Source: Guillardia theta CCMP2712 (Eukaryota; Protista; Cryptophyta). From it: 64,000 nt of DNA. Position 1 is the first letter of the stretch, and each line of letters starts with the position of its first letter. Shown one piece after another: positions 1 through 64,000 of this stretch. The notes beneath the pieces are model-generated. The model worked only from the letters and a program-made list of their open reading frames with translations, was not told the DNA's origin and searched no databases. The translations under genes and the position numbers were made by a program. Location of the stretch: positions 544,045 through 608,044 of the forward strand of contig NW_005434667.1 in NCBI RefSeq assembly GCF_000315625.1. The letters run 5' to 3'.

Positions 1-494
1 TGTCTTCATTTACCTACCCCTTCTTTCTATACAAAGTACGGGGTATTCTGATATGAGAAATTTAAAATGCTTTCACCCTACCCTACAATTAAGACCAGAT
101 CCAGTACCCCCACCCCTCGAATTCAACACAACCCTCTCGGTCTTTGAGCGTTCATGGCAGCGGGAGGCGGGTCAGGGAGGAGATGTAGAGGGAAGAGCAA
201 GGCGTGAGATGGTTGTATGCTGTGGTTCATGATAAGAGCTAGGGGAGGACGACGCATGGTGTTTTGCTCTGACGAATGTAACGTGCCAACAGTGCTCGTA
301 ATGTCTGCCGTAATGTGCTGTTTGAAGCAAGCGCCTGCCTAAATGGAATACCCATTCCATTGCATGTTGCTGAAGTGTGTTACTCCATGCTGTTGAGATT
401 TAGAAGGAAATATGAGTGTACATTATTTGAGATCCAGAATTCTTCGGTCTGCAGCTCGTGAACTGAACGAACCGTTGACATCGCAGGCATTACA

Positions 495-1338
495 ATGCGA
501 ACGTCTGGGATCGTGTTAGCGGCATGTTTGTGCTTGGGGAGCTTGCTTGCTGTTGATGCTTTCAGCTCCGGTTCATCGTTGAACTTCAACAAGAACGTTT
601 TGTCCGCAAAGTCATCGATGGTGAGCACCACACAAGTTTTTCAGCGCATTGCTGCCATGAGCAAGAATTTCTGTATTTCTGCTCCTAACATGCTTGCGAT
701 TTGACGCGCATTGTGGAACGGCTGAGAGGAAGGTACAGTCGTGCAACAACTCTGACGTTCTGCCGTGGCAGACGAGAACGAAGAGGGTCGGATGGTCGAT
801 GATGGGGAAGCAGGCGGCGTTCGGTCCATTCAGCCCCATCGTTATTCTAGCGCGGTCGGTCGTGGGGGAGAAGCAGTTCAATCAGATTCGCGGCAAGGTG
901 AGAGGATCATGCGTTCGTCTGCGTACAAGATTTCTGACGGCAAGGGGAGCAGGGGATTACATTACACTCGCAGGCGAGCTAGTGCTGACCTGATCTGAAG
1001 AGGGTGGGTGAGCGTTGTGTTCAGGTGATCACGGAATTTTGCAATTATGCTGGCGTTCCCAAGGACAAGCGCCAGGTGTGTGTTCTTGTAGGAGGTTGAA
1101 TGGGGGATGGTAGGAAGATGGAAAGAGTAGCTGACGTGGGGGAGGGAGGTTGTGGGGAGGGGCGTCAAGAAAAGGACGGTGATATCGAGGATCATGTTCT
1201 GTGTGGAACAAACCCTGAGGGAGGAGAGCGGAGGGATGGGGGCGAGGAGAGGCGAAGGGGAGGGGAGGGTGATCCGTGCTGCAGGGCTTGATTCGTCTGG
1301 CTAAGACCAACGGCAACACGCTGGGATTCCTTTCATAA
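495..1338 (+). CDS. PGR5: Proton gradient regulation 5 protein, plastid-targeted (5 exons)
   Basis: Exons 495-620, 772-897, 953-973, 1025-1075 and 1285-1338 splice to ...FGPFSPIVILARSVVGEKQFNQIRGKGITLHSQVITEFCNYAGVPKDKRQGLIRLAKTNGNTLGFLS*, matching the PGR5 consensus (FNQLRGKAIALHSQVITEFC...QGLIRLAKKNG.LGFL). The signal peptide ends in VDA-F and is followed by a Ser-rich transit peptide. Confidence 0.93.
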
Positions 1339-1623
1339 GTCAGGATGTTGAATAAGAGGAAGGAATATAATGCAGAGCAAGGAAAAACAAGTTAGTTGCC
1401 CCAACTCGAACGATGTGCTGTCGTGGTTGATCTTCACTTCGTAGTTGAGCTTTACTGATCTCTCTCCATCTCCTCACACTCGTCCACCGACTGCACTGTG
1501 TGTGAGCGGGATGGGGACAGCGACACGGCATGCATGCTTCACCTGCGTCGTCGAAGCAGAGAAGTTTCTTCCTCTTCCAACGCCTGCGGTTTCTTGTCAG
1601 CAACTCCTCCTGCCACTCCCTCC

Positions 1624-4147
1624 TCACCCTTCGATCTTCATCGTGATGGGACGAGGCTCGTCCATAGAGCTGTCGTCGAAGTAGCACAGCATGACACAGT
1701 CCAGGACCAGCCAGTAGACTCCCATGAAGAGCCCGGAGACGAACCAGGAGAGGACAAAGACGAGGATGAGAGTAGCAACGGGGGTGGAGGAATGCAGCGC
1801 CGAGAGCTGGTCCAGGGGATCGTTCTTCATGTACAGGTAGGCGCAGGCCACGAGGAGACCGCAGATGAGGAGGCGACCCATCAGGAGGAGCATCTGGCCG
1901 ACCATGCTGACTGCCGCCATCCGGAGAATGTTGGCCATGAGAAGGGACATGGCCCTCTTGGCAGACCAGCAGAAGCTTTCCCCGTGCACGGCAGCGATGA
2001 TGAGGGCGTTCTGACTGAGGAACTCGACGAGCTTCTCCAAGCACGACAAGCAGCACTGGATGATGCAGATGAGGACGGCGACGAGCGGGAGGAGGCGGAG
2101 CTGCTTGAGCTTCTTGAGGTTGCTCTCCATGAAGAACCGCGTCATCCAGAGCAGGCCGAGGACGAGGGAGGCGAACGCAGCTGTCCCGAGATGGAAGCAG
2201 ATGAAGCGCAGCAGAGACCTGAACAGCGGGAGCCCTCTGACCTGCTCGCGCTCGTCGTCCCCTCCCTCCCTGTAGTACCAGTGGCCCACAGCTCCCGCTA
2301 TGATCATCTTGAAGCTCGAGGCGACGAAGGCGAGGGACCAGCAGGTCAGGAACACGTGCAAGACCCACAAGATCTCAGACACCTCCGAGACCTTGAAGGG
2401 CAGCGAGCTTGCGAACCCCCCGAGCATCCATCCTTTGAGGTCTGGGGCCCTTGCCGCCGACCCCGCTATCATCTCCTCAGCTCCTGTGTAGTTTCCACCG
2501 GCTCTTTCTAGCCTCGTGGAGATTCCCAGCTGCCATCCCTGGATAGCCATAGTGGAGTTGGCAGAGTACAGGACGCACAACCTGCCGGCCTCCTGGAAGG
2601 AGAGCGAGTGCGAGAAGGTCCGTGAGTTGACGGTGACGTTGAGGGGGTTGGAGGACAGCAGAGTTTGCATGCAGCTGTCTTTCTCGGTTGGCGAGATGAC
2701 AAGCTTCTCGTAGGTCCCGAGCACGACATCGTAGCGCGAGGAGCTCAGCAGGAACAGGCCAAGCAAGCCGGACCAGGCGTAGAGGAGGAGAACCGAGACC
2801 AGAAGGGAGAGAGGGAAGAAGGCAAGCGAGGGCATGTCCGTCACGGCTCGAGCGCCCTCCTCGATGAGCCGCACAGCGACCATCATTCTCTGACAGAAGG
2901 CGATGAGGAGGAGGAGGACCATCCCGCTGATGATGGTAAAGACGATAGCAAAGATCTGAGACGCGAACGGGGAGAGTTTCAACGAGCTCGCAGGAATTCC
3001 CAGCTGCCTTGACACAGCGTCGGAGCTGGAGAACATCCCGGCTCTCCGCCACGCAAGATAGGAGGCGTAGATGGAACCCAGGAGGAGGGAGACAATAAGA
3101 AAGACGACGAAGTATCGGGCCCAAACCCTGAGGAAGAGAAGCCAGAGGAAGCAGAGGATGACAAGGCCCACAGCACACAAAACCATCACCCTCCAAGTCG
3201 TCTGGAGCTCTGAGATGATATCGCCAAGGAGCCCCACAGGAGAAGCGATGAACTGGTTGGCTAACGTGTAGGCAACTGCGCTGGAAGCGAAGCCTATTCT
3301 CGAGGCCTCCCGCAGATCCTTGGGAGCGAGAGGAACGCACTTCCAAAGGATGTTTATGCTTGGGTACGTCGGGAAGAAGCAGGAGGAGTTGTGCTTGTCG
3401 GTGGTGAGGCAGTTTGTCTGCTTCGTCTCCGAGGATAGCACACCCCTGTAGAGGCCCAGGGAGATAGAGAGCGACGGGTCGTCGGACAACGTGCTGGGAC
3501 AACGCGATACGCAGAAGCGCCTGCTCAAGGGGTTGACGGGGTCGGGGAAGTAAACGTTAGGTTTTCCTGCCTCCCTCCCTGTCCCGCAGGTCTCGCCGGT
3601 GACCGAGTCTGTCCCGAAGATCAGCCTGCGAGGATCGTTGCAGCTTGAGGGACATCCTTCAGTTGCAAGCACCCAGAACATGAGCAGCCACACCACCCAC
3701 GCGATGACGAACAAGGCGAAACAAGCGACATCTCGACACCTGTGCGACCAGGTTACATGTCTCAACCACAGACAGCCAGAGGAGGGGGCAAGACATGAGG
3801 GAAACAGTCGAGGAGAGTCGAAGGTGAAAGATGCAACCAAACCACAGGAGTATCCACAAACATCTTGTCACATGAACTCACTTGCGAGGCTTCGCCATTG
3901 GACCACAGCCATCTGGTCTCAACGCTCCTGCACAGCAGCCGTACTCGCAACTCGGCAGCACACAACAAGACTTCTCGCCATGGTCGGGACCAGCTCCTCT
4001 GTTGCTTCTTGACTCTGAGTGCGAAAGGTCCTTTTCCCTGTCTGTCGTATCTTCCTGCGAGGAGCCTGAACTCTCCCCACCCTCATCCCCGGAAGGGTCT
4101 GACGCGCTCGAGTGCCGGCGCTCACGAGCGTCCAGTGCTTCACTCAT
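1624..4147 (-). CDS. Choline transporter-like (CTL/SLC44) membrane protein
   Basis: An upstream exon from ATG 4147 joins via intron 3741-3881 to give PRKCRDVACFALF. Family motifs present: GTDS..G.TCG, CVSRCP, AGAVGHWYY, FHLGTAAFASL, NALIIAAVHGESFCWSAKRA. About 10 TM segments. The 5' end is uncertain, and the 3' end may continue past 1624 through a GTGAG donor. Confidence 0.85.
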
Positions 4148-5315
4148 GTTGGTGCTCCACAAGCTCGAACGCCAAATCTGATCGAGCGGGGGCGCGGATG
4201 GTGCGAGGTCTGACCTGTCCGCATTCGAGTCTGGGCGGGGGGCGGGGAGCCCATTCTTGTACCTGTTCAGGACAAATGCATCAGGATGAGCAACTAGTCA
4301 GATCAGGATGACGAGGAAGGTGGGATCCTTCAAGGCACGAAAGGAGCCTCGAAAATGAGGTTCAACTATCGTCAAGGTCTTACAGCTTCTCGAGCTTCGA
4401 TCTGAACCTGTTGTCCGAAGGAGGGTTTGTCCGAGCTCCGTCGCCCTCGTCCTCGTCTACAGCTGAGCTCTTAGCACTTCCATGTGCTGGGGAGATCAGC
4501 TGCGAGAAAAAAGCATGACCGCGCGCGGTAACCTCGATATGAAATACCTCGTTATCGATTTCAATCGCTCGACGCCCGTTCGGCATCAGGCAGATCAAAT
4601 TTAGTATCTATGAGAAATCTTGGCCGGCATTCCATTCTTGCGCATTATGCACCTGATCGAAGAGGACAACAACGTGAACAACTGTCTATTGTAGCATGCA
4701 CGGGACAGCATAGGACTCATCATGAAAAAAGGCTACGATTCAAAAGAAACGAATCTAGCCGCGAATGTTGAAGTGTTCTCCTGTCTTTCCATGATTCATG
4801 CTCTGTGTTGCTTTTGCATTCATGTGCATCTCCTCCTGCCATCTATCGTCCTCTTGCTCTGTGCTGCCCCCCTAATTCCTCCATGAAAGTGTGTTCCCCA
4901 GCTCTATCAAACTGAAACTATCAAACCGTTACGCACCGTTACAATCACTAGTCAGTGCGAGCCCGGCCATCACTGCTAGCATCACATTTCTTACGACTAT
5001 GGGGGGTGGCCCCAACAGAAGGGAGGAGAGGAGAGGAGAGGAGAGGAGAAGAATATGCAGGCGAAGCGAGACGTAGACAGATGGGACAAGACTCAGATAG
5101 AGGGAGCAAAGCGGAGGGTTGTAGATGCCAGGGTAGAGTAGGTGAATATTGTGACATGGCCCCAAATCGTAGGCGAGAGAATTTCCCTGACGATATGAGG
5201 ATCCACAACACGTTGATGAGTTCCAACTGACTGATAGCTTCTCAGATCCGTTCGGAGTCAAAACTAGATGAATTGAAACATTGTTTACTTGTTACTTTGT
5301 CTCGTTTTTTATCCA

Positions 5316-7192
5316 ATGCACAACAAACTCCTCGTCGTTTTCTTGTGTTCAGGCCTTGAACTGGCACACGGCTTCAGCTTGACTTCAGGAACAGTGTTCC
5401 AGCGTAGAGGAGGGCTCCAGCTATCCAAATCATCATCATGTCAGCAACGGTCGAGCATTCCGAGCCTGGCAATGTCGATTAGAGAAGGGAAGATAGAGGT
5501 CGGGGTGTCCGATGAAGTACAGAATGTGGGACGGGGCCGGCTTCTAGCAAAGGATGATGCGATCAAGGAGGTGTCAGGAAAGGTTCAAGGGCTGTACGAT
5601 GCGTATCCGTATCCGCCTGAAGCTGTCTTTGATGGAGTCACGTGCGGCTACAACCATCGCTGGTCGTATACACACGCGTACAACTTCGTGCACGGTCATG
5701 CACCGGTGAGCAACGAGATCGAGATTCTGGATGCAGGATGCGGGACTGGAGTCACTGCTCAGTACCTCTCACACCTTAACCCCCGTGCGAAGCATTTTGA
5801 CGCTCTCGATCTATCGGCAGAAGCGCTCAAGGTTGCGAAGGAGAGGGCAGAAAGAGCTTTCCTGGTCGGAAATCCGAACAACGCGCAGTTTCACCACATG
5901 AGCTTGTATGATGTTGCAAAGCTCGACCGTACCTACGACTTCATCAACTGCGTGGGAGTTCTTCACCATCTCCCCGATCCTGTCAAGGGCCTGAGAGCGC
6001 TCTGTGAGCGCTTGAAACCAGGAGGCATCATGCACATCTTCGTTTACTCGGCGCTGGGTCGACGGGAGATCATGTTGATGCAGGAAGCCCTGGCGCTGCT
6101 GCAGGTATCTCTGTCCGTGATGAAGGCTTTGATGACGCCCCAGTATGGTTCAGGGGGGGGAGTGTAACTTCAAGGAAGGAGTCGCGCTGGGACGGGAGGT
6201 GTTCAAGGCCCTTCCTGATTCGAGCAGGATCAAGACGCGCGAGAAAGAGAGGTGAAACATGTCCCCTTGCCCTCGCTGTCTCCTGCTCCTCCTCGTGTGC
6301 ATGTCCTGGTGATACTCGGGGAGGTGGGCGATGGAGAATGAGAGAGACTCCACGTTTGCGGACATGTACCTGCACCCGCAGGAAGTCGATTACACGGTGA
6401 AGGCTCGCTGTGCTGGGGCTTGATCATCATGACTGGATCCCCTCAGGTTCCATCGCTGATGCAGTGGATCGACACGGTGAGCGATCTCGATATCAAGTTC
6501 GCTGGCTTCAGGTGCTTCGTACTGTTGACCTGCAGCTGCGATCTGAGAGTTTGGCCAGCAACCCCAAGCTGTGGAAGCTTGACAGGCTCCTCGGAGGTGC
6601 TCCAGATGCTCTGGCCCGGGCCAAGAAACTTTCGCAAGAGCAGCAGTACCGTCTTGTAGAGTTGCTGGATCCCGACACCTTCACGTGAGTACAGCCGGGC
6701 CTGACGATGCCCTGTGGTCTCTCATCCGCGCTCGCAGTCATTACGAGTTCTTCCTGGTCAAGGGGGACGTGAAGAGGAAAGACTGGCGAGAGGTCAGCGA
6801 CGAGGAGTTCTACTCCGCCAAAGCCATCCGTCAAGCAGGGATTCAGCCATGGCCCGCCGACCGAGTCTTCGACCAGGTTCGGATGCGACAGGATCTTGTT
6901 CCCCTCCAGCTTACTTGGCCCAACTCCAGGACTACAACCTTGTGCAGTTCACCGATGCAGAGTACGCCTTCCTCCAACTCTGCGCGCAGGATCCAACGGT
7001 GGAGACGGTGAGGGGCGGGCGAGGAGGGAGGTGTACGTCGGAGGTCTAACCCTGTCGCAGTTCGAGTACGAGGAGGTGGAGGAGCCGCAGGCAGTCAAGG
7101 ACATCGTTGCCAAGATGGACTCTCCGATCACCAAGGAGGAGATCCTGCGCTTGCTCGACCTTGAGTTTCTCTTTCTCCAGCCTAGCAAGTGA
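5316..7192 (+). CDS. Class I SAM-dependent methyltransferase, cyanobacterial type, predicted plastid-targeted (multi-exon)
   Basis: Signal peptide ...AHG-F plus a Ser/Arg-rich transit peptide. Motifs LYDAYPYPPE, ILDAGCGTG, FINCVGVLHHLPDP and PGGIMHIFVY. Later exons give REKERWAMENERDSTFADMYLHPQEVDY, YRLVELLDP and HYEFFL. Stop at 7190-7192. Confidence 0.85.
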
Positions 7193-7324
7193 TAGTGAAC
7201 TTGAATCTTTGAACCCGGCGTTAACCTTGAACCGTGTGCCACCCAATCCTTGAATCCCGGCCGCGATTGAATGACATGACTGGGGCAGTGACGGAGGAGG
7301 AGTGGATCTTCAAGCAGTACTCGG

Positions 7325-7445
7325 CAGTGAACCCCCGGGCCCCGGCGGACTCGGAGTCACGGGCCCCGTCAGTGCCGCCGCCGCGCGCGGCGAGCCTCCG
7401 AGAGTCACGGGCCCGGGCCCGTCACGGCGTGACTCTCAGCTGAGC
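7325..7445. promoter_or_regulatory. CCGG/GAGTC-rich GC island upstream of the RPGRIP1L-like gene
   Basis: Very GC-rich, with repeated CCCGGGCCC palindromes and two copies of GAGTCACGGG. Similar islands occur elsewhere in the window. The regulatory role is inferred from position only. Confidence 0.35.
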
Positions 7446-7967
7446 ACGAACTTGATGATTGATGCCTCATCCCCACTATTCCCGCCATTTCAAATTGAAT
7501 ACCCCTACCCCAGTATTACCGGGGACTCTAGAATGTACGGGTGTTTTGATCTAATCGGATTGCTTTACCAGGTAGGGTACTGAATATACCCGTTCTAGTT
7601 AGCTGATACTTATTTAAATTTCCAGGTAGGGTTAAACAATTCTGTCGACGATCCTCAGGTAGGGTAGTACAAAGGGTACTTTTAGAGGGTGGGTGGGGTC
7701 ATCTGAACAAACTCTCCCGCCCTTGCCAATGCCGTAGGTAAGCGCTTGTTGATTCCATGGAAGGCAGAGGTGAAGATGCGGGTCGAGAGAGATGATGCGA
7801 GGATGGAAGAGAAGATGTGAGGAAGAAGAGAAGATGTGAGGAGATGGGGTGCAGCAGAGGAACTTGTGAGGGAGGGGAGGGAGGGAAGCAGCATTCCACA
7901 CGCCATGGAATCTAACCGATCAGCGCAGGTGTCCTGATTCTGCTTTCTTCACAGTAGGACGGTCAAC

Positions 7968-10900
7968 ATGGAGACTAAGTCATGGGACGATATATTAATT
8001 CACGAGAAGGAGGAGAACAAACGCTTGTACCAACAGAAGAAAGATCTTGCAGAAAGGGAAAAGAACCTCGCAGCTCGGATTGCTCTGCTGAGCGAACAGA
8101 AGAAGTCACTGGATGATGGCAAATCTGTGGACGCCGTCAGCAGAGACAGCAAAGTCATCGCTCTGCAGGACAAACTCGCTGCCCTCACTCAACAACAGAA
8201 AGAGTTGGAGCTGAAGCTCAGCGCTGCGCAGAGGAAGTCTCTTCCTGCAACCCCTGAGGGTAAGAAACGACCTGCTTCAGCTGGTGCGCACAAGCAGGCC
8301 GCGCCAGCGCAAGCCATGGCGCAAGGAGATCCACATGATGCGAGGTTTGTGATCAATGACCTGAAGCAAAAGATCTTGCAGACGAACATCCAGATCAAGA
8401 ATTTGGAGGAGGAGAAAGCCATGGCAGACCTTGATTCGACACTCAACCTGTATTCCAACAATGCGTTGTCCAACGAGAATGACCTCAAGGAATTCGAGAG
8501 GTTGAAAGAAGAGCTCAAGAACAGAGAGGCAAAGTACATCCTGGCAAAGAGCAGGTTCGACTCGCTGGACCAAGAGTACAAAGAGTACTTGGAGAAGCAT
8601 AAGGAGTTGATGAACCAGGCCGACGACGTCCAGAAGCAGATCATGGACCAGCAGAAGCAGCAACGCGCAGTCGAGGCTCAAATCAAGCAGCTGAAACTTC
8701 GTCGAGACCACGAGACGGACCTGAAGAGCATACTGGAGGACATGAAGGAAGAGCTGTCCCTTCTCAAGGAGGAGAATCAGAAGCTGAAGGAAGACAGCAT
8801 GAGTGGTGAGTCAATCATCGCGCAGTCGGAAGTTCAATCCAAGGAGGTGGTGAAGCTGCAAGAAGAGAACGAGACCCTGCTGCAGAGCATCAAGGACAAT
8901 CAAACACGGGCGGAAGAGCTGAAGACGCAGCTGGCCGATGCCAAGGAGATTCAGTCAAAGCTTGCTAAAGAAGTGAAGGCGCGAGAGAAGGAGATGATGG
9001 AGATGATGAAGACGCACGAGTCCTTGACCAACTCCCTGCGAGAATTCATGCAATCAGCAGAGGAGGGGAAGGATGCGGCAGACCTGCTCCATAACAGTTC
9101 GATCATTCCCGGTAGCTCAGAGAAGCCCACCAAGGCGCAGGTATGTTCCATTGCTTACTACGATCTGTTCGCTGATGCACTGATTAGGAGGAAGAGGGAG
9201 CGTTGAGGGCTCTTGAGCAAGTGATGGAGCATGTAGAGGCCAAGGGGATGCGCCCGTCAACGCTCTTTACGGGATGGGATGACAATTCCGATGGTTTCGT
9301 ATCCCAGGAGATTTTTGTGGAAGGGATGATGGCGTTGCGAGCTGGTCTACAGAGAGAGGAAGTTCGACGACTGTTCAAGAAGTATCTGAGCAATGCAGAG
9401 AGGTCAGAGTTGTCGGAAGACGAATTCCACAAGATGATGCAAGACGGTGAAGAGGCGCTTGCAAGGAAGAAAGAAGCAGCCGCGGGTGGTGGAGAGGACG
9501 TGAACAGGCTGAAAGCAGAAATCAGGAAATTGAGGGCTGTCAATGGCCAACTTCTTCAAGAGAAGGTTTGTTTCTTCACGGCGACGATCGCATTGAAGTG
9601 TGCCGAACAGGATGAGATGTTTCAGAAGCTGAAGGAAGCCGACAGAATGAGGAAGTCCACGGTATGTTGTTGACGGCGATGAGATGGAATCTTGATGAGC
9701 TCCTGATGTGATGTGACGACTATGACGATTCTTCTGTACCGCATCGTCCCTTGAGCATCGGCCATGCTGAATGGTCCTCTCCAGGTCAAGAGCGGAGAGC
9801 TGGAGAGCGCTGAGAGGCTTCGAGACCTGCAAACTCGTCAAGTCGGCGTCCGATGCTGAAGAGTTAGACCTGACTGGAGGTGCAGGCGGCGGAGATCAGG
9901 AAACTCGAAGAAGAGCTGTCGCTGGCCAGGTACAACGAGAAAGATCTCGAGCGACTTGTCGAGGCTCGCAACCTTTCGGAGTCTCACGACAAGACCTCTG
10001 CCTCTTTGTCCAGCAAGAAGACCAACTGTTTGGTGAGAAAGAGCTCAGGGAGTGCAAGACAGAGACAGAGAAACGAGTCAGAGAGAGGGAGAGGGAGGTA
10101 GGGTCTGGGGAGGGTCTGGGGAGGAAGATGAGGGTGAAATGTGTACAGCCTTGGGGAGGAGGAGGAGGAGAAGAAGAAGAAGAGGATGGGAGGGTGTGAC
10201 GGACACCTCCAGATCCTCAACTTGTCCTCGTTCAAGCTGGAGGAATGGAAGGACGAGGAGCCCACAACCTTCTTCTCCATCGACTTCTTCGCGCATGAGA
10301 CGCAAGTGACCAACCCCGTTACCGGCCTTGAAGTGAGCTTGGGATGGAGCCGTGAGTTCGAGCTGGAGGTCGACGACGTCTTCCTTGAGTACGTGGAGAG
10401 AGAGTCGATCATCCTCGACCTCATGAGGAGGACGAGTGGTGAAGTTCCCTTCTCCCGCATGGCGTCGGCTGATGTTCGCCTCGCCCCGCTCATGGAGGAT
10501 GCTGGCATCCTGAACCAACGTCTTGAACTCTTCGGCATTGACGGAAAGAAACTTGGCTACGTCGTTGTGAACATCCGCATGAAGGACTCCATCGCTCCCC
10601 TCGTGGCCTCCTATCGTAGAATCAAAGACAGGACCTCAGAAGCCGCGAGCATGGAAGCTGCCGCCTTCTTCCGCCACATCTCTGTTCCTCTGGACCAAAT
10701 CGTCCTCAACGTCATCGTCGTGCGCTGCCAAGGGCTGCGGTCCTCTCGCTACGGCGTTCTGCCATGGCCGTACGTACAGTACGAGCTTCCAGGGTCAGGG
10801 GAGGACCCGCACACGACCAAGACGGTGGAGAAGGAAGGAAACCCCGTCTACGAGGACAGGAGGAGCTGGAGGTTGAAGAGCCCTGCGACTGCGTTCGCAC

Positions 10901-13900
10901 TGCGAGACCTCGAGCTGGAGGTCTTCGTGTTTGATGACAATGAGACAGACGACCTGCAGGTACGTCGAACACTCACGATCCTTCCACTCCCTCTCCTGCT
11001 CCCTGCCCTTCGTGTGCCTCTTCCTCCTTCGGTCGCTGGCTACCATTTCCTGCGATCTGCTCGTCTCTGGCACTTTATATCTCTTGTTTTGGATTTGCTG
11101 CCTCACTCGCCTTGCAGGCGTTCGTCGGGCTAGCGAAAGTCAGTCTGGCCCAGCTCTTCCAACAGGACAGCCCCAAGATCGATGGAGATTTTCGGCTGCA
11201 AGACAGCAGAGGAGCGGAGAATGGCACGATTTCCTTGCAGATCTCCTGGTCCAGAAGCGAGACCTCCTCCCCTGCCCCTTTTCCCGTTGAGGGCTCCGAG
11301 AAGAAGGCAGCTCCGAAAGAAGCGTCCCCGCAGGATAGCATGAAAAAGTTCTTCGATCTGATATCAAGAAGAGGACAGGATCACCTCAAGTCTTTCGATG
11401 AGATCGATGCGAAGAAGGACGGCATAATAGACGAAGACGAGTTCATGGCGGAGATGGAGAAGCATTCCTCCTCGATCTCAAAGTCGGAGGTGACGGCAAC
11501 CCTAAACTGCCATTTCCTCCTCGTTCTCCTTAGATCTTCCCATTGAGCTCCTCCAACCTACTCCGTGCTCAGTCTCACTCCGCTCGCAGGCAAAGAGTCT
11601 CTTCCAACACATGCGCGAGAGACGAGGAGCGATCGATGTGGCAAGCTGGCACTTGAATAGCCTTCCTACCCTCAAGACTGCGATTATCACAGCTAATCCC
11701 CCTGAGATAGAAGGAAACATTGTCTTCCTCCTCAAGAATTTATCGGTTTGTCTCTTTTCCTCTGATTTCCCCTACTTCACAACCTCACCATGTTCCCTCC
11801 TCTTTCAAGTGTCATTCTGACTTGCCTACCAGTTCAACACAGACTTGCTTTCAGTTTGCGACCTCTTGAAGTTTGAGGTTGAGGTTTCGAGACTTGAAGA
11901 CAGAAAGCAGACAAGTCGGGTCTACGAGACACCCTCACGTGACAAGTCGCTCTCGACGTTCGAGAAGTTTGCGATCAGAGTCGGCCAGGAGCAGGTGAGC
12001 AGCGGCAGACGCTTTTGCTGTTTTGATCTTAAGGCTGTCCAGGATGTTGTGACGAGGCTGGAGCCGATCTTCTCTCAGAGTTCAACGTCGGAAGTTCACC
12101 TCACCCTCGCGGTGAAAGGGGTGACTTTCGATCGTGTGCTACAAGAGAAGCAAGTGCTGGCAACCTGCAGGCTCGACCTCAAGAAGCTTTGGAGGGAAGG
12201 GAAGGACCGAGAAGAGCTCGCGAGCCCTGTACGCTCCTCTCTCCCCTCGGGGCTCTGTTGACTCATGGCTCACCAGATCATGGATGCAAGGCAGCATGAG
12301 GTTGGGACTGTAAGGGGCTCGCTCTATCTGATGCAGGTGCTCACCTCCTTCCTCCTCCCTTCCTCCTCCTCTCCTGTCTTGTCCCATCCTTGAGTCTTGT
12401 AGGTGACTTGCTGCCGCAGCCCCTGTCCAAGATCGAGAAGCTGGTCACAAAGGCAGCAGAGGCCGAGCAAAAGGCTGCGAAACAGAGCGTGTCCTCCTCC
12501 TTCTCCAAGCTGAAGCCAGGCACCGGCCATATCCAGCTCCAGCTCCAGCAGATCAGTCTGCAGGATCCCTCTGACCCAGCGATCAAGGAGGCAGGGGCGA
12601 ACTTGTGCGTCTCTGCCAACTTCTTCGACCTGCAGACAGCAGAGGAGGAATGGAAACAGCGATCCTCCTCCTTCGACCTGGTGAGCTCAGGCGAGCCTGT
12701 GCTTGGCAGCTCTGATCCGCCTCCTTCAGCCGCAGTCTCTCCATCTGAACCACATGATCGAATTTCCCATCGACGCAGAGCACAACGAGAGTCACCTGAA
12801 CTACTTCGTGCGCTGCTTGAAAGCAGATGAGGACAGAGACAGGGGAGCGATCAAGGTCCTGCTGCTCAACAGCCCCAAGGACGGTGGAGAGGAAGGAGGC
12901 GAAGCTGCCAAGGTGCTGGCTGTCTCTCAGCTCTCCATCTTCGACCTCCTTCACCTTCGGCCGGAGGACAACCAGGTCGGTCAAGTCCGACGTGTCCCTG
13001 ATCGCTGACCGCGAGCTAGCAGGAGTTGAAGTGCAGCGCAAGGCTGCTGGAGCCAAAGACGTCCAGAGTCATGGGAGAGGTGGTGGCGACCTTGAAGTTG
13101 CAGAACCTGAACATATTCAACTTCACGAGTTGCACTTTCAGCCCCCATGACCTGGAGAGGCACGTGGGCATCTTGCTGAAGAGTGTTGCTCTTCGCCCCA
13201 GCGCGCATGTCAGGGACGTGGAGAGAGTGAGTCTGGTCGTCGATCTTGAAGGTTGCGCGAGTTACAGGTCAAAGGCTGTGTTTGTCAAGGAGACGTCAGT
13301 TGACCAGGTGCTGTGGGAGGCATCGTAATGCTGCTGACGTCACGTCAGAAACTGCGAGAGAGATTGTCTCTGAATGAGAAGATCCTGGTTGACGTGGACA
13401 AGTATCCTCTGATCAGCTCGAAGCTCGCCGCAGGGAGGAGGATGGAAGTCAACATCACGTTGATCAGCGCCAGCGATTCATCCGTCGTTGCCGAACTCCA
13501 CGAGACCTCACTGGTGCTGTCGGCGGAGCTCGCAATGGACGCGTTTGACCTGTTTGGTATCAGAGTCTGGAGCAAGACCTGCGTGACCGCGAGTTCGAGC
13601 TGAAGGACAAGGCCGGGCAAGTAGCTGCTATTTGCAAGATCGACTGGTTGGCCGACAAGGCTGTGCCGGTGAGTGTTGGAGTGACGCTGAAAGTTCTTGA
13701 CGAGTCAGCAGGCTGCGGGCAAGGTTGAGGTCCCGACGAGCAAGCTCGGTTTCACCTTGAAATCTGTGATGACGAACAACCCGCCATGGCCTCGCTCACA
13801 TGTTTACAGCTGTCGTTGGAGAGCGGCGACCAGTCCAAGAGCGAGGAGGTGGAAGACGTTGTGGTTGAGCTGAAGGTGGTGGGAGAGGTCAGCTGAAGCT

Positions 13901-15661
13901 CGGCTGTGCTCTCAACTTTGACACTTATGCCTTGCAGAGAGTAGGGGATTACAAGAAGGCTCCTTTGAAAGAGCTTGCAGATTCGGATGAGACCTTGAAT
14001 GTGAGCTCTGAGATTTCCTCGTGCGAATAGACTGATTTTGAAATGTTTCGATGAAATCAAGGTTGACCTCTCAGACCTGGCAGACACCAGCAGCCAGAAG
14101 AGCTGGAGGGATTTGATCTCAAGCAAGAATTCCCAACAGGGCAACCCGATGACTCTAGAGCTGATCGTTTCATCGTCCAAAGGAGAACAGGCTGAAGAGA
14201 TGTGCAGAGGAAGGTAATGCGAGGAGCGTGTGGCTGTCGAGGTGGGAGAGCTGAACCTGCGACAGGATGGAATTTGGAGATTGGATAGCTGGGGATGTTG
14301 AGGACCGAGAGGTCAAGGTAGACCTCAAGGGCAAGGTGAGGGCAAGGAGGGGAGCAGTGGAGCGAGGGGAAGAGGAGAAGGAGGAGGAGGAGGAGGAGGA
14401 AGGTGATCCGAAGAACGCAGGACGATCAAGGGATGGGACAAGCAAGAGTGTCGGTGCAGTGCCAGCGTGCGCTGAGGACAGTCGGGATGAGGAGCCAAGA
14501 GCGAAAGGTGGAGGCAGCAACCGAGGCTTCACAGTACGTCTCAGTGAGTCCACCTGACCGGGGGCGGGCGGGTCAGGAAGTAACTCGTTGCTGGCAGTGG
14601 ACTAGGAAAGGTCTCCGTCACGTCCTGTCAGAAGGAGACAAGAGCTCGAACCTGGTCGTCACTGTTGACGTCAGACCTCTCCTCCTTCTCCTGCTATTCG
14701 TCCGAGTTGACAGTCTGGCAGTCCATGGCCTTCAAGGACGGCATGCTGTCCAACAAGTTCGCGAGCAACAAGGGCCCCGTCTTCCTGTCCGTCGACCTCT
14801 TCCAAGACGATCAGCTCTACAGCAAGGTGCTGATCAGACCGTGAAGTCGATCGCGAGCTGAAGTGTTGGTCGGAGAGGAGAGGAGAAAGGAGAGGAGAGG
14901 TTTCCCCATCTTCCCTTCTGATCGGTTCCCTATCGATGGTGGATTGCTGGTGATGGTGATGATGGATGGAATGTAGTGACAGCGATGACGATGACGATTG
15001 CGATGAAAACTTTGAATGTGATCAAGTGATTTTGCTAGGGGAACGACGAGCTCGCCATGCAGGGGACGGATGCTTACTTACTCCAGGTTTCGCAACCTCT
15101 CTTCTCCTGCTCCCCCACCCCACTCCCCTTCCAACTTCCTCCTTACTCTTGGCAGGATCGCATGACGTTCGGGGACAGCTTCCTCTTTCCCACGGGCGAG
15201 AAGTTCGTGAAGAACCGAGAGAGGATGTTGAAGAGGAAGGAGAGCGAGGAGGTGACGGGGGAGGGGGAGGGGGTTGAACGTGCTGACTGCTGGTTGCAGT
15301 TGTCAATTGAATGTCTAATGTATCAAGAACCCTGGAAGGCAGGAACGACGTGCTGTGCTCGAGGTTCAGTTACGCAGAAACGATGGAAGGAGAGCGAGGG
15401 AAAGAAGATTCAGGTTTGCTCAACAAGCTGCTGCTTCTGCTGCTGCTGCTGCGATCAAGGAATATTTATGATCATATTGGTTCACGATAGTCTGATGTGG
15501 AAGTTGTATTTGCCTTGCCCTTGGTCTCGTCCCCCCATCCCTTGTGTCTTGATGACGTTGTCTTACTGATTCTCGCTTGCCAGGTGGAGCTCATGGATGG
15601 GAACGAGGTGGTTGCTGTTGCGAGTGTGGAGGTTTATTACAAGACATGTAATCTTGTGTGA
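7968..15661 (+). CDS. RPGRIP1L: RPGRIP1L/Fantom (MKS5)-like ciliary transition-zone protein: coiled coil, EF-hand-like inserts, multiple C2 domains
   Basis: Long N-terminal coiled coil (7968-9140). C2-C2_1-type segment TFFSIDFFAHETQVTNPVTG...FELEVDDVFLEYVERESIILDL...LGYVVVNIRMKDSIAPLVASYRR, followed by a second C2 (VIVVRCQGLR...PWPYVQY...NPVYED...LEVFVFDD). Many further short exons end at VELMDGNEVVAVASVEVYYKTCNLV* (15661). The distal exon structure is less certain. Confidence 0.75.
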
Positions 15662-15749
15662 TGTTGCAGAATATCAAGTAAATATCAATGACAAATTCTT
15701 CTAATTGGTCGTCTGACATGCGCACGAAGCAAGTCAGTTGCTACTCAAG

Positions 15750-18547
<2,798 letters not shown>

Positions 18548-19603
18548 CTCCTCGGGTTGCGCGAGGAACCTGCTGGTCGTGGAGGTCGAGGTCACTTGCC
18601 GTGCGAGGGCAACGAAACTGAGAGCGAAGAGGAGGAGGAAGAGGAAAGTCTGAAAGTTCACGCGAGGTGGGGAGAGGGATGTTTGACTTGCGAGCAGCAT
18701 GGCAGGGGAGATGTAATCATCGCTGCTCTCCTTCCCTCCTTCCTGATGTAGATCAAATTAATCAACAAAAGTACAGGTTGCAACGCTTCTCCTCTATCCC
18801 ACACGTCCTCCCCTCCTTTCCGTTGCCTTGCCTCCCTTCATCTCCTCCCCTCGCTCTCTCCCTCTCTCCCTCGCCCCCCTGTCCGCCCCCCCTCCCGGTC
18901 TGCCCTCCCTCCCCTCGATTTTGCTCGGCCCCCCTATTAACGTAAATCCGCCCACTCGTTTCCCTCCTGCAACCCTCCATGGCCGTACCCTCCCGCCCCC
19001 TCCTCCTCCTGGCGGCCCTCACGACGCTGCTCCTGTCTTTGTTCGACTGAAAGGCGGAGCGGAGGGTGGAAGGGAGAGCGAAGGGAGGAAGGGAGAGTGA
19101 AGAGGATAATGAAGGACTTGCACTAGAGCTCGGCATTCTTCCTTCGAGGCGCTGGAGGACCAAGGTCCAAGCACGTGGCTCAATGCTCAGCTTACAAACA
19201 TCTCCGGCCTATAGTTGTTTCCGTTGAAGGGAAGCGATTCATACAGGAGCACTCTCTTCCTTACCTCGAACAAGCTCTCCCTTCCTCTCGGCCCACCCCA
19301 TGACACACTCATCACAAAACTCCGTCCTCCTCAAACCTTTGCCCGCAGTCTCTTCGTCAAAGTGGCGATAGATGAATCACAGATGGATCACAGATGTAGA
19401 CGCTGTGAAGCTGAACGGAAGAGATGTACAGAGCACAATCTAACAGCATTCAAATACCCACACCTCACACAGACAAGTATCAAACAAACAACTTCTACCT
19501 TCTTACCAGACAACAGCATTCTCGACTCATCATCTTCTCTTACATTTATTAACACGTTCGCCTCCCAATCTTATTCCCCCTCATCAACGAAGAGAGGTAC
19601 TTC

Positions 19604-22600
19604 TCAATGCACCTGTCCCACTCCAGCAGCTTGCTGACCTATCTCCACATTCCCCAGTGAGGCCTCATCTGGTTGCACGATCTTCTCTTCCTCCCCTCCT
19701 CTTTCCACTGCAATCTCAACATTCTGGTTTCCTACAGGAGCATCGCTCGCCTCCTTGATGGTCTTGAGTTCAGGTTCCATCTTGACAGGTTCGATCCCTT
19801 CCAGGTATCGAGGAGAAACAGAACTCTCTACCCAGAACGTCTGCAGCGCCCACCAGTCAGCCTCCTCGAAACCTCCCGCACAACACGCCTCCTCACCTTC
19901 ATCTCTCCCTTCCCTTTGATTTGGATCGTGCCGCGAGGGACCAGGTGAACTTCCGTCCCCTCTGCCTGTTTCTTGAGCACCTCGGCAGCTCGCTCGGAGC
20001 AGTGGATCTTGAGAGCCTCGGAGTTGGACTCCATGCGCGAAGCTGTGTTCACCGTGTCTCCGAAGAGACAGTATCGCAGGTTCCTCGTCCCCACCACGTT
20101 GGCCACCACTGGCCCGCAGTGGAAGCCGACTCGGATCTGCACGGTGCCCTTGGAAGGATCGTCAAGGTCGACGGGGGTCGACTGCGCAGCCTTGATGGCT
20201 CCGATGGCGAAGCGAGCGATCCTCAAGGCGTGGTCGAAGGGCTGGTCCTCCACCAGGTTGGTCACCGCCATGTACGCATCGCCGATGGTCTCGACCTGGA
20301 GGAGCGCAGCTCTTACTCTCCTCGCACGTGGTCAGGGCAGAGCACTCACCTTGAAGACGCCGTAGGTGCTGGACAAGCGGTCGAAGACCGAGTAGAGCCG
20401 GTCGAGCATGTTGGAGACCTTGACGGGGTCGAGGGTGCTGCTGATGGTTGTGAAGCCGACGATGTCGGAGAAGAAGATGGTGACCATGTCACGGCGCTCA
20501 GGCTCGACCTTGCGACCTTCGCGCAGAGCGTTTGCAACGTGACGCCTGCGAGCAAGGATTGTCATGGCATGAGGTGACAGGCAGCGGGCAGAAGGCAGCA
20601 GAAGAGGAGGAGAGAGCAAACAGGCGATGCTCACGGGAACACGTCGTATAGAAGCTCCTCGTGCGACTTTCCACTAGCATTTGACGGCCTGTGCGGTTGA
20701 TATCCTGATATCAAGCTCGAAATTGGCCCGGCATGCTGAGCATCCAGAGCCTTCAGGCGGCGCTCGACCTCCTCGAAGGGAGGGCGGAAGACAGGGTTCT
20801 TGTGCCAGCAGTCCTTCATGATGCTCACCACGTCCGAGGGACACGCGGGAGGGATGGCAGGACGCTTGTCCACCGGCCGTTTGAGATCGGCCACCTCCTC
20901 CAGCACCGTCCTGGTATCCTCTCCCTCATACGGATCCCTGCGGCTGTACACCTCTGCGAGCACGATGCCGAAGGCATACACGTCGGTCTGCGGAGTGTTG
21001 GTCCCTCCGTTGAGCAGCTCGGGGGCCATCCACAAGGGAGTGCCGCAAGCTCCCAGCTGCTTCTTCTGGCTGAGACCGAAGTCAGCGACCTTGGCTCGGA
21101 ACTTTGAGTCCACCAGGACGTTCTGTGCTTTGAGATCGCCATGGACGATGAGCGGGTCTGCTGCATGAAGGAAGCGCACGCCCTGAGCGATGTCGCGGAG
21201 GATGGGAAGGATTGTCTCCCCCTCGATCACCATGGTCTCGTTGTGGAGCAAGTCGTACAGAGACCCGTGATCCATGCACTCCATGATGAGCATGGGCTCC
21301 GTGTTCCTGTCTCCGATGATCGCGCCCATGACGGTGGTGATGCAGGGGTGGCGGAGCTTGGAGAGGATACGCATTTCTTGGACGAAGTTAGCCTTGAGCT
21401 CGGCGTGCTTGTCCTTCTTGAAGACGCAGAAAGACAGGAGGCCAGATTCCATGTCATCATCATCGTCAGAAGATTTGTTATGAGAACCCGAGCTCAGACC
21501 CATCACAGATCCTGTACCATTGGTAGAGAATCCTTTCAAAGATCCCCGAGTGAAGTGTTTTGACGATCCCGGTCCTGCAGCCATACTAGCATGTGCAGCG
21601 TTAGGAACAACCTGGTTTGTTGAGCTTTTCTTGCGGTCCTTGTTCTTCTTCGGGGGGATCACCCTCTTGACCGCTACTGTCGTTCCTCTGTACTCAGCTT
21701 GCACAACAAGTCCGAAGGTGCCACGTCCAAGGATCTCGACGGGGTTGTTGTACTGAAGCTCATCAGGCCTGACCAGCCACAGGGAGTCTTGTTTCCTGAT
21801 CTGATGCTGCAGCCAGAGCCAGACCAAAACCATCAAAACCAAGACAACAGGAACGACGATGACAGGGATGAACCAGGCAAGGCTGAGACAATTAGACCCC
21901 GAACGAACTGAGTAACTGTCACAAACACATTCTCCTTGTGCTGTTGGAATATGATGAGTGCCGTACTCAGCCACGCAGTCACGACTTTTGACTTCAATGA
22001 AAAGCGGGGACTGTGATATCTGCACGCCGTCTGCGAAGATTTCCACCAGCCATTGACCCTTTTCCGCAATGTCCAGCGACAACCTGTACTGATAGCTGCC
22101 CAGCGCCTCTGCCGTGCCCTCCTGGATAGTCAAGGTGTGAAGCTTGAAGCTGACGTTCAGGTTAGCTCTCTGAAGGTTGTCCAGCACCCTGCAATCCTTC
22201 TCAGTGATGACTCATCTCTACTCTCCCTCTTTCTCATCGTATCTCTCCCTTCCCCCTCCCCTTCAATCCCCTCCCTCCTCCCACCCCTCCTCCCTGGCTG
22301 GGTCTTGCCATCACCTGAAGATAACCGAAGTCTTCTGCGACGTGATGCCGCACACTGACATCTTGGGACATCCTACCTTGTTCTTGACATATGCTGCAGC
22401 TTGAGTGCTGTTGATTTCCTGGAACACATCCACGTCGAAGGCCTGAGTGCAAGGCTTGCAGACACACTGTGACCCCGACGGACACGTTCGCCCCTGGCTT
22501 GAGCATCCGTCCGCTACATCCTGGGGGCTATTCTTGAAGTATCCTGGGGGACATACGATGGAGTCATAGATCGCTGTACCTCGGATACACTCCATCTGGC

Positions 22601-23783
22601 CCGTGACGGGGTTCTTGGCGATGAAGTCCAGCGACTCTTGCATGTTCCTTAGCTCCATGTACGACAGCGTCGGGATCCATCCCGCTGACCCACTGGCCTT
22701 AGCGGCAGGGTCCGTCGCCTTCATCTCCATCAAAGCTCGTTGCACCTCTCGCTGTAGACACACAATACTCATTAGCTCTCCTCCCCCCCCGACCCCCGCC
22801 CTCCTTTTACCTGCACTAGCCAGTTGACATGATCGAGCGCCGCCACGTTCCACTGGGGATACAAGACCGTCGAAGACTCGAAAGGGTACGGCTGGCCGTT
22901 CTCGTATACCTTGACTGGCGCCAGATACCGGAAATACGACTTCTTCGTCTTACCCTGCCGACACGTACAAGACGTCAGTCCCTTCCAAGGCACAGCTCAG
23001 CACTCGCCCACCTCGCTCTCCATCAGCTCGATCTGGTTGGTGCGTACGAAGCCGACGTCGACCTTCTTTTGGTACACCATGTTGACCACAGTACCTTGGT
23101 TGGACGTGAAGACCAGCTGGGCAGGGTCTTGGATGTAGTTCAGGCCGTTGTCGACCATGACGCGGAACTGCGCTTGCCCCGACCCCAGCCCGGATATCGA
23201 AGCCGCCGCAACTGCACAAAACAACAGTCTGTCAGCCCAGCATGTCACGTCGGCGATGCGTCAGGCGGCAGCCCTTACTTGACTTGTCCTTGAGGTCTGC
23301 GATGGTTTTGATGTCCGTCCTGTCGGCTCGGACGAAGATGACGCCTCCAAACAGGGTGAAGTCGTACGTCTTGTCGCCAAGCTTCTGCGCTCCTATCTGG
23401 CTTACCAAGGACGAGGCTCCGTACTGAGACTCGATGCAGGAGTAGGCAGACGGGTTGACGTAGATGAAGTCGACGAACTTGGTCTCTACCCACGTGTAGA
23501 GGGTGGTGAAGTTCAGAGGTACCATGGTGAAGCTGATCTTAGGATAGAAGACGTCTCCGAGCTTCCTGTTGAGGTACTCTCCGAAGGTGAGGTTGAACTG
23601 CTCGTAGGCAGCATCGACGCCTCGGATAGCGAGCACGCCTACTTTATAGGAGTACTGTGTGACTGTACTTGGGAGGGTGACGTTAGGAGCTGGGCAGGAG
23701 GAGGCGTCGACAGTAGTATAAGGAAAGAGAACGGTCAGGGCGAGAAGGAAGAGGGGAAGTAATCGAGGAGAAGGAAGAACCAT
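19604..23783 (-). CDS. Receptor kinase-guanylyl cyclase A: signal peptide, PBP2 (phosphonate-binding-like) sensor, Cys-rich/Ig-like region, TM, TKL kinase, class III cyclase
   Basis: Sensor motifs KVGVLAIRG...FTMVPLNF...[26 protein letters not shown] and [37 protein letters not shown]. Kinase motifs [30 protein letters not shown]. Cyclase motifs [39 protein letters not shown]. The last exon ends ...VGQVH* at 19604. Confidence 0.9.
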
Positions 23784-24812
23784 TCTTGTCTTCGCGATGC
23801 ACCCAGAAATTCAGGTATGACTCATCATGGCAAGGAATATTAAGGTGCGACGGGCAGAGGAGAACCTAAGAATCAATGTCAGGATTCATACCCGCAAATG
23901 GATTCTTCAACTGGCTCCTATTATAAACAACTTGGTTTTCACTGGCACTAATGCCAAAAATGCCCATACTGTGAGAGGGGGAACTCGAGATGGAAGGGTC
24001 ATCGATTCCACGATCGAAAGGAATGGTATGTTTGAACGATGAGGAGGGGATAAAACTTGAGGACACAAGTAGACGGAGCAGGAGGCATTCAAAAGCTGTC
24101 TGCCTGCAGCAACTACATTGATCGCTACCACAGCCCTGTTGCTCGCATCAGCAGGGTGAAGGGGGTAAAGTTGGAAGGAGGGGGTAGTCCATTGAGGCGG
24201 TAGATTCCTAACTAGAGAGGACCGGGTCCAAGCTGTATGAAACAGGGGTGGTCCAGGCGAAGTAATAGATTTGGAGTAGGATATGGGTACAAGAGGTCTA
24301 ATTAGAGAGGGGACGGGGTCAGTGGGGTAGGGCTACTTCCGAGGCTTCGTGCGTTAGTCAGTGACCAGGAGAGGCGGGGGATACTTGTTTCATTCGAGTG
24401 AATAAATTCTTCTCGCATATTTGAATAATTCAGCAGAATTTTCAATGGTTGCGTTTGTATATTCAAGTGTATCCACGGAAAGGCCTGAGATGAGGGTGGT
24501 CAGTAGGTCCGTCCTGCACCATGAACTACCACCCGGTGGGATATATGGGTTTGTCTGGCCATTAGTTGGGGTGGGTCCTGTCATCCGAGCCCGGCCCGCG
24601 TATAAGTGCATTGTAGCCCGGCCGGCACTGGCGGGGGAATCATCGGATCATTGGGAGGTAGACCCCCCTCCTACCACGTAACTTACTAGTAAGAATGGGG
24701 GTGCCTGGCAGCCTCTCTTTCGGAACTGAAATTGAGTAAAGAAACCAACTGAGGGGACTCGGAAGCGGCCGAACCCCCTGCCCGACCTATACTTCCATTA
24801 TCAGTTTACCAC

Positions 24813-24965
24813 TCCTCCTCCTCCTCCTCCTCCTCCCACCTCCCTCCTTCCTACCTGCCCCCGCCTCCTCCCTCCTCCCTCCTCCCTCCTCCCTCCTCCC
24901 TCCTCCCTCCTCCCTCCTCCTTCCTTCCTCCCTGCCCCAACATTCCACCTCCTCCCTCCTCCTCC
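24813..24965 (+). repeat. Polypyrimidine (CCT/CCTC)n microsatellite
   Basis: Directly visible. Confidence 0.85.
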
Positions 24966-26609
24966 CTCCCCATCTCCTCCACTCACCCAATACCCTTCCC
25001 CCCGTCCTCACCTCTCCCCTTCCTCCCTCACTCCCAACACCTCTTCTGCCCTCCTATCTCTCTCCATTATCCTTGCTTCCTGTCTCCCCGGCTCCTGCCC
25101 TCTTCTGTTCCAGGCTCTTGTCCTCAAGGCGTCGGCAGCAGCTGCTTTCCTATGTTTCCTCTCTCTCGTGTCCGATACCCTTCTGTGTTTTCGTCAGAGA
25201 AAGCAGCACGAAAACTATCCGCCTCCTCCTCAACGCTCGCCAGTAAATCTGCTGCTGCAACTTCGCACCCATCGAGCGTCAACTTTCGATGAGAGCCTTG
25301 GCGTTCAAGCACACGAACGGCAGGAGCATCGAATCCCTGGCGGAAGACAGCCACATCCACATAGCAGCGCTGAAACGACGTGGAGGCATGATTACACTCG
25401 CAACTCCTCCTCCTGACGCTTTCTTGCAGAAACTCTCGCACCTGATTTCTCAAGGATAGGACGTGAATGCCCGTATCCGCTCCACCGACACGCCGGTGCT
25501 GCTCGCTACCTCGCTGGAAAATGTTGCTTGCGGTTGATGCTATTGCTGCTTTGCCTGTTCACAGGATGATGATGATGATGATGATAAAGAACAATTTTGG
25601 TAATTCTCTACAGTGACTTTCTCATGTCCCTGTAGTCCGCCTTCATTTCTTGCCATCAGTGTTCAAGCTTCTCCATAACATTCCGTGCCTTGCAAAAGTT
25701 TTGCCGCATCCTTTTCTTGCGGATAAATTCCGGTTTCAACTTCTTCAAGGGGCATATCTTTCTTGCTATTCCATTCTCCTCAAATTGTTCCCCACAGTTC
25801 CAACTGGAACGGTAGGAGGGAGGAAGGGGAGGAGCCACAGGTTCTTACAATCAACCTTCTGCACGAAAGCGTAATTTTCAAGAACCGTACAGATCTCATC
25901 TGTGTCCCACTTAAACAAATCTCGTAAGTAGAACTGGTGCGTCCGTGCCGACACGTGACACCCAGGTCATGTCCGACATGCCCAGTGCCGACTCCAAGGT
26001 CCGACCGTCATGCCTCCGGGTCTATCACATCCACTTGTAACTTGTGTGCTTCTCCTGTGACATTTGTAAAAAACTGTCGTAACCATGACTGAATTTGTTT
26101 AAGCTCTCGATAATTTCATACCGTGGCATCATGGCAAAGCCGCGACTGCGGCAGTCAGTCACAAGTTCAAGTGACAGTAGTGCACCGTACTATCATGAGT
26201 CATTTGAGTCCGATCAGGACTCCGGGAGTCCCGGCCGGCCGGCCGCCGGCCCGGCGGCGGCGGGCCGCCAGCCGCCGAGTCTTTCGTTTGCCTCGTGCTA
26301 GGCCTTTCTAGGGCTCTCTCCTAGCACTTGGGGGGTAGGGGCAAAGGCTATGGTCCTAGAGTATGTATGCCGTAGCTCCCTAGCACTAGCTAGGCGCCTC
26401 CTGCATGTCGCTCGGTACCCGGTTGGGAGCGGGCGGAGAAATCAGACAGCAGAGCGAAGGAAAGGCCGGGATTCATCGGAAGAAGGATAGATCGTGAACG
26501 AGTGCGGGACGAAGCAAGAGCAGAGAGGAAATCAGTGGGCAAGAGGGCTGTCTCCTCAAACAGCGGCCATCAGTGAGGACCGGCGCGGTGCAGTTCTCCA
26601 GAGTAGGAG

Positions 26610-26867
26610 ATGTATGAATCGACCACAACATCGATTCCAACCCGATTAAAGCAGCACAGTCTTGCTAACCACGGAATGCTTCCAGACAAAGACGATGTTC
26701 AAGAACTTGTGATTTATCTCACCCTGCTTTTCATTGTGCTCTCATGGATGCTTCGAGAGATACACATAGCCTTTTTCACGGAAGATTCTGAAACGCCATA
26801 TAGACGAGACCCTCGGAGCGATGAAAACTCTGGAAACCCTCCATCAACTACAAACAGCGATTGTTAA
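26610..26867 (+). CDS. Possible small single-TM hypothetical protein (85 aa)
   Basis: ATG-started ORF with one hydrophobic stretch (LVIYLTLLFIVLSWML), downstream of a GC island. No family recognised. Confidence 0.25.
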   Translation: MYESTTTSIPTRLKQHSLANHGMLPDKDDVQELVIYLTLLFIVLSWMLREIHIAFFTEDSETPYRRDPRSDENSGNPPSTTNSDC

Positions 26868-28643
26868 TGGGACGAACTAGAATGTTATTGAGAAGACCCT
26901 TGTTGAACTACTGACTCCACCGCCCCCCCCCCCCCCCCCCCCCCTCCGCAACCCTCGATGATTGGGATGATGACTGGGATATCAGCATTGACATCTTTTT
27001 CAATTCTTTGGATTTGGTTTCCATCAGAGAATCATGTTTATGAACGAGATTGGCTGAAAAAAAATCTTTCATCTAAACGGACTGATACCTTCAAGCAAAT
27101 CGTGCTGCGGGAAAGCAGCTTGCTTCACTTTTTGATAGGTTACTTGTTTCCAATTTGGATTGCATCATTGAGTGAATTATTCTGCTCTTGTGACACCTAG
27201 CAGCCATGCCTATCCTCCTGGAGTAACTTGATTTACTTCAGACCGATTACTTGATCATGTGTTTTCACTCTCAAGGCAGGCGAACAGAGCAAACCTTGCT
27301 GTTCAGTTCCGCTGGCCATGGATGTTTCTAGATCGATCCCGCCACATATTTGCTTGCCTCATCTGAATTTCTCGTCTGATTCAGCTGCTTGGTGTCTGCT
27401 TTCATCTTCTGTCTACGATCGGCCTGTTCCTCTCCATATTTCGATTTCCTGTGCTGAATACCTCGACTCCCCCGACTCAAGATGATCGATCATCTTGCTA
27501 AGTTGCAAGTTCGCATGCTCATTCATAGTCACGTCCGCCTTCACGCAAGTGTAATTTAGAAATCAGTATGAGGACAATCAGGACTAGCACTGCGGCACTC
27601 AACATTTACTCAAAGTTAAGTTAAAAATCAGTACGAGGACAATCAAAAGTTCCGGCACACAGGGGGCTCAGGCTGCGTATGACGCATTATTATTACTTTA
27701 CTTTGAGTAAAGAACTGAAGAATGATTATTATTATCTATTGTTCTTTTATGGTCTATTGAGCGCGTCGAGGTTCAAGACGGTACCACCGCAATACTCGAA
27801 TTGTTCTGGTAGACCAGGCAGGGGGTCTTGCTATATGTCAATGAGGGGTGGTGGAGGATACCTCACCATATACTATAAATCTTTCAATAAATTTTATTGT
27901 CATCTTCGTCCCCACGATATCTTTCACCCTGTCAGCATCCGCCGCAACACCCTACCCCCTCCTATATCACGTGATACTAGAACCCTACCTCCTCCTTGCC
28001 TAGTATGGTACCCCACCCATTCTACTTCAGTGATATCCTGGCAATACCTCCACCCCACCCTTCCCTTGAACGGGCTCACGAAGAACCCCCTCTTTGGCCT
28101 ACATTGTTCTGAAGAACCACCCCTACTTTGAGTGACCCCTTACCGCACCCCTCCTACCCCACCGAGTGTGCTATCCATTGTTGCTGGTCCCTCCATGGTC
28201 CCAGACGCCCCGCAGAAAGGCGGCCAAGGCGCGGAGTACGGATGTAGAGAAGGGAGCATGAGAGAAGGAATGGAGATGGAAAGACTCGCACAGGATAGTG
28301 CTGCAGTAGTAGACTCAGACGAGTTTTCAACAGCTAGCCTCCATGATTGAAACCAGAATGTGACTGGAGTTCGGGTTGTTACATTCGAGGAAATCTTGAG
28401 GCAGGCGGGGAGAAAAGACGTGATTGTTAGGCAGAGGGCATGAAAACGTGATGTAATAGAAATGCTGTGAATTCTCCTTATGAGTGATCGGCTAAGTCTC
28501 TCTGTAGATAACTCACGGGTTCTTGATTGTTTCCTTGGCAGGATAGGGACCACAGATTCAACTCCATCAAACATGCGTTGTGACGAATAAGAGACGATTC
28601 TCCGAGATTCAAGTGATCGTCAAGTGAAAGGATTCAGGGAAGG

Positions 28644-31600
28644 ATGCTCTCTTCTTCTAGACACGTCCTGCTTTGTTTTCTCGCCCTTTTCGTCCTCGTT
28701 GCGGATGCTGCTGTGGACAACTCGTCCTGCCCAGCTCCTAACGTCACCCTCCCAAGTACAGTCACACAGTACTCCTACAAAGTAGGCGTGCTCGCCATCA
28801 ACGGATTCGCAGACGCAAATGCGAAGTACAAACTCATGTTCGAAGAGTACCTCAACAGGAAGCTCCGAGACGTCTTCCACCCTAAGATCAACTTCACCAT
28901 GGTACCTCTGGACTTCACCACCCTCTACACGTGGGTAGAGACCAAGATCGTCGACTTCATCTACGTCAACCCGTCTGCCTACTCCTGCATCGAGTCTCAG
29001 TACGGAGCCTCGTCCTTGGCCAGTCAACAAAGTATACAGAAGCTTGGCAACGACACTTACGACTTCGCCCTGTTTGGAGGCGTCATCTTCGTCCGAGCCG
29101 ACAGGACGGACATCAAAACCATCGCAGACCTCAAGGACAAGTCAAGTAAGAGCTGCCGCCTGACGCATCGCCGACGTGACATGCTGGGCTGACAGACTGT
29201 TGTTTTGTGCAGTTGCGGCGGCTTCGATATCCGGGCTGGGGTCGGGGCAAGCGCAGTTCCGCGTCATGGTCGACAACGGCCTGAACTACATCCAAGACCC
29301 TGCCCAGCTGGTCTTCACGTCCAACCAAGGTACTGTGGTCAACATGGTGTACCAAAAGAAGGTCGACGTCGGCTTCGTACGCACCAACCAGATCGAGCAG
29401 ATGGAGAGCAAGGTGGGCGAGTGCTGAGCTGTGCCTTGGAAGGGACTGACGTCTTGTACGTGTCGGCAGGGGAACACCAAGAAGTCGTATTTCCGGTATC
29501 TGGCGCCAGTCAAGGTATACGAGAACGGCCAGCCGTACCCTTTCGAGTCCTCGACGATCTTGTATCCGGAATGGAACGTGGCGGCACTTAGTCATGTGCA
29601 TTGGCTGGTGCAGGTAAAAGGAGGGCGGGGGTCGGGGGGGGGGGGAGGAGAGCTAATGAGTATTGTGTGTCTACAGCGAGAGGTGCAACGAGCTTTGCTG
29701 GAGTTGGATCAGTCGGACCCTGCCGCCAAGGCAGCAACGGTCAAGGGATGGATCCCAACGCTGTCGTACATGGAGCTGAGGAACATGCAAGAGAAGCTAG
29801 ACTTCATCTCTAAGAACCCCGCCACGGGCCAGATGGAGTGTATCCGAGGTACAGCGCTCTATGACTCCATCACTTGTCCCCCAGGATACTTCAAACAGAC
29901 CCAAGCAGAAGTCGAAGCAGGGTGTGCCAAGTTAAAATTGACTTGTCCCGTTGGCTCATCGTGCACGTGCAAGCCGTGCACCAAGGCGTTTGACGTAGAT
30001 GTCATTCAAGTGAATGACACGCTGACGGCAATCGCAAACAATGGTCAAACGTACCTTGGATGTGCGAAGATGACGACGTGTGCTCTAAGTCGACAGAAGT
30101 CGAAGTTCAAATTCAGGTCTTCTTATTTTTCGTTAGTCCATCGTCCGATTTCTGATCGACTCAAAACAGTGTGATTGACAACAAGAAGCGAGACAACATG
30201 GTGTTCACATACATCTTGCACTTGACAGACAGATTGGTGAAAGGGCAGGCAAATAAAACCACGACTCTTTACAGCTACGAGATTGTTGAAGAGATCGATT
30301 TCAAGGGTCAGTGGCTCATAGAAATCTTCGCAAACGGTGAACAAATCAATGAGTCCCCTCTTTTCATTCAAATCGCCAGTCGTGATTGCGCAGCCGAATA
30401 TGGAGCAAACTCTCTGCGAGTAGCGACAGATGCAGGTGACTGTGTGTGCAACAGCCGATCATTCAAATCTGGAAGCAAGTGTGTCGACCTAGCCTGGTTC
30501 ATCCCTGTCATCGTCGTGCCGATTCTGTTGCTCCTTGTGTTAGCAGTGATCATGTGGATGAGACATCAGATTAGGAAACAAGACTCCCTGTGGCTGGTCA
30601 AGCCTGATGAGCTTCAGTACAACAACCCCGTCGAGATCCTTGGACGTGGCACCTTCGGACTTGTTGTGCAAGCTGAGTACAGAGGAACGACAGTAGCGGT
30701 CAAGAGGGTGATTCCCCCGAAGAAGAACAAGGACCGCAAGAAGCGAATGAGCGCAGAGTCCATGGCTCACACAAGCATGTCAGGATCAGCAAGAAACATG
30801 TCAAGAGGGTCCGTGAAAGGATTCTCTACCAATGGTACAGGCTCCCTCATGGGATTCAATTCAGGCTCTCAGAATGGCTCCTCCTCCATGGACGAGGACG
30901 ACATGGAATCTGGCCTCCTGTCCCTCTGCGTCTTCAAGAAGGACAAGCACGCCGAGCTCAAGGCTAACTTCGTCCAAGAAATGCGTATCCTCTCCAAGCT
31001 CCGCCACCCCTGCATCACCACCGTCATGGGCGCGATCATCGGAGACAGGAACACGGAGCCCATGCTCATCATGGAGTGCATGGATCACGGGTCTCTGTAC
31101 GACTTGCTCCACAACGAGACCATGGTGATCGAGGGGGAGATGATCCTTCCCATCCTCCGCGACATCGCTCAAGGCGTGCGCTTCCTTCATGCAGCAGACC
31201 CGCTCATCGTCCATGGCGATCTCAAAGCACAGAACGTCCTGGTGGACTCAAAGTTCCGAGCCAAGGTCGCTGACTTCGGTCTCAGCCAGAAGAAGCAGCT
31301 GGGAGCTTGCGGCACTCCCTTGTGGATGGCCCCCGAGCTGCTCAACGGAGGGACCAACACTCCGCAGACCGACGTGTATGCCTTCGGCATCGTGCTCGCA
31401 GAGGTGTACAGCCGCAGGGATCCGTATGAGGGAGAGGATACCAGGACGGTGCTGGAGGAGGTGGCCGATCTCAAACGGCCGGTGGACAAGCGTCCTGCCA
31501 TCCCTCCCGCGTGTCCCTCGGACGTGGTGAGCATCATGAAGGACTGCTGGCACAAGAACCCTGTCTTCCGCCCTCCGTTCGAGGAGGTCGAGCGCCGCCT

Positions 31601-32679
31601 GAAGGCTCTGGATGCTCAGCATGCCGGGCCCCTTAGCGTGTTTGCTGGATATCATCACAAGACTTTGGACAATGGAAAGTCGCACGAGGAGCTTCTATAC
31701 GACGTGTTCCCGTGAGCATCGCCTGTTTGCTCTCTCCTCCTCTTCTGCTGCCTTCTGCCCGCTGCCTGTCACCTCATGCCATGACAATCCTTGCTCGCAG
31801 GCGTCACGTCGCCATCGCTCTGCGCGAAGGTCGCAAGGTCGAGCCTGAGCGCCGCGACATGGTCACCATCTTCTTCTCCGACATCGTCGGCTTCACAACC
31901 ATCAGCAGCACCCTCGACCCCGTCAAGGTCTCCAACATGCTCGACCGGCTCTACTCGATCTTCGACCGCTTGTCCAGCACCTACGGCGTCTTCAAGGTAA
32001 GTGCTCTGCCCTGACCACGTGCGAGGAGAGTAAGAGCTGCGCTCCTCCAGGTCGAGACCATCGGCGATGCGTACATGGCGGTAACCAACCTGGTGGAGGA
32101 CCAGCCCTTCGACCACGCCTTGAGGATCGCTCGCTTCGCCATCGGAGCCATCAAGGCTGCGCAGTCGACCCCCGTCGACCTTGACGATCCTTCCAAGGGC
32201 ACCGTGCAGATCCGAGTCGGCTTCCACTGCGGGCCAGTGGTGGCCAACGTGGTGGGGACGAGGAACCTGCGATACTGTCTCTTCGGAGACACGGTGAACA
32301 CAGCTTCGCGCATGGAGTCCAACTCCGAGGCTCTCAAGATCCACTGCTCCGAGCGAGCTGCCGAGGTGCTGAAGAAACAGGCAGTAGAGACGGAAGTTCA
32401 CCTGGTCCCTCGCGGCACGATCCAAATCAAAGGGAAGGGAGAGATGAAGGTGAGGAGGCGTGTTGCAGTGCGGGAGGTTTCGAGGAGGCTGACTGGTGGG
32501 CGCTGCAGACGTTCTGGGTGGAAGAGCGGAAGATTTCGACCACCATAGTCGAGAGTGCCACGGAATTCGAAGAGTTTGAAGTCTCCGCAACTCCTGCCAG
32601 GATGTCAATTACTGTCACTGACAACATCACTATGGACGCAGACCTAGGGTTCAGTCACTCAGGTCGCCAACTAGCCTAG
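28644..32679 (+). CDS. Receptor kinase-guanylyl cyclase B, inverted paralogue of 19604-23783
   Basis: Same domain order and intron positions as copy A, with near-identical kinase and cyclase motifs. The last exon reads [10 protein letters not shown]...GRQLA* and ends at 32679. Confidence 0.9.
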
Positions 32680-33042
32680 CCTACTTAATAGGCTAGTCAT
32701 GCCAGGCCGCCCCGCACTCGCGGCAGAGCTTTCAAGTTTTAACGGCGTGATAGTACGGTGCTAGTACGAACCAGCCTAATACGTCAAGCCAAGCATTTAA
32801 TACAAATCTTTGAATGGTCTGCCTAGACTCGTGACTAGTCACTATTGGGCCCGGCGCCGGTCATCCGGTCAGATGGCACGGTGCCGGTGCTGTGTGCCGG
32901 TCACCGTGGCACACGGTCACCGGGTGCTGCGGCCGATCGGACTCTGGTGCGGACTTGTTGGATTGTTTTGACTAAAACAACATCTGTTTTTTACGCCATC
33001 ATGGCGGCGACGGGGAAGAAAGGGGAGCGGAGAAAAGAGGCG

Positions 33043-33140
33043 GGCAGGGAGGCAGGGAGGCAGGGAGGCAGGGAGGCAGGGAGGCAGGGAGGCAGGGAGG
33101 CAGGGAGGCAGGGAGGCAGGGAGGCAGGGAGGCAGGGAGG
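33043..33140 (+). repeat. (GGCAGGGA)n octamer tandem repeat
   Basis: Directly visible, about 12 units. Confidence 0.9.
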
Positions 33141-33320
33141 TAGGTAGGTGACCATGGAGGGAAACAGTGGAGATGGAGGAGAGGAAGAGCAAGAGTGACG
33201 AACAGGGAAACACAACGAGAACAAGTATTCCAAAATCATTGTTGTAACGATAGCTGAGGCTCACGAGTCATGTTGTAAACTTGTACAGTTTCTGACCTTC
33301 ACCCTGCTCCAGGACGAAGC

Positions 33321-33986
33321 ATGAACGCGCCCAAGATTGAAGAACGCTTCTTCCTCCTTCCTGACGAGGAGAGGTCATCCCAGTGTTCATTTCACCATCG
33401 CCCCTTCATGCACCTGCAGGTTGATAGCTGAAGATGACACCAAGATTGAAGGGGCGACGAACTTCACCATCACCAAGGAGGATCACACCATGTGAGTTTC
33501 CCTGCGCTTCAACGCGCATGTAACCTTTGCTCAGTGGCAATCCTCTCCGAGTACAACTACTGCGAGACCCCTCTGTCCTCTTTGCAGGGTGATCTCAAAA
33601 TGGCCTATCCTCCCCTCTACCTCCCCCCCTCTCTTCACCCTCCTCCTTGTCCTCCTGGACCTCCTCCTCTGCGGCCTCTTCACCCTCTCTACAGGTATAG
33701 GCTTCCCCATCCTCTGGAGACCAAACTTCAGATCAAGATCCAGACCAAGAGCACGTCAAACCCTCAACTGGCGCTCACCGACGCCATCTCATCGCTCAAG
33801 AAGGTGCAAGAATAACCTTCCGTCCTGTCCGTATCAGCCCTTTCCCTTCCTCCTCTCCGTCAGTGATCGCCCCCCGCCTGTCATTTATCATCCTTGCTTC
33901 AGGAGTTCCAGCGGCTCGACAAGGCCCTCGAGGACGCCGTGAAGACTTACAAGGAGCAGGGCAACGCAGGGGCCATGGACTACTAG
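33321..33986 (+). CDS. RPB11: RNA polymerase II subunit RPB11 (multi-exon)
   Basis: Spliced product MNAPKIEERFFLLPDEE...[54 protein letters not shown]...ALTDAISSLKKEFQRLDKALEDAV...MDY*. Contains the EDHT.GN and FAGY..PHPLE signatures. Confidence 0.93.
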
Positions 33987-34205
33987 TGGAGAGGAAGGGG
34001 AGGAGCCGACGAAGGCGGGCGGATGCGATTATAAGGATGCGATCATGAAGAGATTGGGGAAGGAACGAGGAGGGCGGAAGGGGGGTGAAGGGAGAGAAGC
34101 AAGGTCTGCGAAAGCGAATCTCTCGGAATTTATTTATCAAAGTTACCAACGTGAACTGAGGCGGCAGGTTGAAATGCTTATCGTACACTCGGACACTCTC
34201 CTTCC

Positions 34206-36708
34206 TCATCTCCTCCTCGTTCTCTTCGCGTTCCCTCCGTTGGTCATCTCGTCCTCCGACGCTCTCTTGCGGCATTGCACAAATAGGTCGATGATCAGCT
34301 GCAACCCAGCAGGTCAGGCCGACGAGGCTGAGGTTGGCTCAGACTCACATCTCCGATGACCCGAGCAACTTCTTCCGCCTGCTGCAGGGAGCTCGCCGCA
34401 GTTACAGTGCACTTCCCTGCTCTTCTTGTCACGGAGTAGGGATTTGAGGAGGGGGAGAGGGAAGGTGCCTGTGGGGAAGATGTTGACAAACACATTGTTC
34501 GACGCGTCTGTCAGGCAGTCCTTGTTCACGTAGACGCCCAGCCCCTTACCCACAGTCAGCCTCCTCTCGCACACTCGACCTATCCTCACTGTCACACCTG
34601 AAAGCGGTTGACCTTCTGCTTGATGTCTGCCTTGGGTACGTGAACCTTGCACACGCGCGAGCTGTTGTCAGGATGGCTCAGCTGCAAGTCCAGGTCACTT
34701 AGCAATGGGAGGCCACACAACCGGCACCAGAAGCCGAAGCTCTTCCATATCCACCGTGAATCCTTTCTCGCGGAACCCAAGATCAAAAACTCCTACGAGG
34801 CTGGTTTAGAAGAGTGCAGACAAGGCTAGGGACTGGTTGCTACCGAGAATGGACTCTTTCTCAAGGCGAACCTGTTCATGCGTCAAGTACGATATCAACA
34901 CACCTAACACGGAGATACATTGACCGGCGCATCGAGACACAACTTGTGGAGCCAGTTGGGGTTCCCCTCACCCTTTGCGAGACAAGAATCAGGAGGAAAC
35001 GAGGCGCAGCTCCTCTTCAAGGAGAAATCAGAACCTGCAGGAGAGAAGCAGCTATCCCATCATTTACTGCAAACTCCAAGTCAGCTTCATCCAACGAACC
35101 TCTCACTTGATACCGATGCGGCTAACACAGTTTGCAACAACCTTGCAAGCAGTAAGTGACATCTCACCATCCCTGCGATCCCGAGTTATTCATCTCGTGC
35201 GCAAAATGGCACTTCCTCACCGGCAACCAGCAGTCTGGAGCCGCCCAGTCTTGAAGACTTTCACACTGACGTGATCAAACCCTCCAGGTAGCGACCTAGT
35301 TTGCGTAAGAATGAATGTTGCCGGTAGTAATAACCTTACATCGAAACGAAGCAGCAATGGTCAAACTTGTTTGCTGATCTTGCCTTGTTCTTTGATTCAG
35401 ATTGACCTTTCTTTTTCCTTGGCTGTAAAGCAGTAGGTCAACGGATTCTTGTCGTATTCGTGCAGGTTTCATCCATTACCACTCCACGGGTATTGTCGCC
35501 CCAGCGAACACAAGTGACGTAGTTGTCGACAGGACAACGCAGGAAAAACTGCCAAGAACAATTATCGTTAAGAAGACTAGCACCTTGTCGGTCTGCAAAT
35601 CAAGCACCTGCTCCAGATCTATCGTCACAGCGCCTTGCGGAAGGTCAGGTGGAAGAAGCATGCAGATTCCAACGTTGCTGTTCTCCTCGAAAGGGCTTTC
35701 AACGCATTCGTCACACTCCTTGGATTGACAAGAATGCACGGTCATCACCTTGGTGACGGGTAGACAGTTCCACTCATAGTGCGCCGGGTATGACCGTCCA
35801 GCTTCTTCACAGGCTGCATAAAGAAGCGGTCAAACCGATGGTTGACGCTTGTATCATTCACCTGCGGCTTGCGAATGGATGCAGCGTTTTCATGCATGTT
35901 GATATCAAGACTTGCCCTTCTGACCTGAGATTGAACATGAATCACGAGGAAGCCCTCGGAAAATCGATCAATTTTTGCTTACTTGATGCAAGAACGATGC
36001 AACTTCAATAACGTCCTACGGTCGAGTTCACATACAGGATCAAATTCCAGATTTAAGAGCCGGGGGAGTGGGAGGGAGGCTAGGGAGGAGAGGATGAGAG
36101 AACATTGCTATGAACCAAACCTGTTTCAACTGATCTCGCTTCTTCGATTCATCTTCCATTGCCTTGCGTTGCTGCAAAGCGTACCAAATCAGCAATTAAC
36201 AATCATTTGGTATGAGATGTATAGCAAAAACCTGTTCGATTTCAATCAGCGTCGGTCGTCCTTCTGTAGCACCCCCGCCAAAATTGAACGAGCTCCCTCG
36301 AAATGTGAAGGATCCATTCGCCATATTGAAAGAGTTTCCTCGGCTCCGAGATTCAAACAATCCTAGGCTGCCAAACAGATCCCATGAAGACCGGCGCGAT
36401 TGCTGTTGAGGTTGCTGAGATAGTGACTGCAACTGCTGCTGCTGCTGCTGCTGCTGCAGTTGGGGCTGCAGTTGCTGTTGCTGTTGTTGCTGCATGAAAT
36501 CCAAGCCTTCCGTTGCAGACGCTCTCCTGTAGAATATCAAATTAATGCTTTGATGGCAAGAACTGAAAAACAGACCTGCTGCCCCCAAAAGGAAGGACCG
36601 ACGATGCACGTCTAATCGCATCAAACATCAAATCATGGTTTGGTAAGCGAAGTTCACCTACCTCAGTAACGCTGAAGCAACATTGCTGGCATGAGCAAAG
36701 ATTCCTTT

Positions 36709-36742
<34 letters not shown>

Positions 36743-37508
36743 AGGGAAGATGACTGTGCCTAAAGAGGTATTACTCCGCATGCCCCGAAGTCGTCAAACA
36801 ACGCACTGTTTGAGACTGCAGGATCGATTTAATATCATTCGGATCAGAGCTCCCTGTAGTGAACATCGCACCGAAGTCCTGGAGAAACATTCCATTCAGA
36901 TCAAGACATCGAGAGAGTGAAAAGCTCACTGGCTCAAAGTCAATTTCAGCTGACCCAAACATTTGCTGCATAGCAGGATCTGTGTGTGTGTTTCGAGCAG
37001 CATTTTTTCTCTTGGAGCCAACTTCACCACCAGATTGAATATTCCTGTTCTGAAAATTCTGCTGATATACATTTTGCTGGTTTACATTGTTTGTGCTATT
37101 CCATAAACCGTCTTGAGAGTTCATGGTTAGACCTGGATCTTCCACAACCTGGTCGGGTTCAACGAGAGGTAAGATCTCCGAAATTGAGAAGCTTCTTGTG
37201 CCATGAGGTGCCATATTGGTTGGACGTCTTGATACATCTTGATTCTGAAAACATTTGTTCAAAGATTGTGGAAAATTGCTTCAAAGATGAACCTGAATCG
37301 GAAGGTCCATTCTTGCATTCTGCATGGCATCTTGCCCCCAAAGTCCATCAAGCCAGTCTTCAATCGTTGATTCTCCCCGATTTCCGTTGGCATCGCTCAA
37401 CCATCTTGAGGCAGAACTTCGACGCCTTAGACTCATTCCACCATTTTGGTTAAACGCATCAGAATTGTCCGTTCCCTCCATGGAAAATCGTCTTGAATTG
37501 TTGTACAT
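34206..37508 (-). CDS. Divergent TATA-binding-protein-like factor with a long Q/N/S-rich N-terminal extension
   Basis: Hand-spliced C-terminus: SNVGICMLL...VTIDLEQVL...YVTCVRWGDNTRGVPRKKKG...NKFDHCCFVSMSLPGGFDHVSVKVFKTGRLQTAGCRDGEMSLTACKVVANCV...ESILGVFDLGF...FTVDMEELRLLL...NRFQGLGVYVN...VFVNIFPTGKCTVTAASSLQQAEEVARVI, i.e. two TBP repeats. A polyQ stretch lies at ~36400-36495. The start codon is uncertain. Confidence 0.75.
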
Positions 37509-40500
37509 GATGTGTCTACAAGACAAAGAAACGTCAATGCAACAAACGTTTTACACTAATATCCACCTTTAAACCTCACAGAGGTCGCCAGGAACTGCCC
37601 CCCTGAGTCGTTACAGTACCCTATTGAAACCCTCAACTGCAAATCATTGTTAGTGCCAGGTCAATTACGACATGTTCCAAATCTAGGATGCCTGTTGGCA
37701 AGCTACAAAACAACAGCGGCTGGTTCACTAGCATAACATGGATTTCTTGATAAGCTAAGAATCAATTCAAATGTCATGGTGGCTCTGCTCACAGACAGGG
37801 CATAAGTACACTTTTTTCTAGATCACATCTGAAGCAACCAGGTTGCATGTTGTTAGCTCATCCTAGCAACCCTTCCTGATGTTCGTGTTGATCGCACAAG
37901 AAGGTCCAATCCTCACATGTGGAACTCAAACAAGAATTCGCAATTTTTAAGTGATTTCGATGGAAATCCACGTCCCTGTTCCGATCTCCTAAACCCTCAG
38001 CATAGACTGCTCAAACATGACATCCACAAATATCCAACACTTTCATAACCATCTACTTCTTGGAGCTACATCTCCACCTCGTTTATCTGTCCTTGTGCTC
38101 AAAGCTCCGGATTCTAGATGCTTACTCTGTGCCTGCTACCAACCTACAATTCTGTGTCGAGTGCGAATAACATGAATCCGTCGCTGAATCTTCATCCGCA
38201 GGCCTAATATCTTCTTGTTTTTCTAACATATGCATATTCATAGGGTCTATGATACAAAAAAATATGTCTGTCCCAGCATATGTTCCCCCATCAACTAAAT
38301 CATCAACTGTGACCACCGAATGACTCATCAACCCCGCATCCTTCCCACACCCTTATCTTCTCCTGCCTCGTTATAAAACCAGCTCATGCTCCTGATCGCG
38401 TCAAAATCCCTGATCCATGTATTGCCCCAGCATTAGTCCGCAGCCTCTCCCCTCCCTGCATTCCTTCGCATCTCTATCCCTATGCGCATTTTCGATCTGC
38501 GCCGCCTTGCTTCCCATTTCCCCCCGTTCCACCCCTCCCTTTTCACCCCACCCCCTATTTTTCCTTTCTTATCACCCCTTGTTTCCCAGACAGGACTACA
38601 CCCATTGACTACCCTACCTACCTTAACCTCTTTCCGTCCTATCCGACCCCTGAGCCCCCACCCTCTCTGCCTACCCCTGGGCTATCAATCACACCCCACT
38701 CTTCCCAACAAGCCATGTTCTACCACCGGTGTCTTGACTATCCCTACCCCTACCTTTCAAGTCCCACTGGTGCTTTTCCTGCCAATGACCACCCGTAGAT
38801 CCTAGACCATTGACTACCCTACCAATGGTCATTGTCCAAAATGCCTAGGAGGACCCGTGCATATCTCACCCCCATCCTAATAGACGCTCAGTACCTGAAC
38901 AAGGTTCAGAATATCTGATGCACCCCCACCTCCTTCCTTAAGTACCCCCACCATCTTTATCTAATCACCCCACCCATTCTATAGAATTCATTAGAGCACC
39001 CACCCCTCACCATCAGCCGTTACACATATTCCGGCATACTACCAGGGTGGGAATCATTCGAACACCCACCACTCATAATTATTGACTAGTACCCTACCTC
39101 CACTCTCGTGGTACCCCCAGATGTAGTCTTCAATAACAAGGGGTAGTCCTTGTCATGTTCAGCCTCACCACCTTATCAATACAGACCACCCTACCCTATT
39201 TGTTTCCTCAAATGATGGTCATTGAACCCGGTGATGAAGGAACACCCCACCAAACACTACGGACTTTACTCCTGCAGGGCCTCCATACCTACCCCACCCC
39301 CAATGGTCCTTCCGACTCCCTAAAATGGTCGGTCTGTTTTATAACCCACCCCTATATATCTCCTTTGGCAGGGTTATGTGTCAGTTGGGGTACACCCACC
39401 CCCAATATGGGAAGTCTCTTCACCACCGGGTGTTTTTAGTGTCAAATAGGGGGACCTGACGAGATGGGGTCAACCAAAGAGAGCTCATAGCTGGTGGGTA
39501 GTTCATTGAGGCGAATGGAGGCTACCTAAGAGGGGGGGGGGTTTCCACAGAGGTCAACGAAGCAAGAGTTGGGGGGGTTGTGTAGATACCCGAGGCGTAG
39601 GTCGCCCCCACCCCCCACCCTTCAGTAGTGTGTCCCAGTACTCAAAGTTTTAGTCAGTTTCCGAACGGTTCGGCGGCCGCTCGGGGGCCGGGCCCGCCGG
39701 GCCCGTGGCGCACTGACTGCCAGACTGCCCGGCACTCTCAGCCGGAAGCCTGCCGGTATCATATCCGGCCAGCCCGGCGGTTTAAAAGCAGTTTGTGACT
39801 CCGACAGAACTCTTCAAGTCCGGGCCGCCGGTCGTACATCATCCGAAAGGCTTTAACATGCGACCGTCAGCCGGTACTACGGTAACTAACCGTGAACGGA
39901 GTTCAAGTGCTCAGAGTCCGAGTTCGACTCGGCCTCGGAGGGTCCGCGGCCAGGCTCCCGGTCGACGCCGGGCCCTGCCGTCACGGAAGTTGACGACTCG
40001 GACGGTCCGGCCCGGGAGCCTCACTGCCGCTGAGCGGCCGGCCCCGGTCTCAGGCCCCGGGCGGCCCTGCCGCGGCCGGGCCCGGCCTTTCCGAAGGTTG
40101 GACTGAGCGGGGATGTGGACAAGAATCGTGATATGCAAGAGGAGGTGGGGAAGGAGGAGGTTGACTTGTTGATCGCTGGGTCGCTTCCTCTAACGCTATC
40201 CGAGGCTAGCATCATCCCCTCCTCTGAGAGTCCTGTTTCTTGCTGCTCCTCCTGACTTCCTCTGCATGCTCCTCGTCCTTCTCTTGCCCTCGAACTGCTT
40301 CTCTCCCGACCTACACTTGTACTGATGGCGCTGATATTTACTTCATCTTCTCTTCTGAAAGTCTTGCATCGTTATTCTCATCATGTGGCATATCTATACA
40401 ATCTTTGTTTCTCCTCTAAGGACCCCCCATTCAATGCATGCCCTATCCTCAATTCAATGATTGTGGACTCGCTATTCTTCATAGCAAACCCATCGGCTCC

Positions 40501-41099
40501 TCTTCACTGTCTACATATCTCTAGAGGATCGTTCAATCATTATATGCAGGGAACATCTGTCCTTGAACTCTCTGCTTTCACGTTCACTCTGAACCTTCTT
40601 CTCTGCCTTATTGCTGGTTCTCCATCGAATTTTGGTACCCCTTCGGAGGTCCTGAATTTTGTCCCTCCCCCCCGCCCTCGTCTGTGTTCACTTCCATGCT
40701 TCTTTGATACTTTCTTCCTCCTGCTGCTGCACCTCCTAGACTTTCATTGTTTTTTCATATTTATCGTCTGATCTCTGCTCCTTGCATTCTCGAACCTTGC
40801 CAACCAAAATGAGACACAAGTTCTCTGTGAATTCCACCTTTGGCTAATGGTTTGAATTTTGCATTACTGTTTCTGTCAGTATCCCCTCCCCTCCCCTCTG
40901 CATTTGCCCTATCTTGATCTTCATGCTCTCTTCTGATCATGGATGACAAAGTCAGCACTCAGTTTTGAAAGATGAAAAAGACCTCACGCAATGCCGTATG
41001 CAAAGGAAGATAGGCGATAGTGTCGAGAGTTGTTTGGTCACAAATTCAAGGAAGGAATCCTTTTTGATTCAAAGAAGTAAGCAGTTAATCTTAGCACGC

Positions 41100-42844
41100 A
41101 TGACAGTTCTTTCGTTGTCTGTTTTGTTCCTTTATCTCCTCGTCCAAGGCCTAATTCAGATTTCAGATGTCAAAATCCAAAATCATCCACGTGCCGACTA
41201 TCCTGTGACACTGAATACAAGATGGAGTGATCAAGGAGAGACTTTTTCCTCATCAGATGAACAACCACTCACTTCCTTGGAGAGACAACATGGCTGGGAT
41301 TGCGTGGAGAATGGCTCGAGATCAGGTGATTGAGAGTACGCAGGACGACAGGGTATGATGATGGTGTGATTTATCAGTATGACAACAACCGTGATGACAC
41401 ACAAATGCGACCAGCCGGGCGAGCTCAAAGGGTGGAGTGAGTTTGCATCAACTTTGGTGATCGCATCTCCTCCAACTCATTGTCGTTGGTTCCAGTTGGA
41501 ATACAAGGCAAAGGTCGGACCTGATGTTTCAGAACATGTCTGCGCGGGAGGCCTTGAGGTCCTGCCAGAGGTCCGATAGCTTCTTCGTTTTTCTCACGTG
41601 AATGTTCAGGTTGCAAAGGCAAGCGGCAAATGTTCGGGGGGTCTGGAGCGTGATGGTGACTTGCATTTCCATTCCTTTTCGTCCTTCGCAACCACCCACC
41701 CCCTCAACCCTTCCATCGCATCCTTGCCAAACCCCCACCCTTTTATCTTCCTGCCTCTTGCTGTCTTTCTCTCCAATCCTCCCTGTGATTTCCCTGTTAG
41801 ATTGTCGTCATGGTCTGGATGGCGCTACTGCATCACACGTTTCGCTTCGCGACGGTCTCACTTCTTCGCTGCTTTGGCGAACTTGTAATCGATTTCAATC
41901 AGATCACCTTGCTGCACTCATACGCCACCATCCTTCCCATGGAGCTTCGATATCTTGACTGGGCTGCAAGGGGATACATGTGATTGACCTCTCTCTCTGC
42001 CGTTTCCCACTCGCTGCGGCTGTGACGTGGCCATACCAGGAGCCGCATCTTCATGATGAGGGATCTTGTTAACTTTCCTGACAACGAGCTGGGAAACGAA
42101 ATTCAGTTTAGACACCAACATGACCCTGAGTGAGAACCCTTTGCGTTGGAGCTTCGGCCGGGTGGCCTGCTTGCCTAACGGGTGCTCCAGGTTCAGGAGC
42201 GGAAAGAAGACGCGATCTTTGCGGGTCTTCGATGTGCCTCTCTCGCGGTATGAGTGTCCTTCCCCTCCACCTTCACACCTGCTCCTGCAGTCCCACCTGT
42301 TTTAATCCTTTCCCTCTCGCCCTCCCTCATGCTGCCACTTGTTACTCATCTCCTCGCCCACCTCCTTTCCTGCCTCTTACCTCTGCCTCGTGGTTTCTCA
42401 CTTGCTTCTGCAGCGGGATGAATGCTACCAGAGTCTTCGTCCCGTCCGGACACGCTGAGCCTGCGCACAAGCATCTTCCCTCCCTCCTCCTTCCAGTGCA
42501 GCTGCAGCACCTGAAGGCAGCTGCTCGCTCCTACCCAAAAACATCGCAGGCCACTGAAAAACCGAAGGAAATGAAGGATCAGGATCACTTGAAGAGGCAA
42601 GACGAAGGAGAGAGGAAGGAGCCGCCGCAGGAGGATGATCCCTCCGTTTGGCAAGAAGCTAGGGGCAGGTCATGGCAACACATCGCCAAGCATCAGGTAC
42701 GTTCCATAGCGGGAGGAGCAGTACTCGTGCAGTCGATGATCCCTGATCATCCGTTGTCAGGCTGCGTTGAAGGAGCACATGAGGGACAACGCTCACGAGT
42801 ACTCCCACCTCGTCCGTTCGCATGCTGCAGAGGGGCGAGGTTGA
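41100..42844 (+). CDS. Hypothetical multi-exon protein
   Basis: Chain of short open segments bounded by GT...AG, ending AALKEHMRDNAHEYSHLVRSHAAEGRG* (42844). No family recognised; the 5' part is uncertain. Confidence 0.4.
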
Positions 42845-45610
42845 AGGACAAGGCAAACGGGCGAGGCTCCCCTTCTTATTCTTTCAGGTTTGAGCTTTTT
42901 AATCGAGCATTGCGGCTCACCCGGCGTGGCCCGTGGCGCGGCACTGCCGTTGGCACGCTTGCCACGGGTGACCGTCCCAAGCTGACGCTGCCGAAACTGC
43001 CACCGTGGCGGCCTGCCGGTGCTGGCCGGGCGGCCCGGCGTCCGTGACATTGGCCGGGCCGCCGGCCGCGCCGGGCCGGGGCGGCTTCCGGGCGTCCGAC
43101 GGAGGGCCGGTCACCGGGTCGACCTGACGGATCGCATGCCAGCCGTGCCGCTGAGTCAGATCTGAGCGCCGAGTTAACAAAACTCTGCAATGTAGCCTAC
43201 CGTGGTCAGTGTGACGAAGTGCAGGCCTTCCTAGCCGTCTTGCTAAGGTCCTCTCGTGTCTGGATGCTTGGCCAGTGGGTTTCACATCCTAGCATACAGT
43301 CTATCCCTCATGCAGTGCTCCTCATTGAATTCTGGTTTCCTGCATGGCCGCACTGAAGTAACTCGGGAGCAAACTTGAAACTGACGGTACCATCGGTCTT
43401 GTTGCAGCTAAGGTCGATATGATGTATGCATTACTTTGGCATAGTACTACAAACTGATTATGCTCCGTCACGACCCTTACTCAGCCTGGCAGGCTCCCGG
43501 AGTCCGATTCCCCGGGGCCCGGCGTAGCCTGACTGGCAGGCCGGGCCGTTGCGCCGGGCAGGCGGCCCCGATCTACTGAGGGCCCTACCCCGATCTCTAC
43601 TGGTACCTACCCCTGTATTCCCTAGCTTCCAGTAAACTATTCGAACTCACACCTACCCACCCAAAGGAGGTCGTAAGGTCCTCATTTGATAGCCTAGGGT
43701 TACCACCCCACCCCAGAAACATGTATTCACACCCATTTCATGACCCACCCCTTTTTACTACCTACCTTTCAATTACCACCCACCCACCCCTAAACCACCT
43801 CCATGCCCTCTATCGACTTTTTTGTTCTCCTGACCACTCGTGTCGCTCCAAATCGAACAGGTAGGGGTCCATCCACCCCCTGCTTGAAGGGACTTCGTAC
43901 CCCTGAGGGCCCATAAACTTTTTCAAAAAGTTTTGACAGATGAGGTACCGAGTACCCCACCCTATCATATCCCTCCCCACGTTCCTGGTACCCCACCTTA
44001 GCTTGTAGGGAACCATGGCCTCTGTTTCACCAATTTTCCCACCCCCACCCTCGTTCCAACCGACCAGCTCCTAATCTTGACCCCACCCTTGCTAAAGAAT
44101 TCTTGAGTACCCTCCCCGTCCCAAGACATCACCCACCCACCCCATCAACAAATATGTACCCCACAGACCCAATTTCAGCCATGGAAGGCACTATCTCAGG
44201 ACCCCTACTTATTTTCACTACCCCTTCTTTTGTGGGAGCCTTGAAGTAACACCCCTCCAAGCCCCTCATCCGATAACCCCTGTCGCCTAGTCATATCCAC
44301 CATACCCTGTTTCTCACCCCCCCTTTTCCCAACCACCCCCCTGTGGGCACCTTAAGTACCCAGTGCCCTCTGTTCCTAGACCCTTTTCCTACTGTGCTAA
44401 CCCCCTTCCTTACTACCAACTGCCTTACCACCTACCCCCTTTTACTAACTTTCACCACCCATAACGCACTGAATTGTTATCATACCCCTATTTTTGAAGC
44501 AAACGATATGGAAAAGTACCTGGTTCTGAATGACCCTACCCACTTCCACAATGACCCTACCCAGTCAGACACCACCCCACCCCGTAGCATGAGCGATTTG
44601 AGGAGCGCTAGTCGTCATGGCGCGCCCTTGCTCTGACTATAAGCATTACCCTCCCACTCATCCGTCTCATCCTCCTATCATGCGTCTACTTTTTGTCTTT
44701 GCGATCCTATATCTCACCAATACTTCAACATCTTTTATCCCTGCCATGCTTCTTCCACATCCTGGTAGCTTCGTCTTGGAAAACAGTTATACTTTGCAAC
44801 CCGTAGCTGGTCCACATCTTTCACATCATTACTTCCTGTTATGTTTTACCGTCGTATGTCAACTCATTCATGTAAAGAAGTTGTGTCAAAGTTCCTCACT
44901 TCATTTTTCTTCTTCGAAATTCCACGGTTCACCCCAACCTCTCCAAATTCCTCAAACTATTCTTCGAATTTTCCTCTTTGTCGACAAAGTTTTGAGGGTA
45001 ACGCTGATGTTGATCTCACTTGGTCCTTGACTTGCATCAATCATACGTGTACAATTTGAGGTTATCAGTACTCTCTGCTCCTCCTTTTGCCTCTCATGTG
45101 ATGATTGGTCGTGATGCGTTCCCTGGCACGGTCATTATACTAAGATACGAGTCGGGCACGTTTGAAATCCAGTCTTGTGTACTCCTCGTAAATCTAAATC
45201 ATGTCAAATGCGATTTCTGGTAATGCTGTGTGTTGCCCATGTGTGTCTATTCTAGAAACATGTACATGTGGACTTGGTACTTTATCCTTGTCTTGGCCGT
45301 TGAGTTTTTATCAGCATTTATACAAAGTCTATGATTCGGAAGATTTCTCTTTTTAAATCACTTCTTTTTGCCAGGCGGATTTTCCCGTTTGAATGATTGC
45401 CACTGGATTGGTTTTCATTCTGGTCTTCATACGGGACAATTGATTCAGCTCTGTAGGTGGAACGATGGAATGTGAGTGGTGATATTCGTGTGGGTGCAGA
45501 TTTGAGGGCGGTGAGCATCCAAGGCTCATCAGATACCATCTGCTGAATTCTGTCTCAAAATCTGAGTTCGCATCATCTTCATTGTGTGATTGCAGAAATA
45601 CCATATCGAG

Positions 45611-48290
45611 ATGTCTGGAGGTGTGAATGGTTGGCTCAACGGGAGCATTGCAAGTCCAAGTGATTCCGAGGATGAGCAAGAACCAGCTGTACGCGGCAGC
45701 AAAGCAAAGTGGACAGCAGAAGAAGACAGCAGGCTTGCAGCACTCGTTGATCAATTTCACGCGAAGAATTGGAAAAAGATCGCTGAGAGAATGGAAGGAA
45801 GGACAGATGTTCAATGTCTGCATCGGTGGCAAAAAGTTCTGAACCCAGATTTAGTGAAAGGTCCATGGACGAAAGAAGAAGATAGGACAGTGATTGAATT
45901 GGTTAGTCAGCATGGCCCAAAGAAATGGTCTTTAATTGCCTCGCATCTACCTGGCAGAATTGGAAAGCAGTGCCGGGAAAGGTGGCATAATCATCTCAAC
46001 CCAGATATCAAAAAGGAAGAGTGGACTCCTTTGGAGGATAGTATAATCATTCACGCTCACAGAGTATATGGAACAAAATGGGCAAAGATTGCAGCTTTGC
46101 TGCCGGGGCGTACAGACAACGCAATCAAGAATCACTGGAACTCCACGATGAAAAGAAGGTGAAATATGTCCTTCACTCGATATGCTTCCATGACTTTTTC
46201 CATTTCATAGATACTTCATGAAGACAACGGATACAGAAGGAGAGATTCCTGCTTTGGTAGCTGCAGCGATGTCAGGAAGCCATGAATACAGTGTTCAGCA
46301 GCTGAAACTCTTCACGGGAGTCGAGGGAAATGATCATCTAACGGAAACTCAGTCGAAAAATGGCAAAGTTACCAAAGATTCACAAATCGTTCCAGCAGCT
46401 GCGAATTCTTCTCAAAAATCTCTTATGGTTGAAGACAAGAGCCTTCTGCACTCGTCTGTGACGATGCGCAACGGTCTCCCACAGCAAGCGGCCATTGTCC
46501 CAAGAATTTCAAACCCCAAAACCCTACTGTACAGAGAAACGGCCACTTCACCCTTTCTAAAAGCCCAAGCAGCATATCAAGCGAAGGCACAATTGTTGCA
46601 TGAAACTTCAGCAGACGGGCTAAAATCGCAAATCAAGAAGCAGCACCATCCGTCACAACAAATCAAGAACTTGCAACCAAGTTCACAAAGCCTGCTTTTG
46701 TCGTCAACTTTGCCTCAAGGCCAAGAGTCCAATCTGTACTCCAATTCTCCACTGCGGCTGAAACAACCGACAAAGAAGAGGCAAAAGCAGAAGGACACAA
46801 AGAGCACAATGCTCATGGGTGCAACTTTCAATTCGTTTGCTCACTCTAGTGGAGGAATGGTAAATATCAATTCGGTATCTGTTCACGGACATTATGCCTC
46901 TCCTTTGGATGCCACAAAGCGAACGGTGAGTTTTCCCCTTATGAGCTCAATTTGATCTTTCTGTGCCTCTTGGCTGTGTGATTTGGTCTCGCTGGTACTT
47001 ACTAACTCTATTGCAGCAGGACCAGCTGGAAAGCTTGAAGATTCATCAGCCGCAGAAGAACAAGGGCGGAAGCCGCGGAAAAGATGCTAGTCCGCTTACA
47101 ATGGACATCTATGCTGATGCCTTCAGAAAAGTAGGAAACGCTATGATACAGAGTCAGAGACTTCAGTCTTCAAGTCAAGGCAGCCAGGTTCAGGTGCAGG
47201 CCCCGAGGAAAAACTTGGGAGTAAGGCCTGATGTGAAGCCGTCAACGAGCAAGAGGGGGAGCAATCGAACGCCCAAGAAGCCTTCCTACTCAAGTGCTTA
47301 TGAAGGGTCAAGGCAGAATGAGATTCCCCCTGTTACTTACCAGAACAATGGCCAGTTCAACCTGATTCAAGAGCTCGATGCTGGGAACTCAAGGGACATC
47401 TTCGAGTGCTTGCAAGGAAAGAGTCCTGATTTGCATCCTTCCACCTTGCTGGACTCTCCTCTTCTTTCCAGTGAATTGGCTCCCAACACTCCGCATGTCC
47501 TGGCTCCGCTCAGCGATAATCAGAAGTCTTCTCGGACCCCCGCCAGCACTTCAGTACAGCCTCTTGCGGGCGCGCAATGGTTCCTCTCTCCCCTCCTGGC
47601 TAGCAAGGATTCACCGGGCACGGGTTGGAACGGGACGCCCTTGCTGAACTCGAACAACTCGCCCACGGTCAGCCCCATGTTGAGCTCGTGCGATACAGTC
47701 GCTGGAGCTCAGAAGAGAAAGATATCGAGCCCCTTCCTCTCCTTCTCTCCCTCCTCTCAGCCGATGACGTCTCTCCCTGTAAATAATAAGCGGTTCGCTT
47801 CCTCCAAGAGCTCGGCGCCCTGCACGTCTTCGCTATGGCAGCCAACTGGAAGGCTGTCGGTGTTGAGCTCGGGCAATGAGAATATGGCAAAGAGCGGGGA
47901 TAGGCAGCCCTCTTCGTTCAGCTTCCAAGACGGCATCAACTTCGGGCACAGCCATGACGGACACGATGGAGTGAACCCGGCCAGCCCTGCACTGTCAGCG
48001 CAGTCGTGCGGGAGCATGTCTTCCTACTCTCTGGGGCTGCAGTCTACCAGCCATGGGGCTAGAGAAGAGGCGCCGACTAGTGGACTGATCGACCAGACGG
48101 TGGCGGTGCTGAAAGAGTACCAGAACAGCCCTGAGATGCGAATGGCGGGGTCGAGTCAGATCCTTCCGCTGCCCAGCCCCCTCATCAGCCCGCTGATCGG
48201 GTGAGTTGCACTTGTCATGGCTGACGATGACCTGACGCACTCGTGGTGTTGTACAGGCCGATGATGGCGCCGAAGATGACAGAGGCATGA
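45611..48290 (+). CDS. MYB3R: Three-repeat MYB (R1R2R3) transcription factor
   Basis: R1 [10 protein letters not shown]...[16 protein letters not shown]; R2 KGPWTKEED...[17 protein letters not shown]; R3 [10 protein letters not shown]...[17 protein letters not shown]. Long S/P-rich tail with many SP/TP sites. Last exon ends at 48290. Confidence 0.93.
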
Positions 48291-48415
48291 GAGGGAAGGA
48301 GCGTACCTCCTCTCCTCGATGCCCCCTTCCTACTTGTCAAACTATCTCCCTTTGTACAGAAACTCTTGCGACAGTAATGTTTTTCTCTTGCTACTTTTTT
48401 GAAGAATGCTTGTAA

Positions 48416-50616
48416 TCAATGATGAAATTCAGTCTGAGTCTTCCTGGGTCTCCTGGCCCCACTCTGGACGATACTCCTCCTCGCCAGAGTACAGCTCTTC
48501 CTCCCTCACCTTCCTTCCCATCATGCGCTCCACCATCTCCTGCTCAGGTGTCATTTCAAGGGACGGGGAGGGAGGGGGAGGGGCACCCGGAACTCAGGAT
48601 TCTGATCGAAACGATAGCCGAGCTTTGGCCATTGAGGATCTGCGAGGAGAGTGAGGAGGCCGTGATGGAGGGAAGCGAGGGTGTAGGAGGCGGGGAGAGG
48701 GGGACCGGGGAAGAGGAGGGGAGGAGAGAAGCAGGGGGAGAGAAGGCAGAGGAGGAACAAGGCGGCAGGTTGGGCAGGGAAGGGGACAAGGCATGTCAGC
48801 ACCCAGCATGATGTCGTGGAATTCCTCGTAAACCTCAGGAGTGAGGAGGTACTCGGCAGCGTGAAACATCTATAGAGGAGCATCAGCCGCGGAGGTACAG
48901 GAAGGCGAGCAAGAGAAGGGGACCTTGGAGACAGTGTAAGGGTCGTTTGGATGAAGATCTGCCACCCTGCCGTACATGCCGTCAGGCTCGTCAGCATCCT
49001 ATGGCCGGGGCAATCAGGGCACCAATCCTTCCAATCGATCGCCTTCAGGGTCTTTATCGCTGTCTCGTCGGGGACCACCTGCAGTGGCAGAGTGAGGAGC
49101 CGGAGCCGAAGAAATCGAGGGGGGAGGCGGGGTGGGGAGGGAGGGAGGGCAGGGCAGGGCAGGGGAGGAGGGAAGGCCTCACCTTCCAAGAAACCTGCGA
49201 GTCATGGCAGCCCACAAACATGCGCAAGTCGTGCTTCGGGAGGACTAGCAGACGGTCAGCTGGGGGGAATGCAGAGGAGGGAAGGGAGGGGCTTGTCATC
49301 ACCATCTCTAAGGGACCGGGTGAGGTTCTGTACGAGCCGCCCGTTCCTTGTGAATCCGATCTGCTCCAAGGATACCTGCGTCACTCCGAGGAAGGGTAGG
49401 ACGGTGAGAAGGGAGACGGAGGGGGCGGCTGGGGAGGAGGAGGAAGCGAGAATGAGTCCACCCCCTTACCTTCATCCTGTGCGTGTCGACCAAGAGCCCT
49501 ACCCGATCACTGCAACCATGAAATATGCTCTATCAGAGGTGCGCAAACAGATGGCACGCTTGTCTCTTCTCCCCTCTTCCGTCCCTCCGATCTCTCCCAT
49601 GGTTCTCTTCCCTTCCCTCCCCTCCTGCATCCTGCTACACATCCCTTGACCCCTGAGGCCTATTCCCTTTTCTCTCTGTTACCCGGAGTGAAACATGTAT
49701 CCGTCTCTCCGCAGCGACCCGAACATCCCCTCGCACTTCTTCAGCTCCGTCTTGTGGGACAGCGGATTCATGGACAAGTAGCCGAACTGATGCCACGTGA
49801 TGCTGGCAAAGCAAAGTTAGCATGACGTTGGGAGCAGGTCCACCAAGAGCGATAGCACGAGGAGGAGGAGAAAGATCTGGCACAAGCAGCAGACCTGTTG
49901 TTGGGGGACAAGCTGTGGCTCAAGAGATCGGAACTCTCCTCCAGAATCACTCCCAGCACACTGCCAGCATGGTCGTGGTCGTCCATCCTCTCCATGTTCA
50001 TTCCGAACTTGTAAATGTCCTCCGACATGTTGGAGCTCAAAACTGCCAGCGGCTGCTCTGACTTGAACTCAGCCTCCAGGTAGTACAGGCTCTCATTCTT
50101 GACGGAGATCAGATGCGAGAGAGCGCAGCAGGATGGCCTGCCCTCACTACTTGTCAGCATCGTCCCCCCCTCCTCCAGCGTGACCCCCTCGTCGCAATGA
50201 GCTGCGTCGAAGAGCTTGCAGAGCATCACTCTGTCCTTCTTGTTGTAGTCCTGCTGCCAGATCTTCGAGGACTCCCTCCTCTCCTTCGCCCTCGACGGCC
50301 CTGAGTAGATCCTAAGCTTGGACGGGTTGTCCCGCTTCAGGAGGCCTCGAACGTTGGCCTCCTCGCTCACGGACTTGGAGCGTTCTTCAGGCTCTGTTGT
50401 GGCAAACATGCCCTCCTCAAACGATCCTGACAGCGACCCGCCGCGAAGCGCTCGGATGCATGGACCACGAGCCCCACAGCTCCGAAGCATCTCGTGCTGG
50501 ACCAGGTCTTGGGCCGATGGGTGAACAACGCTCGAGGCTATGCGCCCCCCCTTGGGGAAGAAGGAGAGCAAGAAAGCTGTCTTGACCATCATCTCCAGCT
50601 GTACACGTGGGGACAT
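48416..50616 (-). CDS. Hypothetical multi-exon protein with an N-terminal LRGG leader motif
   Basis: Long first open segment (49768-50664 frame) plus exons such as ITWHQFGYLSMNPLSHK, HDLRMFVGCHDSQVSWK|VVPDETAIKTLKAIDWKDWCPDCPGH and MFHAAEYLLTPEVYEEFHDIMLG. Ends ...TEFHH* at 48416. Confidence 0.6.
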
Positions 50617-51244
50617 GCCGGCGATGAACCTGCTGTGGGTGAGAGAATGAGGGTTATACGACAAACTTAAAGCACCACCAGGTCTGCTTCATGATTCGTT
50701 TCACAGTGAGTTTCCCGTTGAGAACCACAGCATCACAGCTGCCATCTCAGCTATCTCCCAGATGTATCTCTTCACTCTCTCCAGGACATCTCACAGCACT
50801 CAATTGTTAACACCTCCTTCAACATCCCTCGTCTATACCAGCAAGTCGCCTTTTCCTCTGATACACATGATGACAACTTTACCCTTCCTCTTCCCACCAT
50901 CCTCTACTTTGCATCCCCTTTCTCTCTGCATTCTGCCCCCCCCCATGAGCCCTTCCCACATTCTCCCGTTACCCACCCCCACCGCCATCCCATCCTGATC
51001 CCTCCGGCCTTCCATGGCGATCCGCCCGATCAACTTTAACACGTTTTCGCTAAATTCACACACAATTTCCCTAAAAATAACTGAATTATACCAAATCTAA
51101 ATAAAAAGTATCTAATTTAAAACAATATTACCTAAATTAACCAAATTTTCACTATATTACACACTCTCTACTTAATTCTGCAGAACTCTGTGCCTGTCAA
51201 CAAACCACGTCCGCCTCAGCGTCTATTTCGGGTGCCTGCGGACG

Positions 51245-53175
51245 ATGGCTCGGATGATGTATGTAGGAGGGAGCGAGCTGGGGCTGAGCGCGGAGAGCTT
51301 CCGTCAGGTGAGGACAGAAGACAGGAGGAGGGTTTCTGATTGAGCTTCCTCGATGGCTCCTCCTCCTCGTCTCTCCTTCTCTTCCCTCCTTCCTCCGCAA
51401 GTTTGTTCATTGTGAAACGGGTGACCCTTGCGACATGTTGGCTATCTTCTCTCGAGAAATCTGCTTGTTGGGTTGGATGGTTGTGTTTTGAACTTTTTGG
51501 GCTTCCATACACCCTTGTGTCATCCTGTCTCCTATATATGTTTGGATTGATTTCAGAGCACTGTACTGATCCTCTTCTGTCAGGCTTCGTCCTGCTCAAA
51601 ACGCCGTCGAGTCCTGGCAGTAGCGGCAGTTTCTTTCTGCCTTGCCGTGATAGCAGCTGTAGCTCTTTCTGGAAGATTCCCATCGTCCACGGGGAGAACG
51701 GGAAGGATCACGATTGAGCTCACGGATAGAAATGAATTTGAGTCTGAGCCCGCATGGTGAGCCCTTGCTTTTGTTGCGGTATGGGGGTTTCGTTGATCGC
51801 GTGCGCACAGGGATGCAAATTGGAATTTGAAGGATATTCAGCACCATCTTGTCTTGACACAAAGGCAGCAGACGACTAGGAACAAGAACTTTGATGAACA
51901 TGTAAAGCGCCTCGACCAGGACATCGAGGATTTGATGAGAATGGTGATGGCGGTCGTCGAAGGCGTGCATGACATTGACGTGCTTGCAGGCCAAGCAACC
52001 AGGTCCAGCAGGACCTCAGGGTCCAACTGGTCCAGATGGTCCCCCAGGTCCTCCAGGGAAGGACGGTCCTCAGGGTCCTCAGGGACCTCCGGGCAAGGAC
52101 GGCCCCCCAGGCAAGGATGGACCTCCAGGAAAAGATGGCCAACCTGGGAAGCAGGTGATGGAGAGAGGAGAGGATCTCGAGGTAGCTCATGGGTGTACAT
52201 GGCAGGGTGAACGAGGGCCTCCCGGCGAGAATGGAACTCCGGGCCCCAAGGGAGACCAGGGCCCTCCGGGAGCCCCCGGTCCAGCTGGACGCCAGGGCCC
52301 ACCTGGTGCCACGGGCCCACCTGGAGAGATGGGACTTCCAGGCCCACCGGGTATGATGGGAGAGCCCGGACCTGTTGCTCACGTACATGTCATTCACCAT
52401 AGGTAGGAGCAAGTGAGAGGTTTCTTGTTCCCCTGTGATTGTTGCCTTCAGATACATGAGCGGCGGAAACTCTGGGGAGGATTATTCTTATCAATCTAGC
52501 GGAGGGTATTACAATACCAGGGCACCTGAAGCCGATCCGAGGGCAGAGAAGTGGCAAGGCTGGGATCGCTCACCTCAGGTAGCCGAGATTGCCAGCCGGC
52601 CACTCGTCCCTCTAAGACTTTCGCTAGGCCCCTCAGGGTGGCAGCGACGACTATGTGAACTTCGGCAGGAACGTCGAGAACAACTATGAAACTGCTCCGA
52701 CACATGCCGATGCGATCGTGGGTCCTGCGCCGAGTGGAGTAAGTCCCGACTGCTGCTGCAGATTTGCCTCAGTTGTAACACGGCATTCCCAACACAGAAG
52801 GCAGAAGACGGGTACAAGAAACGAGGCTCCATCGCTGTCTCGAAGGTGGCCAGACATGAATTCTCGTTAGATTGCCGCGTGACTGATAAGTGATGTAACC
52901 CAGGTGGACGCTAACGGATATTACTACCTCAACGTTGCCGGAGAGGTCGGGCATGAGATCCGCGCGGTGCTTCAAGGCGCCGACGGTTATCACCGACGAT
53001 GGCAAGGATTCGGTCAAGTCTACACTGGCCCCATCAAGGCTGGGGGGTATGGCTCCAAGGATTATCTTCAGGTTAGTCGACTCGATCGCACCCGCTATCA
53101 TGTTGCTGAGAACTCGGTCAGGTTCAGGATCTGACGACCGGAGAAACCGAATACTTTAGATTTCAATTTTTGTGA
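51245..53175 (+). CDS. Type II transmembrane collagen-like protein (signal anchor, coiled-coil neck, 36 Gly-X-Y triplets, C-terminal globular region)
   Basis: Spliced product MARMM...FRQ|[30 protein letters not shown]...[18 protein letters not shown]|AKQP-(GXY)17|(GXY)19-AHVH...[25 protein letters not shown]...[17 protein letters not shown]. All junctions through the collagen region are in frame. Confidence 0.8.
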
Positions 53176-53459
53176 AGAGCTGACCTTGCTCTCGAGGTTC
53201 TGCCTTAGCAACAGATGGCAGCATGTGCAACTTTCCGTCTATATTAACTTATCATGAAACAGAGCAAAACCAAGACTGTATTCAACTCCCCTCTCGCGTT
53301 GGACCGTTCTCGAAAATGTATACCCAAGGTTGGAACGCCTGAAACAAAAACGGCCTGAAAGCGCAGTATATGTACATTCTGTGACCCAGCCTACTGTGAA
53401 CACAGCAGCATGGAGCTCAAACAAAGCCTGGTGACTGGATCCCGTTGTCCATGCTGCTC

Positions 53460-54350
53460 TCAGGCTCCCGGGGCATACTGTGGAATATACCCTCGTCTCG
53501 CCGCTCGTCGCAAGGGATCGTTCCTTCCGCTGAAGACGAATCTTGCTCTAGGTGCGATGCGATAGCGAGCTACAGAGTTCTCCCCCCACTCCCCAGCTGC
53601 TCCCATGGGATAAGCCTCCGGCAAAACGGCTCCAGCCTTGCGCATGTAGCGGATCATGTTCTCTAACCGAAGAATTGAGTCCAACTTGCCGTGGTTGTTG
53701 AGCAGCTGAGCATCCAAATTTCTCTCTCGAGTCGAGATCACCATATCATGACACTTGGCGTGCAAGGCCTCTAGACGTGCAAGCGTGTAGAACACCACAC
53801 TGCTGCCAAGCTTCTTCTCTATCATGCTGCGATCCTGCTCGCTCAGGGCATGTGTCATGTAGACAAGCTTGGGCAAAGCGTCCCACATGCCATTCTTAGA
53901 GTCTGCAAGGTTCTGCATACCATCACGTTGGTTTCGCATGCATGTCTGCAATAACTTCATAGCACGGTCAACATCTTGGCAGTTGTTGTCTTCCAGGTTG
54001 GGGTAAAGCATGTCCTCCTGACCAAAGGTGAGCATGGCAACATCAAGGCATCAGGTGATACTCACAGCATTCATGCAGGTCTCTGTCGATCGCTCGGCAA
54101 TGTGCCACAATGTCAGCACTTGATACCTTGACGACTGCCACTCCTTTCTTCTGAGGGGACCAAACTTCGTGGGCTTGAATGCCCAAGGGTGTACCGAGGA
54201 GGAAGTGGCAGTGGAAGTGGAAGTGGAGGAGGAAGTGGAGGAGGAAGATGATAGCATCGTCTGCCCTCTATATGTACTGGAAACGAGCAGCAGCATCAGT
54301 ATTGCCGCCCCTGCCCCTGCCGCTATCGCCACCCTCCTTACTCGCTGCAT
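53460..54350 (-). CDS. Hypothetical type II membrane protein (2 exons)
   Basis: MQRVRR followed by hydrophobic VAIAAGAGAAILMLLLV, an S/T-rich stalk, an intron at ~54019-54065 and a helical C-terminal domain ending YAPGA*. Confidence 0.65.
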
Positions 54351-55800
54351 TGCGGCGCCTCTTCGTAGTATCAGCCCGAGCCCTCATCCCCCATCGTGCT
54401 GGTCCCTGAGCAGGCCGGGCAGAGGCCGGGCCAGAGGCCGGGCCCTGCAGGCAATCGGCCCGGCCCATCATCGGATCACTGACCCGGTCACGCGCGGCCC
54501 TGTCCCGGTCGGACCGTCCGACTCGGCGCTCGGACGGGCCGGGCACCGGGCACGCGGCCGGGCCCGCACTATCGGCCACTGAGTCCGGTCACGGGCTGCG
54601 GCCCGGCCGCGGGCGTCCGAGTCGGACCCCGGGGCCCGTCAGTCCGGTTGAGTAAACGATGTTGGTACTAGGGTACGGAGTTTGTCGTACCCGATATAGG
54701 ACAAGACCAAGAGTGGACCGAACATTTTTAACTTTTTGTAATACGATTTGAAAATTAAAGGGATCTTTGTTTTACAGATTTGGTAAGGATGGAACCAGAC
54801 GAAGCAATTATTAATATGAGCTGACAAGAGCCTTCTTGTACTGGTGCAGGAACCAAACTTGTGTGAGAGATAGAAGGAAAGAGGAGACACGTGGAGAAGA
54901 GAGAAGAAAAGGAAGAAGAGGAGAGAGTTAGAGGTGCACACAGGTGACGGGATGGGCACAAGTCAAGACAGAAAGAGAACTACACACGAGGAGAATTGTG
55001 GGCCGATGCAGGATGGGACGAAGAAATGACAGGGTCAACCATTCTGACCAGGGTGGTAGCGATTATACTCCTGAGGGTTTAGAGTGGAACAGGGAAGGAG
55101 AATAATGGTGCAAAAAGAGATGAAATGGAACACGTAGATGTTGCTTTGTATAATTCGTTCAGAAGGAAGGCAGATGTTGCGACACGGTCCTAACAATCAC
55201 TGGGAGAGGATGTTGAAGGATGAAAGACCTTATTGAGGGTCATAGGGAATGTTTCTGAGTAGAGAGAGGTTCGCACAATGTTTGGTGTGAATTGTTTGTA
55301 CTTGCCTGCATCTTTTCGGCAAGTCGTCGCACTGCAACTAGGAATTTCAGGATAACTTTTAAACGTGAGCAAGTTTGAGCGGAGCAAAGATGAATGTCTG
55401 TACTGGAGTACAGCACAGTGACTATGATCGTGTACAGCAATGTTCTCCCTCGTCCGCAACTTCACGTCTCTCAACAAGACCTTTTGCTCCCGTGTGGACG
55501 AAGTCAACTGCGTCAAGTCCGACACCACCATTCCCGGTGATTTTGTATGGTTGCTGCTCTCGGAAGCCGACTGACGTTTTTATGGTATGATCACAGAGGA
55601 GGGAGATTTCATTGCCCACCAGGATCCTTACATGGAGCATCTGTTCGACTCCAACAAGCCCTAAAAAGGTCTAGTGTGCGAAGGTTGTAATAAAAGAGCT
55701 TGCAGCTTGTTTAATGGCACTGCAACAATGTAGCCCGCGCGTGTACACACAGCCGAGCAGATGAACGTATCGATGAAGGAGGGCGAGGAGGTTGGTCGCC

Positions 55801-58800
55801 TCACATGTTGAACTCTTGGAAGAAGTCGTTGCCTGCAAGCACAAAGTCTCATCATAGTGCCATGAGCAAAGTAACTCCATGGTTCACCCTTGTCATCGCA
55901 CACGATGAACGCAGGGAAGTCTTGGACCTGTGCGGCATCAGTCAGAGCGAAGCTTGAGACTTGGAGCAGTGAGACGACCTCGATCTTCCAGATTGCCTCC
56001 ATGCCGAGCTCAGGGTACTCGAGAACTTCGACCTGCTTGCCGGTCAGTTGCTGATTGCAATTACATTCATTCGCGTCTATGATTCACACATGCACACATG
56101 CTGCACGCCAGAGCAACCCTCATGGTGAAGCTGCCCTTTGGCGCAAGAATCTAGGTTTACCTTCTTGATGCAGTTCTTGGCCAAGATTGCGGCAGGACCT
56201 CCGATCGAGCCTTCAAGCTAGTCATTCACCTCCTTCAAGTTCGCCTCCTTCACCAAGGTAGAATCCCCCGTTGTTCTTGCAGGCGGAGGTGACCTGCTTG
56301 CTTCGATTTCCTTTGGCCAGGGTGATGAGACTGAGACAGACGCACGTCAGACTCGTGCCCAGTGTTGTCGTCGAGACGATACCTTCCGCCGTTCTTCTGG
56401 AACAAATCCACGTATGGATCCATACGGCCTGGTAGCGCAGGTAAACACAGGAAACAGGCCGCAGGGGAGCTCAAAACCAGCTGTAGTTGGTCCAAAGGAA
56501 CCAGAGGGCAGTCTGCGACGGTCGTCAGAGTCAGATAAGGTGACATACGAGGTATCACCCTTCAGGAGTCTTTGCAGGGCCCGCATAATAGATGGGGTGA
56601 TTCTTCAAAGATTGTGAGGATATTCCACCACTATCGATCTGTGCACCTTCACGTAGTCCGGAAGTCCTTGCCCGCTGTCAAGTCGCTCCTTGAGCTGAGA
56701 AATAGAGACGAAGTCAAGACGTGGAAGGAAGCAAATGGCGGAGATTCAGATGTGAAAAGCAGGAGAAGCAACGTGACGAGGAGAAGGAGGAAGAGGAACG
56801 CGAGATTGGCGACAGCAAACCTTCGCATGAGCGATATCTCTTGCTACCACCAGAGTTCCTGTAAGCGAGAGCCTTGTCTTGATCGGATGTCTGGATGAAT
56901 GTCAAGATATTGAACGAAAGAACGAGGATTCCTCCTCACTTTGTCAAAACATTGAGAATTTCTTTCATCGGCTTGTTCAGATCGAGCTTGACCACTAGAA
57001 GAGGATAAGTCGCATGAAAGAAACAGTTGCCAATTCAAACCGTTTTGAGACAGTTTATCTTCAGACACCTTGATTCTGGTCAGTCAACAACGAGATCTTG
57101 ATTCTTCGAACCTCAGGAAGATACTTGGAAGGATCAGTTTCAAGCTTTTCGAGGAAGATTCCATCCCTGACATCAACGTCAACTACTGGCTCTCATGATC
57201 CTGACTACCATCAATGACTCACTTGGTTATCTTTGCCTTCGCTTGGCGATCAGCAGAGCACGAGACTCCCAATCCGACTGGGCAAGAAGCTCCGTGCCTG
57301 ATAAGAGCAGACCGTTGATCCTCCACTCAAACGATTGCTCTCCATCGCACCTTGGAAGTCTGACCACTCTCACATCATGGCAGAAATATTTTCCACCAAA
57401 CTGAGCTCCGATGCCCTAGGAGCAGGTTACACTCAAGCTTGCATCGAGAGGTTTTCCAACCATCTCTTGGCACATACGGAGAACTCTCTGCTCCCATTCG
57501 AGATCACGAAACGCTCTGCCCGACGCATTGCCTGCGACCCGGCAGGGAATCATACAATAAAAGACTGACTGAGGCGGGTCAACCTGAAGTGTGGAGATCG
57601 TCCAGGTATTTGGTGCTTGCAAGTTTGACAGTCTTGAGTGTCTGCTCAGCACTGGATGACACGACTTCTCGTCAGTACGACTGTCTCTTTCCTTCGACGG
57701 CTGCAAAACCTGAGCCCGCCAATCACAAGCGCGATGTGATACGGAGGACAAGCGGCTGTTCCAAGAGATTTGACCTGGAGGCAGTCACGTCGAAGGTCTT
57801 GAGCCAGCATTCTTACAAACCTTCTCTTCAATGAAGGCTTTCAAGGAATTCTCATTCAAAAGCGCCCTGAAAACAAAGAAATAGACGTCAATTGAGAAAA
57901 CACACCAGTGGATTGATGATGCCCGATCCGAGAGAAAGGCGGAGACGATGATGAAGATGGTGACTCACTTGGTCTGCTGATAGAGGTACGTCTTGTTTGC
58001 TGAGCCTCCACCTTTTGCGAGGTAGAGAAACTAAATGGTTGTCGTCACGAAGAAGAGGGTTGCAATCAATGAATTGCCTTGTATTCCGATCCCTTTGTCG
58101 CATACAACTCAATCTGACTCGCAAGTCATCACGATCACCCACACATCATCTCTGAGTGCCCGACCTGCGCTGGGAGGTTGCATTTCGTGTTCGCTTCCGA
58201 GAACATGTCTTGGGGAGCGACCTTCAATCATGAGCGACCTCGCCACATCAGACAAGACGATACCTGAGAGTATCTCAGGTTGGTTCCTGTGTACGCATCG
58301 TATATCCCGTGGGAGAGATGCTCCTCGTCATCGCCGTCGGTCATCACCTTCAAGAGATTTTAAGCCCGATCGCGCTTTCACCCTCTTGGAGCGAAGTACC
58401 ATTTGACCTCTCTTGCCGATGCAGATGCCCGTTCCTGTATCCTGGCAGGAGGGGAGGACCATTCCCGCCGCGACGTTGGCGTTTTTGAGCAGCTCGAGGG
58501 CCACGAACTGCAACATCACAACAATGGTCATCGCTCAACAACCTCGACGGGGCATGACGCACTCGATCGTTCTCTGACGCCTCGGGGTCCTTGAGGATTT
58601 TGCTCAACTGGAAGCACAAGTGAGGTCCTGGAGGGGCAGGGTGAACCCTATGTGACCTGCTGCAGGTGCGCAGGTCTCAGCAGATGAGAGATGTCGATCA
58701 TGGCTTGTTTTGACAGAAGTCGCAGCCCCTCCGGTTCGACCTGACGGGCATTTTGAGCGATCGAGGCTGGGTTGGGCCGGAGCGCTAACCTTGAGGAAAG

Positions 58801-59392
58801 TTCGCCCATCGGGTCCGGGGAAAGTAGAGACATAGTCGCCCGTGAGCTTACGGTACCTGCAAGGATCGGGGCAGGTGAGAACAGGCGGGAATCTCCAGCG
58901 AAGATGCTGCGGGGTTACTCTGTTGAGTCGGGCTTTGAGTTTTCGAAGAGATCCTGATACTTGAAAGGAACCTTGACGGGGGTATCAGACTCATCAATAT
59001 CAACATGAGAGGCTCACTGGTGACGAGAACCTCCTGACGAAGTTGGTGCGGTTGGCAACTGGAGCAGGAACAGTGAGGTATGCGGCGCCAAAACTTCGAT
59101 GCGTTCGAAAGAAGATGGGAGGAGGTTCGTCCTCATAAATACATCATGTTGGACGCTTTATGGATCAAAAGGACAAGATTGCACATGCAAGGTACTGACT
59201 ACATGCCACAGAGAACCGAGCTCAAGAATACACCGAGAGAAGCGAAGTGAAGAGAGCAGGATACAATAAGAAGAAGAGGGAGAGGCAGAGAGAGGAAGGC
59301 GGGTTGAGGATGGTGTCAGGAGAGGACTTGTGCATGCTCAGAAGCGGGTGGAGACGGAGGGGAGGGAGCGAGTCACCTCGGAAGAGCCGCAT
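55801..59392 (-). CDS. Class I (Fe-S) fumarate hydratase, predicted mitochondrial
   Basis: Presequence [18 protein letters not shown]. Motifs [108 protein letters not shown] and DDKGNDFF. Confidence 0.95.
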
Positions 59393-59602
59393 GGCTGATG
59401 CGCCTGTGCAAAGCTGGGGCGTAGGAAGGGATCAGGGTGGGTGGTACCCTAGCAAAGACTTGAGAAACAGGGGTAGTGTGTGGGGAAAGGAGGGGAAGGG
59501 GTGGGGTTACCTCTTAGTACCATTGGGTGGTCTAATGAACTTTTCAGAGGCCAAAGCACTGAATGTTCATACTTTGATTGGGTTCATGCTGAATTGACTA
59601 GC

Positions 59603-59720
59603 AGGAGAGGAGGAGGGGAGAGGAGGGGAGAGGAGGAGAGAGGAGGGGAGAGGAGGGGAGAGGAGGGGAGAGGAGGAGAGAGGAGAGGGGAGGGGAGAGG
59701 AGGAGAGAGGAGAGGAGAGG
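59603..59720 (+). repeat. Purine (GGAGA/GGGGAGA)n microsatellite
   Basis: Directly visible, between the fumarase and MORN genes. Confidence 0.85.
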
Positions 59721-59840
59721 CGAGGCGAATGGCAGAGCAGATCAGGTAGAAACACCAGTTTTGTCAAAGACTGTCAGAACTTGCGAAAACACAAGCTTCT
59801 CTAACTCTCTTGTCAGGACGAGTGCGGCTGAGTTGCCATC

Positions 59841-60853
59841 ATGCTAGGAAGGCGGGAGGACGGGCAAGTGAGAGCTCCATGTCGACATGTCGGTCCCGCC
59901 TGTTATGGGAGCAGGTGTGTCTTAGAACCGTCAGGAGCGCCTCGGTCCATGGCTCAACCGAGATCGCAAGTTGCATACAGTTACGTCAACGACCTCCGTC
60001 CCTTCACGCTCGTGCGACAGTCCTCGCCAGACGATCTCCTGCCGGTCCAGCTGAGCTGTGAGCTGAATCGTTGCTGTCATGAGACTCTGATGCTGGGCCA
60101 GTCAACCCTGTAAAGCTGACAAGGACGGCGATGGTCGATTCTGTGCAGGTTCAAGAGGATGGGCCGGAACAGGAGGGCGCAGTCGATGTGAAGGTCGTGA
60201 AGGAGACGCAAGCAGTGGCGCCGGAATATGTCGGGTGAGTGAAGGAGCAAGACGCATGTCCAGAGCGTGAAAGTTGGTGATTGCTCGTCAAGGTATCACG
60301 GGGAATGGAAGCACGGGAAGAAACATGGGAGAGGTACTGAGGTGTTCGAGAACGGCAGCAGGTGGCCACTGTTGCTCGCTGCGACTATCGGCAACTCTGA
60401 CAGCGGGAGGGGGTCAGGTACGATGGTGAATGGAAGTACGACTTCTTCGATGGGGTCGGCAAGTACAAGTTCGTCACGGGAGACACGTGAAGCTCGTTGC
60501 GTGCTGCTGCTATAAGCCCCGTGACAGCTGCTTGCAGCTATGAGGGAGAGTGGGACCGGAACAGGAGGGAGGGGCACGGGACGATGCGCTGGAGGAGCGG
60601 AGAGCGGGAGGGAGACTGGTGAGCCGGAATAGGGTTGGCAGTCGGCAGCTGACGGATGTCCCTGGCAGCTACGTGGGAGAGTGGAAGGGAGATCAAATGC
60701 ACGGCAAGGGAGAGTACTTCAAGCGTACCGGGGAGCGGTGAGGTCAGTGTTGTATGGCTGCCTTCCTCAGACCTTTCGTGTGGCAGGTACATGGGCAGGT
60801 GGAGCCAGTCGTACTATCAGGGGAACATCAGAAGCTTGCTGCTTCCTTTTTGA
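59841..60853 (+). CDS. MORN-repeat protein (multi-exon)
   Basis: Repeats YHGEWKHGKKHGRGTEVFENG, YDGEWKYDFFDGVGKYKF, YEGEWDRNRREGHGTMRW and YVGEWKGDQMHGKGEYF, roughly one per exon. Start and stop are uncertain. Confidence 0.8.
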
Positions 60854-61050
60854 TGAAATTACTGTCGTCTGCCCCTGCTGCTCGTTGTTCCTCTTTCTGT
60901 CCCCCTCGCTTCTGCCCCTGCCCCTGCCCCTGCCCCTGCCCCTGCTCCTGCCCCTGCTCCTGCTCTTGCTCCTGCTTCTCCCTTCTGCTTTCCCTTGTCC
61001 CTTGTCTTGTCCTCTCTTCCCTTCGTCCCCGCCCTCATTCCGTTGAGCCA

Positions 61051-64000
61051 TCACTCGTCGTCTTCCGGAGGAGGAGGGCGAAGAGCGAAAGTGATCCTCG
61101 TCTGGTCGTGCGACACCCAAACTGGGAAGAAGAGGAGTGAAGAGCAGGGAGAAGCAGGAGGCAACGTACCCGGCAGAGCTCTGCCCTCCGAGACTTCCAC
61201 CTCCTCCTCGAAGAACTGCACGGCCTGAGCGGATCCGATCGTCAGACAAGAGCCAGCAGGAGGGGAGGAGGAAGGGGCAGAGGAAAGACATGCGAGGATG
61301 CGGGGGGGTCTGAAGGAGGGAACAGGGGAAAGGGGGGAAGTGAGAGGCGCGAGGAGGAGAGGAGAGAGGGCAGCGAGGNNNNNNNNNNNNNNNNNNNNNN
61401 NNNNNNNNNNNNNNNNNNNNNNNNNNNNNNNNNNNNNNNNNNNNNNNNNNNNNNNNNNNNNNNNNNNNNNNNNNNNNNTGCCGCCCTCGCCCTCGCTCCG
61501 GCTGATCTGTACAAACCACATCCTCGCGCTCCCACCGCCCTACGGATCAGGAGGAGGGAGGAGGAGGGAGGGAGGGAGGGAGGAGGAGGAGGAGGGAGGG
61601 TCCAAAACGAGGGATATGTATCCAGACAGACGGAGAAAACTAGACGAATTGAACAAGGAGCAGGAGGATCAGCAGCAGGAGGAAATGGGGAAGGACGAAC
61701 AGGGGGAGACGGAGGAAGAGGTGTTGGCAGCGGCAGTGGGGGAGGAGAAGGGGGTACAGGGTCGCTCATAGTCCCAACGCCTCAACTCTGACCTCTGCAG
61801 CGCAGGGGATCATGACTGCATCCTCCTTGAGCAGGTGGAGCCTCGCGTGCAGGACTGAGGGGATGACTCCCTCCCCGAGCAGCCCGCAGTCGACTATCTC
61901 CGATACCATCATGTCCGCCCGCCCTCTTAAGTCGCTCCCCTCGCTCTGGTACTCCCCGAACCCTTCCATGCGCCCGTGAACAGAGCTCCCGGGATGCGGA
62001 GGAGGAAAAGGAGAGGAGAGAAGAAAGTTGGGTGATGGGGAACCAGGGTTCGAGCAAGAGGAAAGCAGGAGGGGGAATGGTGGAGGAGTGGTGGAGTTGT
62101 GGTGGGGAGAAGATTGAAGGGGAAGAGGTGTAGGAGAAGACAAGGAGGGGTGGAGAGAGGAGGAGAGGAGAGGGGAAGAGGAGGAAGGGAGGAGACGAGG
62201 AGGCGAGGAGAGGAAGAGAGGAGGAGAGGTGGAGGGGAGGGGACGAGGAGACGAGAGAGGAGGAGAGGAGAGGTGGGGATTCGAGAGGTCAAACCTGACA
62301 CATAAACAGGAGCAGGCCCAACGATCAGCTCCGAAGAATGCTTGTGCACCACCACCACACCTGCAGCTGGGCGTCAGCTGGAAGTTGCTCGCTCGAGAGC
62401 CATCACGGTCATCGAGCCCGTTGTGCTCTACAATGATCGAGGAGGCCGTCGCGATCGCCTCGCTCTGTCGACCTGATCAATATCTTCCTCCTCCTCCTCC
62501 TCCTCCTCCTCCTCCTCCTCCTCCTTTCTTCCTCCTCTTTTCTTCCTCCTCCTTCTCGTCCATCCATAGGGAAGCAGCGCTTCTTTTCCTCTCCCTTCTA
62601 CAAACACTCTAACTCCTGCTCCTTCCATTCTCTCCCTCTCCTTATCCCGGGCGGATGAAGGGGAGAGAGAGGGGGGAGAGGAGGGAGGGAGCCCCCTCCT
62701 CCTCCTCTCGCCATCTCATCACCCTCCCTGTCCCTTATCATTTCTCCTCCTCCTTCCCCACTCCTCCTCACTGCCTCCTCCTCCCACGCCCCCTCCCTCT
62801 CCCTCCTCACCTTCTCGCAGCAGACCACTCTCCCAGCTCCGCACCTCGCCGCCATCATTCCCAGCAGGCCCTGCGACTCCCTCAGCCGATCTCGAATCCA
62901 AATCGCCCTTTTTACCGTCCCCGACCCAACGTCCAGCACGAGGCTACCTGCCGCCACCTGTCGCGTGCTCGTCATTTCTCAGCTCGTCCTCTGCTCCAGC
63001 TCGTCCCCTGCTGGCCTTCAGCTCGTCACCTGGCGGCGGAGGGCGCGGTAGTAAGCCTCGTTCCTCTCACTGTCGTTGAGCATGCCAAAGTGCCAACGCT
63101 GCACCACCTGAGGGGCACCTGGACGTCAGCTGGAGGATGTGAGGGAGCCGGAGCAGGGGATGGTGGGGATAGTCTGTGCTGGAAGACTTTGAGGATCGAG
63201 AGTGAGGAGAGGGAAGAGAAGGAGATGAGGTGGACGGGATGGACAAAGCAAGAGGAAGGTGAAGAGCAGGACGAGGATGTAAAGGAATGGAAGAGATCAT
63301 GGTAGAGGATGAAGATGAGAATGAGGATGAGGATGGCACGATGAGGATGAAAATTGGAGAGGAAGGAGGAGAGGGCGATCTCGGGTCACCTGCTTACTAG
63401 GAAGGATGTGGTTCTTGTGGACTGGCGAATCGACGGGCTCAACGCGAAGCTCCGTCGAAGAGCTGAACAAGCAGAACTCACACGCGGATGAGTGGAAAGA
63501 GCAGGAGCAGCAAGGACGACAGAAGGGGACAAAAGGCTAGAAAGGGAGGTAGGTAGGTAGGTAGGTAGGGAGGGAGGGAGGGAGGGAGGGAGGGAGGGAG
63601 GGAGGGGAGGGAGGGGAGGGAGGGAGGGAGGGAGGAAGGGAGGAAGGGAGGGAGGGAATGCATGGAAGGAGGCGAAAGAGGATCAGGTCATACCGCCTGA
63701 CTCGGAGGACGAGGGCTCTACCCTCCTCCACCTTCACCTCCTCTGAGAGCATAAAAACCGCCTGGAGCAAGTGGATGAGGAGAACAATCGGAACGAGCAG
63801 CGACCAGGGACAGCAAGCGGTAGTGACCTTCAGCACACAGAAGGAAACGAAGAGCATGGAGAAGAAGAAGGGGAGAGGGCAAAGAATGAGGAGGACAAGG
63901 GCCAGTAAGAGGGGAATCAGGAGGAGAAGCAGAAGGAGGAGGAGGAGGAGGAGGAGGAGGAGGAGGAGTAGGAGGAGGAGGAGGAGGAGGAGGAGGAGGA
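61051..64000 (-). CDS. Protein arginine methyltransferase, PRMT9/PRMT7-like; 5' part lies outside the window
   Basis: VVQRWHFGMLNDSERNEAY (PRMT9-like), LVLDVGSGT|GLLGMMAARCGA, double-E loop VSEIVDCGLLGEG, MIPCAAEV, and C-terminal AVQFFEEEVEVSEG...HDQTRITF. Interrupted by an N gap. Confidence 0.8.
61379..61478. other. Assembly gap (100 N)
   Basis: Run of N within the PRMT gene. Confidence 0.99.
63545..63657 (+). repeat. (GGTA)n/(GGGA)n tetranucleotide repeat in a PRMT intron
   Basis: Directly visible. Confidence 0.85.

Follow-up and report, generated by a model that had tools for sequence, protein, structure and literature searches.

TBP is among the most conserved proteins in archaea and eukaryotes, and virus-derived proteins are known among host nuclear regulators, such as the KilA-N SBF/MBF factors of fungi and the DVNPs of dinoflagellates. 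TBP-like proteins also occur in Nucleocytoviricota, including ChoanoV1, Terrestrivirus, Yasminevirus, Heterosigma akashiwo virus and the ASFV B263R-like group (PMC7221094, PMC5825884); TBPs of giant-virus type are reported from 107 viral genomes (PMC7221094), and TBPs exist in mirusviruses (PMC10132985). Further eukaryotic factors with this fold, namely TRF2/TBPL1, TBPL2 and the dinoflagellate TBP-like factor, are proposed or shown to act at non-TATA promoters (PMC7221094, PMC11453091). According to PMC7221094, these paralogues arose by duplication of cellular TBP and have mostly kept its signature residues, and the acidic residues of the stirrup bind TFIIB.

Within the 64,000-nucleotide stretch of Guillardia theta DNA that was analysed (the window), the minus strand carries a spliced nuclear gene of this alga; both the gene and its predicted fold are nearly certain. 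Its coding span (34206..37508, minus strand) comprises 23 coding exons, starts with the ATG at 37508 and closes with a stop codon ending at 34206; the model was built from contig joints, and its 705-aa spliced product agrees letter for letter with database protein P0006. A further intron lies in the 5' UTR (37516..37566, minus strand; joint 37515/37567), with an in-frame stop upstream of the ATG. The sequence-only reading had described a TBP domain hidden in about a dozen small minus-strand exons between 34206 and 35730. The 3' end of that span holds, and the gene reaches 1.8 kb further upstream; the domain itself is encoded by 14 exons of 28-199 nt whose joints appear in transcript contigs. 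As that reading also proposed, no single open reading frame reveals the domain (none of eight single exons matches any Pfam family), and all the peptides it quoted occur in the spliced protein.

Transcript-type contigs join all 13 introns within the domain. In a first contig comparison, eight of the 13 were joined in three of three contig runs; in a second, six were joined in three of three spliced runs, with one intron common to both lists, and the fourth run of this second comparison contained an unspliced single piece over 34050-34960. GT-AG introns were joined along 34299-37566 in the first comparison, with at least 15 joints, each in three of three contig runs. For the whole gene, 20 of 23 introns (22 coding and one in the 5' UTR) were seen directly as joints, and introns 35814-35861, 35925-35982 and 36760-36806 were placed from loose contig ends. 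The suspected GC donor proved correct: the 52-nt intron at 34417..34468 (minus strand) reads GC...AG, its joint (34415/34468) is found in three of three spliced runs, and no other reading fits. The RNA nature of these contig runs was inferred, and 10 such runs contained 0.43-0.47 of the words; the one raw-read RNA run gave coverage at the 3' end alone (119 reads). Minor contigs keep introns 34793-34843 and 34872-34918, and spliced transcripts occur in ordinary culture-type runs from several studies. The intron joints and the identity with P0006 led us to reject an artefact of over-eager splicing. These data also correct the annotation: the NCBI model GUITHDRAFT_150476, a 182-aa "hypothetical protein" of Guillardia theta, contains just the final 182 residues of the 705-aa product and shares one 90% cluster with P0006.

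The surroundings of the gene are those of a host locus. Its GC content is 0.50, compared with 0.54 for the window, and the 12 window ORFs that were scanned belong to cellular families or to no family. Cellular neighbours include an RPB11-like gene that converges on the 3' end, kinase-cyclase receptors, a three-repeat Myb and a choline transporter. A scan of the window for a second F-x-N-Q-type pattern, which is a weak test given the introns, returned none. A recent viral insertion or endogenous viral element was rejected on the basis of the 22 coding introns, the host-like GC and the cellular neighbours. These three features, together with a Proteomonas orthologue of about 70% identity, can also be read as signs of domestication.

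The C-terminal part of the protein (residues 411-687; 34263..35762, minus strand) is predicted to form a complete two-lobe TBP saddle. The AlphaFold model, built from a 71-row alignment, has a pLDDT mostly above 90 across the domain. VIA-align superposed it on solved archaeal and eukaryotic TBPs with Z-scores of 14-15, covering 175-180 of about 180 TBP residues at an rmsd of 2.8-3.9, compared with a Z-score of 7.6 for the next unrelated fold. Foldseek against the PDB gave 44 matches with E-values up to 0.001, and those listed were all TBP chains or TBP fusions. The modelled structure thus agrees with the TBP fold proposed from the sequence. For the 97% identical protein P0002, a model from 36 rows without viral sequences produced the same TBP saddle. 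The Pfam TBP family (PF00352) matched the 705-aa protein at 24.8 bits against a cut-off of 22.9, most strongly over residues 642-677, and three homologues at 24.6-28 bits; the truncated NCBI model scored 20.1. A single-sequence search of solved structures with P0002 as the query gave no TBP match; the family profile does match solved TBP structures, with a best E-value of 3.7e-7.

Searches beyond the window place the gene in a larger family. The reading frame of one exon, used as a query, retrieved three homologues, all assigned to PF00352 and one of them from Proteomonas sulcata, where the orthologue is about 70% identical. A profile of the homologues matched 64 sequences among 1.84 billion representatives; by BLAST, 59 of these were closest to cryptophyte-type references, four to viral loci and none to a canonical TBP. 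The match P0012, which had no BLAST row, was recognized by eye as an orthologue fragment, bringing the family to 60 members or fragments. Ten clusters that we looked up include Rhodomonas abbreviata, Hanusia phi, G. theta (GUITHDRAFT_120836) and P. sulcata among their members. They also hold P0080, a 105-aa sequence labelled as an archaeal MAG and 52% identical to a G. theta paralogue; this label is probably a case of mis-binning. A further family search yielded 46 matches, and all eight for which an organism was shown are cryptophytes: Hanusia (5), Baffinella frigidus, G. theta (GUITHDRAFT_114559) and one given as "Crypt...". The tree resolves four subfamilies, A (with the gene described here), B, C and D, with P0015 and P0041 lying outside them; records exist for A, B and D in G. 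theta and for A, B and C in P. sulcata. By sequence comparison, cryptophytes have at least four paralogous subfamilies, of which this gene represents one. The family is likely restricted to this group and may reach further, as both family searches started from cryptophyte profiles and most matches carry no organism label. Several members already bear PF00352 on their database records, so that the domain assignment was known; what appears to be new is the viral affinity, the family itself and the complete gene model.

Several lines of evidence place this family with viral TBPs, as the sequence-only reading had supposed. Reference sets were fetched by motif: two viral ones, later widened, alongside archaeal TBPs and the canonical TBPs of eukaryotes. 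All 10 proteins of viral set 1 that were tested match Pfam TBP. Home-built profiles scored P0006 at 33.6 bits for viral set 2, 22.5 for viral set 1, 8.4 for archaeal and 1.9 for canonical eukaryotic TBPs, values that reflect viral rows picked by a query-like motif and reference sets of different diversity. The match to the set 2 profile runs unbroken over residues 438-679, insert included. With the family profile, viral loci reached a median of 45-48 versus 17 for cellular loci. Rescoring only the part after the motif gave viral medians of 35 and 30 versus cellular medians of 21 and 20, the cellular loci having themselves been chosen by a motif in that part; before the motif, just viral set 2 scored (maximum 28 versus 6). 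Profile-profile comparison of subfamily A returned a probability of 97.6% over 202 columns for viral set 2, 94.2% for set 1 and 13% over 35 columns for cellular TBPs. The best viral structure matches were the giant-virus TBPs of ChoanoV1 and Terrestrivirus (E-values of 1.7e-12 and 1.5e-12, which are not comparable between libraries). In the Atlas, the best three clusters for two family members were Nucleocytoviricota TBP at 0.95-0.96; their recognition values lay below the tool's threshold, which makes these matches weak support.

The lobe-1 insert (residues 455-487; 35363..35518, minus strand), delimited by viral-profile alignment, consists of a beta-hairpin, a basic tract and Phe487. The stretch from helix 1 to strand 3 that contains it is 48-51 residues long in complete subfamily A rows and spans 38-102 residues across 31 viral rows, compared with 15-19 across 17 cellular ones. 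Such an insert is common to viral TBPs and absent from all 17 cellular rows, in line with the earlier impression that it is typical of Nucleocytoviricota. Two single positions, both outside the motif used to select the rows, show a similar distribution: the 487 column is Phe in 31 of 31 viral rows, and the 577 column is Asn in 31 of 31 viral rows and in all 12 rows of C, D, P0015 and P0041, versus Val in 17 of 17 cellular rows.

Phylogenetic analyses point the same way. The main tree (72 rows and 218 columns, after two badly trimmed archaeal rows were dropped) separates cryptophyte and viral sequences from cellular ones with a support of 100/100, and the family itself forms a group at 99/93. 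In a second tree, from which the motif and insert columns, subfamily B and one long viral row had been removed, the split has a support of 99; in a third, with 41 viral rows and with 21 earlier rows omitted for speed or bad trimming, it has 100. None of the trees includes TRF2, dinoflagellate TLF, kinetoplastid TRF4, or nucleomorph or mirusvirus TBPs. Under the mixture model, an AU test rejects a clade of the cryptophyte family with canonical eukaryotic TBP (p 2.6e-6), the placement that would have contradicted a viral type. Judged from these comparisons, the family very probably belongs to the giant-virus-type TBP lineage.

The direction of transfer is a separate question. The sequence-only reading offered either a domesticated viral gene or a deep-branching paralogue, and both remain; in three trees the family branches as sister to every viral TBP sampled. 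Support for viral monophyly in these trees is 90/62, 82 and 83, and nesting of the family with either viral set is neither favoured nor rejected (p 0.124 and 0.42). Two scans of viral contigs for close relatives gave 102 and 113 pattern matches, none of which was confirmed; a pattern with the cryptophyte-like Thr found 24 viral loci, three of them above 20 bits on the family profile and none closer than other viral rows. Transfer from virus to alga is reasonably probable from these data, because TBPs of this type range widely across many giant-virus groups and were found in one eukaryotic lineage. If it occurred, the capture must be older than the divergence of the cryptophyte genera named above. 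In the opposite history, an ancient TBP paralogue of cellular descent, either the sister or the source of the giant-virus TBPs, would have survived just in cryptophytes, and viruses would have taken theirs from this lineage. The sister position in three trees, the failure to find a specific viral donor, the long introned history and the deep paralogues all suit this account. We nevertheless regard it as unlikely, since it requires loss in all other sampled eukaryotes while this TBP type spans many giant-virus groups; moreover, viral monophyly is weakly supported, nesting is allowed, and the AT-rich make-up of viral proteins can draw viral rows together.

How such a saddle would meet DNA depends on residues that are partly kept and partly changed. 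The exon at 35221..35295 (minus strand) encodes lobe-1 strands S4-S5 with Lys507, Phe509, Gly512, Gln515 and Gly518, and that at 34469..34544 (minus strand) encodes lobe-2 strands S3'-S4' and Phe650, both assigned from the spliced model and residue alignment. Phe509, Phe650, Gly512, Gly518, Gly653 and Thr658 are kept in five of five orthologues, and in every group both phenylalanines fall in the columns of the canonical Phe. The proposal that four intercalating phenylalanines are retained therefore stands for Phe509 and Phe650 and is less clear for the other two. Phe626 is Phe in four of five orthologues, Met in Proteomonas and Tyr in paralogues and most viruses; Phe487 sits in the viral F-x-N/H-Q motif, and the canonical first Phe aligns three columns later, at Cys490, leaving the first position ambiguous between the two. 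The Gln of this motif is Cys in subfamily A and Gln in all 12 rows of C, D, P0015 and P0041. Other positions, which are canonical contacts in established TBP structures, have changed: the lobe-2 Asn to Ser575, the lobe-1 Thr to Ala517, both Leu to Lys507 and Asn648, the Pro to Gln627 and the Arg to Tyr632. The lobe-2 stirrup, in the exon at 34598..34681 (minus strand) that ends at Phe626, was identified by alignment; throughout subfamily A the acidic E-x-E TFIIB/Brf stirrup is absent and a longer basic loop takes its place, and subfamilies C and D retain a Y-x-P-E stirrup. With many canonical contacts changed, DNA binding by this domain is only putative.

The rest of the protein suggests regulation. 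A long helix is predicted just before the domain (residues 339-387; 35880..36249, minus strand; pLDDT about 90-97), and a comparable helix is visible by eye in subfamilies B and D. Upstream lies a low-complexity N-terminal arm (residues 1-338; 36250..37508, minus strand) that is predicted to be mostly disordered, with a pLDDT below 50 for most of its length, and that is 74% identical over 105 aa to P0001 of Hanusia phi. It holds two Gln tracts and most of the eight R-R-x-S/T motifs of residues 1-410; shuffled sequences gave 0.37 on average and never as many (0 of 2000 shuffles), for a motif picked after seeing the sequence. Four of these motifs are kept in Hanusia. The domain is basic, with a pI of 8.5 and two extra basic loops, and the protein ends in a basic tail (residues 700-705; 34209..34226, minus strand) of a kind found in most family members compared; this tail is a likely nuclear localisation signal. 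A sequence scan of the first 50 residues revealed no hydrophobic stretch, and targeting to the nucleomorph compartment is disfavoured on this ground.

Taken as a whole, the best explanation, and on balance a probable one, is a virus-derived TBP saddle that was duplicated and now works as a gene-selective promoter-binding regulator. In this account, a giant-virus TBP would have been captured before cryptophytes diversified and duplicated later. The protein would sit in the host nucleus, given its basic tail and the lack of a hydrophobic leader, and the modelled saddle may grip the DNA minor groove through Phe509, Phe650, Phe626 and the two basic loops. Its target would be a non-TATA promoter element, in view of the altered Asn, Thr, Leu, Arg and Pro contacts of canonical TBP, and TFIIB would not be recruited in the usual way, as the acidic stirrup is gone; partners might contact other sites. 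The Gln-rich arm and the long helix could mediate its action, phosphorylation of the R-R-x-S sites could tune it, and by analogy with TRF2 it may serve a subset of promoters. Considered separately, and from sequence features, a role as an alternative promoter-binding factor is likely. A broader proposal is that the captured giant-virus TBP gave rise to a second, multi-paralogue promoter-recognition system in cryptophytes, in which the conservative C and D copies with Y-x-P-E may share or replace core TBP duties in the host nucleus and derived copies such as this gene would be signal-regulated, promoter-selective factors. This remains a tentative idea. If true, it would to our knowledge be the first case in which eukaryotic transcription has domesticated a general initiation factor from a virus.

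Two other functions were weighed. In one, the virus-derived protein would be an antiviral decoy that occupies giant-virus promoters or sequesters viral TFIIB and so blocks viral transcription. Viral TBP and TFIIB are proposed to form a system apart from that of the host (PMC7221094), giant viruses are reported in cryptomonads (PMC12747079), and the G. theta copy has no adapter-binding stirrup. About 70% identity between genera and short branches, however, resemble housekeeping constraint rather than an arms race, ordinary culture-type runs contain spliced transcripts, and a long regulatory arm with kinase-type motifs fits a decoy poorly; we consider this improbable. We give similarly little credence to a domain that no longer binds DNA and acts as a protein-interaction scaffold. 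The changed Asn, Thr, Leu, Arg and Pro contacts, the uncertain first Phe and the Met at the third Phe in one orthologue are compatible with such a loss, but all five orthologues retain Phe509, Phe650 and the turn glycines, and the domain, which is basic and has two extra basic loops as well as a basic tail, is predicted to form a full saddle. Finally, a fast-evolving duplicate of canonical eukaryotic TBP that resembles viral TBPs through long-branch attraction, which the long stem (1.2-1.6 changes per column) and trees without fast-evolving cellular TBPs could favour, is very improbable and largely refuted at the sequence level by the AU test, by an insert shared with viral TBPs in position, length and motif, and by the 487-column Phe and 577-column Asn shared with viral rows outside the selection motif.

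If the viral capture is true, a virus supplied part of the host's core transcription toolkit; if the family is instead a cellular sister, it bears on where giant viruses obtained their transcription apparatus. In either case, the family would predict non-TATA promoter classes in cryptophytes. Catalogues of virus-eukaryote gene transfer, such as that of Irwin et al. 2022, may list these genes in their supplements. In the available text of the literature covered, including PMC7700475, PMC12198294, PMC6559170, PMC6260743 and PMC12344493, we came across no account of a TBP of viral type in cryptophytes; the four supplementary files of PMC7221094 that were available contain no match for Guillardia terms. 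A preprint reports a G. theta expansion of an orthogroup labelled "TFIIB/D-type transcription factor" (bioRxiv 10.64898/2026.02.23.705090), which may or may not correspond to this TBP family. G. theta also offers a cultured host for studying the separate viral TBP-TFIIB system that is proposed in PMC7221094.

Compared with the TBPs of Nucleocytoviricota, the protein shares the two-lobe saddle, the long lobe-1 insert ending in F-x-N/H-Q, the K-x-F-x-x-G-x-x-Q strand pair, a long inter-lobe linker and the loss of host-factor signatures. It differs in being encoded by a cellular, nuclear gene with 22 coding introns, in its 410-residue regulatory arm and in belonging to a family of four or more paralogues; the G. 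theta copy has in addition lost the lobe-2 Asn, the Gln of F-x-N/H-Q and the Y-x-P stirrup, and its structural-alignment identity to the best viral matches is 12-16%. With canonical eukaryotic and archaeal TBP (PF00352) it has in common the core fold (Z 14-15), Phe509, Phe650, Thr658 and the turn glycines, whereas identity is 17-20%, the core has about 100 extra residues, the N-I/M-V strands and the acidic TFIIB stirrup are missing, and a shared clade with the eukaryotic proteins is rejected. TRF2/TBPL1, TBPL2 and the dinoflagellate TBP-like factor are likewise extra TBP-fold factors with added N-terminal arms (PMC7221094, PMC11453091). Unlike those paralogues, which are absent from our trees, the cryptophyte family groups with viral TBPs, and descent from cellular TBP together with TRF2/TLF is indirectly disfavoured by the AU test and the residue alignment. 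The fungal KilA-N SBF/MBF factors and the dinoflagellate DVNPs offer a parallel to the history proposed here, in which a DNA-binding protein of viral origin was recruited to control host genes and then expanded. Those cases concern a sequence-specific factor and a chromatin protein, respectively, whereas the cryptophyte family would represent the counterpart of a central general initiation factor.

Within the cryptophyte family of giant-virus-type TBPs, subfamily D (P0033, P0095-P0104 and P0118) represents the strongest candidate for a viral-type TBP that may have taken on a core TBP role in cryptophytes. This proposal is based on its very short branches and on the intact Y-x-P-E stirrup, the lobe-2 loop whose acidic residues bind TFIIB in canonical TBP. 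The G. theta NCBI model in this subfamily, GUITHDRAFT_114559, comprises only 146 aa.

Other branches of the family show different features. In subfamily B (P0070, P0018, P0071), both firm Phe positions, Phe509 and Phe650 in subfamily A numbering, are altered (Trp in 7/7, Tyr in 6/7), and the saddle is preceded by a further conserved domain. An HMG box-like N-terminal stretch was noted by eye in P0117 and P0047 of subfamily C, and Pfam returned no HMG box for these two proteins. The C-terminus of P0015, a family member not assigned to subfamilies A-D, gave a weak UBX-like match (15.7 bits, below cut-off).

The TBP-like gene of the window, a subfamily A member on the minus strand, lies tail-to-tail with a plus-strand gene for an RPB11-like RNA polymerase subunit (33321-33990; Pfam RNA_pol_L_2, 37.6 bits), a pairing that is possibly due to chance. 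Transcript-type contigs from two runs extend from the RPB11-like exons through 34298, which suggests that the 3' ends of the two genes overlap. Within the TBP-like gene, the introns flanking a 28-nt exon (34793-34843 and 34872-34918) are each retained in minor contigs, and the former contains an in-frame stop.

Elsewhere in the window, two near-identical genes in opposite orientation (about 19800-23800, minus strand; about 28600-32700, plus strand) encode receptor-like proteins that combine kinase and nucleotide cyclase domains with a periplasmic-binding-like one. The plus strand also carries a three-repeat Myb transcription factor (45590-48204; 184 bits) and a collagen-like Gly-X-Y repeat protein (51948-52406; 73.7 bits). 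A very long CAG/CTG triplet run (about 17080-17490) falls within a gene that, by eye, looks like a tRNA pseudouridine synthase.

The BFVD structure matches to the TBP saddle include several giant-virus proteins annotated either as “uncharacterized” or as early transcription factor large subunit; examples are mimivirus R327, a Tupanvirus orfan and IIV3 017R.
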